A stretch of 64,000 nt of DNA from a virus, in the UHGV virus genome UHGV-0057547; one strand, given 5' to 3'. Below the pieces are notes generated by a model. That model saw only the letters and a list, made by a program, of their open reading frames with translations. It was not told where the DNA came from and ran no database searches. Position 1 is the first letter of the stretch; each line of letters starts with the position of its first letter. Shown piece by piece: positions 1 through 64,000 of this stretch. The translations under genes and the position numbers were made by a program.

Positions 1-462
1 CTTAAGTTTACCTTCAAATTTACTTGCTAACATTACTTGATGTTGTTGTATTAAATTAGGTATAGCTTTATTAACTCCTTTTACATCCATTCCTATTTTC
101 AATGATTTTGTAAATAAACCTATACAGAATTCCTTATTAGTATCAGTTTGTTTATCGCAAAATTCTCTTACAATAGCAATATCTATATCTCTACCACTAT
201 TATGTGCTTTTAAGTATTCCATAACCTCTCTAATTGTATCTAATTTAAGTTTATCATCTTTTAATGGTATATTTTTATTTATTTTTTTCTTACTTAATCC
301 AGTGACTATATCACTATCTAATAAAAACTTCAAACATTCTATAAATAATTCATTATCTTTATTCCATCTAACTATTTTAATTTTGTCATTTTTACCACTA
401 ATTTTAGTTATTAAATTAAATATTTCCACAACTTCTTTTAAATTTTCCATATCTTCTCTCCT
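1..462 (-). CDS. hypothetical protein, N-terminal part only (C-terminus lies beyond window start)
   Basis: Minus-strand open frame from ATG at 462 (RBS GGAGAGAAG) running off the window edge; translation begins MENLKEVVEIFNLITK and ends VMLASKFEGKLK. Faint resemblance to the N-terminal region of ATP-dependent ligases, not secure. Confidence 0.35.
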
Positions 463-522
463 TATCTATCTATTATTGATTATACTAAAATTCTTATCAA
501 AAGTCAATGTTCTTTAAAAAAT

Positions 523-1386
523 TTATATTTTTCTTTTTAAGTTATATACAGAATATACATTTGCTTTTATATTCATATTGTTTAATAAACCTTTAATTTG
601 TTTTTCACTTAATTCAATTCCAGTTTCAAGTTCAAAGTTTTTGATTTTATCTGCAACATAAGAATTATATAAAGAAGTAGTTGATATTCCTTCAACATCT
701 ATTCTTCTTAATATTCTGTTTATTTTATCTCTACCTGCATTTTCTTTAATTCTATCTAATCCATCATTGTTAAATTTATTTTTTCTATTTTTCCATAGGT
801 ATGGATTGCTTTCATTATAGTAGTAGTAATCATAATTACTTTTTTCTTTAACATACATTTTATATCCACGTTCTTTAGATGCTTTATCAATTATTCCCAT
901 AGTATAATCATCTAAAACTATTTTTTTATCTTCTAATTTTATTTCATTTTTTTCAACATTAATATTATCCATTTTTATATTAATGATTTCTTCACCTTTT
1001 AATCCATTTCTTAATAATAGTACTATAGCTTTATCTAAATAGTTTTCAAATACATTAACGCCCATTATAACTTCTTCATAAGGGATATATCTTAATGTTC
1101 CATTTTCTATATCTAATAAGTCATTTTTATTTATATCTCTATATACTTTATTTCCTATAAATATTAAATATTTTTTTAATAAACTCCATTTAACTGCTAA
1201 TGTATTATATTTTCTACAGTCTAAAGAAGATAACATGTTTATACAGTCTTCTTTATTCCAATCTTCTATTGTTCTATTTATTGTTGTTTCATGTGCTTCT
1301 ATATTTTTGAATAATGTAACATATGATTTTCTAGTACTTTCACTCATTTCTTTTTCTTTTAAAAATCTACTTATATTAGTTTCCAT
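523..1386 (-). CDS. integrase-like protein (SAM-like N-terminal domain, degenerate catalytic domain)
   Basis: ORF track; paralogous to the next ORF (shared WSLLKKY..FIGNK motif); LLLRNGLKGEEI resembles the first catalytic Arg box of tyrosine recombinases, but no HxxR..Y motif is found. Confidence 0.45.
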   Translation of the reverse strand: METNISRFLKEKEMSESTRKSYVTLFKNIEAHETTINRTIEDWNKEDCINMLSSLDCRKYNTLAVKWSLLKKYLIFIGNKVYRDINKNDLLDIENGTLRYIPYEEVIMGVNVFENYLDKAIVLLLRNGLKGEEIINIKMDNINVEKNEIKLEDKKIVLDDYTMGIIDKASKERGYKMYVKEKSNYDYYYYNESNPYLWKNRKNKFNNDGLDRIKENAGRDKINRILRRIDVEGISTTSLYNSYVADKIKNFELETGIELSEKQIKGLLNNMNIKANVYSVYNLKRKI

Positions 1387-1406
1387 AACATCTCTTCTCC
1401 TTTTTA

Positions 1407-2288
1407 TTAATTATTTGCCTTTTGTTTGGTCATATTTCTAATATCATAAACATTTTTTGTAATACCAAATTCATATTTTAAATAATCCCTTAGTTCACTT
1501 TGAGTTAAATTTCTTTCTATTTTATGTTGATGTTCAATTACTTTATCAACTACATAACTAAGGGTAAGGTTGCTTAATATGATAGTGTTATCATTTAATT
1601 CCTCTTTTATTTTTTGAAGTCTACCTCTCATGCCACTTATTTTTAAATGTGATAATCCATCATTAGTCCATTTGGTTCTTCTAGTCTTAAATAGATATTC
1701 ACTATCCATATTGTATACTATTATTTTTTCATAGCTCCCTAGTGCCACATATTCTTTTTCTTCTGTTGCTCTTTTAACTAGATACATTGTATAGTCATCT
1801 ATTCTCTTATTATATATCATATTTCTTTTAAAATCAATATCTTTTACTTTTAATTTTACTAAATCTTCTGCTTCAAATTTCATTCCTATACCATTTCTAG
1901 CTAAAAATAATAATGCTTTATCAGAATAGTTTTCCAATTTGCTGACTAGTTTTATTAAATCTTCTTTATAGATATATCTTTTTTCTTCATACTCTTTATT
2001 GATTTCTATGATTTTATTCAAATCTTTTTTTGTAATTAATTTTATATTTTTATTTCCTATGAAGTCATAATACTTTTTTAGTAAACTCCATCTGCTATTA
2101 ATAGAATTGTATGTACCCTTATCTATGCAATGATTAAGTAATAATATAAATTCTTCTTTACTTTTAATATCTTCTATGTTTTTATTCAATACTTTTTCTA
2201 ATTCTATCATTTTTGCAAATAGACTTTCATACATGTTATATGTATTTTCATTATTAATTGTTGCTAAAAATATTTCTCTATACTTCAT
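1407..2288 (-). CDS. integrase-like protein paralog (probably catalytically inactive)
   Basis: ORF track; real start probably ATG at 2288 (MKYREIF) after GGAGTGAT. LFLARNGIGMKFEAEDL Arg box present, HxxR/Y not evident. Confidence 0.45.
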   Translation of the reverse strand: MKYREIFLATINNENTYNMYESLFAKMIELEKVLNKNIEDIKSKEEFILLLNHCIDKGTYNSINSRWSLLKKYYDFIGNKNIKLITKKDLNKIIEINKEYEEKRYIYKEDLIKLVSKLENYSDKALLFLARNGIGMKFEAEDLVKLKVKDIDFKRNMIYNKRIDDYTMYLVKRATEEKEYVALGSYEKIIVYNMDSEYLFKTRRTKWTNDGLSHLKISGMRGRLQKIKEELNDNTIILSNLTLSYVVDKVIEHQHKIERNLTQSELRDYLKYEFGITKNVYDIRNMTKQKANN

Positions 2289-2451
2289 GTATATCACTCC
2301 TTTTATATTTTATCTATATTATAGACAAAATTTAGAAGAATATACAAAATGATAAAGATTTTTTATTTTTTATCTTATTTACTTATATTATACTACTGAT
2401 ATTATTAAAAGTCAATAAAAAAAGAGAGAAAATTTTCTCTCATTTTAAAAT

Positions 2452-3384
2452 CTATAAATCAAATATATTTATTTTTTGCATAGATTCTTGTATATCTTTA
2501 CGTTGTTGTATATAGAATTTTTGTGATGTTGAAATATTCGAATGTCCAAGCGTATCTTTTATTTCTTGTAAAGTAATATTTGGATTTTCTCCCATTTTTG
2601 TACCTATTGTATGTCTTACATTATGAAAATGAACTCTAGGAACTCCAGCTATATCGCAACAGTCATACCAAACATTTCTTATACCTTGCTCAGTTAATTT
2701 TTCGCCATTTCTATTTGTAAATAAATATTCTCTATTTGGATTATATAATACTAATTTTTTTATAAGTTCAGCAACTTCATTATTACAATTTGTACTACGA
2801 CCAATATGACCTTTATTACCTTTAGAACGTACCATTATTTTATTGTTATCTTCTAATTTTAAATCTTCTATTTTTATTCTACTCATTTCTCCAATTCTTA
2901 ATGCAGTTGAAAATACTAATTTTACAATTACTTTATTTCTTAAATTTATATAATTACTATGACAGTTAAATTCTTCTTTATCTGTTGCTTGTAATATTGC
3001 TTTTATAATATCATCACTAAATGCTTTATCTCCTTTATAATCATTTTCCCCTTTTTCATTAACTTTAGGAAATCTATATAGACAATTATCATCTAATAAT
3101 CCTTCATTGACTAAGAAATTATAAAAACTACTCATTTGTTTTATTTTTTTATTTATTGTTGCTATTGATATATCACTTTCATCTTTTTGTTTATCTACCC
3201 ATTTAAACCAAAATTCCTTATCCATATTAACAAATTCATTAACTTCATTTATTTTTTCATCTTTGACAAATTTTTGTAGTGTACTAACATAACTTTTAAT
3301 TGTAGCTTCACTTTTGTTTAATAAATTTAAATATTTCACATATTTAAAAATGCAATTATCCATACTCATATTTTTATCTAACAT
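2452..3384 (-). CDS. tyrosine recombinase / phage integrase
   Basis: ALRIGE Arg box, HFHNVRHT (HxxR) and LGHSNISTSQKFY (H..Y) catalytic motifs; start ATG 3384 after GGAGTGG. Confidence 0.7.
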   Translation of the reverse strand: MLDKNMSMDNCIFKYVKYLNLLNKSEATIKSYVSTLQKFVKDEKINEVNEFVNMDKEFWFKWVDKQKDESDISIATINKKIKQMSSFYNFLVNEGLLDDNCLYRFPKVNEKGENDYKGDKAFSDDIIKAILQATDKEEFNCHSNYINLRNKVIVKLVFSTALRIGEMSRIKIEDLKLEDNNKIMVRSKGNKGHIGRSTNCNNEVAELIKKLVLYNPNREYLFTNRNGEKLTEQGIRNVWYDCCDIAGVPRVHFHNVRHTIGTKMGENPNITLQEIKDTLGHSNISTSQKFYIQQRKDIQESMQKINIFDL

Positions 3385-3447
3385 ATAAACCACTCCTTTA
3401 TTTATTTATATAATAATTGTAACATAAAGTTTATATAATGTCAATCA

Positions 3448-3609
3448 TTATTTGAAAATTCTTTTTACTTTTATATTCCTTTCTTTACAATAAGGGCAAT
3501 ATGATATTTCGATTTTATAAATTTTATCTTCGGTATATAATTTATAATATGTTTTATCTTTTGCTATATAAGTTATTAGACAATCTTTACATCTTCTTAT
3601 ATTAAACAT
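3448..3609 (-). CDS. small zinc-ribbon protein (53 aa)
   Basis: Unlisted short ORF MFNIRRCKDCL...YCPYCKERNIKV with two CxxC pairs, RBS GGAGTGGGTG, own promoter and terminator. Confidence 0.4.
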   Translation of the reverse strand: MFNIRRCKDCLITYIAKDKTYYKLYTEDKIYKIEISYCPYCKERNIKVKRIFK

Positions 3610-3718
3610 TCAATCACCCACTCCTTAATTATTTATTTTATACTTATATTATACTATTGATATTATATAAAGTCAATAGAATTCATAAAAAAACTAGAGA
3701 AAATTTTCTCTAGTCATT

Positions 3719-4093
3719 TTACTTTAACAAATCTTCATTCTCATATATGTTTCCCACAACTTCAACATCACCAAAATACATATAAATATATAAACTATCT
3801 TCCCATTTCCCTTCATTTACAACACGATATTCACCATTGGTATATTTTACATATAAATTGGCTTCTCCATCGTCAAGTTTAACTTTTAATATATCACCTT
3901 CATATATTTCTTTTCCGTTTTTATCTTTTAAATTTGTATATTGCATTAATCTACAAACATATGAATACGTAGCTCTCCAACGTCTACATTCTTCATCTTC
4001 CATACCAACCTCATAATCATTTAATCCTATAAAATTAACAGTTGCCATTTCTTGTTTTTCAGTATCCCATGCTCTAAATTTAAATTCTCTCAT
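3719..4093 (-). CDS. hypothetical protein
   Basis: ORF track; start ATG 4093 (MREFKF) after GGTGATGAAT; flanked by a consensus promoter and a terminator. Confidence 0.5.
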   Translation of the reverse strand: MREFKFRAWDTEKQEMATVNFIGLNDYEVGMEDEECRRWRATYSYVCRLMQYTNLKDKNGKEIYEGDILKVKLDDGEANLYVKYTNGEYRVVNEGKWEDSLYIYMYFGDVEVVGNIYENEDLLK

Positions 4094-4105
4094 ATTCATC
4101 ACCTA

Positions 4106-4660
4106 TTAATAATTTCCTAAATCTTCTTTTAGATTTTTTATTATTTTCTCAAGAAATGCTAATTCTTTTGTTATATTTTCTCTTTCTACTTTTAATTCAC
4201 CCATTCTTTTCTTTTTACAACAAATTTCTAATCCAATTTCAGGATTAAAAATATCAGTTCTATGACATTTGGTTTTAAAAATATTGAAACTATTATCTAT
4301 CACTATTACTTCAGGATTATTTATTATCACCACTTTAGCCCATTCTCTATTCGTAATCCAAAACTTATTTAGAAAATCATAAGGACAATCATCACCTAGT
4401 TTATATATTTCCATTTTATTAATTTTTGTCATAGGTTCTAGCATGCTCTTGCTAAAGCAGTATGGATTATAATAATCATCAGAATCAAGTTTTATTATAT
4501 ATCTAATACGTTCTTCGTTTCTTGATATCCTTACGATTTCTCCTACTTTACCTAAAGTATCCTTCATGTTACTTATGAATTTACACCCATCGTCATAAAA
4601 TGTATCAACTATTAAGTCATTTTTAACTCTCACTTTATCTCCAATTTTGAATTTTTCCAT
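4106..4660 (-). CDS. hypothetical protein
   Basis: ORF track, 184 aa, tightly packed behind the upstream gene. Confidence 0.5.
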   Translation of the reverse strand: MEKFKIGDKVRVKNDLIVDTFYDDGCKFISNMKDTLGKVGEIVRISRNEERIRYIIKLDSDDYYNPYCFSKSMLEPMTKINKMEIYKLGDDCPYDFLNKFWITNREWAKVVIINNPEVIVIDNSFNIFKTKCHRTDIFNPEIGLEICCKKKRMGELKVERENITKELAFLEKIIKNLKEDLGNY

Positions 4661-4681
4661 TTTACCATCTCCTTTATTTTT

Positions 4682-5242
4682 TTAAGATAATTCTAAACAT
4701 TTATGTTTTATTTTTTTAACCGCTCTATTGAAAATTTGATTTACATTTTGTTTTGATAAATGTAATATTTTACCCATTTCCTCAAACGTATAACCAGCTA
4801 AGAACAATCTTATAATTTGTCCACTTCTTTCACTTATTAAATCAGCATATTTTATTATTTCTTTAACTAAATCTTTTTCTATAATTTTATCTTCCAAATT
4901 ATAATCATATTCTATTAATTCTAATAATGTTTTACTTTCTTCTTCATGAACAATTTTTCTATCCAAACTATCAACAGTTGCATCTCCTCTTCTTTTCATT
5001 GTATTTTTATTTTGATAAAATTTTTTACAACTCCATTTAATAGAATTTTCTATAAAAACAGATTTTCCCATTACTTCATCTAATTTATCTAGGTCTTTTA
5101 ATAGATTTAATATTATTTCTGATTTCAAATCTTCAAGACCAAAATAATTATTCTTTGCATTGTTATAATAAAACATTCTTGCATATTTATCTATCAGCAT
5201 TTCATAATCATTTATTATGTTAACCTTTAATTCATTATTCAT
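4682..5242 (-). CDS. sigma-70 family sigma factor (small ECF/TcdR-like)
   Basis: Region-2-like and C-terminal region-4 HTH (ILHLSKQNVNQIFNRAVKKI); start ATG 5242 after GGAGATGGGG; E1 structured element in the 5' leader. Confidence 0.55.
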   Translation of the reverse strand: MNNELKVNIINDYEMLIDKYARMFYYNNAKNNYFGLEDLKSEIILNLLKDLDKLDEVMGKSVFIENSIKWSCKKFYQNKNTMKRRGDATVDSLDRKIVHEEESKTLLELIEYDYNLEDKIIEKDLVKEIIKYADLISERSGQIIRLFLAGYTFEEMGKILHLSKQNVNQIFNRAVKKIKHKCLELS

Positions 5243-5294
5243 ATACCCCATCTCCATTTATAATTTTTATTTTTCTAATATGTATTCTACTATA

Positions 5295-5408
5295 GTTTCA
5301 ATGCTTACATTTAAGCTTCCCTATTCAACATATCCTCTTTCACCTAATGGCTACTTGAGTTTGTGTGATACTCCCAGGGCGTAAATTCGGGTTTGAACAT
5401 CCCTACAT
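5295..5408 (-). ncRNA. E element copy 1 (structured leader RNA, TnpB right-end / omega-RNA-like)
   Basis: ~115-nt element between the promoter (5444-5472) and the sigma gene start. Identical to copy 2 and ~80% to copies 3-6. Compensatory substitutions in two hairpins between copies. Confidence 0.5.
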
Positions 5409-5443
5409 ATTAATTTTTTATTTTTATTATCTTATTTACTTAT

Positions 5444-5472
5444 ATTATACTATTGCTATTATTAAAAGTCAA
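5444..5472 (-). promoter_or_regulatory. consensus sigma-A promoter (-35 TTGACT, 17 nt, -10 TATAAT)
   Basis: Reverse complement reads TTGACTTTTAATAATAGCAATAGTATAAT. Confidence 0.6.
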
Positions 5473-5482
5473 TAATTATTTA

Positions 5483-5509
5483 AAAAAATTAAGGAGAAAA
5501 TCTCTCCTT
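5483..5509 (-). terminator. intrinsic terminator (hairpin AAGGAGAGATTTTCTCCTT plus T-run)
   Basis: Perfect inverted repeat immediately after the stop of 5508..5756, followed by TTTTTTT on the minus strand. Confidence 0.55.
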
Positions 5510-5756
5510 AATCTTCATCAACAGTAAGTTTTGCATTAGGCATGAAAACTAAAACTAAAAACCAAAACAATCCGTTTAATCCATTGCTATCATTTAACAT
5601 AGGTGCTAGCCAATTTAACCAAGGAATACCATTGACATTTACATTAACTATGTCTAGTATCCAAATTACATAAATTGCCATCTTAACTAAACTAACTAAA
5701 GTATTAAATAAAAAACATATAAAAATATTTCTATATTTCATTCTCATCCTCTCCAA
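5508..5756 (-). CDS. small membrane protein
   Basis: ORF track; two hydrophobic segments; overlaps the upstream ORF by 26 nt, so the start is uncertain. Confidence 0.35.
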   Translation of the reverse strand: MERMRMKYRNIFICFLFNTLVSLVKMAIYVIWILDIVNVNVNGIPWLNWLAPMLNDSNGLNGLFWFLVLVFMPNAKLTVDED

Positions 5757-6120
5757 TCTCTTTTAAATAATTTCCAAACTCAATAAAAACTTTCAAATCT
5801 CTTAAAGATTCATCGATATAATTAGAAGTTTTTATACTTACTTTTTCTAAGTTTTCATTTTCACATCTTAATTTATCTATTTCATATTCAATTCTATCAT
5901 TCTTCTCATCAATTGGTTCAGAATAATATACATCAATTATATAGGGAACTTTATAATCAACTCTAATCTTCAATCCTTCTATCTTTCCATTTACAATATG
6001 ATTTTGTAAATGTTTAATAGCTTCTCTACCTATTGTAACCTTATTACAACGTTTACTATGTGTCATATTATATAATTTAATGTTAACTATTAATTCATCA
6101 TAATAACTATATTCCTTCAT
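5731..6120 (-). CDS. hypothetical protein
   Basis: ORF track, 129 aa. Confidence 0.45.
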   Translation of the reverse strand: MKEYSYYDELIVNIKLYNMTHSKRCNKVTIGREAIKHLQNHIVNGKIEGLKIRVDYKVPYIIDVYYSEPIDEKNDRIEYEIDKLRCENENLEKVSIKTSNYIDESLRDLKVFIEFGNYLKEIGEDENEI

Positions 6121-6132
6121 AATATCACCATC

Positions 6133-6918
6133 CTAATCAGCAAATTTAAAAGATACTTTCATATCAGCTTTAGTACAACTAGCTTGAGCATTATATTTTT
6201 TATTTAATAGATTATATTTTATTGTATATTTGTTACAACCTAAAACTTTACAAGCTATTAAATAATTGTCAAATACTTTATGATAACCATCATTATTAAA
6301 TACAATTACTTCTTTATCTTCTATTTTATCACTTTCATCTTCATAATCATATTCATTAATACTTAATTGTTCTTTATTGTTTATTAATTCTTTTCTTAAT
6401 TTCATTATTAATTGTTGCACTCTTTGTTTACTTATTTCCATTTTACAACCTATTTCCTCATAGTTATAACCATTCATAAGCATTATAACTATATCATATA
6501 ATCTTTTATCTTTTAAATTTTTTATATAATTTAATATTTCATTTCTATAAATACCTGTAAAATCATCTAATCTTCCAACAGTTCTATCTCTAACTTTTTC
6601 GGTATCTTCATCCATACCTTCATTTTCATGAACTTTTCTTTCTCCACCTTTTTGAACATATTTATATAAATCATTATTAACAAAACTTAACATTTTATTT
6701 CTAATTGATTTTACAGCCAAAGTACTAAATTTTCCTTTACTTTCATCATAAGTTTTAATGACATTATATAAAGTTATCATTCCAATTTGTTTTAAATCAG
6801 CATATACATCATATTCAGATACAGTTGTATAGAAAAATCTTTGTATTACCCAATCCACTAAACTTTCATTTTCTATTAACATTTTTTCTATTCTTATTTC
6901 ATTTTCAAATTTTTCCAT
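6133..6918 (-). CDS. sigma-70 family sigma factor
   Basis: Region 2 (DLKQIGMITLYNVIKTYDESKGKFSTLAVKSIRNKM) and region 4 (EISKQRVQQLIMKLRKEL) signatures. Confidence 0.65.
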   Translation of the reverse strand: MEKFENEIRIEKMLIENESLVDWVIQRFFYTTVSEYDVYADLKQIGMITLYNVIKTYDESKGKFSTLAVKSIRNKMLSFVNNDLYKYVQKGGERKVHENEGMDEDTEKVRDRTVGRLDDFTGIYRNEILNYIKNLKDKRLYDIVIMLMNGYNYEEIGCKMEISKQRVQQLIMKLRKELINNKEQLSINEYDYEDESDKIEDKEVIVFNNDGYHKVFDNYLIACKVLGCNKYTIKYNLLNKKYNAQASCTKADMKVSFKFAD

Positions 6919-7016
6919 CTTTCATATCCCCCATTCTTTATCATATAATAATTATATTACATTTTTTATCTATTGTCAACAATTATCACCAACTTTATTT
7001 TTTATTTTTTTTTACT

Positions 7017-7763
7017 TTATTCCCTCCATTCAAAATTTATTTTCTTATTTAAAGTTTTACTTTTAGCACTTTTCCTTAATCCTTGACATATTTTCCTAAT
7101 AGAGTTCTTATCAATGCCTAAATCTTCACTAGCCATTTGAAGATTATCATAATTTTTATAAAATTTTCCATCTATAAAAGCTACAACACTTCCTTTACTT
7201 TTCCTAATTTCATGTTTAATATTAAATTTTTCTTTTAAGTTTTCTTTTATAAAAAACATTTTTTTATTTATAATACGATAATTATTATTTAATATTTCAC
7301 TTATTTCTTTTCCGTTGTATCCTCTTAGCATATAGTAAAATATTATATAATAATCTCCACCTAAATTCTTTACATATTGTAAATACATTTCAATGTATAA
7401 AATTGTTTCGTCATCATAATCACCCAACATATCTTCAAGAGTTAACTTTTCATCTTCTTTAGTTTGTATATCTTCATTAAGTGATAAAATATTTTTATTA
7501 TTTATTGTATGTTTTTTATTAATATAGGTTATAATAGAATTGTAAATGCATTTACTACAATAACAAATAAAGGATTTCTCATTGTTTATATTGTCAATAG
7601 GTCTATAAGTCTTATATGCTTTTACAATAGCTATTCTACCTTCTTGTAATAAATCATCATAATCATTGCTATAAATGAAATTTGAAAAATGTCTTTTGAT
7701 ATTTGATTTAATCAGATATTCATATTTGATTACAACTTCATTTATATCAATTGCGTTCTCCAT
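7017..7763 (-). CDS. sigma-factor-like regulator
   Basis: Region-2-like DLLQEGRIAIVKAYKTY and a C-terminal HTH-like segment. Confidence 0.5.
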   Translation of the reverse strand: MENAIDINEVVIKYEYLIKSNIKRHFSNFIYSNDYDDLLQEGRIAIVKAYKTYRPIDNINNEKSFICYCSKCIYNSIITYINKKHTINNKNILSLNEDIQTKEDEKLTLEDMLGDYDDETILYIEMYLQYVKNLGGDYYIIFYYMLRGYNGKEISEILNNNYRIINKKMFFIKENLKEKFNIKHEIRKSKGSVVAFIDGKFYKNYDNLQMASEDLGIDKNSIRKICQGLRKSAKSKTLNKKINFEWRE

Positions 7764-7870
7764 TTTTCAATTCCCCCTTTATTACTTTATTTACTTATAT
7801 TATACTATCATTCTTATTAAAAGTCAATAATAAAAAAAATAAAAAAGGAGAAAATTTTCTCCTTACAAAT

Positions 7871-8185
7871 TTATAAATAAGTTATTTCTAATCCTAAATT
7901 TTTAGCTACTCCTATAATCTGATATACTTCTTCATCCCTTTCAGGAAGTACATAAACTTCATCAGCAAAGGTTAATATTTTTAATGAATAATTTATCAAC
8001 TCATCCTTATCAATGTCCTTAGAAAGCCAACCAACGGCTTTCAATGGACTTATATATAATATATGTTTCCTTCCATTCTTTAAATCATCCCTAATCAATT
8101 CTCTAATTAAGGATTCAATTGCTTTTTCTTGTCCTTCCGTATTACTACCAGTAATAAATATAACCTTATAATCATCTAACTTCAT
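7871..8185 (-). CDS. DUF4406-like (nucleoside 2-deoxyribosyltransferase-fold) protein
   Basis: IFITGS N-terminus and ADEVYVLP..LGLEI C-terminus resemble the DUF4406 pattern (CDAIYMLPGWE..LGLEI). Confidence 0.35.
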   Translation of the reverse strand: MKLDDYKVIFITGSNTEGQEKAIESLIRELIRDDLKNGRKHILYISPLKAVGWLSKDIDKDELINYSLKILTFADEVYVLPERDEEVYQIIGVAKNLGLEITYL

Positions 8186-8197
8186 TATATCATCCCC

Positions 8198-8848
8198 TTA
8201 TAAATTAGTAGTTTTGTATCTAATTAATTTCATTGCCATGTCGTCAAGTTGTTGAAATGATTCTCTTAATGTTTTAGAAAAATATTGTTCTTTACCTAAT
8301 TCCTTTTCTCCTAATTGAACAGTGCTACCACTAAAATCAGTTTCTTCAAGTTCTTCATTTTCATTTAAACAGTTTACCATTTTATTATATGAAACATCAG
8401 TCATAATTAATACTTCTTTATATTGTATTTCAAATACTAATTTCCATTTTCTTTTATCCTCAGTTCCATTTTTATTAATTTTAAGTTTTAGGTAATCACT
8501 TACTTTATCTCTTATTGGTAATATTTCTATTAAACTTCTTTCAACAGATTTTTGTATATTATTGTATGTTCTATATATATTACTATCATTTTCCATATTC
8601 CTTATTAACCATTTTTCATGAGCTTTAACATGACATACGCCAAACATTATATTAAGTGAATGGTATAGCCATTTATTTTCTTTTTTACTTTGGTTTATTA
8701 TTATTCTTATTTTTGTTTTAAAACTATTTTCTTTTGCTATTCTTCTTGTGCCTTGATTACCATGTTGTTTATATTCTTCATAACTATCTAATTTTCTATA
8801 ATCTTTTCTTTCTTTTAAATTTACATTAGTTTCTAATTCTTTTTTCAC
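8198..8848 (-). CDS. hypothetical protein
   Basis: ORF track, 216 aa. Confidence 0.45.
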   Translation of the reverse strand: MKKELETNVNLKERKDYRKLDSYEEYKQHGNQGTRRIAKENSFKTKIRIIINQSKKENKWLYHSLNIMFGVCHVKAHEKWLIRNMENDSNIYRTYNNIQKSVERSLIEILPIRDKVSDYLKLKINKNGTEDKRKWKLVFEIQYKEVLIMTDVSYNKMVNCLNENEELEETDFSGSTVQLGEKELGKEQYFSKTLRESFQQLDDMAMKLIRYKTTNL

Positions 8849-8878
8849 AATATCTTCTCCCCTTTTTATAATTTATTT

Positions 8879-9250
8879 TTATTTTTTACTTTTACCTTTT
8901 CCTTTTAATTCGGATTCTTTTTCTTTTTCAGCTTTTTTTGATTTCTTAAGTTCTTCAAAATAAGTTGGTAATATTTGTTTCATTTTTTTTCTAAATTCTT
9001 TTGCAAAATATTCTTTAATTTCTTTAACTTCTTTTTCTACCTCTTTAGGAATTTCATCACTTACATCAATTTCATTTAATATACTTAAATGCAATTTTCC
9101 AAAGTCATTATTATATCTTGCACTTTCGGCTCTAGTTTCGCTAAATCTAACTAGATATTTGTTTGTGTATTCCTCATTGAAACAATATTTATATGCATCA
9201 ACTTGTCTGTCAACAAAGTTATCTAATTTTTCTTTATCACTTTTTTTCAT
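8879..9250 (-). CDS. hypothetical lysine-rich protein
   Basis: ORF track; start ATG 9250 after GGAGAGATGATT; E2 element in its leader. Confidence 0.45.
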   Translation of the reverse strand: MKKSDKEKLDNFVDRQVDAYKYCFNEEYTNKYLVRFSETRAESARYNNDFGKLHLSILNEIDVSDEIPKEVEKEVKEIKEYFAKEFRKKMKQILPTYFEELKKSKKAEKEKESELKGKGKSKK

Positions 9251-9339
9251 AATCATCTCTCCCTTTTTATAATTTTTTATATTTATTTTAATACTTGATT
9301 GTTATATTTGTATTATTCTTCTTCTTAGCTTATCGGTTT

Positions 9340-9454
9340 GTTTCAATGCTTACATTTAAGCTTCCCTATTCAACATATCCTCTTTCACCTAATGGCTACT
9401 TGAGTTTGTGTGATACTCCCAGGGCGTAAATTCGGGTTTGAACATCCCTACATA
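9340..9454 (-). ncRNA. E element copy 2
   Basis: Identical to copy 1; sits between promoter 9476-9530 and gene 8879..9250. Confidence 0.5.
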
Positions 9455-9672
9455 TTAATTTTTTATTTTTATTATCTTATTTACTTATATTATACTATTG
9501 CTATTATTAAAAGTCAAGTATTATTTTTATCTTATTTATTCGTCTACTTAGTTTCATGTTTGTTTTAGCATATGTTACATTTGTACGTAATCCATTTTTT
9601 AAATATAGAAGACTACTATCATGTTTCAGTGCTTGTTACACTTGTATGGAAAGACTACTAAAAAGACAATGG

Positions 9673-9788
9673 AGTTTCAGTGCTTTGACAAGCTTCCCTG
9701 TTCATCGTGTTCTTTTTCACTTTATATAAGCTACTCAAGTTTTTATAACACTCCAAGGGCGTAAATTCGGAACTGAACTTTCCTACAT
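9673..9788 (-). ncRNA. E element copy 3, directly 3' of tnpB (candidate right-end / omega-RNA scaffold)
   Basis: Begins ~45 nt after the tnpB stop, following a hairpin ACCGAATA..TATTCGGT, in the same orientation as tnpB. Its terminal ACAAGCACTGAAAC is duplicated 37 nt further on. Confidence 0.5.
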
Positions 9789-9832
9789 ACCGAATATATC
9801 TTGTTGGTGATTATTATTCGGTTTTATTATAT

Positions 9833-10999
9833 TTAATATTGTGCTAAGTTTATAGAGGCATTTAAGTCTCTATCCATTGTGTGTCCACATTCAGGACAAG
9901 TAAAAGTTCTATCTTTCAATTTTAATCTTTCTTTTCCTATTCTTATATATCCACATTTACTACAAGTTTGTGAACTAGGATACCATCTGTCAGCTACTAC
10001 TAATTCAATTCCATAGTCATCACATTTATAAGTTAATTGATTTTTGATTTCATTAAATCCTTGTTGCCCTATTGATTTACTTAGATGTTTATTTTTCATC
10101 ATCCCTTTTACGTTTAAATTTTCAATAACTACTCTTTGTGGTTTCTTTTCTACTATTTGATGTGTCATTGTATGTCTATAATTATTTCTTATACCTGCAA
10201 TTCTATGTTGTAATTTAAGTATTTGTTTTTCTAATTTTATTATATTATTAGTCTTATGATATTTCTTTCCTTGTCTATTCATTTCATATTTTCTACTCAC
10301 TTGTCGTTGCATACGTTTTAATTTCTTTTCTAATTTTCTAACATGAGCAGTTTTATTAATGTTTTTATATACTGTGCCATCACTACATATTGCTAAATCT
10401 TTTATTCCTAAGTCTATTCCTAATGATGTTGGATTTAATTCAGGTTTTTCTTTTATTTCTCTTAAGCCTACACTAATGCTCCAATATATCCCATTGTATG
10501 TGACTCTAGGATTTACATATTTAATTTTAGGATACATTTCGCTTTCTTCATAAGGTATATAACCTTTTCTAGCTAATTTGATTGTTCCTATCTTAGATAT
10601 TTTTACTGTATCTTCAGTGATTTTTATACGTTGATAATGTGGTGCAAAAGCTGGAGTTGTTTTATTTCTACTTTTAAATTTAGGATAACCAACATCAGGT
10701 CTTTTGAAAAAATTTTTAAAAGCATTACAACTATCTGTATATGCAATTACTAGTGCCATTGAATCACAATCTTTAAGCCATTCATTACCTTCTTGATTTT
10801 TGTAAGCAGTGAAATATTTGCTTAATCCTTTTGATGGTATAAACTTTTCTTTTTTAGGAATACTTTCATCTTCATATCTACTTTTTTGAAATGCTAAACA
10901 CCAATTATATACATGTCTTGCACATCCTGCTTGAAAGAACATTTGTTTTTCTTGTTGTTTTGTTGGATATAACCTAACTTTGAAAGTTCTAATCTCCAT
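9833..10999 (-). CDS. tnpB: TnpB (IS200/IS605-family RNA-guided RuvC-like nuclease), no adjacent TnpA
   Basis: RuvC-I IGIDLGIKDLAICSDG, RuvC-II VVIENLNVKGMMKN, zinc finger CSKCG..CPECGHTMDRDLNASINL; start ATG 10999 (MEIRTFKV) after GGGGGAATTGAAA. Confidence 0.85.
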   Translation of the reverse strand: MEIRTFKVRLYPTKQQEKQMFFQAGCARHVYNWCLAFQKSRYEDESIPKKEKFIPSKGLSKYFTAYKNQEGNEWLKDCDSMALVIAYTDSCNAFKNFFKRPDVGYPKFKSRNKTTPAFAPHYQRIKITEDTVKISKIGTIKLARKGYIPYEESEMYPKIKYVNPRVTYNGIYWSISVGLREIKEKPELNPTSLGIDLGIKDLAICSDGTVYKNINKTAHVRKLEKKLKRMQRQVSRKYEMNRQGKKYHKTNNIIKLEKQILKLQHRIAGIRNNYRHTMTHQIVEKKPQRVVIENLNVKGMMKNKHLSKSIGQQGFNEIKNQLTYKCDDYGIELVVADRWYPSSQTCSKCGYIRIGKERLKLKDRTFTCPECGHTMDRDLNASINLAQY

Positions 11000-11032
11000 T
11001 TTCAATTCCCCCATTTATCTTTATTTACTTAT

Positions 11033-11061
11033 ATTATACTATCGTCCTTATTAAAAGTCAA
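11033..11061 (-). promoter_or_regulatory. consensus promoter driving tnpB
   Basis: Reverse complement TTGACTTTTAATAAGGACGATAGTATAAT with 17-nt spacing. Confidence 0.6.
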
Positions 11062-11071
11062 TAAATTTTGA

Positions 11072-11100
11072 AAAAAACTGAGAAGAAAAATTTTCTTCTC
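11072..11100 (-). terminator. intrinsic terminator (GAGAAGAAAATTTTTCTTCTC plus T-run)
   Basis: Perfect hairpin followed by CAGTTTTTTT on the minus strand, right after the stop of 11100..11390. Confidence 0.55.
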
Positions 11101-11390
11101 TATATTAAATCATATAGTTCTATACATATTCTAGAAAGTAAATTATCTATTTCTATCAAATTGTCGGTACAAACAACATCCGTGTATTTCATTAAATTGG
11201 TAAGTGCATTTAAAACTCCTTTAATTTCTTCTTTTGATTTAAAATTTATTATTCCATTTTTAACTCTATTGTATAAAAATAATAAATAATATTCATCATC
11301 ACTCTTGAATCCTTTACCATACTTATTTAATGTTTTCTTTATGGCATCCTCTAGCATTTCACTTTCAACTAAGTTTAAATTATATTTCAT
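11100..11390 (-). CDS. hypothetical protein
   Basis: ORF track, 96 aa. Confidence 0.45.
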   Translation of the reverse strand: MKYNLNLVESEMLEDAIKKTLNKYGKGFKSDDEYYLLFLYNRVKNGIINFKSKEEIKGVLNALTNLMKYTDVVCTDNLIEIDNLLSRICIELYDLI

Positions 11391-11514
11391 AATTCCCCAA
11401 CTCCTTTTTATTTTTTTATTTTATTTACTTATATTGTACTATTACTTTTATTAAATGTCAAGTATTTTTGAAAAAAACTGAGAAGAAATTTTTCTTCTCT
11501 AAATTAAGTATTTA

Positions 11515-11799
11515 TTAAAATGTCTTAATTAAGAATACTATCATTATTACTACTCCTATGCCCCCTAAAATTGCTCCCATTTTACTAAATTTAATTTGTT
11601 CTTCCATTGCCATTATTAATCTTTCTTTGTCCTCTTGTACTGTAAATCCATCTTTTCTCATTTCCTCTATAAGCGTATCTATATTGGCTGAGTATTCATT
11701 GTAATATGCTCTATCTCTAATGTAATTTAGAATAGGTAAAAAAGCTAAACAAATACCAAATACTTCTAATGCTCTACTTATTAATAATGATAAATTCAT
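11515..11799 (-). CDS. small membrane protein (two TM segments)
   Basis: ORF track; hydrophobic N- and C-terminal segments. Confidence 0.45.
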   Translation of the reverse strand: MNLSLLISRALEVFGICLAFLPILNYIRDRAYYNEYSANIDTLIEEMRKDGFTVQEDKERLIMAMEEQIKFSKMGAILGGIGVVIMIVFLIKTF

Positions 11800-11940
11800 A
11801 AAATACCTCCAATTTAAAGTCCTTAAGACTATTTATTTTTTTTATTTTGTTTTTTTATATTTATTATACTATTATTATATCATGTAGTTTATGTTATGTC
11901 AAGCATTTTTGAAAAAACTGAGAAGAAAATTTTTCTTCTC

Positions 11941-12537
11941 TTATAAACTTAGATTTAATAAATTAACTTGTTCTATTATTTCTTTATTATCAGATAAAAA
12001 AACTTTTTTTCTTCTATCGTACAATACTACATGACTACCACATTTCTTGCAACTAGCACCTTTGAAGGCTTGCTTTTTGCTTTCTGTCAATTTACTAACA
12101 GTTCCTATTATTCCATCTTTTGGACAGATTACAAAATATTTATCATTTCTTTCTTCATATTTCAATTTTACTTTCAGACTATCAGATATTTCTAAATACT
12201 TACAAACTTCTTTCCATCTATCATCATGATTACAATTATCATCGTGTAATTCATTAGCTATATAATGTGCTAATTCATGTTTTAATACGTATTCAAGTTT
12301 TTCATTTGTTGCATTTCTAAAAAATGATTTAGATATTTGCATGTCACAAGGGACTATTTTTTTAGAGTTTCTTGTAAGATAAAATCTATAACAAGCAACT
12401 TTCTTTTTAAATCTTCCATTAAGATTTATATCTTTTTCAAATAATGGTATTTCATTTCCTGTTTTCTTATTAAACATTTCTATGTTTTCATTTAAAAATA
12501 CTCTTACTTCATTAACATTTTTTATTCTTCTTTCCAT
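11941..12537 (-). CDS. SprT-like zinc metalloprotease with C-terminal zinc ribbon
   Basis: HELAHYIANELH HExxH motif plus CKKCGSHVVL. Confidence 0.55.
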   Translation of the reverse strand: MERRIKNVNEVRVFLNENIEMFNKKTGNEIPLFEKDINLNGRFKKKVACYRFYLTRNSKKIVPCDMQISKSFFRNATNEKLEYVLKHELAHYIANELHDDNCNHDDRWKEVCKYLEISDSLKVKLKYEERNDKYFVICPKDGIIGTVSKLTESKKQAFKGASCKKCGSHVVLYDRRKKVFLSDNKEIIEQVNLLNLSL

Positions 12538-12650
12538 TCTTCATTCCCCCTAAAATATTTTTATTATTTATTTCTTTTATACTTATATTATATACTAGAT
12601 TTTATCTATTGTCAAGTATTTTTGTAAAAACTGAGAAGAAAAAATCTTCT

Positions 12651-13238
12651 CTATTCAACTTCAACTTCTATTTTTTTAAAAAAATCTATCATTTCTTTTT
12701 CGTATTTATTGAAAAGTCTGACTGCTTTTTTATCTGCTATTTTTTCACATTCGATATTCCTATAGTGTTCCATTTGCATCTCACCAATTAACCAAGTATT
12801 TATTTCATATTCCTTTTCACATTCAAAATATAATTTATTATATCCATGTTTATCAAGCGACCTATTTAGTGTTATCATATGCCCTATTTCATGTAATATA
12901 GAAACCATGCAATAAACTTGAAAAAAATTCATTTCATATTTTTTCATTATGTAATTGTAATTAAAACCATAATGCTTTAAATAATCCACAAAATATTCAT
13001 GCTGTCTAATTATACTTTCTCTTTCGGTATAAACATTTTCAGGAACATATAACAAACTATATCTATCAACTTTTTCTTGTCCTCCACATGCAAAAGATTT
13101 TTTTGAATATTTTTGTATGCAATAAGGTATTCCTTTTTTCAATTCTTTTTTCTCTATAAAAAAATCAAATATTGAATTCATAAAATCTTCTGTGATGTCA
13201 ATATATTTTCTTTTTATTAAATCACTTTTAAGTTTCAT
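12651..13238 (-). CDS. HExxH metallopeptidase-like protein
   Basis: ILHEIGHMITL motif. Confidence 0.45.
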   Translation of the reverse strand: MKLKSDLIKRKYIDITEDFMNSIFDFFIEKKELKKGIPYCIQKYSKKSFACGGQEKVDRYSLLYVPENVYTERESIIRQHEYFVDYLKHYGFNYNYIMKKYEMNFFQVYCMVSILHEIGHMITLNRSLDKHGYNKLYFECEKEYEINTWLIGEMQMEHYRNIECEKIADKKAVRLFNKYEKEMIDFFKKIEVEVE

Positions 13239-13384
13239 TTTTTATTTCCCCCTTTATACTATATATTATATATTAAGTTTTATATATTGTCAATCACTTT
13301 TGAAAAAAACTGAGAAGAAAAAATTCTTCTCTTTTAAAAAAAATTTTCTTTAATAAAATCTTTTATTTCAATTAGAATTACTCC

Positions 13385-13498
13385 GTTTCAATACTTGTTA
13401 TCAAGCTTCCCTATTCAACGTATCCTCTTCCCCTCTTATGAGGTACTCAAGTTTATATGATACTCCAAGGGCGTAAATTCGGAACTGAACTTTCCTAT
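13385..13498 (-). ncRNA. E element copy 4 (stand-alone unit: promoter, element, terminator)
   Basis: Preceded by promoter 13500-13560 and followed by a GAGAAGAATTTTTTCTTCTC terminator before the next promoter. Confidence 0.5.
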
Positions 13499-13657
13499 TT
13501 ATTTCTTATTTACTTATATTATACTATTTTTACTGTTGAATGTCAAGTATTATTTTTAAAAACTGGGAAGAAAAATTTTCTTCCCTTGATTGTTTTCGCA
13601 CAAAAGTAGGCTACGTCAGCACAAAAGTGGGCGACCCTATATTTTATTCCAATTTAA

Positions 13658-14236
13658 TTATTCCAATTTTTTAATCATATAGTGCGTAATTTTTCTTTTT
13701 CCTTTTTTCTTTCTTTTTAAATCATATCCATGCTCTTTTAATATTTTTTCTAAAGTGGGTAAACCTATTAATCTATTTCTGTTATCCCTAAGGTTATTTT
13801 TAATAATTATATCATTAAAAATAATATCTCTAGTAATCCATTTATTAAGTAGATTATCTTCAATGGAAAGGTCAATTTTTATATGTTTATGTTTTCTATG
13901 AATAACACTAAGATGACAATGTATACATAATGTTTTATAAGTATAAAACAAGTGTTTTCCTAATACTTTTTCTTCTATGTTTTTCAACTCTAATTTTGTA
14001 TAATTATCTATTGTTTTATATTCTTCTAGTCCTAACTCAATTAAAGTATCTTTTACCATATTAGCAAATGGATAAATGTGATGAACTTGTAAATCTTCAA
14101 TTCCACCGCATTGTTCACATTTATTCTTTTTAACTAACTTTACAAACTTATACCAAACTTTTATCCTTATATAATTGTTTAATGTTTGTTTTCTTTTTTC
14201 ATTATTTAACATTCCTTTTTTAATTATAATATTCAC
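13658..14236 (-). CDS. HNH endonuclease
   Basis: CEQCGG..LQVHHIYPF..CIHCH HNH/zinc motif. Confidence 0.6.
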   Translation of the reverse strand: MNIIIKKGMLNNEKRKQTLNNYIRIKVWYKFVKLVKKNKCEQCGGIEDLQVHHIYPFANMVKDTLIELGLEEYKTIDNYTKLELKNIEEKVLGKHLFYTYKTLCIHCHLSVIHRKHKHIKIDLSIEDNLLNKWITRDIIFNDIIIKNNLRDNRNRLIGLPTLEKILKEHGYDLKRKKKGKRKITHYMIKKLE

Positions 14237-14239
14237 CTT

Positions 14240-15307
14240 TTATTTTTTATTATAAATATACATTTTGTAGAAATTATCCCAAATTTGATAGTATTCTTCA
14301 GAATATTGAAGTTGTCTTAATCTACTTTCTTTCATAAGTATAGCATATTCAACATTAAATCCATTTCTAGATTTTATTTTTTCATCAATAGTTTTTTTAT
14401 TTTTATTTTGTCTTTTTAGTGCCAAAGATTTTCTAATTTCATATATATCATTTTTAATTATATCCACATCAAAACCATTTAAATAGTTCTTCTTAATATA
14501 TTCTATATCTTTAGTTAGAAAAATTTGAAATGCTTCATAAGTATATTTATATCCTAATTCACAAGTCAATTCAAAACTTAATTCTTTATCAAAGTCTTTT
14601 AATTTTTGAATATTACATTTTATATTTTCCTTTCTGTTGCCATATACTAAATCATTTCTACTTGTAATACTATATTTCTCACATATTCTATTTTCAATAT
14701 CTATTACTTTTCTTAATTGTATAGAATTTGTATTAAGATACACTTCATTATTTTCTAAGTCTACTGCAATTTTCACTTTATACCATTTTATTAAATTATC
14801 TTTTTTTTCAAGTTTATTTAAAGCAGATAAAAAATTTGAATATAAGGCAGAATTTTCAACAGAGAAAAAATCTTTTTTAACTATATCTTTATCGTTTAAA
14901 ATAGGATATTGATAATTAATATTCTTTTTTTCATTTGGATAAAATATTTCTACTAGAGCCATACTAGTTAGCCAATTGTCAAATGTTTTTACACAATATG
15001 TTTCATCTTTAAAATTGCAATAACCTATAATAGAATTTAATAAAGCTTGTTTCATTAAAAAACTCATACTCTTTTCATCCTCCTTAATATCATATACTTT
15101 CCTTTTGGAACTATCAAATTCTATCCCATTGCTCCCCATAAGAGTATAATATACTCTACTTCCTATTTTATTTTTTTCCACTGCACATACTTTGGAAAGT
15201 TTATTGATTAAAGTTTTTTCTTTTTTTCTAAAATTACTATAACTGTAGTCACAAAGTTCACAAAGTTCTTTTGATGTATAAGTCCCATCTTGTAATATTA
15301 CTTCCAT
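14240..15307 (-). CDS. hypothetical protein
   Basis: ORF track, 355 aa; start after GGAGTTGATGAT. Confidence 0.5.
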   Translation of the reverse strand: MEVILQDGTYTSKELCELCDYSYSNFRKKEKTLINKLSKVCAVEKNKIGSRVYYTLMGSNGIEFDSSKRKVYDIKEDEKSMSFLMKQALLNSIIGYCNFKDETYCVKTFDNWLTSMALVEIFYPNEKKNINYQYPILNDKDIVKKDFFSVENSALYSNFLSALNKLEKKDNLIKWYKVKIAVDLENNEVYLNTNSIQLRKVIDIENRICEKYSITSRNDLVYGNRKENIKCNIQKLKDFDKELSFELTCELGYKYTYEAFQIFLTKDIEYIKKNYLNGFDVDIIKNDIYEIRKSLALKRQNKNKKTIDEKIKSRNGFNVEYAILMKESRLRQLQYSEEYYQIWDNFYKMYIYNKK

Positions 15308-15489
15308 ATCATCAACTCCTTTTGTCCCCCAAACAGTTCTCTATATATATTATATTATATATTATATTATAGAACTGTTTGGGGGACATTATTTTTATAT
15401 ATTTATATATATTATACTATAAATTTTATTAAAAGTCAATAATAAAAATAAAAAAAAGAAAGGCTATTTAAACCTTTCTTTTATATGAA

Positions 15490-16065
15490 TTAAACATTAA
15501 ACATTAAATCACCTAAGCATAAAAGAAAATCTTTTTCTAATTCCCAGTTATCCCATATTAAAACATCATATTCATTTTTTGTATGTCCTTCATATCCTTT
15601 TTCACAATATAACCAAGTTATTAATTCACCATCGGCTTCTCTGTAAGTTGCTCTATGTGCCACTACTGTTTCTAAATAATTTGTATCATGTAAAAAATCT
15701 TCATTTTTTAAATCTTCTTCTGTTAATTTGTCTTTTGCTATTTTTAAAACAAATATATCATTACAGTTTTCTATATCTTCATCTTTATAACCTAAAGTCA
15801 CTGTTGCTTCATAATTATCATCCAATTCTTCTATATCTACATTAATCTTATCTATATCTTTAGCAGAATCTAAATATAATTTTTTATTATCATTTAATTC
15901 ATTATATTGTGGCTGATATTCTTCAATGTTTCTTTCGATTTCATTTATTATATTTTCTTTTAACAATTTTTCACCTTGTTCTATTTGGTTATTAGAACAT
16001 CCTATCATAGATATGGCCATTAGACCTCCTAAAATCAATCCTAAGCCCTTTCTAAATACTTTCAT
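15490..16065 (-). CDS. lipoprotein
   Basis: Signal peptide with lipobox MISMIGC. Confidence 0.55.
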   Translation of the reverse strand: MKVFRKGLGLILGGLMAISMIGCSNNQIEQGEKLLKENIINEIERNIEEYQPQYNELNDNKKLYLDSAKDIDKINVDIEELDDNYEATVTLGYKDEDIENCNDIFVLKIAKDKLTEEDLKNEDFLHDTNYLETVVAHRATYREADGELITWLYCEKGYEGHTKNEYDVLIWDNWELEKDFLLCLGDLMFNV

Positions 16066-16158
16066 GAATAATTCCTCCTTTAACCTTTAAAATTCATTTA
16101 AATCAATTATATCCCATTATAGGACAGAATATACAACTGAGGATATTAAATATCCTCT

Positions 16159-16314
16159 TTATTTGTTTTTATCAGGTAGACAAACTATAACTAATAGTGC
16201 GAAAAATCCAAAGAAAAATCCTAATAATAACCAAGCTACAGTACTTCTACCTTTTTCAGTAGCAATAAGACAACATCCAATTGCAAATAAAATACTCCAA
16301 ATTAATATAGCCAT
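16159..16314 (-). CDS. small membrane protein (51 aa)
   Basis: Unlisted ORF MAILIWSILFAIGCCLIATEKGRSTVAWLLLGFFFGFFALLVIVCLPDKNK, RBS AAAAGGAG. Confidence 0.4.
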   Translation of the reverse strand: MAILIWSILFAIGCCLIATEKGRSTVAWLLLGFFFGFFALLVIVCLPDKNK

Positions 16315-16380
16315 AATTTCAACTCCTTTTTAAATTTTATATTTTGTTATCAACTGAGGATATTAAATATCCTCTTTAAT

Positions 16381-16971
16381 TTAATATGTTATTAAATCCA
16401 ATTCTTCCATTTCGTTTAATAAGTCATAATCGCATACATCTTTATAATAGCCATTTTCATATTTAAATAAATTTATCTCATCGCTTAAAGCATTTACTTC
16501 TACATAATATATTTCATCATTTAATTCAACTTCTACTGATTTAGAACATTCTAAGAATAATTCTAAAAATTCTTCTTCATAATTAAATTTCAAATACATC
16601 CATTCAGAATATCCAACTCTTACATCTCCACGTCCACAATGAACTCTAAATCCAACTATATATTCATCTTCTTTAGTATCATAATAAGTTCTAAAATCAA
16701 TATGATTAATTAATGGTGCATTCCAGTTATAAGTATTATCGGCAGTTATTTCTTCTATCCAACCTTCATCAAGTCCTATTTCTAAATAATCATCAATATA
16801 ATATTCATAATCAGTTTCTTCTTCTTTATCCCATATAATACCATTAATAACTTCATAAGGTTCTAAAACATTTAATATATCCATTATATCAACTGTCAAT
16901 TCATTTTCTTTTATATTATAAGTTCCTTCTAAGCATTTTTTTACATCTTCTATTTTTGTTCTTCCAAACAT
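16381..16971 (-). CDS. hypothetical acidic protein
   Basis: ORF track; start ATG 16971 after GGAGGTTTAT. Confidence 0.5.
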   Translation of the reverse strand: MFGRTKIEDVKKCLEGTYNIKENELTVDIMDILNVLEPYEVINGIIWDKEEETDYEYYIDDYLEIGLDEGWIEEITADNTYNWNAPLINHIDFRTYYDTKEDEYIVGFRVHCGRGDVRVGYSEWMYLKFNYEEEFLELFLECSKSVEVELNDEIYYVEVNALSDEINLFKYENGYYKDVCDYDLLNEMEELDLITY

Positions 16972-17220
16972 ATAAACCTCCAAGTTTAAAGTCCTAAAGA
17001 CTATTTATTTTTTTATTTATACTTATATTATATAGTATAATTTATATCATGTCAACTATTTTTAAAAAAATATTTTAAATTTTTTATTTTGTTTTTATTG
17101 ATTGTTAATAACTGAGAACATTAAATATCCTCTTTATACTATATATTATATATTAGTTTATATGATATGTCAATATAATATTAAAAAAATATAGAGAAAA
17201 AATCTCTATATTTTTTATAT

Positions 17221-18051
17221 CTATGCCAATTGTTGTAAATCAGTTTTATTTATTTCTATTTTTAAAATTTTACTTAATGCCATTATGCCTTTAGGAGTGA
17301 TTTTAAGATTACTATAATTATGACCTTCTTTCTCTCCAACTATTACCTTAAACCACGTTTTATCAACTTCAGAATACGGTAACCAACTTTTGCCTTGCTT
17401 GAATATAATTCTATTTTCATTTAATGTTTTATTAAATTGTTGTGCTGATTTAAATTTAAATAATTTAGCAACTTGAGTTGATGTATATAATCCATTGCTA
17501 TTCATAAAATCATCAAAATAATTTACTTTAGGTTTATCTTTTTCTATTTTTTCTAATAATGGTTTCTTTTCTAGTTTTGCTAATTCTTTTGATGCTACTA
17601 TTCCCTCTTGTCCACCATTATAGATATCTAGTAATAATTTTGCTTTTAATTGTTCATCAGAATTTATTACTTCTCTCATTGCAAAATATTCTCTTCTTAA
17701 TTGTTTTCTTATTTCTTTTGCTTTTTCAGTTTTCATGAATCCAACCAATAACATATAACCTTGTTCAGATAATAAATAGCAATTTTTTTGTCTATTATTA
17801 GTTATAAATCCTAAAACCTTAGCAAGGTTTAAGGATTTTTCATCAGACATCAAATCCAATAAATCAATTCCTATTTCAAATTCATCTATATGTTCATTTA
17901 TTAATGTATTAACTTTATCCAATCTAGTATCATGTATTTCAGATATTGTTTTAGCTAAGATAGCTTTTTGACCTTCACCAAATCCACTTTCTACAACAGG
18001 TATTTCTTTACCCATAAAATCTTGTGTGCCATTAACTTTCAATTCATTCAT
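17221..18051 (-). CDS. phage antirepressor-like regulatory protein
   Basis: N-terminal NGTQDFMGKEIPVVESGFGEG motif shared with 21650..22747 (paralogs); resembles ORF6N/KilA-N-type phage regulators. Confidence 0.4.
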   Translation of the reverse strand: MNELKVNGTQDFMGKEIPVVESGFGEGQKAILAKTISEIHDTRLDKVNTLINEHIDEFEIGIDLLDLMSDEKSLNLAKVLGFITNNRQKNCYLLSEQGYMLLVGFMKTEKAKEIRKQLRREYFAMREVINSDEQLKAKLLLDIYNGGQEGIVASKELAKLEKKPLLEKIEKDKPKVNYFDDFMNSNGLYTSTQVAKLFKFKSAQQFNKTLNENRIIFKQGKSWLPYSEVDKTWFKVIVGEKEGHNYSNLKITPKGIMALSKILKIEINKTDLQQLA

Positions 18052-18167
18052 ATTACCAGCTCCTTTTATTCTTATTTGATTATATTATACTTATGCCTTT
18101 ATTAAAAGTCAATAAAAACCTAAAAATAAATTTTAGGTTTCATAACTGAGGATTAATTAAAACCCTC

Positions 18168-18602
18168 TTATTTTACTTTATGTCCATTTATGCTATAAGT
18201 ATGAGTTTTGCCTTTATTGTCAATTCCTTTCACTGTCACCTTATAAGTTCTATATTCTTTTAAATCTTTTTCCATATTTGTTCCATGTAATTTGTTAGCT
18301 ACTTGTTTTACTATCTTCTTAGTTTTAGAACTGTTTAAGTTGCTTCTAAATTTAACTACATATTCTTTACTATTCATTTTTAAACTATAACTTGTTATTC
18401 TTAAATATTTTAATACTTCTTTATTTTCTCTTTTTTCTATGCTGTCAAGTGTTATGTAAGTTCTTCCTTTTGCTCCTTGAATTACTTTAGCATTAATTAT
18501 TACTGTATTTCCTAAAACCATTAAACCTATTAAACCTACCATAGTAATTTTTTTTATTAAATTTTTCATAATATCAAATCTCCTTTTTATTTTTTTATTC
18601 AC
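18168..18602 (-). CDS. secreted protein
   Basis: N-terminal signal-peptide-like hydrophobic segment. Confidence 0.45.
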   Translation of the reverse strand: MNKKIKRRFDIMKNLIKKITMVGLIGLMVLGNTVIINAKVIQGAKGRTYITLDSIEKRENKEVLKYLRITSYSLKMNSKEYVVKFRSNLNSSKTKKIVKQVANKLHGTNMEKDLKEYRTYKVTVKGIDNKGKTHTYSINGHKVK

Positions 18603-18623
18603 CTTTTGGGTGATAACTGAGGA

Positions 18624-18839
18624 TTATAAAATCCTCTTAAAATAAAAATTGAAGTTCATTCTATTAATGTCATCATGTATCATGTCATCGTGGACTTTTA
18701 CCCACTCATCGGATACACTGCTTAACAAATCCTCTATGCCTTCATTGAAATAGCTTAAATAAAAATTGTCAAATTTAATTGCGTTCATATCCAACTCTCT
18801 ATCCTCTGAAAACATATTATTTTTTGCTTCTACTGTCAA
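18624..18839 (-). CDS. hypothetical protein
   Basis: ORF track, 71 aa; E5 in its leader. Confidence 0.4.
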   Translation of the reverse strand: MTVEAKNNMFSEDRELDMNAIKFDNFYLSYFNEGIEDLLSSVSDEWVKVHDDMIHDDINRMNFNFYFKRIL

Positions 18840-18842
18840 TAG

Positions 18843-18954
18843 GTTTCAGTGCTCATTAGTAAGCTTCCCTGTTCAACGTGTTCTCTTTCGTTTTAAACTA
18901 CTCAAGTTTTTTACAACACTCCAAGGGCGTAAATTCGGAACTGAACTTTCCTAT
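18843..18954 (-). ncRNA. E element copy 5
   Basis: Starts immediately after promoter TTGACATTATATATAAGCTAGTATATAAT (18958-18995). Confidence 0.5.
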
Positions 18955-19045
18955 TTATATTATATACTAGCTTATATATAATGTCAACTGAAAACTTAAA
19001 AATAAATTTTAAATTTTCTCACTGAGGATATTATTAAATATCCTC

Positions 19046-19303
19046 TTAATACCATTTTCCGTATCTACTTTCATATTCATCTAGTGTTATTATACTAAAA
19101 TCAATCTCTGAATCTACCTCTGATATTTCAACTATATAAGGTTTTCTATTGATAAAAACTTTTGTATCTGAAACATATTTTATATTGTCTAAAACCTTTT
19201 TTAAATTTTGTTTATTAAGTTTATCTAGCATATTATCATATATACCTAATGTATACCCTTCACTTTTTATTTTATTTATTATTATTTCCTTATTTGTTTT
19301 CAT
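19046..19303 (-). CDS. hypothetical protein
   Basis: ORF track, 85 aa. Confidence 0.45.
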   Translation of the reverse strand: MKTNKEIIINKIKSEGYTLGIYDNMLDKLNKQNLKKVLDNIKYVSDTKVFINRKPYIVEISEVDSEIDFSIITLDEYESRYGKWY

Positions 19304-19416
19304 TTTTAAAATCCTCCTAATTCATTTTTATACTATAATTGTATCATAGTATTTATCTATTGTCAAGTAAAAACTTAAAAATAATTTTTATTTTTCTTAA
19401 CTTTCATAACTGAGGA

Positions 19417-19842
19417 TTAATTAAAATCCTCCAAAGATATTAGTATTTGTTTAAATACATTATCATTGCTTAAATCTTTTATTATATTTTTTAAATCATT
19501 ATTTTTATTACTGTCTCTTATTATTAATTCTATGTCTTCTTCTATGTAATCTATGCTGTCATAGACATATTCTTCATAGTCACATCCCATATAGCTTACT
19601 AGTTCTCCATTATCATTATAATGAAATAAATCTTCATTAGAATTAAAATTACCATTTTCAATTTTATCTGCTATTTCTAGTGGCTCTAAACCTTCCATTA
19701 ATTCGTTGAATTCTTCCATATCATGAACTATTAACCAATCTAAATAAAAACTATTATAACTTATAACTTCAACAAGTTCTAATAAATCAGTGTAATTACT
19801 TCTATCCTCTAAATTTTTTCTTAAAGATTCAAATTTATTCAT
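19417..19842 (-). CDS. hypothetical acidic protein
   Basis: ORF track, 141 aa. Confidence 0.45.
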   Translation of the reverse strand: MNKFESLRKNLEDRSNYTDLLELVEVISYNSFYLDWLIVHDMEEFNELMEGLEPLEIADKIENGNFNSNEDLFHYNDNGELVSYMGCDYEEYVYDSIDYIEEDIELIIRDSNKNNDLKNIIKDLSNDNVFKQILISLEDFN

Positions 19843-19979
19843 AATAACAACTCCCTTATTTATTTTTTTTATTTATCTTTATACTATGTATTATATACTA
19901 GTAATTATATATTGTCAAGTGAAAATCTAAATTTTATTTTTAAATTTTCATAACTGAGAATACAGAATTGTATTCTCTT

Positions 19980-20309
19980 TTAGATATTTAAGAATTCATT
20001 ATCTTCTAACATTGTTACTTTATAATCATAATATTTTTTTATAATGTTGATATCGTTTTTATCATATGCTATTATATAAATATTACCTTCTACTTCAGCA
20101 ACTTCTCCAATAATAAAATTATTAAATCGTTCCAATGTTAAATCTTCCAATACAGAATCATCTTCTTCAAATAATTTTTCTTTTTCTTTTTCATCTTTTG
20201 CTAATAAATCAACTAAACATTCAAAATGTAAACTATTTTCTATAAGTTTTCCATCAGCTATAACAAAAGCATTTTTTCTATATAATTCATAATCATATTC
20301 TATTTTCAT
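19980..20309 (-). CDS. hypothetical protein
   Basis: ORF track, 109 aa. Confidence 0.45.
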   Translation of the reverse strand: MKIEYDYELYRKNAFVIADGKLIENSLHFECLVDLLAKDEKEKEKLFEEDDSVLEDLTLERFNNFIIGEVAEVEGNIYIIAYDKNDINIIKKYYDYKVTMLEDNEFLNI

Positions 20310-20437
20310 AATAATAACTCCCTTTAATTTATTTTTTATTTATCTTTATACTATGTATTATATATTAGTGATTATATATTGTCAAGCATTTAAATAAAAA
20401 AATCCATATATTTTTACATATATGGATTTTAGATATT

Positions 20438-20662
20438 TTATTTAAAATAATAATTCATATTATTTACAATTAAGTTAGTAACATATAGTAAACCTTTTTT
20501 AGTCATACAGATACCCTTAGAATTATTATTTATATTTTCATATATAAATAAATTTTTCTTTTTATTTTTATCTGTTAATCTTTCACTTGTTTTGAATTGC
20601 TTTTGTTTTATCATAAATTTATTAAATAATGTTATTCCTATTTTTTTTATGATAGAATTCAT
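20438..20662 (-). CDS. possible small basic protein
   Basis: ORF track; overlaps the upstream gene end by 41 nt and has no own promoter. Confidence 0.25.
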   Translation of the reverse strand: MNSIIKKIGITLFNKFMIKQKQFKTSERLTDKNKKKNLFIYENINNNSKGICMTKKGLLYVTNLIVNNMNYYFK

Positions 20663-21374
20663 ATTTATTAAATAAATCTACGTATTCTTTTTTACCCATA
20701 ATTACATTATCATCTAAACTATTTAAATAAGTTTTAAACTTATCTAAATTAGTTATATTAATTACTGTCATATCATTATTTTTAGTAGTTAAAGTTTTAG
20801 AACTTTTATTTAAATCATCAATCTTATCAGATAAACTTTCTATCATTTTTAATAATTCATTTATTGTTTTATTTTGTTCTTCTATTTTATCAAGTAGTTC
20901 CGTATTGTTTACTGTTAGTGTTTCATTATTAGAATTTCCATTTAAAATTATGTCAAGCATTTTACTTCTTATTTCTTGTGCTACTTTGCTATCTCTTAAT
21001 AACATTGCCATATTTAAAAAACATCTTTTATTTACCAATGTATTACTTCTATTATTAAATTTTCTATTATCTGATATAAAATAACCTTTATAGTTATGAA
21101 GGGAAATATTGTCCCCTCCTAAAAATTCTCTTGTTTCCTTACCTTTTAATATTAATAAACCATTTTTAATTAATTCTCTTTTATTGTTTTGAACTAATTT
21201 TTTAATACATTCATAATCAACTTCAAAATATTTAGCCACTCTGTCAAGTGTTTCATATTCCATATTATTAATTGTAGTTATAGTTTTATATTTATTCATT
21301 ATATCTAAACTTTTATTATTATTTAATATCTCTTGTCTTAATTCCTCTTTTTCTAAAATATCATTTAATACCAT
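20622..21374 (-). CDS. hypothetical protein (possible phage regulatory C-terminal-type domain)
   Basis: ORF track; start probably ATG 21374 after GGAGTTGGTAATA. Confidence 0.45.
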   Translation of the reverse strand: MVLNDILEKEELRQEILNNNKSLDIMNKYKTITTINNMEYETLDRVAKYFEVDYECIKKLVQNNKRELIKNGLLILKGKETREFLGGDNISLHNYKGYFISDNRKFNNRSNTLVNKRCFLNMAMLLRDSKVAQEIRSKMLDIILNGNSNNETLTVNNTELLDKIEEQNKTINELLKMIESLSDKIDDLNKSSKTLTTKNNDMTVINITNLDKFKTYLNSLDDNVIMGKKEYVDLFNKYEFYHKKNRNNII

Positions 21375-21649
21375 TATTACCAACTCCTTTTATATTTTTT
21401 ACTTATATTATACTTATACATTTATTAAAAGTCAATGAATACTCATAAAAATATTTAATTTTCCATAAATATTTTATAGAAATATAAACTCAAATCTAAA
21501 TTTAATTTTTGTCAAATTTTGTCGATTAATACCAAATAAAAAAACCCAAAGCTAAATTTAATTTTAACTTTGGGATAACTGAGGATTAATATAATCCTCT
21601 ATAAATAATACTTGTAATTAATTTTACTGTTTATTATATTACCAACTCC

Positions 21650-22747
21650 CTATTGTAATAATTCTAACAATTTATTTAAACCATCATCTGTTATTTTACT
21701 GTATTTATAATATCTATACATATAATTATTATCTCTAGCATATTGTGTTTCAATTTCATTTTTATCTAACCAATTTATTTTTTTAAGTTTATTCATTAAG
21801 TATTCTAAACTAATGTCATTGTTAAGGTTATTATTTAATATTTTTAATGCTTGTCTATATGTGTATCCTTCATTTGTTTTTCTTCTCTTTTTTTCTTCTG
21901 TCGTTCTATTAATTATTTTAGATATTTGTTGCATTAATTTTAATATGTCATTATCTATGATATAATCTACCATTTTAGGATTCCATGTATAAACGTTTGT
22001 TATGCTTGCTCTACATAAACCGTTTTTAATAAATTCATTTTCAAATTTATCATTATGTATAAATCTAGTTTTTTTATTTATTAATTTATTTTCACCATAT
22101 CCTTTTATTTCTAATGCTTCAAAGAAAATTTTTGTAAACAATTTCTTTGAAGGTAATTGTTTTATTAAATCTATTGTTGATAAATAATTTTCTATTCTTT
22201 CATTTTCTAATTCTATTTTATCAATTTCCTTTTGTTTTTCAGCCCCATATTCTTCTTTTAGTTCACCGAATAATTTTGTATTTAAAACTCTATCTTCTTC
22301 TGTATTTGAAAATATAGATTTATAAAATGTTTCAGCTAATATTTTTTCTTTTGAATTTACAATTTCTCTCATAGTAAAATAATCATCAACTAATTTATCA
22401 TGTATTTCCCAGGCTAAATCTGTATCCATTATTTTTATAAGTTTTGCATAACCTCTTTCTGATAATAAGTAAATATTTTTAGCTTGTGTTATAGATTGTT
22501 TAGCGTAACCCATTTTTGTCAACGTATCGTTGTCGTCGATACGTTTAAGATTTATAAAATCTACACCTTCTTTAAATCTTTTGATGTTTTTATTAAGTGT
22601 TTCTCTAACATGAATCATTTTCATATTATGTATTTCAGATATAACTTTATCAGTTAAACATCTTTTTCCTTCACCAAAACCACCTTCTATCACTGGTATT
22701 TTAACTCCCATAAAATCTTGTGTGCCATTAATTATGATATTATTCAT
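21650..22747 (-). CDS. phage antirepressor-like regulatory protein (paralog of 17221..18051)
   Basis: NGTQDFMGVKIPVIEGGFGEG N-terminal motif; start ATG 22747 after GGAGTTGGTAAAT. Confidence 0.4.
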   Translation of the reverse strand: MNNIIINGTQDFMGVKIPVIEGGFGEGKRCLTDKVISEIHNMKMIHVRETLNKNIKRFKEGVDFINLKRIDDNDTLTKMGYAKQSITQAKNIYLLSERGYAKLIKIMDTDLAWEIHDKLVDDYFTMREIVNSKEKILAETFYKSIFSNTEEDRVLNTKLFGELKEEYGAEKQKEIDKIELENERIENYLSTIDLIKQLPSKKLFTKIFFEALEIKGYGENKLINKKTRFIHNDKFENEFIKNGLCRASITNVYTWNPKMVDYIIDNDILKLMQQISKIINRTTEEKKRRKTNEGYTYRQALKILNNNLNNDISLEYLMNKLKKINWLDKNEIETQYARDNNYMYRYYKYSKITDDGLNKLLELLQ

Positions 22748-23142
22748 ATTTACCAACTCCTTTATATATTTGATTATATTATACTTAACATATTATTAAA
22801 AGTCAATAAATACTCATAAATATATTTAATTTTCCATAAAAATATATATCTCTGAGCCATTTAAATGGATTTTAAGCTTGTTATAACTACTTAATGGATA
22901 AACTATTCATTAAGTTATAAACTCATATTTAAATTTAATTCTTGTCAATTCTGTTTAAAAATAGGCATAAAAAAAATCCTCTACCATAATAGTAGAGGAT
23001 TAATTAGTTTCTAATAATAAAGTCCCTTCTGATTTTATTTTGTTACTTCCATAAGTATCTCTTATAGAACTCATATTTTTTCCTTATTTATTTCTTTAAA
23101 TACTTCTTCATTTTCCTTTCTATCAGGGTGAAACTTCATAGC

Positions 23143-23256
23143 GTTTCAATGCTTGTAACAAGCTTCCCTATTCAACGTGTTCTTTTTCACTTTATAAGCT
23201 ACTCAAGTTTTTGTAACACTCCCAGGGCGTAAATTCGGAACTGAACTTTCCTACAT
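23143..23256 (-). ncRNA. E element copy 6
   Basis: Downstream of promoter TTGACTTTTAATAATAATAGCAGTATAAT; followed by two tiny ORFs and a terminator. Confidence 0.5.
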
Positions 23257-23385
23257 GTTATTTTTAATTTTTTATTTTATTTACCTATATTATACTGCTA
23301 TTATTATTAAAAGTCAATAAATATTTTCATTTTTTTATTTAATTTTCACAAAACTTTTTAACTTTCAGCAATAACTGAGGATTAA

Positions 23386-23736
23386 TTAAAATCCTCTATT
23401 TGGGAAAGATAGACTTCTACAGCCTATTATTCTTCCCTTATCATCTCTTACAGATTCATTTACCAAAGCTAAATCAGTTCTAGTTTTGCAAGCATTAGCA
23501 ACCATAGCAGATACAATAAGGATAGTATCAGCTTGTTGTGGAGGTAATCCTATAACATCACCAAAAGTATTGTCAGTTATAGGAATTTCTATACCATCAG
23601 CAATTATACTTCCTGCATCAGTAGTAGTTTGTGATACTCTTATTAAAGTTCCGGAAGCTGGTATGGTAAGTATAATATTATTATCACTATCCATTATATT
23701 AATATCATGAGGCGTACAATTTATTAATTTTTTCAT
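23386..23736 (-). CDS. hypothetical protein, compositionally atypical (G/A/T/S-rich)
   Basis: ORF track; GC visibly higher than surroundings. Confidence 0.45.
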   Translation of the reverse strand: MKKLINCTPHDINIMDSDNNIILTIPASGTLIRVSQTTTDAGSIIADGIEIPITDNTFGDVIGLPPQQADTILIVSAMVANACKTRTDLALVNESVRDDKGRIIGCRSLSFPNRGF

Positions 23737-23845
23737 GATATAAAACCCTCCTAAATATTCTCATTTTTTTATTTAATTCCTATGAAAGTTTTTAACTTTC
23801 AGTAACTGAAAAAGGAATTTAATTTTCCTTTTTCTCGCACATATT

Positions 23846-24145
23846 TTAGGATACATAAGCTACTTGCTCTACTATAAAATTTCTCTTTTCTAACTCATGA
23901 GTTATTTTTTCGCTTTCATTTTTTAGTTTTTTTCTAGCTAAATCATAGAAGTCCCAAAAATACATTAAATTTATATCTATTCTATAACCACTTATTATTA
24001 TTACTTGGTCTTCATATTCTAACTGTAAATCAGCACTTAAATAATCTTCTTCATTGACATATATTGCAACCCTTATATTATCATTATCTTTTCTATTTAT
24101 CATGTTTATAGCTTTTTCAATGCTATTATATCTTATTTTTTTCAT
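23846..24145 (-). CDS. hypothetical protein
   Basis: ORF track, 99 aa. Confidence 0.45.
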   Translation of the reverse strand: MKKIRYNSIEKAINMINRKDNDNIRVAIYVNEEDYLSADLQLEYEDQVIIISGYRIDINLMYFWDFYDLARKKLKNESEKITHELEKRNFIVEQVAYVS

Positions 24146-24274
24146 AATATAAAACCCTCCTAAAATTTTATTTATTAACTATATTATAGCATTTTAGCTA
24201 TATAAAGTCAATAAAATATTTAATTCTCATGAAAGTTTTTAACTTCCATGTAACAGAGGATTATAATTAATCCT

Positions 24275-24514
24275 CTATAAATAGTATTTGTAATTAATTA
24301 TGCTATTCACATAGCAACTTTCAGCAACTTTATATGCATTTAAGCTTCTGCTTATATGCACTCCAAAAGTTCTATTTGCTATTTTAACTGCTTTTGTTAG
24401 ACTTATTAATTCTTGTTCAACTGCATAGTTTAAACAAGGATATAATGCAATAATTGCACGTCTATTGCTTTCAGCTCTAACTATTTTTCCATTTACAACG
24501 AATTTTTTATTCAT
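24275..24514 (-). CDS. hypothetical protein
   Basis: ORF track, 79 aa. Confidence 0.4.
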   Translation of the reverse strand: MNKKFVVNGKIVRAESNRRAIIALYPCLNYAVEQELISLTKAVKIANRTFGVHISRSLNAYKVAESCYVNSIINYKYYL

Positions 24515-24594
24515 ATAAGACCCTCCTAAATATTTCCATTTTTTTATTTAATTTTCATGAAAGTTTTTAGCTTTCATGTTACAGAGGATTTTAA

Positions 24595-24774
24595 TTAATC
24601 CTCTACAAATATTTCTAAGATATCATCTTTAAAATCCCACGCTTCAAGATGCTTATAGCTTACATTATGTTCTTTTGCTTCTTCTCCAATGTCTAAATCA
24701 GATATTCCTTTTATGGTATATCTATTTACTAAATCTTTAAATCCTTCAGTTACTTTAAATTCATATCTTTTCAT
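24595..24774 (-). CDS. small hypothetical protein (59 aa)
   Basis: Unlisted ORF MKRYEFKVTEGFKDLVNRYTIKGISDLDIGEEAKEHNVSYKHLEAWDFKDDILEIFVED with RBS AGGAGGG. Confidence 0.35.
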   Translation of the reverse strand: MKRYEFKVTEGFKDLVNRYTIKGISDLDIGEEAKEHNVSYKHLEAWDFKDDILEIFVED

Positions 24775-24917
24775 AATACAAAACCCTCCTAAATATTTTC
24801 ATTTTTTTATTTAATTTTCATTTATATTATATACCAGTTTTTATATAAAGTCAATATATAATATAAAAAAATCCAAAGTTAGGTTTAAATTTAACTTTGG
24901 AATAACTGAAAAAGGAA

Positions 24918-25184
24918 CTAATAAGTTAAAATTCCTTTTTCTTTATAACTTGCCATTTTAAAACCTAAGTTTTCATTTAATGTTTCTATATTGTCTAATA
25001 TGAAAATCTTATCGTCATGATTCAAATATGATATATTATATTCTTTTTCATTGTTTACAGTCCATGATAAAATTATATTTTGTTCTTCCATAGCATTTAA
25101 TAGAATATTAATATTGTTATAATTCTTTTCCTCTGCATAGAAAACTTTTAAGTCTATTTTGTTTATTTCAATTTCTTTTTTCAT
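24918..25184 (-). CDS. hypothetical protein
   Basis: ORF track; real start the second ATG (MKKEIEIN), since the listed N-terminus translates the RBS. Confidence 0.45.
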   Translation of the reverse strand: MKKEIEINKIDLKVFYAEEKNYNNINILLNAMEEQNIILSWTVNNEKEYNISYLNHDDKIFILDNIETLNENLGFKMASYKEKGILTY

Positions 25185-25267
25185 ATATAAAACCCTCCTA
25201 AATATTTTCATTTTTTTAATTAATTCTCATGAAAGTATTTAACTTTCACGATTACAGAGGATTATAA

Positions 25268-25630
25268 TTAATCCTCTATTATTTCTTCATATTCTGCAAT
25301 TGTAACTTCATTGTATATTTCATTTACCATATACTCAAAAGCTAACCAACTTAAATTATTTGCATCTACTTCAAAATCAGGACTTAAATTTTCTTTTGTG
25401 CTATTGTATATTTCAAATATTTCTTCCATATGTTTAATGAAGAAACATTTTGTTTCATTAAAGTATATTAATTCTCCTATCATACCACTTGCACACCCAT
25501 ATTGAATTACTTCCTCTAAAAATGTTATTGGATTTTCATAATCATCAATATGATTAAGAATTATATCAATAACATTATCCTTTAATTCGCTTTCTCCATA
25601 CATATTTTCTAAAAAAGTATTTAATTTCAT
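25268..25630 (-). CDS. hypothetical protein, paralog family A
   Basis: LENMYGESELKDNVIDI..NETKCFFIKHMEEIF..NANNLSWLAFEYMV shared with 27621..27986. Confidence 0.5.
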   Translation of the reverse strand: MKLNTFLENMYGESELKDNVIDIILNHIDDYENPITFLEEVIQYGCASGMIGELIYFNETKCFFIKHMEEIFEIYNSTKENLSPDFEVDANNLSWLAFEYMVNEIYNEVTIAEYEEIIED

Positions 25631-25709
25631 AAAAACCCTCCTAAATATTTTCATTTTTTTAATTAATTCTCATGAAAGTATTTAACTTTCACGATTACAG
25701 AGGATTAAT

Positions 25710-26072
25710 TTAATCCTCTAAGCTATACGCCATACACATGTTAAAATCTTTATCCTTATATTGTTCTGAAAAATCAATAACTATGAATTCGCCATTATTG
25801 CTTTTATGTTTATACCATTTTGTACCAGTTAATCCATTTAGCCATGATTTTTTACCTTTGACATCACCTTCTAACATTTCAAATACTACTTCATTATTAT
25901 TATATCTAATACCTTTTCTCTTGCTTATATCTTTTGTTAATTTTACATATTTTTCATTTTCCATATTTAACAATTCATGAGCTTTTTCTAAGCTAACATA
26001 TCCAGTTAAAACTAATTTAGATATACTTTCTCTTAATTCTATCATACCTTGTTTTTTAGTTATTTTTTTCAT
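25710..26072 (-). CDS. hypothetical protein
   Basis: ORF track, 120 aa. Confidence 0.45.
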   Translation of the reverse strand: MKKITKKQGMIELRESISKLVLTGYVSLEKAHELLNMENEKYVKLTKDISKRKGIRYNNNEVVFEMLEGDVKGKKSWLNGLTGTKWYKHKSNNGEFIVIDFSEQYKDKDFNMCMAYSLED

Positions 26073-26190
26073 AATATAAACCCTCCTAAAATTTTATTTA
26101 TTAACTATATTATAGTATAACCACTATATAAAGTCAATAAATATTTTAATTATTACAAAAGTTTTTAACTTTTGTTACTGAAGAAGGATT

Positions 26191-26526
26191 TTATTTTCCT
26201 TCTTCTATGTCTTTATTGAATAAAGATTTTATTTTCTTAGAGAATTTTTTATTACATGTCACGTCATAAAATTTGAATTCATTGTAAAAAGTATATTCTT
26301 TTAATGCTTCAAGGTGTGAATTAATCGCTTGAGTTGTAGAACTTGTATCATAATTGCAATTATCAACAATTATTTTACTTTCAAGCGTATCAATTATCAT
26401 TATTATATTTTCATGATACATTAGATAGTAACTATCATTAATCTTGCTAAATGAATGATTCCCTATTTTCATTTTAATGTTACCTTCCATTATTCCTCTA
26501 AATAATTTTTCACTATATTTTCTCAT
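26191..26526 (-). CDS. hypothetical protein
   Basis: ORF track, 111 aa. Confidence 0.45.
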   Translation of the reverse strand: MRKYSEKLFRGIMEGNIKMKIGNHSFSKINDSYYLMYHENIIMIIDTLESKIIVDNCNYDTSSTTQAINSHLEALKEYTFYNEFKFYDVTCNKKFSKKIKSLFNKDIEEGK

Positions 26527-26644
26527 ATCATACCCTCCTAAAATTCATTTATTAACTATATAATAACATAGTGTTTATATAAAGTCAATAAATATTTTAA
26601 TTATTACCAAAAGTTTTTAACTTTTGGATAACTGAAGAAGGAAT

Positions 26645-26935
26645 TTATTTTCCTTCTTCTTTTCTAAATCTGAACTCAAATATATTTTCTTTTCTATGTC
26701 CTTTGATTAAATCAATCTCACTTTCGCCTTGTTGGTCTGTATTGTGGATTAAATTATATACTAAAAATCCAACTCTTGTATCGCCTTCATATTGAAAATA
26801 AACTAAGTCATTTTTAAAATCAATTCTTATTTTATTTATCCATATATTTTCATTTATTCTTTTTTCTCTTTTAATCATGTCAATTATTTTATCCATATTC
26901 TTTAATATCTCAAGTCTTATTTGTTTTCTATTCAT
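26645..26935 (-). CDS. hypothetical protein
   Basis: ORF track, 96 aa. Confidence 0.45.
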   Translation of the reverse strand: MNRKQIRLEILKNMDKIIDMIKREKRINENIWINKIRIDFKNDLVYFQYEGDTRVGFLVYNLIHNTDQQGESEIDLIKGHRKENIFEFRFRKEEGK

Positions 26936-27062
26936 ATAAAACCCTCCTAAAATTTATTTATTAACTTTATTGTAGTATAACCACTATATAAAGTCAATAA
27001 ATATTTTAATTATTACAAAAGTTTTTAACTTTTGTTACTGAAGAAGGAAAAAATCCTTCTTC

Positions 27063-27305
27063 TTATAAGTTTTCAACTTCTATGCTTGTAATTGTATTTC
27101 CATTGCAAGTTATTAAAAATCCTACTTTACTTTTAAAGGATTTTACAAATAATGCTTGAAAAAAATTACCCTTACAGTATGAACTTTTAGGACTATAGCC
27201 TATACTGTTCATGAAAGGTATAATTCTTTTTTCACCTTTTATAATGTTTATTTCTTTTATTTCCTCTTCACTAAATATTTTTTTCATTGATTCATAATTA
27301 TTCAT
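27063..27305 (-). CDS. hypothetical protein
   Basis: ORF track, 80 aa. Confidence 0.4.
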   Translation of the reverse strand: MNNYESMKKIFSEEEIKEINIIKGEKRIIPFMNSIGYSPKSSYCKGNFFQALFVKSFKSKVGFLITCNGNTITSIEVENL

Positions 27306-27378
27306 AATGTAAACCCTCCTAAATTTTTAATTCAGTAATAAAAATTACTGTTACTGAAGAAGGAAAAAATCCTTCTTC

Positions 27379-27558
27379 TTATAATGTATCTAAAAAGTTA
27401 TTAACAATTGATATTTCTTTATCGTTTAATAATATTTCAGTATGGCAATATTTAGAATTAATGTAACTATTTTCAAAATGTATATTGTTTTCATGAAGAA
27501 AATCTATTAATAACATAGTGTCCTTTCTATTTAGTTCTATATTATAATATTTTTTCAT
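27379..27558 (-). CDS. small hypothetical protein (59 aa)
   Basis: Unlisted ORF MKKYYNIELNRKDTMLLIDFLHENNIHFENSY... with RBS AGGAGGATT. Confidence 0.35.
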   Translation of the reverse strand: MKKYYNIELNRKDTMLLIDFLHENNIHFENSYINSKYCHTEILLNDKEISIVNNFLDTL

Positions 27559-27620
27559 AATAAAAATCCTCCTAAAATTTTATTTCAGTAATTTAAAATT
27601 ACTGTTACTGAAGAAGAGAA

Positions 27621-27986
27621 TTAAATCTCTTCTTCTTCTTCTTCTTCCATTGTTTCAACTTCATTATATATTTCACTTACCATATACTCAAAAGCTAACC
27701 AGCTTAAATTATTTGCGTTTACTTCAAAATCATCACTTAAATTGTCTTTAAGTTGGTTGTAAATGTCGAATATTTCTTCCATATGTTTAATGAAGAAACA
27801 TTTTGTTTCATTATAGTATATTAATTCAGGTACTGTACCACTAATACAACCATAATTCATAATGTCTTCTAAAAATCCTTTTGGTTCTTCATAGTCTTCA
27901 ATATGGTCTAAAAGGATATCAATAACATTATCCTTTAATTCGCTTTCTCCATATAAATTTTCTAACATATTATTTATTTTTTTCAT
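27621..27986 (-). CDS. hypothetical protein, paralog family A, with poly-Glu tail
   Basis: Paralog of 25268..25630; C-terminal EEEEEEEEI. Confidence 0.5.
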   Translation of the reverse strand: MKKINNMLENLYGESELKDNVIDILLDHIEDYEEPKGFLEDIMNYGCISGTVPELIYYNETKCFFIKHMEEIFDIYNQLKDNLSDDFEVNANNLSWLAFEYMVSEIYNEVETMEEEEEEEI

Positions 27987-28103
27987 AATAAAAACCCTCC
28001 TAAAATTTATAAATTTTATTTCAGTAACTCAAAATTTATATTTGAATTACTGTCACTGAAAAAGTATAGATTTTATAAAATCCCTTGTTTTTTCTTATAT
28101 TTT

Positions 28104-28436
28104 TTATTCTTCAATTTTAAAATTTTTAATCTCAAGTCCAAAATTTTCTTGTCCCTTTTTATTTGTGTATTTTCTTATTTTAGCTCTGAAACTTATTTTT
28201 TGTCCTTCTTGAATATTTTCTTTAAACATTTTTTTAGTAACGTTGCTTATCATATCGCATAAGCAGTGACAGCATATAAAATCATTATCTTTATATATAT
28301 TGTTGATAAGTGCTATTTTTCTGCACCCTCTTTTTTCTATTTTGTTGAAAGTTCCTTTGAATTCTACAATTGATTCATTGTATTTTTCAAGTCCTTTTCT
28401 ATATTCATATCTCCCACTTTTACTATTTACATACAT
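28104..28436 (-). CDS. hypothetical Cys-containing protein
   Basis: ORF track; CCHCLC cluster. Confidence 0.45.
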   Translation of the reverse strand: MYVNSKSGRYEYRKGLEKYNESIVEFKGTFNKIEKRGCRKIALINNIYKDNDFICCHCLCDMISNVTKKMFKENIQEGQKISFRAKIRKYTNKKGQENFGLEIKNFKIEE

Positions 28437-28889
28437 TTACAAAACCTCCCTTTTTTAAAACAAGAGATTTTATAAACTCTATACCTTTTCCGATTAACTG
28501 AAAAAGGATAAAATCCTTTTTCCGTTTTTAGGAGGAGGGAACATATTCAATTATATAATAGGATTTTTACCATTGCACTTCATACGCCCTTGTAACTGTT
28601 CAATGGCTGTTGGATAATAAAATCCAACTTTTGATTATTATCTTATAACCTTTTGAGTACTTTTCAGGAGTTCCGACTTAAAAAGTATGTTTTCGTAAGT
28701 ACTTATTAATCGTCGATTAACAGTTTACCTATATAACCTTTGGTAATAGGGTTTTTACCAAAAGCACCTTTTAAGTTTTTCCTCTTGTCAGTTGCTTAAA
28801 AGTTTTAAGATAATGCTTAGCTCTAAAAAATGCTAAGCTTCTATTATATACCTTATGCGTATAGCTTAAGGATTTTTTTTATTACTTTT

Positions 28890-29260
28890 TCTTTAATTGT
28901 ATCATGTCTTTTATTCAATGTCAACTGCTTTTTTAAAAATCTTTTAAAACTTTTTAAGTAGTTCCTAAGTTGCTTTATTAACTTAATTGTAGTAGTTCTT
29001 TTATTCAATGTCAACTATTTTTTAAAAGTTTTTTAAATTTTTTTTAAGTAGCTCTTAAACTGCTTTCCTAAGTTGCTTTTGTTTTATTATCTTAATTGTA
29101 GCAGGTCTTTTATCTAATGTCAAGTACTTTTTTAAAACTTTTTAAAACTTTTTTAACTGCCTTTCCTAAGTTGCTTTTGTTTTATTAACATAATTGTAGC
29201 ATCACTTTATTGATTGTCAACTATTTTTTTATGTTTTTTTATGTTTTTTGTATACATTAA
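28890..29260 (-). repeat. four tandem ~100-bp repeats, each carrying a minus-strand consensus promoter (TTGACA-17-TACAAT)
   Basis: Repeated TAATTGTAG..CTTTTAT..AATGTCAA..TTTTTTAAAA..CCTAAGTTGCTTT units; the promoters point toward the non-coding 28440-28880 region. Confidence 0.55.
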
Positions 29261-29572
29261 ACAATATACAAAATACAATATTCATTATAATGTATACAAT
29301 ATATCTATATTCTTTTTAGTATCAGTTCTAAAATCATTTTTCTATTTTATTTTTTTTCTACTGTTGCCGTATGACGTGATATAAGGCGTTTTAAAGACTT
29401 TTAAGATAGTTAGTGGATAATTAATCAATTAGATAATATATTCTCTTATATTGTCTTCTATTGCCTTATATTGATATATGAAAAAAAATAGAAAAACTTT
29501 TGAATAATTGTTGACATTAGATAATATTATGCTAACATTAAGATAATAAATAAATAAAGGAGATTGATAAGC

Positions 29573-29773
29573 ATGAAAAAATATAGTATAGAAATAAAGG
29601 GCAATATATGGACAAAGGAATTAATTGTTAATATATGCAAGGAAAAGAGACTATTTAAATATAATGTAACAGAATTATTAAGTGGATTAAAATACTGTAT
29701 ACAATTGAATGATTTAAGCTTTTGGAACTATCATTATTTTAAAAAACTTAAAAGAATAGAAGAAAAAAAATAG
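29573..29773 (+). CDS. small hypothetical protein
   Basis: ATG after AAAGGAGATTGATAAGC; this leader is duplicated at 31100-31140. Confidence 0.35.
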   Translation: MKKYSIEIKGNIWTKELIVNICKEKRLFKYNVTELLSGLKYCIQLNDLSFWNYHYFKKLKRIEEKK

Positions 29774-29799
29774 TAGACTTTTCTACTATTTTTTTATTG

Positions 29800-30900
29800 T
29801 ATATATGAATAACTGTTCATATGTTTAATTGTATACAACATGTAATATATAGTATAATGTATCATGTATTAAATATCTTGTATGTAATATTATGCATAAT
29901 GTATTTTGTATGCAATATATAATATACTGTATACATTATTATGTATATTGTATTATATTAGTTTACATGTTAACTATTCTCATATTGATAATAAATAATA
30001 GTTGACAAATAAACAAGTGTTCTGCAATCGAACGTAGCATACTTTATGGTGTTTGTCAACAGTTAATTTTGTCCGAAAAGTTTAGTATAAGTAAACATTG
30101 CAAACGTGAAACCATTGAAAATACTATATTATCATTTTGATAAATTTACAAATACTAAGAAAAATTCATGACCTATTTAAATCGATTCTAAGAGGGCGAA
30201 CAAAATCCCTCTTTATAGTTAATTCTTTATATAAAGTCACCCTATACACTGCTTTAAAATCGACAGTAAAAGGTCGGTATGTATTTTTAAAAAGGTGACT
30301 ATAGTTTTTATTGTATGCATTTTATTGTATACAATTTATTATCATAATGATAATATATGAATAGGTATTCAAGTATTCATATATAGAATTGTATATTATA
30401 TGAATACTTATTCATATGTTTAATTATCAATATGTAAATAGTAAACATGTTAACTATTATCAATATGATAATATATGAGTGACTGTTCATATATTATGAT
30501 TAATGTATACAATATAATATATGGTGTATACGTATGAATAAATGTTCATATATTACTATGCATAATGCATAGTGTATAATGTTTAATGTATACAGTATTA
30601 TATATTATGTATGTTATACTATGTTTAATGTATACAATATATTATATAATGTATAGTGTATGATATACTAAGTACTATGTATGCTGTATAGTGTGCATTG
30701 CATACAATATGATATACTATGTATAGTGTACTATGTACTATGTATACAATATATAGTTAACATGTTAACTACTATCAATATGATAACATATGAGTGACTG
30801 TTCATACAATCAACTGTTATTAATATAACATATGAGTGACTGTTCATAGGTTCATATGATAGTATGATAGAACAACTGTTCCTATGATGTTCTATGTTAG
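29800..30900. repeat. iteron-like non-coding repeat region (candidate origin / partition site)
   Basis: Multiple copies of ATGAGTGACTGTTCATA, AACATGTTAACTANTATCAATATGATAA and TGTATACAATAT motifs; no ORFs. Confidence 0.5.
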
Positions 30901-31137
30901 AAGAACATATGATACAAAGAACGAACTGCTTAGGATTGATTGTAAGGCGTTGGCGTTGTGTCCTTCTTATGTTATATCGTTGAGAGTGTATCTCTTCTTA
31001 TATTGCCTTGTATTGTCTTATAATAGTATATGTAAAAAATAGTGTATAGAGAAAAAAATTTTCTTAAAAATTGTTGCTAAATAAGAGAGGAACTGCTATA
31101 CTTAAGATAATAAATAAATAAAGGGGATTGATAAATA

Positions 31138-31299
31138 TGAAAAAATTATTATTAGTTTTAGGATTGGTTATTATTGCTGTATTTTTTAAAGACTGTATAT
31201 TAATAGGATTAATGGATTTTGTTGATTTTGTGGGAAACTTATTTAACTTGAATGTAATTGTTCCGATTGACTTTTTAAATACTTTATATTATCTATAAG
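31138..31299 (+). CDS. small membrane peptide (53 aa)
   Basis: MKKLLLVLGLVIIAVFF...; leader AAAGGGGATTGATAAAT duplicates that of 29573. Confidence 0.3.
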
Positions 31300-32283
31300 C
31301 AGAGAATAAGTGGGACAAAATATGTCCTACTTATTTTTTATGGTGTATTGTATACAGTATTTTTTATGTTGTATATTGTATGGTGAATTGTTTATGGTGA
31401 ATTGTTTATATTGTATACATTATTATATATTATGTATGGTGAATTGATTATAATGTATTGATTGTTGTGTATTGTATGGTATAATATAATATGAAAGAGT
31501 TTTGTACATTTTTGTCAAATATTGTAATATATAAAGCCTTGTTACACGTGGAACACGGTGAAAAAACTAAGGGGATTTTGTGGGGAATTGTAGGGAATTT
31601 TAAGGAACTTATAAGGGGGGACTCTGAAAATTTTGTGGGACATATAATAGGGGGGTGGGTCGAAAAAAGTCCCACTATAAATTCTTTGTATACAGTGTTT
31701 TAAAAAAGAGTTCTTAGAGAACTATTTACCTTTTCGACATAAAGGGGGTAGTTTTCGTAACTTTTCGTGTTTTTTCGACAATATATGAGTATAGTCCCTT
31801 TATCTACACACTATCAAATTTTATCAAAGTATAACCAAATACTATCAAATTTCATAATATTTTACTATCAAAACACCATCAAAACATAATCAATATTTCT
31901 ACATCATATACCACGTAAAATTAATATCATAAAAATACACTACGTTGTATACACTATATTGTATACACTACCCACATAACACAGTATACTTTACATTGTA
32001 TACACTGTCCATACACCACCTATTCCCTATAAATAAGTAAAAGAGGGGGTACTTTATGATAATATCAATTACTGAATCAATAATATTACCTACATCCATA
32101 TACACCATACCAATAAAATAACCACACTCTAATAAAACAACTATAAAAAAACGTGTTATTTTTGACCAATTTCAGTCTATTTTTAGCCAAAAACATACCA
32201 TTTTTGACCAATTTTGGTACATTTTTGTACTATTTTTAATCAAAAATAACCATAAAATATACGATATATCATATAAAAAGTAA

Positions 32284-32326
32284 TTATATAAAGTTATCCA
32301 CAATTTCAACAAAGTTATCCACAGAA
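32284..32326. promoter_or_regulatory. DnaA-box cluster (TTATCCACA x2 plus inverted TGTGGAT)
   Basis: Exact consensus DnaA boxes at 32284-32292 and 32305-32313, inverted box at 32320-32326. Confidence 0.55.
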
Positions 32327-32570
32327 TAATGTGGATTAAAAATAACGATAAATCACGAAAATATTAATATGACTATTTTTATATCCCATTAAGTCTCGTT
32401 TTTATAGGGTAAATAAAAAAAATGTACGGTTAACCGAATAGGAAAAAATCCTACAAAAAATACATGGTTAACCGTACTCAAGAAATTGAAGTAAATAAAA
32501 TACATGATTAATGATATATAAAAGTGATAGAATGTAAAAAGGTTAAAGAAGTAATGAAAATAGACTACTA

Positions 32571-33332
32571 TTACTGTCTTAATTTGTCTTTTAAGTCAGC
32601 ATTGAAATAAAAAAATTCATCCATCTTTCTTTCAAAATCATCTACACATGAACCTCTATTTAATTTTTCAATCCATTCTTCATATGATTTAGTTATGTAA
32701 TGGTCTAAAGTTATTTTATCCATAGGCGTTAATCCATATGACATAGGACTATAAACTCTTTTGCAATTTGAATCAACAATAGTATTATAATTATTAGACA
32801 TCATAGGAAAATGAGGTGACATTGCTACAATTCTATGAGCTTTAACTATACATTTTCCTCTAATATCATTATAATAAGGTACAACTTTTGTAAATCTTTC
32901 TCTTACTAATCCATCTTCTTTTTTTATTTTGCCATTAGCATTATAAGTTAACCAATCTATATATAATCCATCATATTTTTCATATTGTTGCATAAAGTCA
33001 TTTATATTAGAATTATCCTTTATATTTATAAATTCATCAGTATCTATAAAAGCTATCCATTTTGATTCCCTACTATAATTATATAAACAATTGTTATAAC
33101 ATTTTATTTGAATATTACCATGTTCTTTTACATTTAATTTCCAATCTCTTATAGTACACTTATTTAAATATTCCTTGTTTATACTTTCTTTAATTGGTAC
33201 TGTTGACATATTATCATATATATAAAAATGATTAATACCTATACCAATATGATATTCTAACCATTCATTAATATAAGGATTTTCATCTTTGCATATAAGG
33301 CATATAGAAGTATTATATTTAAAATCCATCAT
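32571..33332 (-). CDS. GT-A glycosyltransferase (GT92/DUF23-like)
   Basis: ICKDENPYINEWLEYHIGIGINHFYIYDN and DxD-type FIDTDEF. Confidence 0.5.
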   Translation of the reverse strand: MMDFKYNTSICLICKDENPYINEWLEYHIGIGINHFYIYDNMSTVPIKESINKEYLNKCTIRDWKLNVKEHGNIQIKCYNNCLYNYSRESKWIAFIDTDEFINIKDNSNINDFMQQYEKYDGLYIDWLTYNANGKIKKEDGLVRERFTKVVPYYNDIRGKCIVKAHRIVAMSPHFPMMSNNYNTIVDSNCKRVYSPMSYGLTPMDKITLDHYITKSYEEWIEKLNRGSCVDDFERKMDEFFYFNADLKDKLRQ

Positions 33333-33637
33333 TATTTTTCTTCTTTTCTATTTGCATTTGGAATAGTTTTTGGTTCAAAATAAACATTAGTTATATTTGT
33401 TGTTATATCTTCATTATCATTCAAATCTGTTGCGTTTAAACTATATACATCTGTATAAATATATAAGTTTTTATCTTTATCATTTATTTCTTTCAATCTT
33501 ATATCACTTGTTTCAACATATAAAATTTTAAAAGAAAGGCTATGTTAGCTAACTTTGTGATTAATTATATCTAAAATAGGCTATAATATAGGTATAGACT
33601 ATATTTCAACTAATTTACAGAAAGGATACCTAATATT

Positions 33638-34684
33638 ATGTCAAAAATAGATATAAAAGCTATGATAAAAGATTTAAAAAAGAATGAACTTACAGAGTTA
33701 ATTTCAGTAGCACAAGAAGTATTAAGTACTTTATTTAATTCTTCTGAAATTAGAGATAATGTTAAAGAAAGTAGATTTTCTAAAGGATACGAGTGCCCAA
33801 AATGTCAATGTAAAGATGTAAATAAAAATGGGAAATCTAATGGAAGACAAAGATATATATGTAAACGTTGTCGTACAAGTTTTGATGAGTTTACTATGTC
33901 CCCATTCTCTAATACAAAATTAGGGTTAGATAAATGGCTAAAATACTGCGAATTAATGATATTAGGACTTTCTATAAGAAAATGTGCTGAAGAAGTAGGA
34001 GTAGGTGTTAAAACGTCTTTTTACATGCGTCATAGGATACTTGATGTAATCAATTTATCATTAAAAAATGATAAAGTTGAAGGTATAGTTGAAGTAGATG
34101 AATGCTTTATTAAGGAGTCTTTTAAAGGGAATCATTCTAAAAGTACTACATTTGTAATGCCTAGAAATCCTAGAAAAAGAGGTAAAGGTAAAAATGATAA
34201 GAAGAAAAGAGGAATATCAAAAGAGCAGATTTGTATAGAGACAGCAATTGATAGAAAAGGAAATATCCTTATGGGTGCTGTTTGTAATGGTAGAATTACA
34301 ACAAATCAAATAGTTAACTTCTTTGACAATAAAATATGTGAAGATGCTACTTTTTGTGTAGATTCACATAAATCATATATGGGAATAAAGGATAAGTTGA
34401 ACATAGAGTTAAAGCAAGTTCCTAGAGGAAAATCAATGATAGATAGTGTTTATCATTTACAGCATATAAATGCTCTTCACAGTAGCTTTAAGAGATGGTT
34501 AATGACTTTTAATGGTGTATCCACAAAATATATCAATAATTATTTGGCTTGGTTTAAATTTCTACAACTAAGTAAGAAGAATAAAAAGAATGACCGAATT
34601 AAAGATATGCTAGTGAATGTAGCTACTAAGGATACATATGTAACTAGAGCCACTATTAGAAATAGATTCATTGAATTAACATAA
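33638..34684 (+). CDS. IS1595-family transposase
   Basis: N-terminal zinc ribbon CPKCQC..CKRC, VEVDECFI first DDE Asp region, C-terminal NNYLAWFKF. Confidence 0.6.
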   Translation: MSKIDIKAMIKDLKKNELTELISVAQEVLSTLFNSSEIRDNVKESRFSKGYECPKCQCKDVNKNGKSNGRQRYICKRCRTSFDEFTMSPFSNTKLGLDKWLKYCELMILGLSIRKCAEEVGVGVKTSFYMRHRILDVINLSLKNDKVEGIVEVDECFIKESFKGNHSKSTTFVMPRNPRKRGKGKNDKKKRGISKEQICIETAIDRKGNILMGAVCNGRITTNQIVNFFDNKICEDATFCVDSHKSYMGIKDKLNIELKQVPRGKSMIDSVYHLQHINALHSSFKRWLMTFNGVSTKYINNYLAWFKFLQLSKKNKKNDRIKDMLVNVATKDTYVTRATIRNRFIELT

Positions 34685-34817
34685 AGTAAGGAACTTTACT
34701 TCAAATTAATGAAACCATTTTATAATTGGAAAACAATTGAATACTTTATATAATATAATTAAGTTCGTAATTATTATATATTGAGAATTAATTATAAATA
34801 AAAAGGGGAAATTTTAT

Positions 34818-35525
34818 ATGGTAAAAGTAATTAGGTTAAGTTTATTTTTAATTGCTATATCATTATTTTTAACAGGGTGCAGTAATTCAAAAGAAGATAT
34901 AACTTTGGATATTAATAAAAATGAGAATTTAATTGATACTAATAATATTAATCAAATTATTTCTAATGATATTTATTCAAAAGAAACCGAAGAACAAGAA
35001 TTGATAAATATAATAGAATCAGTAGAAAAAAATAAACCTACTATGTCAGATGAAGAACGATATGATTTAAGAACTGATATATTCTTTAACTTAAATCAAG
35101 AGCAAGTTCTTAAATTTGGAGACTGTTATACTGCATTGAACCAAGTTATTTTTGATGATAGATATAAAGAATTATTCGATAAGGCAAATAATCGATGGGA
35201 TGCTTATGATAATAATGATTTATATGGAATTGTAAATACTATAAGATACATATCTAATTCAGTAAAAAATCAAGCGTTTAAAAATGATTTAAATAGAATT
35301 GAAGAATTGTGTTCATATGGATTAGAATATAGAGATATAATCGCACTTATTGATGCAAGAAGAATAATGAGAGATATTCAATATCACATATTTGAAGTTC
35401 CATATTTTAAAGAGGGAGATGCTATAGTTGAAATAAATGAAGAAGATTATAGCATATATTATGGAGCTAGTGAAGTATTAGAAGGAGATAGATATAAAAC
35501 TATAGGTATATATAGATATAAATAG
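34818..35525 (+). CDS. lipoprotein
   Basis: Signal peptide with lipobox LTGC; hairpin terminator AACATAGCC..GGCTATGTT downstream. Confidence 0.55.
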   Translation: MVKVIRLSLFLIAISLFLTGCSNSKEDITLDINKNENLIDTNNINQIISNDIYSKETEEQELINIIESVEKNKPTMSDEERYDLRTDIFFNLNQEQVLKFGDCYTALNQVIFDDRYKELFDKANNRWDAYDNNDLYGIVNTIRYISNSVKNQAFKNDLNRIEELCSYGLEYRDIIALIDARRIMRDIQYHIFEVPYFKEGDAIVEINEEDYSIYYGASEVLEGDRYKTIGIYRYK

Positions 35526-35641
35526 TTTAACATAGCCTTTTATAAAATTAGGCTATGTTTTAAATAAGTGTTGAAAATGATATAATATAAACTAAATCGC
35601 AATTGTCATATATTGTGACTTATAAGTAAAACACTATAATA

Positions 35642-35998
35642 GTGTTGATTATGAAGAAAGGTGATGCGATGAAACAAGAAAAAAGGATATATATACGAAA
35701 GTATGTTTCAGCAATTATATTTTCTAACATAATAGTATGGTTTAGCTGGGCATTGCCATTAATACTACTAGATGGTATAAAACTTAATGATGAATATCTT
35801 TTACAATTGGGATTTCTGTTAAGAATAGTGCTAAGTACAATACCTTTCATAGTGCTATTTGATTATACTAAGAGGAAGTATAAAGAAAATAAATTTACGA
35901 AAATGTGCTATATTTGTAGTATTATAAGTATGTTGTTATTACCAACTTTGTTTTTCATATTACATCTTGAAATAGGATATGGAGGTTGGTTTTGGTAA
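35642..35998 (+). CDS. membrane protein (3-4 TM)
   Basis: ORF track; probable start ATG at 35651 (MKKGDAMKQEK). Confidence 0.4.
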   Translation: MLIMKKGDAMKQEKRIYIRKYVSAIIFSNIIVWFSWALPLILLDGIKLNDEYLLQLGFLLRIVLSTIPFIVLFDYTKRKYKENKFTKMCYICSIISMLLLPTLFFILHLEIGYGGWFW

Positions 35999-36106
35999 AA
36001 GTTATAATTTATAGAAGTAGCTTAATAGACAATATTAATATATTACGAACAATTTATAGTAAGTTATATAATCAACCACATATTAGAATTCAATATATTG
36101 AAAATT

Positions 36107-36505
36107 CTAAGGTGTGGTTGTTTTTATGTCATATTTATCACGAAGATAGCTAACATAGCCAAAAGAAATATCAGTACCATATTGACTAGCTTTATAACAT
36201 ATTAATTCATTTTTTTTAACAATATAAACTGGCATGTCTTCATATGAATCATAAGAAAGTAAATTCTTTTTATCGAATAAAAGTGGAATATCTATGCTTG
36301 ATGTACCAACATCAACTATAACATGTATATATCCACCCATATCTAATAATTTTTCAATATTTACATCTTCCTGTGAAATGGTAGCATTACCATATGTATC
36401 TGAAGTAAATGTTATAGGAATCATTTTTGAATCATTAGTATTTACTCCACCTGTTTCATTATTGTTATTAACAATAAAACCAAATTTATTATTTTTATCA
36501 AACAT
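36107..36505 (-). CDS. hypothetical protein with MFDKNNKFGFI N-terminus
   Basis: N-terminal 12 aa and 5' leader are duplicated in the next gene. Confidence 0.45.
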   Translation of the reverse strand: MFDKNNKFGFIVNNNNETGGVNTNDSKMIPITFTSDTYGNATISQEDVNIEKLLDMGGYIHVIVDVGTSSIDIPLLFDKKNLLSYDSYEDMPVYIVKKNELICYKASQYGTDISFGYVSYLRDKYDIKTTTP

Positions 36506-36531
36506 ATTATTTCTCCTTTCTATTCTTTTAT

Positions 36532-37689
36532 TTATTCACTTTTAGGTACAAATATTTTACTAACTCCATTTATTGTTACAACTAGTTCACCATTTTCATT
36601 AAAAGATAACATATTATTTAGACTATCATCTACATATTTTTTAGTAGCTATTTCATCAATTTCTAATATTTTTTTACTCTTTATAATTAAATCATTAGTA
36701 AACACATAATTTTTAACAGATGCTAATGCAGTACTACAAGTAACCAAGTTATTATTAGAAAATGTCATACATAACTCAATGACATGTCCATCTTCCAATT
36801 CGCAAAGAGTGCCAGTATATCCAACTGTTTTATTTGAAACATATGTTAATTCATTAATAATATCTCCATAACAAGCATAATAAATATGTTTTCCATCATT
36901 AGGATTTATAACATTTAAATTTTGACTTGGTGAAATTCCAGCTCCACTATCATTACATTTGTCCAACTCAGACTGTGGTACAGTTAAAACAGTTTCTAAT
37001 TCATCAATTAAAAATTTATTATCTACATATCTTTTAGTTACTGGTTGATATGTATCTGTAGGTGTAAATTCATTAGAATTATCTAATGTTAAATAATTTC
37101 TTCTTCTCACATATACAGATACAACACTATTTTTAATTGAATTAATATCTTCTTCTGATATATATCCTGATGAGATTCTTACTTGCAATACACAATAAGA
37201 ATTATCATCTATTGTTGTTGTAGCGTTTGTACATCTCTTATTAGGTAATACTTTTACTGCTATATAACCATATTTTATTTTAACGCCGGAATAATTGATT
37301 GCATCTGATAATTCCATTTGAAAAGATTTTCCATATTTAATATCACCTGATATAGCACCAGTTTTTATTTCGTTTCCAATTTTATATTTTACACTAAAGA
37401 ATAATTCATCTAAATCATTTAAACCATCTAAAGATTTATTTATATTACAAACGAATAAAGGTGCTTTATAATTATTGTTGACAGTTGAGTTTCTCATTTG
37501 TTCAAATGAAATTATATCAGATAATTTTGATTCTACAATTAAAAAATTTTTTGAATATAAATTTTCACTAATAGTTTGGATATTTTTAAGTTCTAAAACA
37601 TCAGCTTTATCATCTATATATTTTTTTATATCTGAACTATTTGATTCATTGTTATTAATGAATCCAAATTTATTATCTTTATCAAACAT
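36532..37689 (-). CDS. hypothetical protein (possible virion / receptor-binding protein) with MFDKDNKFGFI N-terminus
   Basis: 385 aa, S/T/N-rich. Confidence 0.45.
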   Translation of the reverse strand: MFDKDNKFGFINNNESNSSDIKKYIDDKADVLELKNIQTISENLYSKNFLIVESKLSDIISFEQMRNSTVNNNYKAPLFVCNINKSLDGLNDLDELFFSVKYKIGNEIKTGAISGDIKYGKSFQMELSDAINYSGVKIKYGYIAVKVLPNKRCTNATTTIDDNSYCVLQVRISSGYISEEDINSIKNSVVSVYVRRRNYLTLDNSNEFTPTDTYQPVTKRYVDNKFLIDELETVLTVPQSELDKCNDSGAGISPSQNLNVINPNDGKHIYYACYGDIINELTYVSNKTVGYTGTLCELEDGHVIELCMTFSNNNLVTCSTALASVKNYVFTNDLIIKSKKILEIDEIATKKYVDDSLNNMLSFNENGELVVTINGVSKIFVPKSE

Positions 37690-37769
37690 TTTATTTCTCC
37701 TTTCTATTTATTATAAAAAAATAAAGGGAAATATATAGAATCATATCTATTATTTCCCTTTATACAAAA

Positions 37770-38063
37770 TTAATTTAACCCTATATATCTAACTTTTGAA
37801 CCACTTTCAACAACAACTATTGATTCTATTATTACATTTCCTAAACTTAAAGTTTCATTAGCACGCATTAATATTTTGTCTCCGTCATTGAATATAACAT
37901 TTATTTCTCCTTCACCCATGTTTTGAACTTGAACGTTAGTTATTGATTCTATAGTTCCTTCATTACCATCAGATAATATTTCTTGATTTTCTTTTTCAGT
38001 TGTAACTACTTTACCTCTAACTTTAACTGCCATTGTCTTCACCTCCTTAATTACATTATACAT
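37770..38063 (-). CDS. hypothetical protein
   Basis: ORF track, 97 aa. Confidence 0.45.
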   Translation of the reverse strand: MYNVIKEVKTMAVKVRGKVVTTEKENQEILSDGNEGTIESITNVQVQNMGEGEINVIFNDGDKILMRANETLSLGNVIIESIVVVESGSKVRYIGLN

Positions 38064-38127
38064 ATATAATATAATACTTGATTTTTAAAAAAAACATTAG
38101 TATAATAAAATTAAAAGGAGAGATTTA

Positions 38128-38295
38128 ATGGAAGAAAAGAAAGTAAGTTGTGGATTTTGCAAATATTTTAGGGTAAAAGATTTAGGAAATGGATTTTGTG
38201 AAATCCTATGTGATAAAAATGAAGTAAATTTACCTTATCAACCTTGCGAGGTTTATGAAGAAAAACTAAAATCTAATGAACAGAATGGAGAATAA
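38128..38295 (+). CDS. small Cys-rich protein (55 aa)
   Basis: Unlisted ORF MEEKKVSCGFCKYF..CEILCDK..PCEVYEE with RBS AAAAGGAGAG. Confidence 0.4.
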   Translation: MEEKKVSCGFCKYFRVKDLGNGFCEILCDKNEVNLPYQPCEVYEEKLKSNEQNGE

Positions 38296-38297
38296 AT

Positions 38298-38540
38298 ATG
38301 GATAAAAAATACAACAAAATGGATATGGAAATGTTAAATGTACCTTGTGGTAGTGTTATTATGGAATTTGAAAAAGATGGAGAAGAATATAAGGCTGAAA
38401 TAATAAAAATACCTATTAAATATTTTTTAATAACTGATATGCTAGATGGATTTATGAAAAGAATTATAGAAGATTTATATAAGCAAGGTTGGGATTTTTC
38501 TAAAGCAATAGATTTTACTGAAATAGTTAATGAAGATTAG
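38298..38540 (+). CDS. hypothetical protein
   Basis: ORF track, 80 aa. Confidence 0.45.
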   Translation: MDKKYNKMDMEMLNVPCGSVIMEFEKDGEEYKAEIIKIPIKYFLITDMLDGFMKRIIEDLYKQGWDFSKAIDFTEIVNED

Positions 38541-38566
38541 AGAGGATACTATCCTCTCTTTTTATA

Positions 38567-39517
38567 TTATTTATAATCTCTAAATACCATAATAATACCA
38601 TTATTTCTTAAGACTATATAACCTGTTTTTACAGTAAAAGAATATTCATATCTACTTCTAAATAATTTCATATTTTTTACATTTGCTCTAAGACCTAAAT
38701 TGTTCATCTTTAAAAGATGGTCTTCATATTTATGGCAAGGAATACCATATAATGTATATGCCATTTGAATAAAATCTAAACTATCTTTATCTTTAGGTAT
38801 TATCTTATTGTTCATATCATTTAATCTATCTAATTTATCAACTATAAATCTTATTTCATCATAAGAATAATTAAGTATACTCTTAAGAAATACATCTTTA
38901 TCTCTAGGTAAACTAAAACTTAATGTTCTCCAACGAACATCTTTTTTATATCTTACTTTACATTTATTTAATAAAACTTCCCAAGGTTTCATGGTTTTTT
39001 CAAACTTTTCAATAGATTCATCTCTCATATCCAAAGTGCATACATTAGATTTGTCTATATTTCCATACATTATACTTCTTAACATTAGTTCCATTTTATT
39101 TTCTGTTAATTGACTGCTAGTATTAGAAATATAAGTAAAAGTATTTATAAATAAAAAATGAGAAAATATTGATTTTTTAAGTGGAATATCTTTAGTCATA
39201 ATATCTACATATCTATTATCATGTCTAAATATTACATCTCCATATTCATTTATACTAGTATCTCTATATTTACCAAAGAATATTCCTTCATCATTTATTA
39301 ATATATCTAATTTTCTTTGAAAAGTAATCCTATTTAATCCTTTAGATTTTCTTTTAATATAATTGAGTGGTAATAATAATTCAACATGTTTATCTTTAGG
39401 AAAATATGTTAATACCTTTTCTCCTTTTTTATAATCTTTTATATATTTCCATTCTTGTCCATTAAAATACTCCATATTTTCTCCAAAGAAAGTATTTCTT
39501 GTTTCTAATCTTGGCAT
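38567..39517 (-). CDS. hypothetical protein
   Basis: ORF track; start ATG 39517 (MPRLETRN) after AGGATTGATATTA. Confidence 0.5.
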   Translation of the reverse strand: MPRLETRNTFFGENMEYFNGQEWKYIKDYKKGEKVLTYFPKDKHVELLLPLNYIKRKSKGLNRITFQRKLDILINDEGIFFGKYRDTSINEYGDVIFRHDNRYVDIMTKDIPLKKSIFSHFLFINTFTYISNTSSQLTENKMELMLRSIMYGNIDKSNVCTLDMRDESIEKFEKTMKPWEVLLNKCKVRYKKDVRWRTLSFSLPRDKDVFLKSILNYSYDEIRFIVDKLDRLNDMNNKIIPKDKDSLDFIQMAYTLYGIPCHKYEDHLLKMNNLGLRANVKNMKLFRSRYEYSFTVKTGYIVLRNNGIIMVFRDYK

Positions 39518-39743
39518 TAATATCAATCCTTTCTATTTTATTTACATATATTAAATAAGACAATAAAATTTTATACGATATTTCGAGTAATTTATTTTAC
39601 TTTTAATAAAATTATGAGTATAATATATATAAAATAAATAAAAACAAAGGGGAGATAACAGTTAAAGATAAGTTATAAAATTTTATAAAATACTATTGAT
39701 TTTTATCACTTATCTTAGTATTTTATAATAAAGAGGTGATAAA

Positions 39744-40874
39744 ATGATAAAATCATTCACTATTAAATTATATCCAAATAAACAACAAGAATTATTATTT
39801 TATAAACATATTAATTGCCAAAGATATATTTATAATTGGGCATTAAATTTAAATAATGAATTGTATAAAAAAGATAAAAAGAAATATTCTTCAACAGAAT
39901 TAGGTAAAATACTAACGCAATATAAAAAGCAAGAAATTTGGTTGAATGAAGTTTCTAATGCAACATTAAAAGAATCAATTAGAAATTTAGACAAAGCATA
40001 TACTAATTTTTATAAGAAAAAAGCAAATTTACCTAGATTTAAAAGTAAAAAGAAATCTAAATTAAGTTTCTATAGTAGATATGAGAAAATTAAATTTTAT
40101 GAAAATAATAGAGTTAATTTAGAAAAAATAGGTAAAGTTAAATATAAATCTAGTTACAATATTGATTTTAGTAAAGAAACTTCATTCAAGAATCCACATG
40201 TTAGTTATAATGGTAGATGTTGGATTTTAACTTTTGCATTAGATATTGAAGATAAAATTGAGTTTTTGACAAATGAAGTAATAGGAATAGATTTAGGAAT
40301 TAAATATTTAGCAATTTGTAGTGATGGTGTTGTTTACAAAAATATCAATAAAGAAATGAAAGTTAAAAAATTAGAAAAAAGATTAAAGAGATTACAAAAA
40401 CAAGTAAGTAGAAAATATGAAATGAATAAGAAAGGAGGTCGTTACTTTAAGACTAATAATATTAAAAAGTTAGAAAAAGACATTAAACGTATTCATCGAA
40501 GACTTAAAAATATAAGATTGAACTATTTACATCAAACAACTGCTGATATTGTGAAAACCAAACCATACAGAGTTGTAATGGAAGATTTGAGTATAACTAA
40601 TATGATGAAGAACAAATCAATAGCTAAGCAAGTATCTAAATTAGGCTTGTATGAGTTTATAAGACAAATGAAATATAAATGCGAGTGGAATGGTATTGAA
40701 TTTATACAAGTAAATAGATATTATCCTTCAAGTAAAAAATGTAGCAATTGTGGAAATATTAAAAAAGATTTGAAGTTATCAGATAGAGTTTATAAATGTG
40801 ATAAATGTGGATTAGATATTGATAGAGACTTTAATGCTAGTTTAAATCTTATGAATTATGGATTATCACATTAA
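39744..40874 (+). CDS. tnpB: TnpB (IS200/IS605-family RNA-guided nuclease), no adjacent TnpA
   Basis: IGIDLGIKYLAICSDG, VVMEDLSITNMMKN, CSNCG..CDKCGLDIDRDFNASLNL. About 55% identical to the first TnpB over the C-terminal half. Consensus promoter TTTACTTTTAATAAAATTATGAGTATAAT upstream. Confidence 0.85.
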   Translation: MIKSFTIKLYPNKQQELLFYKHINCQRYIYNWALNLNNELYKKDKKKYSSTELGKILTQYKKQEIWLNEVSNATLKESIRNLDKAYTNFYKKKANLPRFKSKKKSKLSFYSRYEKIKFYENNRVNLEKIGKVKYKSSYNIDFSKETSFKNPHVSYNGRCWILTFALDIEDKIEFLTNEVIGIDLGIKYLAICSDGVVYKNINKEMKVKKLEKRLKRLQKQVSRKYEMNKKGGRYFKTNNIKKLEKDIKRIHRRLKNIRLNYLHQTTADIVKTKPYRVVMEDLSITNMMKNKSIAKQVSKLGLYEFIRQMKYKCEWNGIEFIQVNRYYPSSKKCSNCGNIKKDLKLSDRVYKCDKCGLDIDRDFNASLNLMNYGLSH

Positions 40875-40888
40875 AAGATAACCATAAT

Positions 40889-40958
40889 ATGTACCTATTC
40901 GTTAGTGGGGAATTTAAGTCCTTCAAATATTATTACTAGAGTAGGTTTGCTGAAATAG
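40889..40958 (+). ncRNA. reduced E-like element 3' of the second tnpB (candidate omega-RNA / right end)
   Basis: ATGTACC..GGAATTTAAGTCC..GCTGAAATAG parallels the start (ATGTAGG..CGAATTTACGCCC) and end (CACTGAAAC) of the E elements in RNA sense. Confidence 0.35.
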
Positions 40959-41012
40959 AATAATAAAAGGAAATTATAACTTTTTTATAAGTTTTAAGTA
41001 ACGGAGATAGAT

Positions 41013-42155
41013 ATGAACGAATTTGAAAAATTCATGATAATAAATGAAAATAAAAGTTTAAAGAAAGAAATTGAAAATTTAGAAAAAATAATAAAAGGTT
41101 ATGAAAACAATAAATGTGATGAAAGTAATGAAGAAGTTGAAGGAATAGAATGTGCATATGACTATGATACTTCTAAAGAATTTGAAAATCAACTTAAAGA
41201 AATAAGAAGAAAACAAAAAGTGTTAATTAAAAATAAAGAAGCTATAATACATGACATGGAATGGACAGTTCAAGGAAGTGAAGCTAAAGGTAATAAGCTT
41301 ATGAAAGATATATCTAACTTAGCACTTATGAGTTTCAATGATTATTGCGATACATTAATAATTAAATTAAAATATAGTGGAATTGACAAAGTAAAAGACA
41401 ATATTACAAATAAATATAATAAAATAAATAAATTACTTAAATCTTTCTGTACAAGAATATCTGTTGATTTACTTAAATTAAAATATATAGAAGCTGATTT
41501 ACGATGTGGCTGGTTAAGAAAAAAAGAAGAAGAAAAAGAAGAAATTAGAAGAAAAGAAGCTGAAATAAGAGAACAATTAAAATTAGAAGAAGAAATAAAC
41601 AAAGCTAAAGAAAAAATACAATATGAACAAGCACAGTATAATTCTGAGATAGTAAGATTACAAGAACAATTAATTAATGAACAAGGTAATAATAAAGTTA
41701 TAAAGAAACAATTAGCTAAATTAGAAGACAAAATAGCTAAATTAGAAGAAAAGAAAAAAGATGTATTAAATAGACAAATAAATAAAAAGGCTGGTTGGGT
41801 ATATGTAATAAGTAATGATTCATTTGAAGGTAAAGAAGTATACAAAGTGGGAACAACAAGAAGATTAGAACCTTTAACTAGAGTTGCAGAATTATCTAGT
41901 GCTTCTGTTCCATTTAAATTTAAAGTACATTCAATAATATTTAGCGAAGATTGTTATGATTTAGAGTCTACTTTACATAAGGCTTTAGATGACAAACGTT
42001 GGAATTTAGCAAACAAACATAAAGAGTTTTTTGTTTGTAGTCTTGATGAAATAAAAGAAGAAGTATTAAAATATAATCCTACTGCAACATTCATAGATAA
42101 TCCAACTGATGATGAATATGAAATAACTCAACAATTAAGTAAGAAGGTGATTTAA
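41013..42155 (+). CDS. DUF4041-type coiled-coil protein with C-terminal T5orf172 (GIY-YIG-like) domain
   Basis: C-terminus GWVYVISN..YKVGTTRRLEPLTRVAELSSASVPFKFKVHSIIFSED..LHKAL; long K/E-rich coiled-coil middle. Confidence 0.55.
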   Translation: MNEFEKFMIINENKSLKKEIENLEKIIKGYENNKCDESNEEVEGIECAYDYDTSKEFENQLKEIRRKQKVLIKNKEAIIHDMEWTVQGSEAKGNKLMKDISNLALMSFNDYCDTLIIKLKYSGIDKVKDNITNKYNKINKLLKSFCTRISVDLLKLKYIEADLRCGWLRKKEEEKEEIRRKEAEIREQLKLEEEINKAKEKIQYEQAQYNSEIVRLQEQLINEQGNNKVIKKQLAKLEDKIAKLEEKKKDVLNRQINKKAGWVYVISNDSFEGKEVYKVGTTRRLEPLTRVAELSSASVPFKFKVHSIIFSEDCYDLESTLHKALDDKRWNLANKHKEFFVCSLDEIKEEVLKYNPTATFIDNPTDDEYEITQQLSKKVI

Positions 42156-42159
42156 TTAT

Positions 42160-42621
42160 ATGGGGTTTTTTAAGGAAAGAAAAGATAGAAAAAATGAAGA
42201 AAAAAGAATGAAAGAATATATTAGAGAATATATAAAAGTATGTGATACAATATGCTATGAAGATATTTATATGAAAGAAATTATTATACAATATGATGAA
42301 TTAATACCTGATATGTTTATTAGTATACATGTTGATAATAAAGATATAGATGAAGTTTTATATGATATATACAATAGAAGATTACATGAAGTTTTATTAA
42401 AGTTTCCAAATGGACTTGAAGAAAAATGTAAAGTTAATGGAAAAATAGAGAAACGTATTGTTGATGAATTAAATGATGTAATATGGGAAGAACCTTTAGT
42501 AAAACTAAAACATTATAAAATAGATGTATCATTATTTGATTTAATAGCTCAAGATGTTAAAGTCTATATATTAGATTATGATTTGAAAGGAATTGATATT
42601 GATGAAAACACAAGAAGATAA
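42160..42621 (+). CDS. hypothetical protein
   Basis: ORF track, 153 aa. Confidence 0.45.
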   Translation: MGFFKERKDRKNEEKRMKEYIREYIKVCDTICYEDIYMKEIIIQYDELIPDMFISIHVDNKDIDEVLYDIYNRRLHEVLLKFPNGLEEKCKVNGKIEKRIVDELNDVIWEEPLVKLKHYKIDVSLFDLIAQDVKVYILDYDLKGIDIDENTRR

Positions 42622-43111
42622 GAGTATATGTTCAACTTGTAAACATTTGAAAGGTATATTTACTTACACCGAAGATGGTATTAAACCTAGTTATATATGT
42701 ATGGCTAATGATAACTGTTGGATAACAATAACAGAATTGTGTACTAATAAAGATTTTGCTGAATGTGAAGATTATGAAAGTTTTGATAGGTTATTAACAG
42801 AAGATGTGTCAATATGTCCAATTAAATATGATAATAATGGTGAAATTAACCCAACTGATTGTACTAACTGTGCATATTTTTTAACTACACCGATTCAATT
42901 TCCTTGTGGGCATTGTATGATAAAGACTGACTTGAATGTTGGCTGTTTTAGATTTTGTGAACACTTTACAACAGAAAGACCAAAAATGCAATTACGAATT
43001 GAAGCAAATGATATGGACTTACAAAAACTTTATATACAAAGAAATCAATTATTATTAAAGAAAGCAACTAAAAATAAAAGAAAGGATAACGAAAATGATG
43101 GAAGTAACTAA
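42602..43111 (+). CDS. hypothetical Cys-rich protein (18 Cys)
   Basis: ORF track; start probably ATG 42602. Confidence 0.45.
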   Translation: MKTQEDKSICSTCKHLKGIFTYTEDGIKPSYICMANDNCWITITELCTNKDFAECEDYESFDRLLTEDVSICPIKYDNNGEINPTDCTNCAYFLTTPIQFPCGHCMIKTDLNVGCFRFCEHFTTERPKMQLRIEANDMDLQKLYIQRNQLLLKKATKNKRKDNENDGSN

Positions 43112-43574
43112 TGTAGATAAATATTATTCATTGTTAGGCATAAGACCCTCAATGATAAATGATTCAATATTTGGAAATGTATATGTATTAATTAATTTAG
43201 ATAAGTCAAATTATCCTAAAGTATTCATAGGATATTCAACTAAGAAAGAAAAGTTTTATTTATTTAACTGTATATATCTTGAAGATGCTATTTATCCTTT
43301 TGGGAAATTAGTAGAATATATAGTAGTTGATTTAACATCAGCAGATTTATTTAAGATTGTAAATAAAGGAACAAAAATAAAAGACATATATGATAATAAA
43401 ACAATATTTTCATATGTAATAGATGATACAGATGGTGACTTAGAACAAGTACAAAAAAGTTATTTATCCAAAGAAGAAGATATATCAAATGTAAATTTTT
43501 ATGATACTTTAGAAATGGAACTTAAATTAACAAATGAACAATTTAATGAAATTATTTTATTATCTGCTCTTTAG
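43095..43574 (+). CDS. hypothetical protein
   Basis: ORF track, 159 aa. Confidence 0.45.
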   Translation: MMEVTNVDKYYSLLGIRPSMINDSIFGNVYVLINLDKSNYPKVFIGYSTKKEKFYLFNCIYLEDAIYPFGKLVEYIVVDLTSADLFKIVNKGTKIKDIYDNKTIFSYVIDDTDGDLEQVQKSYLSKEEDISNVNFYDTLEMELKLTNEQFNEIILLSAL

Positions 43575-43594
43575 AAAAAATAAAAAAGAAGAGA

Positions 43595-43783
43595 TTAATT
43601 CTCTTCTTTATCTTCTAAACATTCTCCAAAAACCAATAATGGATAAATAAAAATCATGATAATGCCACTAAGTAAATCTAATAAACTTAAACATATATTA
43701 TATATAATTTTTATAATATCTTTTATTAAATTTATAATAATTTCAAAATGAAAATTTTTAATATATCTTTTTATAAATTTCAT
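43595..43783 (-). CDS. possible small membrane protein
   Basis: ORF track; hydrophobic C-terminal half. Confidence 0.3.
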   Translation of the reverse strand: MKFIKRYIKNFHFEIIINLIKDIIKIIYNICLSLLDLLSGIIMIFIYPLLVFGECLEDKEEN

Positions 43784-43865
43784 TCTATCAACTCCTTTGG
43801 GTTTTATATAAATTATACTAAAAATTTTATTAGAAGTAAATAATAAATAAAGAAAGGTGAAAAAT

Positions 43866-44081
43866 ATGAAAAAATTTTTAGAAAAAATAGGAAAGAAATT
43901 ATGTAAGGATTATTTACAAACTGTCAATGCAGAATCAGAAAACTTAAAACTTATGTTAGAAAAAAGTAGTAAAGATTTTGAAATGTTACATAAAGAAATC
44001 GAAGAATTAAGAAGTGAATTAAACATAGAAGAACCTAAAGAAATAATTGAAGAATTAGATGAAGAAGAAAAAGAAGAATAA
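43866..44081 (+). CDS. small coiled-coil acidic protein
   Basis: ATG after AGGTGAAAAAT. Confidence 0.4.
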   Translation: MKKFLEKIGKKLCKDYLQTVNAESENLKLMLEKSSKDFEMLHKEIEELRSELNIEEPKEIIEELDEEEKEE

Positions 44082-44200
44082 AAAAATAGCCTACTTAATA
44101 GTAGGCTATTTTAATTTTTCTTTTAAACTTATACTAAGATTCACTATATTTATTATATCTATTTTTTTAATATTTTAAGATATTATTCATTAATAATTTA

Positions 44201-46543
44201 TTATCCATAGACAATTACTACACCTAACCATTCTGTGGTATAAGTGAAAATAAACTCATATGTTTTATTAGCTGAAATTGTTGGAATATTTCCATTTTGC
44301 CACTTACAAGTTGGTAATGTTAAAGTTAAATCTGCTGTTGTACTAAAGAATAAATGAATTTTTGTAAAAGAAGTAACTGCTGGTAATGTAATTTCAGTAC
44401 CATTTACGATAGTAGCAGTTTGATATTTGTCTGTTGTTAATGATAAAGTAGTACCTGATATATTAGTAGTTACTAGAGTATTATTAATTTTATCGTCTAA
44501 GTATTTCTTAGTAACTACATCCATATCATCAGTAGGATTTTTACCTACAGTTAATTTACCTGCATACCAAGCATTACCTTGCCAATCTAAAGTGTGTGCA
44601 TTTGACCTTTTAGCATCACCAGCACCATTACCTACTATATGAGCATATTTATTAGCAGTATCTTCTATATTATATTTACCTTGTACATGTTGATATTTAG
44701 AAGAAGCTTTAGTATTATTACCTTCTGCATGTGAAGATTCACCTGAAGCTGTTGTCGTAGAGCCTTCTGCATGTGAACCATAATTACCTGAAGCTGTTGT
44801 ATTATTACCTTCTGCATGTGAACCATAACTACCTGAAGCTGTTGTATTATTACCTTCTGCATGCGGACCATAATCACCTGAAGCCTTTGAAGACCATCCT
44901 TCTGCATGTGAAGAATAACCTGAAGCCTTTGAAGACCATCCTTCTGCATGTGAACAATCACCTGAAGCTTCTACATCTTCTCCCGTAGTAAAACTATTTT
45001 CTCCTACTGTAGTCCCTTCTTTTCTTCCTAAACTTACACTTCCTGTAAATACTGGATTATTTGTAGTAGCATATCCATTCAAACTTTGATGTTCTGTTAA
45101 ATATTGACTATGTGTATGTGAAGTTACATCACCAGTTAATTTAGCTTCTATTTCTGCTTTAGTTATATCACTATTTTTCTGTGCTGTACTTGGTGCATGA
45201 GCTGCTTGACTATGTGTATAAGCAGCATCATAATTAGATTTTAAAGCATTAGTTAAGTCATTAGTAGATAAACCTTTACCTGTTTCTTTTTTAACGAAAT
45301 TTGAGGTATCAACAGTTGTTCCTCCTGAACCTTTATTTGCATCGAAGTATTTCTTAGTAACTACATCCATATCATCAGTAGGTTCTTTACCTACAGTTAA
45401 TTTACCTGCATACCAAGCATTACCTTGCCAATCTAAGGTATGGGCATTGGAATTTTTACCATCCTCACCATTACCAACTATATGTGCATAAGTACCATTT
45501 AAGTCTTCTATATTATACTTACCTTGCACGTGTTGATTTTGAGAAGAAGCAATAGTACTAGCGCCTTCTGCGTGAGAATTTTCTCCCGAAGCTGTTGTAC
45601 AATTACCTTCGGCATGAGAACAATATGCTGAAGCAGTCGTACTATCACCTTCGGCATGCGAAGATTCACCTGAAGCTGTTGTATATTTACCTTCTGAGTG
45701 AGAATTTTCTCCTGAAGCAGTCGTACTATCGCCTTCTGCATGTGAATAATAATTTGAAGCAGTTGTAGAACTGCCTTCAGCATGAGAAGCAACACCACTA
45801 GCTATTGTATTACTACCTTCAGCATGTGAACCATAATCACCTGAGGCAGTTGTACCTTCACCTTCTGTATGTGAACCATTACCTGAAGCAGTTGTATCAC
45901 TACCTTCTGCATGTGAATAATCGCCTGAAGCTATTGTCATAGAGCCTTCAGCATGTGAATAATCGCCTGAAGCTGTTGTCATAGAGCCTTCAGCATGTGA
46001 ATTCATACCTGAGGCAGTTGTACCTTCACCTTCTGCATGTGAACAATCACCTGAAGCTTCTACATGCATACCTATAGCACTACTTCCTGCTCCTATATCT
46101 CCTACTCTTCCTAAACTTATACTATTTTGTAATACTAAATCAGTTTCTAAATATTTACTATCTAAATATTTAACTTCTTCTTCGTAAATAACTAAATCAG
46201 TAAAAGTATTAGTAGTAATATCATTTTTACCTAGTTCAATAAGTAACATTATATTTGTTAAATCCTCAAATGCTTGTATACTATAATTGCCAATACTACA
46301 TACAATACAATTACCAATTTCTTCACTTACTAATAAAGTACATAATTTTTTACTACCTAAGAATTCTATATAATATCTTCTATCTTTATTAATAGAAACA
46401 TTATTTACAGTAATATTATCATTTAATTTTATATCACTAGCAGGTACAGTAACTAATACTTTACTAGAAATAGTTTTTATTACATTATTATCATTGTTAT
46501 TTCCATTGGTTTTATCTTCTCTAATAAACCCCATTAAATTCAT
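44201..46543 (-). CDS. tail-fibre / adhesin-like protein with Hep_Hag-type heptad repeats and an internal module duplication
   Basis: Tens of SHAEG..TTASG 7-residue repeats; two copies of HTLDWQGNAWYAGKLTVGK-PTDDMDVVTKKY; ~130-bp near-identical DNA direct repeats at 44520-44650 and 45350-45480. Confidence 0.55.
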   Translation of the reverse strand: MNLMGFIREDKTNGNNNDNNVIKTISSKVLVTVPASDIKLNDNITVNNVSINKDRRYYIEFLGSKKLCTLLVSEEIGNCIVCSIGNYSIQAFEDLTNIMLLIELGKNDITTNTFTDLVIYEEEVKYLDSKYLETDLVLQNSISLGRVGDIGAGSSAIGMHVEASGDCSHAEGEGTTASGMNSHAEGSMTTASGDYSHAEGSMTIASGDYSHAEGSDTTASGNGSHTEGEGTTASGDYGSHAEGSNTIASGVASHAEGSSTTASNYYSHAEGDSTTASGENSHSEGKYTTASGESSHAEGDSTTASAYCSHAEGNCTTASGENSHAEGASTIASSQNQHVQGKYNIEDLNGTYAHIVGNGEDGKNSNAHTLDWQGNAWYAGKLTVGKEPTDDMDVVTKKYFDANKGSGGTTVDTSNFVKKETGKGLSTNDLTNALKSNYDAAYTHSQAAHAPSTAQKNSDITKAEIEAKLTGDVTSHTHSQYLTEHQSLNGYATTNNPVFTGSVSLGRKEGTTVGENSFTTGEDVEASGDCSHAEGWSSKASGYSSHAEGWSSKASGDYGPHAEGNNTTASGSYGSHAEGNNTTASGNYGSHAEGSTTTASGESSHAEGNNTKASSKYQHVQGKYNIEDTANKYAHIVGNGAGDAKRSNAHTLDWQGNAWYAGKLTVGKNPTDDMDVVTKKYLDDKINNTLVTTNISGTTLSLTTDKYQTATIVNGTEITLPAVTSFTKIHLFFSTTADLTLTLPTCKWQNGNIPTISANKTYEFIFTYTTEWLGVVIVYG
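44520..44650. repeat. intragenic direct repeat copy 1
   Basis: CTTAGTAACTACATCCATATCATCAGTAGG..TTTACCTACAGTTAATTTACCTGCATACCAAGCATTACCTTGCCAATCTAA matches 45350-45480. Confidence 0.6.
45350..45480. repeat. intragenic direct repeat copy 2
   Basis: See copy 1. Confidence 0.6.
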
Positions 46544-46645
46544 CTCCTTTAAAGATATTTTTACATATCTTAATTTTTTAATAATCTACATTACGATAAT
46601 AAGACCAGCCTATTATATTTAATTATGATTTATCATACATTTTAT

Positions 46646-46674
46646 TTGACTTTTAATAACTATATTAGTATAAT
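46646..46674 (+). promoter_or_regulatory. consensus promoter for the helicase gene
   Basis: TTGACTTTTAATAACTATATTAGTATAAT. Confidence 0.55.
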
Positions 46675-46705
46675 TTATGTAAAATATAATTTGGTGGGTG
46701 ATGAA

Positions 46706-49018
46706 ATGAGCAAACTTATAAAATTAGATAATCCTATTGAAATAGAATTTACTTTGGATAAAAAGGTATATAAAAGTCCTAATAGCAACTTTATGATATT
46801 AAGAATATTCAGTGACACAATGGAAATTAAACCTTATTTAAATCCTGTATACAACAATGTTAGTATGAAAGTAAATACAGTAGGAGATATAAAATATAAT
46901 GTAAAATATAAAGCTAAAATAATGGAATTAGAATACGATAAAAAATGGGGGTATTCAATCAAAGGACAAGAGATAATACCTTCTGACTTTTCAGCAGATT
47001 CCATTAATGATGATGATACAATGTTAAATTTTATAGAATTATTTATAGGTGAAAGTGTAGCAGATAAATTAAAAAATGTAATCGGTATATGTGATATAAT
47101 AAAAAATAAAAATACTGAAGAATTATTAAAGGTACATGGGATAGGAGAAAAGACAGTAAATAAAATATATAATTCTTATCAAGAGAATGTTGAAAATGCA
47201 CATTATCTTATGACATTAAAACAATTAGGATTTACAGATAATGCTATAAATAAATTAAACACAGTATATAATAAAAATTTATATGAAGCATGTCAACAAA
47301 TAAAGAGTAATATATTTGATTTAGTATTTAAAGGATTTAGATTAGATATTATAGATAATATATTCTTAAGCAAAATGGAAGGAAATAAAAGAGACGAAAG
47401 AAGATTAGAATGTTATACTTATAAAGCTATTAATGATGTATTATATGAAGATTTTGAAAGTTTTATAAGTATTAGTAGATTTATGAGATTACCAGTAATA
47501 GAAAATACAATAGATAATGTTGGAGATAAAATATTTAATAAATGTATAGATAAATTAATAAAAGATAGAAAGATTTATATCATAGAAGATAAGTATATAA
47601 CAACTTATGGTATTTATAATTGCGATGTTAATTTATATAGAAATTTAAGAAGATTAATAAATGGAGATAACAAAAGTAATGTAAACATAGATATAGATAA
47701 AGAAATAAATTATGAAGAAGAAAGATTAGGAGTAAAATTAAACAAAGGACAAAGAAATTGCGTTAAATCTGTATTAACTCATAATATATCTCTATTAACA
47801 GGTGGTGGAGGTGTTGGTAAGACTTTCACTTTAAACATAATATTAAATATAATGGATAGATTATATGAACCATTCTTACCTACTTTAGTAGCCTTAAGTG
47901 GTAAAGCTAGTGGAGTATTAGCTGAATCAACTCATAGAGAAGCAAGTACAATCCATAGAGCTTTAGGTTTCTCAGGTGGATTTTTTATGTATGATAAAAC
48001 TAACCCATTAAAAACTGATATACTAGTTATAGATGAAGTTTCTATGGTATCAAATGAATTAATGCTAGATTTATTAAGTGCTATTGAGACTGGAACTAAA
48101 ATATTATTTATAGGAGATGAAAAACAATTAACTAGTATTGGACATTCTAATACTATAAATGATTTAAATAAATTACCAATAAATAAATGTCAATTAACTG
48201 AACCTATGAGACAAGCGATGAAAAGTGGTATATTAAATGTATGTACAGACATAAGAAATGATAAGAATCCATTTGTAAATAAAAAATCTGCATTATATGG
48301 TGAATTAAAAGATATGTCAGTTACTATAGGTGATGATAAATATTGGGAAATGATTAATGATTATGTAGAAAACTTTGATGTTAATAATAAATTAGATTAT
48401 GTAGTTTTAGCTTGTACTAAAAAAGAAACAAGTAAAATAAATATAGATATTCAAAATGAATTAATTAAAAAAGGTAAACTTAATAAAAACAGTAATTATA
48501 TAGAAATTAGTACTGACCTTAAGGAAAATGATAAAAAAGTTAAAATGAAAATATACCCAGGAAGTGTATTACTTATAACAAAAAATAAATATAACGTATT
48601 ATCAGAAGAAGATTATTATAACAATAGAAAAGATGGAAATAAAAGTTTATTCAATGGTAATACAGTAATAGTAGAAGAAATATATTCTGATGCAATTAAA
48701 GTTAGTTTCAATAATGAAAACTTTATAATTCTTAGTGCATTTTATGATATATTAAGTGGTGGCTATAGCTATTCAATACATCGTTCTCAAGGAAGTACTA
48801 TAAAGTATTTATATATCTACTTAAGCAACACATATGTTGTAAAAGAAATGTTATTAGTAAATGAAGCATTATACACTGCTATATCAAGAGGAAAAATAAG
48901 ATGTAAGCTATATGTAGAAAAATACATTGTATTGACAAAAGCAATAAATAATAGAGAGATAAACAAAAGACAAACAATATTAGAATTATTAATAGATGGT
49001 AAAATATCTCTTAGATAA
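46706..49018 (+). CDS. RecD-like SF1 helicase (HhH N-terminus, AAA_30 and UvrD_C-like)
   Basis: GIGEKTVNKIY HhH, Walker A LLTGGGGVGKTF, Walker B VIDEVSMV, motif VI SIHRSQGST; start ATG 46706 after GGTGGGTG. Confidence 0.7.
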   Translation: MSKLIKLDNPIEIEFTLDKKVYKSPNSNFMILRIFSDTMEIKPYLNPVYNNVSMKVNTVGDIKYNVKYKAKIMELEYDKKWGYSIKGQEIIPSDFSADSINDDDTMLNFIELFIGESVADKLKNVIGICDIIKNKNTEELLKVHGIGEKTVNKIYNSYQENVENAHYLMTLKQLGFTDNAINKLNTVYNKNLYEACQQIKSNIFDLVFKGFRLDIIDNIFLSKMEGNKRDERRLECYTYKAINDVLYEDFESFISISRFMRLPVIENTIDNVGDKIFNKCIDKLIKDRKIYIIEDKYITTYGIYNCDVNLYRNLRRLINGDNKSNVNIDIDKEINYEEERLGVKLNKGQRNCVKSVLTHNISLLTGGGGVGKTFTLNIILNIMDRLYEPFLPTLVALSGKASGVLAESTHREASTIHRALGFSGGFFMYDKTNPLKTDILVIDEVSMVSNELMLDLLSAIETGTKILFIGDEKQLTSIGHSNTINDLNKLPINKCQLTEPMRQAMKSGILNVCTDIRNDKNPFVNKKSALYGELKDMSVTIGDDKYWEMINDYVENFDVNNKLDYVVLACTKKETSKINIDIQNELIKKGKLNKNSNYIEISTDLKENDKKVKMKIYPGSVLLITKNKYNVLSEEDYYNNRKDGNKSLFNGNTVIVEEIYSDAIKVSFNNENFIILSAFYDILSGGYSYSIHRSQGSTIKYLYIYLSNTYVVKEMLLVNEALYTAISRGKIRCKLYVEKYIVLTKAINNREINKRQTILELLIDGKISLR

Positions 49019-49332
49019 TTTATAAGTTGTATTTGCTTTAGGAATGTTTATAAAAGGAGAGTAAAAATACTCTTCTTTTTTTAAAAGAATTAAATAATTT
49101 CATGAGCTTAAGCAATGAAAAAAATGTAAAACTGTCAATATAAATTGTACATAATTTAAAGAAACTCGTACATCTTTTAAAAATGTAAAAAAATTAATTA
49201 CTAATGTCTTATAGTATATATGAAAAACAAATAAAGGTAGGTGAAAAATTTTGTACAGAATATAATTATTATTATATATTATATATTATATATATATTAT
49301 AATAAGATTCTAATTCTGTGCAAAAAATAAAT

Positions 49333-50730
49333 ATGAATATAGAAAATCTAGAGTTAAATAAAGAGTATACATGGAAACAAATTTGTGAATTAACCGATAT
49401 ACCATATAAAACGGGTAATACTAAAGTAAAACAAATGAAACAATTTGAAAGTCTATGTAGATTTACTAAAGAAAAAACTAAATTTACAATACATGAAATA
49501 TATAATAAACCTAAAGAAATAGAAGATGGTAGGAAAAATAATGGAAGTTTTGATAGAAAAAGTAAATATGAACCTTTAGACGACCAACTGTTTGCAATGT
49601 TTGATGATATACTTGAGAATAATTCCAATTTACCTATTATAGAAGATAAAACAAATGAGTTATATAAAGTGTATCTTTGGACAAGTGAAATAAAGAAAGT
49701 AACTGGAATGGTCAATAGTGAATTTAAAGGAAATAGAAACGATACGACAAAAACACATATTAAAGAAAGTGTAAAAAATATTACCCCTTATGAAAAATAT
49801 AAAAAAAATATTAAAGAGGATATAAAAAACGAGGAGGAGATACTTATAAAAGAATATGAAAAATATGTTGATGAGAGTGTTAATTTAATATTTAATGATA
49901 TATTCCCAACTTGTAAACAAAGAACAGATGAAATGTTACATGGAGCTTTAGGAAGGTTAGAAAAACAACATGTGATATTTGTAAATAGAGCCTATATGTT
50001 GCAATTTAAATATGAGACTGGAGAATATGATGAAGATGGGAATGAAATAATTTTATATTGTCAACAATATACAAATGGAGTAGAAGAAACAGCTGTAATA
50101 GATAATATAAAGTTATCAGTAATTGAAGATTGGAATAAAATACTTGATAGAAAAAAATTTATTAAAGGAATTGAATTAAAAATATATAAATATTTTAAAA
50201 ATAGAAAAGATGAAAATGGTAATATAAGAAAAATATCTAATATGAATGATATACCTAATGATTTATTGAATATATTTAATAAATGTTTTAAAGAAAAAAT
50301 GATAAAAAAATTTGGAGATTCTGCAATGTATTTTGATGGTGCTTTTGCTTGTAATGAAGTATTAATTAATAAAAAAATGATGAATTTTAAATATGATGAT
50401 AATAAAAGAAAACAAATAATAACTTGTAAAAAGGATTTAACTAATAAAAAGAAAATTAATCAATTAGTTACAACTAGTTTAGTTAATACTTTTAAAAAGA
50501 AAATAGAAAATTCTAAAAACAATACTTCATCTTTTAGTAATAAAAAATATGATAAGGTAAGAAATGATTTTGAGGAAATATATCTAACAACAGTTGAGGA
50601 TAAAGTAAGAATAGATTTCAAGAAAGATAATTCAGAAATACTTAGATTATCATCACCAAAAATAAAAAATGAAAGTGATACAATAATTAATTTGCTTAAA
50701 GATGATGATGATAGTAAGAATATTAAATAG
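49333..50730 (+). CDS. hypothetical protein (possible Rep-like protein flanked by direct repeats)
   Basis: ORF track; ATG MNIENLE; TGTGCAAAAA motif just upstream and two 23-bp copies downstream. Confidence 0.45.
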   Translation: MNIENLELNKEYTWKQICELTDIPYKTGNTKVKQMKQFESLCRFTKEKTKFTIHEIYNKPKEIEDGRKNNGSFDRKSKYEPLDDQLFAMFDDILENNSNLPIIEDKTNELYKVYLWTSEIKKVTGMVNSEFKGNRNDTTKTHIKESVKNITPYEKYKKNIKEDIKNEEEILIKEYEKYVDESVNLIFNDIFPTCKQRTDEMLHGALGRLEKQHVIFVNRAYMLQFKYETGEYDEDGNEIILYCQQYTNGVEETAVIDNIKLSVIEDWNKILDRKKFIKGIELKIYKYFKNRKDENGNIRKISNMNDIPNDLLNIFNKCFKEKMIKKFGDSAMYFDGAFACNEVLINKKMMNFKYDDNKRKQIITCKKDLTNKKKINQLVTTSLVNTFKKKIENSKNNTSSFSNKKYDKVRNDFEEIYLTTVEDKVRIDFKKDNSEILRLSSPKIKNESDTIINLLKDDDDSKNIK

Positions 50731-50739
50731 TAATTATAT

Positions 50740-50796
50740 TGTGCAAAAATGTGGAGTAAGCTTAAATAGAGCTTGTGCAAAAATGTGGAGTAAGCT
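50740..50796. repeat. two direct repeats TGTGCAAAAATGTGGAGTAAGCT (iteron-like)
   Basis: Copies at 50740-50762 and 50775-50796; a related TGTGCAAAAAAT sits at 49316. Confidence 0.55.
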
Positions 50797-50883
50797 CATA
50801 TGAAAACAGTATATTTTGTACATAAACTAAAATCTTTCTATAGGATAAGAAGTTTGTGTGAAAATAAAAAAAGGAACAGAAAA

Positions 50884-51618
50884 TTAATCTGTTCCTTTTT
50901 TGCTATCTAAAACCTTATTAATTATATTCATTCCATTTTTCTCTTTATGTTTATTAAATGATAAGAGATAATCTTTGGCACTTTGTTTTTTAGGTTTTTT
51001 TAATAACTTATCAATTATTTTCTTATTTGTTTTGGTGTTTGTTCTTCTAACAGTGACACCCTCATGTTTTTCTTTTTTAGATTTTTTAGGAGTTTTATCT
51101 TCTATTGATTTAATTCCATGCATTTGTTTTAATAACATATGATAATATCCATTATCACATCCATTTTCTACCCAATACATATCTCCTAAATCTTGTATAT
51201 AATGACATGAATTAAAATAGTAAGTGTTGGATTTTCTAACTCCTGACATTACAGCAAGTTTATCAATCATTGCTTTATAACCATCTTTGATATTTTTAAA
51301 TCTCATCCAACCATGAGTAGCTTTTAAACCTCCAGGGTTATTATAGCTTCTAAAAAGATGACTTTTACCATAGCCTGTTTCTATGCTTGTCATTGCTATA
51401 ACTAATGTTGCATCTATTCCTACTTTATCACAGTATTCATAGATATAATCAACACAACCCATTAATTTTTTACTAGTGTTTCTATTGTATAAAAATACTT
51501 TAGCTTGATAAGGTGTTGATGTATTATCAGTTGCTATTATTGGTTTACTCGCATAACTAGAGCAAGGAAGTAAAACCATTAATGCACATAAAAATAAAGT
51601 AAATATTTTCTTTTTCAT
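50884..51618 (-). CDS. secreted N-acetylglucosaminidase-domain peptidoglycan hydrolase
   Basis: Signal peptide; AMTSIETGYGKSHLFRSYNNPGGLKA matches the mannosyl-glycoprotein endo-beta-N-acetylglucosaminidase motif. Confidence 0.55.
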   Translation of the reverse strand: MKKKIFTLFLCALMVLLPCSSYASKPIIATDNTSTPYQAKVFLYNRNTSKKLMGCVDYIYEYCDKVGIDATLVIAMTSIETGYGKSHLFRSYNNPGGLKATHGWMRFKNIKDGYKAMIDKLAVMSGVRKSNTYYFNSCHYIQDLGDMYWVENGCDNGYYHMLLKQMHGIKSIEDKTPKKSKKEKHEGVTVRRTNTKTNKKIIDKLLKKPKKQSAKDYLLSFNKHKEKNGMNIINKVLDSKKGTD

Positions 51619-52508
51619 TATTTATCATCTCGACGATAATAAATATTCATATCAACTTTACCTATGCCATCAACATAACCCTTATCTGTATATTGCCACA
51701 TTTTAAACTTACCTACTTTTATACATTTTCCATTCCATGAAGCAATCCATGTATAGTGATTATTTAATAAATCTTTTGTAAAATAATTATCGCTAAAATC
51801 TAAATTTGTATATATACCACTATCGTATCCATCTTTTTCTACTATTCTACAGAATTCGTCACCAAGAGATGTAACTAATTTCTTAGTAGGTATAACTCCA
51901 AATTGAGTAGAATATCGTACTGAATCATATTCATAGTCAAACCATACTCCTAATGTTATATGTTTTCTGTATGGTTCAATTAATTTTAAACAGAGGCTTG
52001 TCTCTTTCTTGACATCATTTAAATTCATAGCATAACTGAAATGATACACACCTATTTCCATATCATTTTTTATCGCTTGTTCTATATTGTATTTAAATTT
52101 ATAATCTTCTGTTTTAGCATATCCAGTTCTTATTATACAAAAGTCTATCCCTGCCTTTTTAACTCTCTTCCAATCTATAGTCCCATTCCATTTAGAAACA
52201 TCTATTCCTTTAAGTTGTTTCTTATCTGATTTTATATTACCCTTCTTTTTAGATTCTTTATTTATCTCTTTTTCTAATTCTCTACTGTTGCTTATTACTT
52301 TAGTTTTCTCTTCTTTGTTTTTCTTACTTTCTTCAACTTTAGAATTCTTTCCGATAAGAGAATTTATCAAATCTAAACCATTACTTTTTGGTCTTTGATT
52401 GCTATTGTCTAAAATATTGTAAATAATGTCAGCTGGTTGGGCATTAATTGTTTGTATTGGGAAAGTTAATACACATAAAGTAATTAAAAAAGACAGTATC
52501 TTTTTCAA
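51618..52508 (-). CDS. GH25 muramidase (endolysin-like) with signal peptide
   Basis: GIDVSKWNGTIDWKRVKKAGIDFCIIRTGYA..GVYHFSYA GH25 signature. Confidence 0.7.
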   Translation of the reverse strand: MKKILSFLITLCVLTFPIQTINAQPADIIYNILDNSNQRPKSNGLDLINSLIGKNSKVEESKKNKEEKTKVISNSRELEKEINKESKKKGNIKSDKKQLKGIDVSKWNGTIDWKRVKKAGIDFCIIRTGYAKTEDYKFKYNIEQAIKNDMEIGVYHFSYAMNLNDVKKETSLCLKLIEPYRKHITLGVWFDYEYDSVRYSTQFGVIPTKKLVTSLGDEFCRIVEKDGYDSGIYTNLDFSDNYFTKDLLNNHYTWIASWNGKCIKVGKFKMWQYTDKGYVDGIGKVDMNIYYRRDDK

Positions 52509-52509
52509 T

Positions 52510-53124
52510 CTAGTCGTCTTCTTTATCTTTTGGTATTATTACTTTAAAAGTTAATATACCAGCGACAACAAATAATCCCATTTTAAACAAATCAACCAAA
52601 ATATTAACAAAACTTTCTTGTAGAGTTGTAAACCATGCTCCTTGTGGTGATATGCCTAAAGCTAAAACGAACATGATTGCCCACATTATCCCAATTGCTA
52701 GTTTCTTTTTATTTCTTTGAAACCAAGTTTTTTTAGGATGAGGACAACATTTTTCACAATGACATCCTGTTGGATGTTGTTCAGTTTTAGGAGATTCAAC
52801 GACTACTTTCTTTTCCACAATACAGGATTCAACGCCTTTACAAGTAAGAGGTTCGTATTGTTCTCGTTGTTGAATTTCACCATTAATAGGACAACCTATT
52901 CCATTTTTACTTGTGCTGTTTAAGATGTTATTTATTTCATCTAGTTTCTTCATTTCAGCACATAACTCATCTTTTTTCAATCTTATGTCTAAGTTTTGAG
53001 TTTCTCTTATTCTTTTTTCCTCTAAAGCTTCTTTAATTTCACGAATGTTCTCATTTCTATCTTTTTCATTCATAGTGATTTTTTCAGCTCCTTCTAACAT
53101 ATTTTTGATTTTTAGAGATTTCAT
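52510..53124 (-). CDS. holin-like membrane protein with central Cys-rich segment
   Basis: Two C-terminal TM helices (LAIGIMWAIMFVLALGI, LFVVAGILTFKVII); sits immediately upstream of the hydrolases. Confidence 0.4.
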   Translation of the reverse strand: MKSLKIKNMLEGAEKITMNEKDRNENIREIKEALEEKRIRETQNLDIRLKKDELCAEMKKLDEINNILNSTSKNGIGCPINGEIQQREQYEPLTCKGVESCIVEKKVVVESPKTEQHPTGCHCEKCCPHPKKTWFQRNKKKLAIGIMWAIMFVLALGISPQGAWFTTLQESFVNILVDLFKMGLFVVAGILTFKVIIPKDKEDD

Positions 53125-53267
53125 GCTTCCACCTCACAATCTCTTATTATTTTGGTGATAATTATTTTACATATATTTAATAATACATTTTTATTAATTT
53201 TATATTAAAACTATTTACTTTTAATAAAAACATTAGTATATTATATATATAAAATTTTTTAAACATA

Positions 53268-53296
53268 TTTACTTTTAATGAGAATCATAGTATAAT
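53268..53296 (+). promoter_or_regulatory. consensus-type promoter (TTTACT-17-TATAAT)
   Basis: TTTACTTTTAATGAGAATCATAGTATAAT, then RBS GGAAGGAG. Confidence 0.5.
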
Positions 53297-53321
53297 ATAA
53301 ATAAAGGAAGGAGATGAAGGT

Positions 53322-53645
53322 ATGAAAAATCCAGCTAATCAAATTCATAAGAAGATGTTAGAAGAATTTGAGAATAAAAGAAAATACAACAAAAGAATGA
53401 TAGAAGAAGATATATCTTGGAGAAAAGTACCATTTGAAGTAAAGGAAATGTTTTATAATGCATATGATTTAACAAATGAATTATCAGATAAATTATTAGT
53501 AAAAATAGAGAATAGTAAAGAAGAATTTGATTATGAGGTAGATGAATACTTTAATTATATTACATTAGAAGAAGAATGGTATAATTTAATATTTTTCTCA
53601 TTATGTAAGAAATATGGAATAAAGAAAAGTGTTTTATCAATTTAG
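53322..53645 (+). CDS. hypothetical protein
   Basis: ORF track, 107 aa. Confidence 0.45.
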   Translation: MKNPANQIHKKMLEEFENKRKYNKRMIEEDISWRKVPFEVKEMFYNAYDLTNELSDKLLVKIENSKEEFDYEVDEYFNYITLEEEWYNLIFFSLCKKYGIKKSVLSI

Positions 53646-53699
53646 TAAAATATAAAATAAAAATAAAGTAAATATAGTTAGAAAATGGAGAGATAATAA

Positions 53700-54725
53700 A
53701 TGGAAGAAAAGGAAAAAAGAGCAATAGATATAGAAGATATGTTTGAAATCTGTGTTATAAAAGATGAACATGGAGAAGATGGTTATAGTCTAGGAACATA
53801 TAAGGATAGACAAGCTTTAAGTGGTTTTTATATAAAAGCAAAAAAAGATAGTTTATTGGAAAAAGTAGAAGGTTTCTTTTGTGGTAAATTTAAGTTAGAA
53901 AATGACCCTGAAAATTATAGACAAGAAGCAAGGATAGAGCTTTGGTTGTCAATAGATAAATACTATAATAAGCTTGGTTATGATGATACTGTTAAAGGAG
54001 ATGGGTTAATATTTACCAATTGCAAATATAAGGCAATGGATATGGCTAAATTAGCTAAAGGAAACGTATCTGTTTGTGATAGAACAACTGGTAAATATTA
54101 TATAAATAAAATAGAATCATTTGAGCAGAAATTTATTGAAGAAAATGATAAAATGAGAAATCAAAAAGATGAAAAATACTTAAGTGAAAAATATAATATT
54201 GAAGATTTTAATAAAGTATTTACAGGAGAATATGAGACAACAAATGAATTTATTCGATGGTTTGAAAAAAATAAAAGTTACATATTAACAAAAAAACAAA
54301 TAGATTATTTAAATGGAGATGCAATAATAAAAAACGCAAGTGGTGTTTGGATAATAAATAAAAATATAAGAAAAAGAGTAGAAAGTTGTTATGCAAACGA
54401 TAAATTAAAAAAAGAAAGAATTAAGAAATTAAATAAAAAATTAAAAAATGTAAATTATTTATTGGATTTCAGTGATGAAGAAGATTTGATTAATAGACTT
54501 AAGAAAATGTCTAAGAGAAAAGATGATAGAATCTTAATGAAATTATTTGAATATCTAACTAAAGACGAATGTATTCTATTAACTAGAATATTAAATGATA
54601 AAGATTATGAAGTTGAAAATAAAAAATTTTATTATAACATAATAGAAATATTGATAAATGAAGAAGCATACATTAATAATTTAATTGAAAATATGAAGAA
54701 GGAAGGTGAAATCCCTTGGGATTAA
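53700..54725 (+). CDS. hypothetical protein (weak sigma-region-2-like segment)
   Basis: ORF track, 341 aa; ENYRQEARIELWLSIDKY is faintly sigma-like. Confidence 0.45.
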   Translation: MEEKEKRAIDIEDMFEICVIKDEHGEDGYSLGTYKDRQALSGFYIKAKKDSLLEKVEGFFCGKFKLENDPENYRQEARIELWLSIDKYYNKLGYDDTVKGDGLIFTNCKYKAMDMAKLAKGNVSVCDRTTGKYYINKIESFEQKFIEENDKMRNQKDEKYLSEKYNIEDFNKVFTGEYETTNEFIRWFEKNKSYILTKKQIDYLNGDAIIKNASGVWIINKNIRKRVESCYANDKLKKERIKKLNKKLKNVNYLLDFSDEEDLINRLKKMSKRKDDRILMKLFEYLTKDECILLTRILNDKDYEVENKKFYYNIIEILINEEAYINNLIENMKKEGEIPWD

Positions 54726-55321
54726 AAAGAAGAAATGTTAGAAGTGTTAATAAAAAAGATAAAGATATTGGTGGAATAAGTTTAAGTGATTATCAAAAAG
54801 AAGCAATAAAAATAGCAATAGCTAATAAAAAAGAAAATAATAAAATAGAGATATGTACTTCAGAGGAAAATAAAGAAGATATAAAGGAAGTTGCTACTGA
54901 AAAGGTAGAATTAGCTAATGACATGGTTAAAACTCCAACAGAGCCAATTAATGAGCTTACAGATACAACTGAAGAAGATACTAATGTTGCAGAAGTAGCT
55001 GAAGAAAAGGTAATTGAAGTTCAAGAAGAAAAAGTAGTAGTCGAAGATGTTGATGCCGAAGAAAAAGAAGAAAAAGAAGTAGAAGATTTAAATACAGAAA
55101 AAGATGATGTAGCAAAAATAATAGAAGAAGAAAACAATAAATCTGAAGAAGATAAAAGGGTTATATGTTTAGATACTGGAATAGTATATGAAAACAGTAA
55201 AGATGCAGAAAGTAAAACTGTTGCCAAAGCCAATGCTATCACTAGGTGTTGTAGAGGAAATTGTAAAAAAGCTGGTAAATTGAGATGGCAATACTATAGT
55301 GATTATTTACTTGAAAAATAA
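54716..55321 (+). CDS. acidic protein with C-terminal Cys cluster
   Basis: ORF track; E/D/V-rich middle; start uncertain (TTG, overlaps previous gene). Confidence 0.4.
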   Translation: MGLKRRNVRSVNKKDKDIGGISLSDYQKEAIKIAIANKKENNKIEICTSEENKEDIKEVATEKVELANDMVKTPTEPINELTDTTEEDTNVAEVAEEKVIEVQEEKVVVEDVDAEEKEEKEVEDLNTEKDDVAKIIEEENNKSEEDKRVICLDTGIVYENSKDAESKTVAKANAITRCCRGNCKKAGKLRWQYYSDYLLEK

Positions 55322-55332
55322 AATAAAAACAT

Positions 55333-55361
55333 TTGACTTTTAATGAAAGTCTTAGTATTAT
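55333..55361 (+). promoter_or_regulatory. consensus promoter
   Basis: TTGACTTTTAATGAAAGTCTTAGTATTAT. Confidence 0.5.
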
Positions 55362-55482
55362 ATAAGTAAAGCTACGATAAATCAATAAAAAATATATATA
55401 GTTGTCTTACATAAAAAATGTAATATTTCGATTAATGCACCATAAATGGTATATTAATTAATATGTAAGGAGAGATGCGACA

Positions 55483-56268
55483 ATGACTGAAAAAGAATTT
55501 GTAAGGGCATTGGTAGCAGAATGTAAAAGGAATGGTTATAGAATATCGCAACCCAATGTTAAAAAAGTAATAAAATCTTTAAGAAATTTGACATTTAAAA
55601 CTTGCTTAGAAGGAGAAGAAGTTAGATTGTTAGGATTTTGCACATTTACACCTGAAGAAACAAGAGATGTAATCCTACCAAATGGAGAACATAATAAAAA
55701 GAGAACAGTCATAAGAGTAAAATTAACAGAAGTGTTTAAAAGAAGATTTAGAGATACAGCAGTATTAGTAAGAGATGGAGCTATGGATTTATCAGATATT
55801 CATTATAATATGTTTTTTGAAGATGATGAAGAATATGATGATTTGTTTGATGACTTAGACGAAGAAATAGAGGAAATAGAAGAACAGATAGCAGAATTAG
55901 AAGATGAGGACGACGAAGATGAATCAGAGGATGAGGATGATACTGACACAGGTGATGAAGAAGATACAGATAGTGAAGATGTTGAAGATGATGTAAGTGA
56001 AGAAGATAGTGACACAGATGACGATGAAATTGGTACAGAAGATGAAGAAATCATTGAAGAAGAAGACGATACAGAAGAAATGGAAGAAGACGAAGATGAT
56101 GAAAATACAGATGACGATACTGATTCTGATGATGAATTAGAAGATGAAGACGACGAAGAAGATACTAATAGTGATGAAGAAGATGAAAATTCTGAAACAG
56201 AAGAATTATTAGAAAAATTAAATAGTTTATATGAAGAATTTAAAAATAATTTAAGAGGTGAAAAATAG
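55483..56268 (+). CDS. HU/IHF-like DNA-binding domain fused to a ~160-aa polyacidic tail
   Basis: N-terminus aligns with the HU fold (LLGFCTFTPEETRDVILPNGEH..KLTEVFKRRF); the C-terminus is almost pure D/E. Confidence 0.55.
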   Translation: MTEKEFVRALVAECKRNGYRISQPNVKKVIKSLRNLTFKTCLEGEEVRLLGFCTFTPEETRDVILPNGEHNKKRTVIRVKLTEVFKRRFRDTAVLVRDGAMDLSDIHYNMFFEDDEEYDDLFDDLDEEIEEIEEQIAELEDEDDEDESEDEDDTDTGDEEDTDSEDVEDDVSEEDSDTDDDEIGTEDEEIIEEEDDTEEMEEDEDDENTDDDTDSDDELEDEDDEEDTNSDEEDENSETEELLEKLNSLYEEFKNNLRGEK

Positions 56269-56660
56269 TGGAATTAAAAGCTATAAACAATATTAGTGAT
56301 GTAATCATAAGTACAGAAAATTGTAATAAATATTTATTAAAAACAATTAATTCTATAAAATTAATTTATTACAATAATGAAATCTATATTAAACTATCTA
56401 TTGAAGTATTTTCAGAAAAAGAAATAGAATTATATAAGAAGTTCATACAAAAAACAATAGAAAAAGAAAAAAGTAAAGTATTTGTAGATTTTCATATAAA
56501 TGAAGTAAATACAAATGGTAAAAAACATAATAAATATAATCATTTAAGTTGTTCTTATGGTATACCAAATAATATATGTTTATTAGAATTAAATTACACT
56601 GAAATCACATCAATAGATTATTATTTTAAAATTAATGATATTAATGAATTAAATTTATAA
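56268..56660 (+). CDS. hypothetical protein
   Basis: ORF track, 130 aa; GTG start overlapping the previous stop. Confidence 0.45.
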   Translation: MELKAINNISDVIISTENCNKYLLKTINSIKLIYYNNEIYIKLSIEVFSEKEIELYKKFIQKTIEKEKSKVFVDFHINEVNTNGKKHNKYNHLSCSYGIPNNICLLELNYTEITSIDYYFKINDINELNL

Positions 56661-56681
56661 TTAAAAAGGAGAGATGTTATT

Positions 56682-56891
56682 ATGGCAAAAATTTCAAAAA
56701 GTATGAGTTTTAAAAATTTTAGTTTTCGCATTAATAAAGATGAAGTGTTAAATAAAGATGTTATATATTTAGTTGAAGAAACTAAAGATGACCAATTATT
56801 CCATTCATTAGATGAAATATTAGAATATTTTGCTGGTGAAGATGGATTATCAATGACTATAAAAATAGAAAAGAACCTTGGCGAAGAATAG
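56682..56891 (+). CDS. hypothetical protein
   Basis: ORF track, 69 aa, RBS AAAAGGAGAG. Confidence 0.4.
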   Translation: MAKISKSMSFKNFSFRINKDEVLNKDVIYLVEETKDDQLFHSLDEILEYFAGEDGLSMTIKIEKNLGEE

Positions 56892-56929
56892 TAATTAAAA
56901 AGAAAAAAAATAATAGAGGTGAAATAACA

Positions 56930-57199
56930 GTGATAACAAGTCCAAAAAGATTAAGAAGTAAACATGGGGTATTTGATAAAGAATATGATATGATAGAATA
57001 TCCTGAAGGCGTTGATATACAATTAGCTTATGAATTTAATGTTTATAACTTAGGTGAAGAAAATGTAGAAATACAATTTAACAAAGAAGGAGATTTCTTA
57101 ACTTTAGAACCTGGTGAAGGATTTGAAGTTTTCTTACCTATAACTCATGCAGTAGTTAAAACTGCTAATTCGAGATTGAAATATTCTTATTGGTGTTAA
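56930..57199 (+). CDS. hypothetical protein
   Basis: ORF track; GTG start after AGAGGTGAAATAACA. Confidence 0.4.
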   Translation: MITSPKRLRSKHGVFDKEYDMIEYPEGVDIQLAYEFNVYNLGEENVEIQFNKEGDFLTLEPGEGFEVFLPITHAVVKTANSRLKYSYWC

Positions 57200-57529
57200 T
57201 AATATTTTTTTCAAAAAGTGTTTACAAAATTAAATAAAAATGTTATATTATATATATAAGATAAAATAAGGCTACGATAATTATTCCTTCTAATTATATA
57301 AAATAAAAGATTAGGAAATATAAATATAATTATACCGTCTATCGGTATAATGAAAGTATAATTATCAATTTCCTTATTAATAAATAAAATTATGTTTGGC
57401 TATATTAATTATTCCTTCTAATTGGTGCAGATTACATATATATAATTAATGCTTTCCAAACAACAATATAATTTTATAATAAATATTTCATATACATCAC
57501 CCCCTTTTATATATAATATCCACTCGGTT

Positions 57530-57560
57530 CGTTCGAGTGGATATTTTTCAAAGGTTAAAT
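57530..57560 (+). terminator. intrinsic terminator (CCACTCGGTTCGTTCGAGTGG plus T-run)
   Basis: GC-rich 7-bp stem followed by ATATTTTTC. Confidence 0.5.
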
Positions 57561-57585
57561 TAATGAATTTTCCTTTTGATAGTAT

Positions 57586-57644
57586 GTCGCATTATATATG
57601 GCTATGTGTTTAGAATAAACAATTTCCATTAAATATAATGCGAC
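57586..57644 (+). promoter_or_regulatory. perfect 12-bp inverted repeat (GTCGCATTATAT / ATATAATGCGAC) with 35-nt loop in the leader of the TerD-fusion gene
   Basis: Seen directly; no consensus promoter of the local type precedes this gene. Confidence 0.4.
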
Positions 57645-57734
57645 TTTTATTGTTTATGTGTTGAACAGATGGAGATAATAATTTTTATCTCTATGTATTG
57701 AATATATAAATAAAAATTAAGGAGTTGGTATTTA

Positions 57735-59840
57735 ATGAAAGAAATGAACACTATGTATTTAAGAAGAAGAAATAAAATGATAGTTAGCTTTAATGACAAA
57801 GATAGCGAAAAAGTTAGTGAACAAATAATAGCAACTTCATTAGTAAATTTAGAAAGTTATGGATATACATTTTCAGAAAAACTTATAGAAGAATTAAAAT
57901 TATTATCTGTTGAACAATATATAGATTTTTATAATATGACAGTATCAATAATTAAAGAATTAGTAGGAGCAGATAAAGTTACCGAACCTATGTATCCTAA
58001 TTTCCCACAACAAGTAATGGAAATGGATGAAGTTGAATTATATCTTAATGCAATAATTCATTATGCTACTGATGGTCAATTAGTTCCTGAATATGAAAAG
58101 AAAGAAAGATTCCCTTTAATAGGAAATTATGACTTAACTGTTATAGACTTAGGAAATGTTGAAGATTTCAATACAATATTTACTAATTTAGTATCTTCTA
58201 AAGTAAGTATATCTGCTTCAGATAAATCAGATATATCATGGTTTTTAAAAAAATTCAATAAAGAATATCTAAAGAAAATTATGCCTGAAGAAATTCCATT
58301 TAAAGAAATATTGAGTTATGTGACTTCTGAATTATGGTTTGGTGAATACAATGATGACATTAAAGAAATATTGATACCTTATTATAAAACAGCCACTGAT
58401 GTCTTAAGATTAGCAACAGTTTTAAGTGATGGAGATGAAAGTTTATCAAAAGATTATTATTATAATTCATTTAAAAGAAAAGACAGAAGAATACTATTAA
58501 CAATGTTAGAAAATGCAAATAACATAGAAGAGGATATGCTTAGATATAAAAATAGATGGATAAGATTAGGAGAGGTATTACACCCAGGTGAATATAAGAA
58601 ATTTAAAAAAGTTAATAGAGCATTTGATAAAATAAGAAATGATAAAAAAATAGATACATTTAATAGTAATATAGAAAAAGCATTTGAAGAAAAAGACTTA
58701 GATAAAATTCTTGAATTATTAACTAGTAGACCTGGTGAATTCGCTAGAAGATTAGATAGAACTCTTAGATTAGCAACTGATAAAAATGAAAGCAATAAAA
58801 TAGTATTAGCATTTAGTCAAATAGCTGAAAAAATTCCTACTCCTCTTTTACTACAAATTAGAAGTTATTTCATAAAAAGAAAAGAAAACAACAACTTAAG
58901 AGTTTTCTCAATAAAAGGTTCAGGAAAATTATATGGTAAAGAAAATGATTTAAAAGAACTAGATAAAATAACTTGTACTAGAATAGAAAACATTTGTAAT
59001 CTTAGATTAATGAATGAATATTCTAAAAGAGATTATTTAGGGAAAGTTTATATAGACGAAGAATTAAAAGATTATATAGCACCAACATCTCAAAGAAACT
59101 CTAGTAAAGCATTAAAATCAATGGCAAAAGGTAGTAAAATGAAAATAAAAGATGGAACAAATTTTTTAAGAAATTTCGTATATTGGAAACAAAAAAATGG
59201 TTGTAGAACAGATTTAGACTTGAATGCATTATGTTTTACTAATGAGTTAGAAGTTATTGATGAAATATGGTATGGTAATTTAAGAGGTCGTAAAACAAAT
59301 ATTTGTCATAGTGGAGATTTTATATCAGCTAAAGATGGTGCAAGTGAATTTATTGACATTGATATTGAAAAATGTAAAGAAAGTGGCGTTAGATATATCT
59401 TAGTTTCAATTAATAGTTTTTCAGAAGAATATTTCAGTGAATTAGAAGATTGTTTTATAGGTTACATGGAATTAGATAATAATACAACTGGCGAAGTATT
59501 TGAGCCAAAAGCAGTAGCCAATAAATCTGACTTAAGTTCTGATTGTGAACAAGTAATCGCTAACATAATAGATTTAGAGGAAATGTGTATTTATTGGGCT
59601 GATATGCCAGTATCAAAAAGCTATGGATATAATAATATAAAATTTAATAAAAAGAATTTGACATATACCCTAGAATCAATAATGAATATATGCAAACCTA
59701 ATTTATACGATGTAATATTCATGAATGCAATTGCTAGAGGAGAAGTAGTAGATAATAAAGAAGAAGCAGAAATAGTTTATTCAACAGATGGAGATATTAC
59801 ACCATTTGATGTAGATATAATTGTCGGAGAATATATATAA
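57735..59840 (+). CDS. large protein with C-terminal TerD-family domain and ~480-aa unrecognised N-terminal region
   Basis: C-terminus TDLDLNALCF..IWYGNL..CHSGDFISAKDGASEFIDIDIEKC..VRYILVSINSFSEE..TGEVFE..IIDLEEMCIYW follows the TerD pattern (DLDxSAL, FYNNL, HSGDNLTGEG..IDVDLSK, RIAFAVTIH). Confidence 0.6.
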   Translation: MKEMNTMYLRRRNKMIVSFNDKDSEKVSEQIIATSLVNLESYGYTFSEKLIEELKLLSVEQYIDFYNMTVSIIKELVGADKVTEPMYPNFPQQVMEMDEVELYLNAIIHYATDGQLVPEYEKKERFPLIGNYDLTVIDLGNVEDFNTIFTNLVSSKVSISASDKSDISWFLKKFNKEYLKKIMPEEIPFKEILSYVTSELWFGEYNDDIKEILIPYYKTATDVLRLATVLSDGDESLSKDYYYNSFKRKDRRILLTMLENANNIEEDMLRYKNRWIRLGEVLHPGEYKKFKKVNRAFDKIRNDKKIDTFNSNIEKAFEEKDLDKILELLTSRPGEFARRLDRTLRLATDKNESNKIVLAFSQIAEKIPTPLLLQIRSYFIKRKENNNLRVFSIKGSGKLYGKENDLKELDKITCTRIENICNLRLMNEYSKRDYLGKVYIDEELKDYIAPTSQRNSSKALKSMAKGSKMKIKDGTNFLRNFVYWKQKNGCRTDLDLNALCFTNELEVIDEIWYGNLRGRKTNICHSGDFISAKDGASEFIDIDIEKCKESGVRYILVSINSFSEEYFSELEDCFIGYMELDNNTTGEVFEPKAVANKSDLSSDCEQVIANIIDLEEMCIYWADMPVSKSYGYNNIKFNKKNLTYTLESIMNICKPNLYDVIFMNAIARGEVVDNKEEAEIVYSTDGDITPFDVDIIVGEYI

Positions 59841-59881
59841 TAATAATTTATGGTAGAAAAGTAATTTTCTACCTTTTTTTA

Positions 59882-59910
59882 TTTACTTTTAATAAGAATC
59901 TTAGTATAAT
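59882..59910 (+). promoter_or_regulatory. consensus-type promoter
   Basis: TTTACTTTTAATAAGAATCTTAGTATAAT. Confidence 0.5.
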
Positions 59911-59948
59911 ATAAGTAAAAAGGATAATAACAGATATAGAAGGAGAGA

Positions 59949-61208
59949 TTGTATATGTTAGATGAAAAGTTCTTAAGAAAAGAAAATGAAACATTAGAAG
60001 AATATCAACTGAGATTATCTGTGATGAAATTAAAAGATGGAGAAGATATAGAATGGCAAGACATTAAAGAGTTATTAGATAGTGACGAACATAGAGATAC
60101 TCTTAGAAGAAAAGGAAAAGGTCTTGTTATGGCTTATGATATATACGAAGAAAAAATAGCAAAATTAGAAGATGAATATTACTACAAACTTAAGAAAATG
60201 AGAGAAAAAGTTGATGAAGACATAGAAGATAAAAGATTAAGAGAAATCAATAACAAAGTGTTACAGCTTGAAAAAGAAAAAATTAAATTAAAAGACCAAA
60301 GAAATGATTTAAATGCAACAAAAAGAACAATAGCTAGAGTAGAACATTTAGTTGAATGCATGGAAGATAAAATAGAAGAATTAAGTAAAGCTAAACCATT
60401 ACTTGAAAAAGAAGTTATTAAACCAATTAATAATACAATTGGGATAGCAATGATATCAGATATTCACTTAGGAGTTGGAGTTGATAATGAATTATCACAA
60501 TATAATCCTGAGATATGTAAGAAAAAAATGAATCATTATATCAATGAAGTTATTAGATATGGAGAATTTAATAATATAAGTGAATTGTATGTATTAGGCT
60601 TAGGCGATTATGTTACTGGAATTATAAGAAATACAAATAGATTAGAATCAAGATTAAATATAGTTCAACAAGTTTTAGTAGTAAGTGAATTGTTATCTGA
60701 AGCCATTGGAAGACTATCAGAACATTTTATATGTAAAGTTGGTTTAGTTCAAGGTAATCATGATGAGATTAGATTGGGTGATAAGGATAATACATTGATA
60801 GAAGAATCATTTACATTTTTTATAGATGAATATATAAAACAAAGATTAAAAGAAAATAAAAATGTTGAATTCTTACCAACTGAAGATAAAGAAAAAGAAT
60901 ACATAACTTTTAAAATAAATGGATTAAATTTCTTTGCATCTCATGGACAACGAGATAAAGATAGACAACTTGATAGAACTATTGAAATGTTTGATGAAAG
61001 AATAGATGTTGTATTAAGAGGACATTTTCATCAACCGTCAAAACATTATAAGAATAAAACATTGGTAATAACCAATGGTTGCTATTCCGGTGAACCTTAT
61101 TCAAAAAGAGCTAGATTGTATACACCTAGTATTCAAAAATTCTTAATATTTGATGAATATGGATTAGTATGTGATTACGACATCAATATAGATAGATATG
61201 AAAATTAA
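59949..61208 (+). CDS. coiled-coil protein with C-terminal calcineurin-like metallophosphoesterase domain
   Basis: MPP motifs DIHLG, GDYVTG, GNHDE, GHFH in order; N-terminal ~150-aa K/E-rich coiled coil. Confidence 0.7.
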   Translation: MYMLDEKFLRKENETLEEYQLRLSVMKLKDGEDIEWQDIKELLDSDEHRDTLRRKGKGLVMAYDIYEEKIAKLEDEYYYKLKKMREKVDEDIEDKRLREINNKVLQLEKEKIKLKDQRNDLNATKRTIARVEHLVECMEDKIEELSKAKPLLEKEVIKPINNTIGIAMISDIHLGVGVDNELSQYNPEICKKKMNHYINEVIRYGEFNNISELYVLGLGDYVTGIIRNTNRLESRLNIVQQVLVVSELLSEAIGRLSEHFICKVGLVQGNHDEIRLGDKDNTLIEESFTFFIDEYIKQRLKENKNVEFLPTEDKEKEYITFKINGLNFFASHGQRDKDRQLDRTIEMFDERIDVVLRGHFHQPSKHYKNKTLVITNGCYSGEPYSKRARLYTPSIQKFLIFDEYGLVCDYDINIDRYEN

Positions 61209-61452
61209 CACATATAAATTTTATTATACGGTGAGAAATTAATTAAAGATATTAAAAATGTAAAAAGTAGTCTTATAAAAATAGTGTAAGTCAATGTGGA
61301 AGGACGGTTTCACAGCTTACAATTTCCTTCTTTTTTACTATACTATTCTTATAATAATCTATATTTACTTTAATATCTCTCCGATTTGGGTATCATAGTC
61401 CTTTCAACTATGATACCCTTTTTTTATTATATAAAACAGAAAGGAGAAAAAT

Positions 61453-62023
61453 ATGGCAAAAGCAAAAAAAGAAATAAAGAAAATAATATGTACTACATGT
61501 GGAAGAGAATTGCCTGAAAAAGACTTTGGTAAATCTTATTCATTTAGAGATAAGTTAAATGGAAGATTACCGATTTGCAAAGACTGTTGTGCTAGTTTAT
61601 ATGATAAGTTAATGGTAGATTATCAAGATGAAATGAAGGCGTTATATAGATTTTGTATGATATTAGATTTATATTTTTCTAAAGATACAGTTATGGGATT
61701 AATAAGTAAGAATAGAAATTCTGAAAGTAATCTTGGATATCTATATGTATTAAAATATAATTTGGTACAATATAAAAATAAAACATTTCAAGATACAACA
61801 GCATTTGTAAATATATTTGGTATGACAGAAGAAGAGATGGAAGAAGCATTATATTTAAATACTGAAAAAACAAAAGAAGAAATAGAAAGAAAAACTAAGA
61901 AAATAGTTACTCCGGAAGTAATCAAACGTTGGGGCTCGGATTTAGAGCTAGACGATTATATTTTTCTTGAAGATAGATATAACCAAATGCTTCTTGCTTA
62001 TGATGTAATTATGCGTCCTATGT
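61453..62023 (+). CDS. exon 1 of an intron-interrupted gene (zinc-ribbon N-terminus, product unknown)
   Basis: ORF ends in TAA exactly where the intron-like repeat starts; CTATGT at the exon end is complementary (with U-G) to GCATAG 13 nt into the repeat. Confidence 0.45.
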
Positions 62024-62234
62024 AAAGAAATTTGCATAGAAAATCTCCTTAATTGCAGGTAATTCCTAAAGCCTTACACCAAAACGGAAGGTGAAAACCT
62101 AAACGGCAACGGTACGAAAGTAGAAAAAACGTAAGGATGGATATAAGGTTAAATCCTAAGTATCCAAACATATTTATATATGTTAAAATGGATGTTCATG
62201 CAGGTAAGATTCTAAATTAAATTATTTTAAATAC

Positions 62235-62263
62235 TTAACTTTTAATAAGATAAATTGTATAAT
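62235..62263 (+). promoter_or_regulatory. consensus-type promoter inside the intron driving the HNH gene
   Basis: TTAACTTTTAATAAGATAAATTGTATAAT. Confidence 0.45.
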
Positions 62264-62285
62264 ATAAATAAAGAGAGGTGATAAA

Positions 62286-63203
62286 ATGGCAAAAAAGAAA
62301 TCTCATGAGGAGTTTGTTAATGAATTAAATATAAAAAATCCTAATATAAAAGTATTGAATAAATATGTAAATGTGTCTACGAAAATAATGGTTAAATGTA
62401 TAATTTGTGGAAATGAATGGATGGCAATACCTGGTAGTTTATTAAATGGAACTGGGTGTCCAAAATGTGCAAATAAAAATAAATCAAATAAACAAAGAAA
62501 GACAAAAGAACAATTTATAGAAGAGATGAAAATTATTAATCCTAATGTTAAAATAATCGGTGATTATATTAATAATCATACGAAGATAAAATGTGAATGT
62601 TTAATATGTGGGAATATATATTTTATGATACCTAAAAATTTAAGGAAAGGGCAAAATTGTCCTGAATGTGCTATGAAACAAAGAGTATCTAAAAAATCTA
62701 AAATTCATGAACAATTTATAATTGAATTAAATGATATAAATAAAAATATTAAAGTATCAAATAAATATATAAATGCAAAAACAATCATGGAATGTTCTTG
62801 TGATATTTGTGGTCATAAATGGAAATCTAATGCTGATAATTTATTAAGAGGTCATGGGTGTCCAAAGTGTGCAATAGAAAATAGTAGAGGTGAAAATAAC
62901 CATAATTGGAATCCTAATCTTACACAAGAAGATAGAGAAAATAAAAGAAATTATATGGAATATAAAGAATGGAGAAAAAATTGTTATGAACGAGATGATT
63001 ATACTTGTCAAGTTACAGGGAAAAGAGGAGTAGAATTATGCGTACATCATTTATATTCTTATAATAAATATTATTGTTTAAGAACTGCATTAGATAATGG
63101 TATAACAGTATCTAAAGAAATACATGAATTGTTTCATAAAATATATGGACGAGGAGATAACACATTAGAACAATGGGAAGAATTTATTAAAAGTTTAGAA
63201 TAA
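62286..63203 (+). CDS. HNH homing endonuclease with three N-terminal zinc-ribbon repeats
   Basis: Three ~50-aa repeats each with CxxCG..W and GxGCPxCA; C-terminal CQVTG..VHHLYSY..HELFH HNH motif. Confidence 0.65.
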   Translation: MAKKKSHEEFVNELNIKNPNIKVLNKYVNVSTKIMVKCIICGNEWMAIPGSLLNGTGCPKCANKNKSNKQRKTKEQFIEEMKIINPNVKIIGDYINNHTKIKCECLICGNIYFMIPKNLRKGQNCPECAMKQRVSKKSKIHEQFIIELNDINKNIKVSNKYINAKTIMECSCDICGHKWKSNADNLLRGHGCPKCAIENSRGENNHNWNPNLTQEDRENKRNYMEYKEWRKNCYERDDYTCQVTGKRGVELCVHHLYSYNKYYCLRTALDNGITVSKEIHELFHKIYGRGDNTLEQWEEFIKSLE

Positions 63204-63395
63204 TTTAATATGAATCAAAGCTCAACGACTATTCCGTAAGGAAGTAAAACCACAAGCTATTGGTGGAAGAAAAGGGAGATACCTTAACAGATAATGCTGA
63301 AGGTGAAGAAATAGTCTACTCTCATATGAAAGTATGAGCAGTTTTGTATATATACAAAACGGATTAAGTGTAGCGAACTTAATTGAATATAAAGG

Positions 63396-63696
63396 ATAAG
63401 AATCCCTCATCCCTTTGGTCATATCAAGAAATATGTATGAATTATTTACTCCTTAGAAAAGATAGAGGAAATGTTCAACTTCAAAAAAGTATTCAAGAAA
63501 TTAATAGTAAATTACAAGCTGACTGTAAAATGAAATTATCACAAATAGATAATGATGATGATGACAATGCTTGTTTTGGGAAATTTATAGATAGAATAGA
63601 ATTATATGAACCATGTAATAAAAAGTTACCATTTTTTGAAGATATAGATGGAATAAGACAATACTTAAAACGATGGAAACAAAAAGCCACGACTGT
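63396..63696 (+). CDS. putative exon 2 of the intron-interrupted gene
   Basis: Frame of ORF 63383..63700. It ends GACTGT then TAG, exactly where intron-like copy B begins (pairs with GCAGTG in copy B). Boundaries tentative. Confidence 0.35.
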
Positions 63697-64000
63697 ATAG
63701 AAATATGCAGTGGACACAGATTTAATTGCAGGTAATTCCTAAAGCCTTACACCAAAACGGAAGGTGAAAACCTAAACGGCAACGGTACGAAAGTAGAAAA
63801 AACGTAAGGATGGATATAAGGTTAAATCCTAAGTATCCAAACATATTTATATATGTTAAAATGGGTGTTCATGCAGGTAAGATTCTAAGTGATAATTTTA
63901 TATCATATGAATAAACTTCAACGACTAGAATGCAAATTCGTAGGGTGTAAGCGATTGACACTCGAAAAGGTCTGCCCTTAACAGGTAATGCTGAAGGTGA
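63697..64000 (+). mobile_element. putative group I intron copy B (ORF-less; 3' end beyond window)
   Basis: Near-identical to copy A over its first ~190 nt; contains TCAACGACTAGA (R-like) and ends in the window at the segment equal to A 63283-63304. Confidence 0.45.

Follow-up and report, generated by a model that had tools for sequence, protein, structure and literature searches.

Two predicted group I introns with a probable shifted 5' splice site split a YonG_N-family gene of a large SPbeta-like phage

The window analysed here is a stretch of viral DNA of 64,000 nt, and the locus described occupies its last part, from position 61453 onwards. All the features given below lie on the plus strand. 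The window corresponds to a 204-kb SPbeta-like metagenomic phage contig (L004), with which it is identical over 11,715 nt, and the phage is a large gut phage of about 204 kb that resembles SPbeta and phiCD211. At this locus, gene callers annotate separate ORFs of 190, 87 and 53-56 aa. An ORF at 61453-62025 encodes 190 aa and ends with the stop codon TAA at 62023-25, while another one, at 63383-63700, ends with TAG at 63698-700, both in-frame stop codons noted earlier being present. The 190-aa product and all 12 of its homologues carry a precomputed match to the YonG_N family (PF27269), and the homologues are single continuous proteins of 298-346 aa which are colinear with all three pieces. One of them is annotated as 'putative terminase small subunit', and the adjoining downstream gene matches Terminase_6N, scoring 26.7 bits where the cut-off is 22. 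The host product had been described as unknown; its profile match places it in the YonG_N family and, with the large terminase gene following next, it is probably a small terminase. The continuation of the host gene beyond the window end, which had also been proposed, was borne out on the extended contig.

The boundaries of the interruptions were read from intron-less alleles (L010 and L011-13) and from 11 uninterrupted homologues. What is missing in L010 and L011 is precisely the stretch of 1390 nt referred to here as intron A: the sequence of L010 is GCCTATGATGATAAGAATCCC, and in the window the 1390 nt are flanked by GCTTATGATG and ATAAGAATCCC. The exons of the intron-less alleles end in ...GCTTATGAT(G) and ...CGATGG, and the homologues read AYD-DKNPSS and KRW-FVQPFA across the two junctions. 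These comparisons show the boundaries to within 1 nt and fix them at 62004/5 for intron A and at 63676 for intron B. Exon 1 of the YonG_N-family gene spans 61453-62005, with G62005 as its last base or U62004 as an equivalent alternative, and exon 2 (281 nt, DKNPSS...YLKRW) spans 63396-63676, colinear with the homologues and in frame in the spliced product. Intron A, a group I intron of IA2-like type, spans 62006-63395 or, alternatively, 62005-63394. Its boundary is ambiguous by one G, and a cut after U62004 with G63394 as terminal G would give the same mRNA. Intron B, a group I intron of 408 nt without an ORF, starts at 63677, is cut by the window end at 64000 and runs on for 84 nt, ending with the G of ...UUAACG at L004 position 11799. 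With the boundaries set by intron-less alleles or homologues, the last intron base is a G in A (...AAAGG) and B (...UAACG) as well as in the sibling introns E (...UAAGG), F (...AAAUG) and H (...UAACG). The spliced product of the host gene is an open frame of 336 aa, with in-frame read-through.

These data are probably explained by a pair of related, self-splicing introns of group I (IA2 class), which would split the YonG_N gene, use a shifted 5' splice site and, in the case of A, carry an HNH gene. The evidence comes from DNA, and splicing itself is what we infer. The view that the two insertions are intergenic repeats, or copies of an IStron or transposon, between three small genes that are never spliced would agree with the separate ORFs of the gene callers and with the occurrence elsewhere of related ribozymes joined to TnpB genes of IS605/IS607. 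It is, nevertheless, scarcely credible: the homologues encode one continuous protein, the conserved N-terminal end of exon 2 has neither a start codon nor a ribosome-binding site, and the insertions are precise presence/absence polymorphisms. Moreover, there is no transposase in or beside A and B, and the ORF within A encodes a predicted HNH endonuclease.

This ORF, located in the P6 loop of intron A (62286-63203), encodes a predicted HNH homing endonuclease of 305 aa. The three zinc-ribbon repeats and the HNH motif previously ascribed to the protein can both be recognised, as three CapR repeats and an HNH C-terminus. Pfam CapR is matched in three stretches (4.7e-17), along with DUF4379, and the protein also matches two HNH endonuclease families of PHROG, phrog_559 in the N-terminal repeats (8.9e-45) and phrog_119 in residues 195-294 (4.7e-09), with a motif ..VHHL..N..H..FH readable in residues 241-285. 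The match to Pfam HNH_2 (16.9 bits) is below the cut-off of 21, and a search of PDB sequences with the endonuclease returned a zinc-ribbon match only (E=0.045) and no solved relative. Upstream of the ORF, at 62235-62282, there is a promoter-like TTAACT-17-TATAAT element (62235-62263, as predicted) followed by the ribosome-binding site GAGAGGTG. Sites of the TTAACT/TATAAT type are not enriched in the region, and the same cassette of promoter and ribosome-binding site, with the same 17-nt spacing, is found upstream of eight different intron ORFs. The placement of the endonuclease ORF in a peripheral loop (L6) with its own promoter is supported. The HNH/CapR gene would be expressed from this sigma-A-type promoter and ribosome-binding site, and its product presumably cuts intron-less alleles, which would lead to homing. 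In this genome copy B has no ORF, as had been stated, and an ORF of 322 aa is present at the corresponding spot of intron B in two relatives (L006 and L008).

With regard to the 5' ends of the introns, the two hairpins noted earlier are present, formed by CTATGT (62018-23) and GCATAG (62034-39) in A and by ACTGT (63692-96) and GCAGT (63707-11) in B, with 10-nt loops closed by U-G. In the original prediction these hairpins were taken as P1, with the 3' strand as the internal guide, and splicing was placed after U62023 and U63696, so that 18-20 extra bases per junction would be kept and the mRNA would retain GTAATTATGCGTCCTATGT and GUAAUUAUGCGUCCUAUGU. The hairpins do have the geometry of a textbook P1, with a stem of 5-6 bp and the U-G beside a 10-nt loop, those of A and B show compensatory differences, and the junction of U62023 to A63396 is in frame for intron A. 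Furthermore, the Rfam Intron_gpI model aligns this hairpin, and not the helix proposed below, to its own P1. Splicing at these positions is, however, very unlikely, given that the extra bases are missing in L010 and in 11 of 11 homologues. The intron A junction would predict an insertion of 6 aa (VIMRPM, with D changed to Y), which is seen in none of the 11 homologues, and for intron B, as well as for sibling H, sequence arithmetic leaves no terminal G that would bring back the frame. Additionally, the extension lengths of 17-20 nt are not consistently multiples of three, and every member of the family has a separate exon-complementary helix just upstream of the hairpin. The six nucleotides that had been read as the last of the exon in each copy are intron sequence, with the exon-intron boundaries 18-19 nt (A) and 20 nt (B) further upstream, and the hairpin occupies the P2 position inside the intron, just 3' of P1. 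The proposed intron end at G63395 was correct to within one base, although it had been derived from the wrong 5' site.

The P2 hairpin (62018-62039 in intron A, with CUAUGU, the 10-nt loop and GCAUAG; 63692-63711 in intron B) has five pairs with compensatory changes among 13 relatives. It follows P1 and precedes P3, a position that P2 also has in Twort I2 and in sibling intron C. Its likeness to P1 might mean that it is a vestigial or alternative P1, for instance a cyclisation site. Pairing of the exon with the guide GCAUAG was considered and rejected, being only partial (UUAUG/CAUAG), not ending at the junction and absent in H. Since IStrons are among the relatives, the left-end hairpin of an IS200/IS605 element was also considered for this structure, which is located 18-20 nt inside the intron. 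Covariation marks it as an RNA helix, however, and a transposase is missing here, so that this origin is kept solely as a historical possibility.

P1 of intron A (62002-62017), as read from the sequence, pairs GAUG^U (62002-62006, with ^ marking the 5' splice site) with GCGUC (62013-62017), which places a wobble pair, U62006-G62013, one base 3' of the splice site. A possible P10 is formed by UUAU (62009-62012) and the first bases of exon 2, AUAA (63396-63399). In intron B, P1 would be formed by 63671-76 and 63687-91 (CG-UGG with CCA-CG) and P10 by AAACAAA (63677-83) and UUUGUUU of exon 3. Here, A63677 is opposite G63686, where the relatives have the U-G wobble, so the shifted U-G rule is not universal. 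The siblings E (GAGA^U..GUCUC), F (CAAG^U..GCUU(U)G) and H (GGAG^U..GCUCC) are found on the same contig, and their boundaries come from close intron-less alleles or a homologue; in all three, the exon end and the first intron U are complementary to the bases that abut P2. An exon-complementary helix abutting P2 is equally found in introns J and N as well as in CbISt4, SEP1 and Stau2. These P1 helices are short, with 3-5 bp. The last exon base is not a U paired with a guide G in B, F and H, where it is G, or in E, where it is A; for intron A it may be G or U, and the U-G pair is one base inside the intron.

In the proposed mechanism, P1 would consist of the last 3-5 exon bases and the first intron base paired with a guide 6-10 nt inside the intron, and it would stack directly on P2. 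The guanosine-initiated cut would separate G62005 from U62006, one base 5' of the wobble pair, and the exons would be joined after the terminal G63395 to give the mRNA ...GCU UAU GAU GAU AAG AAU.... The predicted junction is ...UAUGAUG^AUAAGAAU... for intron A, with the cDNA GCUUAUGAUG^AUAAGAAUCCC, and ...CGAUGG^UUUGUUUU... for intron B, with the cDNA AAACGAUGG^UUUGUUUUGCC. It is conceivable that intron A alone is canonical and only its siblings are shifted, in which case the cut would follow U62004 (with G62015, in a 3-bp P1 of GAU/GUC) and the terminal G would be G63394. The mRNA would be the same and the intron-less allele fits both options, while a U at -1 engaged in a U-G pair is a near-universal rule of group I introns (PMC4227781). 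This option appears rather unlikely, in view of the very short 3-bp P1 that it requires. The addition of G62005-C62014 and U62006-G62013 produces the 5-bp helix that is also seen, at unambiguous boundaries, in E, F, H and CbISt4, and BcISt1 splices after G. The excised intron A would start with G+UAAUUAUG... if the shifted site is used and with G+GUAAUU... in the case of the canonical one. A canonical cut that follows the wobble U and uses the nearest G thereafter as the terminal base was rejected as a common solution: A, E and F rule it out, no terminal G being left in F and E, and H alone permits it, with a change from Gly to Val.

The direct repeat noted before is real (62021-62229 and 63694-63902). 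The identity of more than 95% claimed for its copies holds for the core, where 62049-62215 and 63722-63888 agree in 166 of 167 positions, the full copies of 192/194 nt being 93% identical. Likewise, the description of two near-identical introns is accurate for the P4-P6 module only, with the 3' halves about 67% identical. Whole structural domains may have been swapped between the copies. In intron A, the 5' strand of P3 (AUCUCCU, 62043-62049) pairs with GGGAGAU (63274-63280) and is followed by the P4-P6 domain up to the 5' strand of P6 (62050-62215). The domain contains P4 (UGCA.G, 62054-59, with C.UGCA, 62197-62202) and P5 (UCC/GGA), with a P5 extension that bears GAAA hairpins. The 5' strand of P6 (GAUUC, 62208-12) has its 3' strand, GAAUC (63212-16), beyond the ORF, at the start of the 3' half of the core (63212-63395, with G63395 as terminal G). 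This half includes P7 (GACUA, 63227-31, with UAGUC, 63312-16), P7.1 (63232-43), P7.2 (63250-66), the 3' strand of P3, P8 (63281-63304), P9 (63321-38), P9.1 (63342-59) and P9.2 (63363-83, with the loop GUAGCGA). The P7-like pairing of CAACGACTAT with ATAGTC, the GNRA hairpins and the P9-like stem-loops reported for copy A are thus all present, the last as three 3' stem-loops. In intron B, the 5' strand of P3 (63717-22) pairs with 63969-74, and the 5' strand of P7 is found at 63923-27. Helices P3-P9 would form a core like those of Twort and the IStrons, with P7.1, P7.2, P9, P9.1 and P9.2.

RNAalifold on 13 relatives recovered P2, P4, P5, P5b-d, P6 and P7, with compensatory changes in 25 of 40 pairs. 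A sequence-only MAFFT alignment left P3, P7.1, P7.2 and P9 out of register, and these helices were therefore located by folding each sequence and by a duplex search. P3 is the best duplex, with 6-7 bp, at the same place in nine sequence versions among the relatives. When A, B, C, H, J, K, N, SEP1 and Stau2 are folded, three hairpins are enclosed by the two strands of P7 and another three lie 3' of this helix. P7 of intron F shows a double compensatory change. P4, P5, P6 and P8 covary, and the conserved P3-P8 and P4-P6 core is found together with the peripheral elements of the IA2 class (P7.1, P7.2 and an extended P9). The central proposal that group I introns interrupt one gene is accordingly supported by homology, intron-less alleles and covarying helices.

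A scan of the window with Rfam, by gathering score and E-value, found no Intron_gpI match in the region, because the window end truncates intron B and the 1-kb ORF interrupts intron A. The covariance test of P3-P9 that had been suggested is thus negative inside the window, and on the extended contig it does place the core in intron B. The complete intron B in L004 scores 45.7 bits (E=3.7e-9), against a gathering score of 50, the 3' half of A alone scores 25 bits (E=0.006), and sibling intron C reaches 92.8 bits, above the gathering score. The model appears to be insensitive to this lineage, since Rfam also gives no match for two annotated relatives, the SEP1 split region and CbISt4. Introns of the second family (D, G and I) have no Rfam match at E<=1.

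Intron A resembles annotated phage group I introns as well as IStron ribozymes. In phage T4, the td intron with I-TevI is a group I intron in an essential gene that carries an endonuclease gene in a peripheral loop under its own intron promoter, an arrangement comparable to that of intron A. By contrast, the T4 endonuclease belongs to the GIY-YIG type instead of HNH/CapR, splicing at the 5' end takes place at a canonical site with a U-G pair, and there is one intron per gene. The orf142 introns of Staphylococcus phage Twort (IA2; L016 16993-17234), to which there is weak BLAST similarity, are also several related introns in one gene. They share P7.1, P7.2, a GAAA-capped P9, a P9.x hairpin with a loop of the AGUAACGA/GUAGCGA type and the R/S elements CAACGACUA and AUAGUC. 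Twort I2, whose ribozyme has been crystallised (PDB 1Y0Q), differs in its canonical P1 (GCAU^ with GUGC, and U at -1) and its GNRA-capped P2, and it is devoid of the large P5 extension found here. The 3' half of intron A has 89% identity over 53 nt (P7-P7.2) to the region of the annotated split of the tail-lysin gene (joined CDS) in Staphylococcus phage phiIBB-SEP1. SEP1 and Stau2, the latter an IStron in a portal gene, align with the family across P2-P9 and have comparable P1 helices, AGG^U..GCCU and CGG^U..GCCG, as read from sequence alone. They differ in their long P1 loops (21-50 nt), and Stau2 additionally has an IS605 OrfB gene 3' of the core.

The closest parallels at the 5' splice site are found in the group B IStrons. 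These insert after sites ending in GG or AG and have U as first base, and BcISt1, from the Bacillus cereus group, splices after G according to RT-PCR (Tourasse et al. 2014, PMC4227781). In 2014, a 5' splice site that does not follow U was described as an oddity of IS607-type IStrons. BcISt1 and CbISt4, the latter from the Clostridium botulinum phages c-st and D-1873, resemble the introns described here in their IA2-type core with P7.1, P7.2 and P9-P9.2. They also have the first intron U in a U-G pair, with the exon ending one base earlier, mostly in G, and directly 3' of P1 they carry a hairpin whose 10-nt loop is closed by U-G. CbISt4 in D-1873, annotated 'Group I catalytic intron', has 74% identity to intron A over 122 nt and reads GAGG^U..GCCUC, after which it has the same kind of P2 hairpin. 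P1 of the group B type is present in A, E (with A at the exon end), F, H, J and N, unlike in B, which has A at +1. Judged by these likenesses, the ribozymes here are sequence relatives of the BcISt1/CbISt4 lineage. Nonetheless, the introns described here differ from group B IStrons in that they are devoid of the IS607/IS605 transposase, of TnpB and of the 3' omega-RNA. Neither TnpA nor TnpB was found 3' of the core: A carries only the HNH/CapR gene, as a predicted homing endonuclease ORF in the P6 loop, and B no ORF. Further differences lie in the 3' ends, which are AGG, ACG or AUG rather than CGG, and in the insertion sites, which are not limited to GG.

Taken together, this comparison points to a connection of IStrons with the homing introns of phages. 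It is a finely balanced question whether the introns are ribozymes of the group B IStron lineage that carry an endonuclease gene or no ORF, and no transposon, and that have kept the shifted cut after G or A. If so, the odd choice of site would belong to the ribozyme lineage instead of reflecting an adaptation to GG as the target of IS607, and there would have been an exchange of ribozymes between IStrons and phage homing introns. That phage genes can contain group I introns is well established, and the new context is the occurrence of the same P1 in homing and ORF-less introns at different exon sites. Furthermore, the sites would provide a natural substrate series (G^U, A^U and G^A) for the choice of cleavage site by a ribozyme lineage.

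A search of the literature on multi-intron phage terminases found nothing directly comparable to this locus. The large terminase gene downstream contains seven more introns, and the lineage as a whole has proliferated within two adjacent packaging genes, where the introns number at least nine, belong to two families and carry at least six endonuclease genes. For a bacterial virus this intron load is unusually high, the candidate small-terminase gene having two introns and that of the large terminase seven. As gene callers split the packaging genes and Rfam misses most of the introns, the terminase genes of such phages would be mis-annotated in metagenomes.

All of the features described in the original prediction were found in the window, namely ORFs of 190 aa (61453-62025), 305 aa (62286-63203) and 105 aa (63383-63700), and a direct repeat at 62021-62229 and 63694-63902. 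Genes for the 305-aa protein occur on many metagenomic contigs with a length of ~200 kb. The contig L004 (ENA ERZ1310023 NODE_1, 204,438 bp) does not differ from the window at any of the 11,715 bases that the two share and reaches 6.9 kb beyond the window end (window coordinates are L004 coordinates plus 52,285). The 190-aa product belongs to the YonG_N family (PF27269), which, with YonK and YonD_N, is one of the SPbeta prophage families present among the neighbouring genes. Its closest relatives from isolated phages (24-29% identity) come from the phiCD211-like group of Clostridioides phages and from SPbeta-like phages, one of these relatives being annotated as 'putative terminase small subunit', and the gene directly downstream matches Terminase_6N. 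Upstream, 57735-61208 encodes two proteins, one of 701 aa that has a TerD domain and one of 419 aa that is a calcineurin-like metallophosphatase (Mre11/SbcD-type); this gene pair is kept directly 5' of the packaging genes in all related contigs. Two of these contigs, L007 and L008, have a free-standing 238-aa NUMOD4/HNH_3 endonuclease gene (8196-8912) between the metallophosphatase and YonG-like genes; the counterpart in the window is the intergenic stretch 61209-61452, with only a terminator-like hairpin (61388-61418).

The conceptually spliced host protein was used as a query and retrieved 12 relatives, 11 of which are uninterrupted. The first junction reads ...AYD-DKNPSS... in all homologues, and the second ...KRW-F(V/T)xPFA... 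in those long enough to cover it. The 5' splice sites had originally been set after U62023 and U63696. The former predicts a VIMRPM insertion that is absent from every aligned homologue, and the latter leaves a frame that is not restored by any nearby terminal G. A different boundary for the first intron, A, is also set by the related contig L010, which lacks this intron, is 90-96% identical to the region at the DNA level and has GCCTATGATGATAAGAATCCC where the window reads GCTTATGATG, the insert and ATAAGAATCCC. Based on this allele and the homologue alignment, intron A spans 62006-63395 or 62005-63394, one G being ambiguous. Exon 2 ends at G63676 (...CGATGG), before intron B, and exon 3 starts with TTTGTTTTGCC at L004 11800, after the intron B end ...TTAACG. 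With the revised junctions, the three exons (553, 281 and 177 nt) join into one uninterrupted 336-aa reading frame, colinear with the homologues. Another contig, L009, is identical to L004 through the last base of intron A and continues from 11111 onward with a different, metallophosphoesterase-like gene that holds a further family member, intron K (L009 ~11513-11883); another copy (M) lies at L009 ~17690. This divergence represents either an assembly jump between intron copies or recombination through an intron.

The assignment to group I introns is supported by compensatory core helices and by Rfam matches. RNAalifold recovered P2, P4, P5, the P5 extension hairpins, P6 and P7 from 13 members, with compensatory changes in 25 of the 40 pairs; in intron F, the P7 pairing GACUA/UAGUC is replaced by GAACA/UGUUC. 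P3 forms where it is expected, as a duplex of 6-7 bp, in nine sequence versions. In the folds, the P7 strands enclose P7.1, P7.2 and P8 and are followed by P9, P9.1 and P9.2, a modelled layout that corresponds to the IA2 pattern. The Rfam scan that had been proposed for the P3-P9 core found no Intron_gpI match within the window, since intron B is cut off at the window end and intron A is interrupted by an ORF of 1 kb, but on the extended contig introns C and B were matched with 92.8 and 45.7 bits (E=3.7e-9 for B), C but not B reaching the gathering score of 50; the 3' half of intron A scores 25 bits. In BLAST searches, the ORF-less intron A matched 118 phage records, including CbISt4 of C. botulinum phage D-1873 (which carries the annotation 'Group I catalytic intron' and is followed by a transposase), an IStron in the Stau2 portal gene and the part of the SEP1 tail-lysin gene where a split (joined CDS) is annotated. 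We are highly confident that A and B are group I introns with boundaries known to within 1 nt. The P8-J8/7-P7 segment of intron A (63283-63329) also matches unannotated stretches of 47 nt in Pseudomonas phage phiKZ (87.5%) and of 41 nt in a Vibrio phage (90%); these may belong to group I introns that have escaped annotation.

The hairpin CUAUGU-10 nt-GCAUAG, originally taken as P1, lies just before the P3 5' strand, 13 nt past the 5' boundary in intron A and 16 nt past it in intron B. It is wholly intronic and takes the place that P2 has in Twort orf142-I2 and the sibling intron C. Across 13 relatives, compensatory changes are seen in its five pairs, so it is a real helix, but one formed without the exon; it looked convincing as P1 because the Rfam model also aligns it to its own P1. 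In every family member, P2 is immediately preceded by 4-5 bases that can pair with the end of the exon together with the first base of the intron: GAUG-U .. GCGUC in intron A, GAGA-U .. GUCUC in E, CAAG-U .. GCUU(U)G in F, GGAG-U .. GCUCC in H and GAGG-U .. GCCUC in CbISt4 (hyphens marking the boundary). The boundaries of E and H were set independently by intron-less alleles (the close allele L007 for E; L006 and L007 for H), and that of F by restoring a conserved Ala codon and an intron ending in G. These boundaries and pairings place the predicted U-G wobble one base inside the intron, the exon ending in G (A for intron E). Were the cut made canonically, behind the wobble U, no terminal G would remain in A, E and F. 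Intron B departs from the family in having A63677 opposite G63686, its pairings being otherwise clear (P1 CG-UGG/CCA-CG and a 7-bp P10, AAACAAA with UUUGUUU). The same P1 arrangement, with the wobble U as the first intron base, is found in group B IStrons, which insert after GG/AG-ending sites, start with U and have the U-G pair followed directly by a loop; for BcISt1, RT-PCR showed splicing after G, not U (Tourasse et al. 2014, PMC4227781). We consider a 5' cleavage site shifted by one base to be reasonably probable. Judged from sequence, the elements appear to be IStron-B-type ribozymes whose predicted 5' splice site is shifted by one base and which have either a putative homing endonuclease gene or no ORF, a new variation on a known ribozyme type. 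Of the original reading, the group I introns and the intron-borne HNH gene are retained, but the P1 assignment and both 5' splice sites are revised by the homologues, L010 and the reading frame.

The near-identity of the two copies holds for a core block (62049-62215 and 63722-63888, 166/167 identical), but the repeat is not uniform, as the 44 nt 5' of this block diverge strongly. On the extended contig, the 3' halves are ~67% identical, save for a nearly identical 40 nt over P8-J8/7-P7. The block corresponds to the P4-P6 domain, extending from J3/4 as far as the P6 5' strand, whereas P1-P3 and the P3-P9 half are diverged; it starts just past the P3 5' strand, which has to match the diverged 3' half of its own intron, and stops at the ORF insertion point. 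Since these limits coincide with the P4-P6 domain and other segments of intron B are 92% identical to intron H, the comparison suggests domain-sized recombination between intron copies.

The intron A ORF lies inside the P6 loop, between GAUUC (62208-12) and GAAUC (63212-16). Its 305-aa product has three CapR zinc-ribbon repeats (Pfam 4.7e-17), and its identification as an HNH protein is supported, the HNH-like C-terminus matching PHROG HNH families strongly and Pfam HNH_2 under the cut-off. In L006 and L008, a 322-aa CapR ORF occupies the same loop of intron B, from which it appears that the predicted endonuclease genes are gained and lost independently of the ribozymes. The proposed promoter upstream of the intron A ORF (TTAACT-17-TATAAT, 62235-63) is an unremarkable match by site count, with 17 promoter-like sites found against 20 +/- 5 in shuffles. 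The idea is supported, however, by a conserved cassette (a -35-like hexamer, TTnACn, exactly 17 nt, TATAAT, ~10 nt, GGAGGTG and ATG) found in this phage group ahead of eight different intron ORFs, which represent two intron families and three endonuclease types (on L004, 95 nt upstream of 10001, 12703, 14107, 15593, 16811 and 18296; on L006, upstream of 11673 and 13368).

Beyond the window, seven further insertions split the large terminase gene (Terminase_6N; L004 11966-20918, window-equivalent 64251 onward), five of them with putative endonuclease ORFs: C (12117-12462, no ORF), D (12579-13747, 261-aa HNH), E (13850-15199, 311 aa), F (15330-16714, 318 aa), G (limits approximate, ~16745-17966, with a 289-aa LAGLIDADG ORF at 16811-17671), H (18040-19579, 374 aa) and I (~19715-20054, no ORF), all in L004 coordinates. 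The ORFs of E, F and H encode CapR-type proteins whose C-termini are PD-(D/E)XK-like. The shortest exons measure ~100 nt, and several junctions fall within conserved ATPase motifs, such as ICARG-LSKS. D, G and I form a second intron family, with canonical U-G splice sites (U at -1, terminal G), ATCAATCAAAATCGGT in common and a shared 3' part 85-90% identical; they gave no Rfam Intron_gpI match at E<=1.

Six RAGATH-18 RNAs (RF03064) lie on the minus strand of the window (5317-5379, 9362-9424, 9694-9759, 13407-13471, 18865-18927 and 23164-23227), with scores of 57-68 bits (gathering score 44.9); each is intergenic and lies upstream of a minus-strand ORF. In C. botulinum phage D-1873, the IStron TnpB gene is directly followed by a RAGATH-18 copy (L014 4309-4378).
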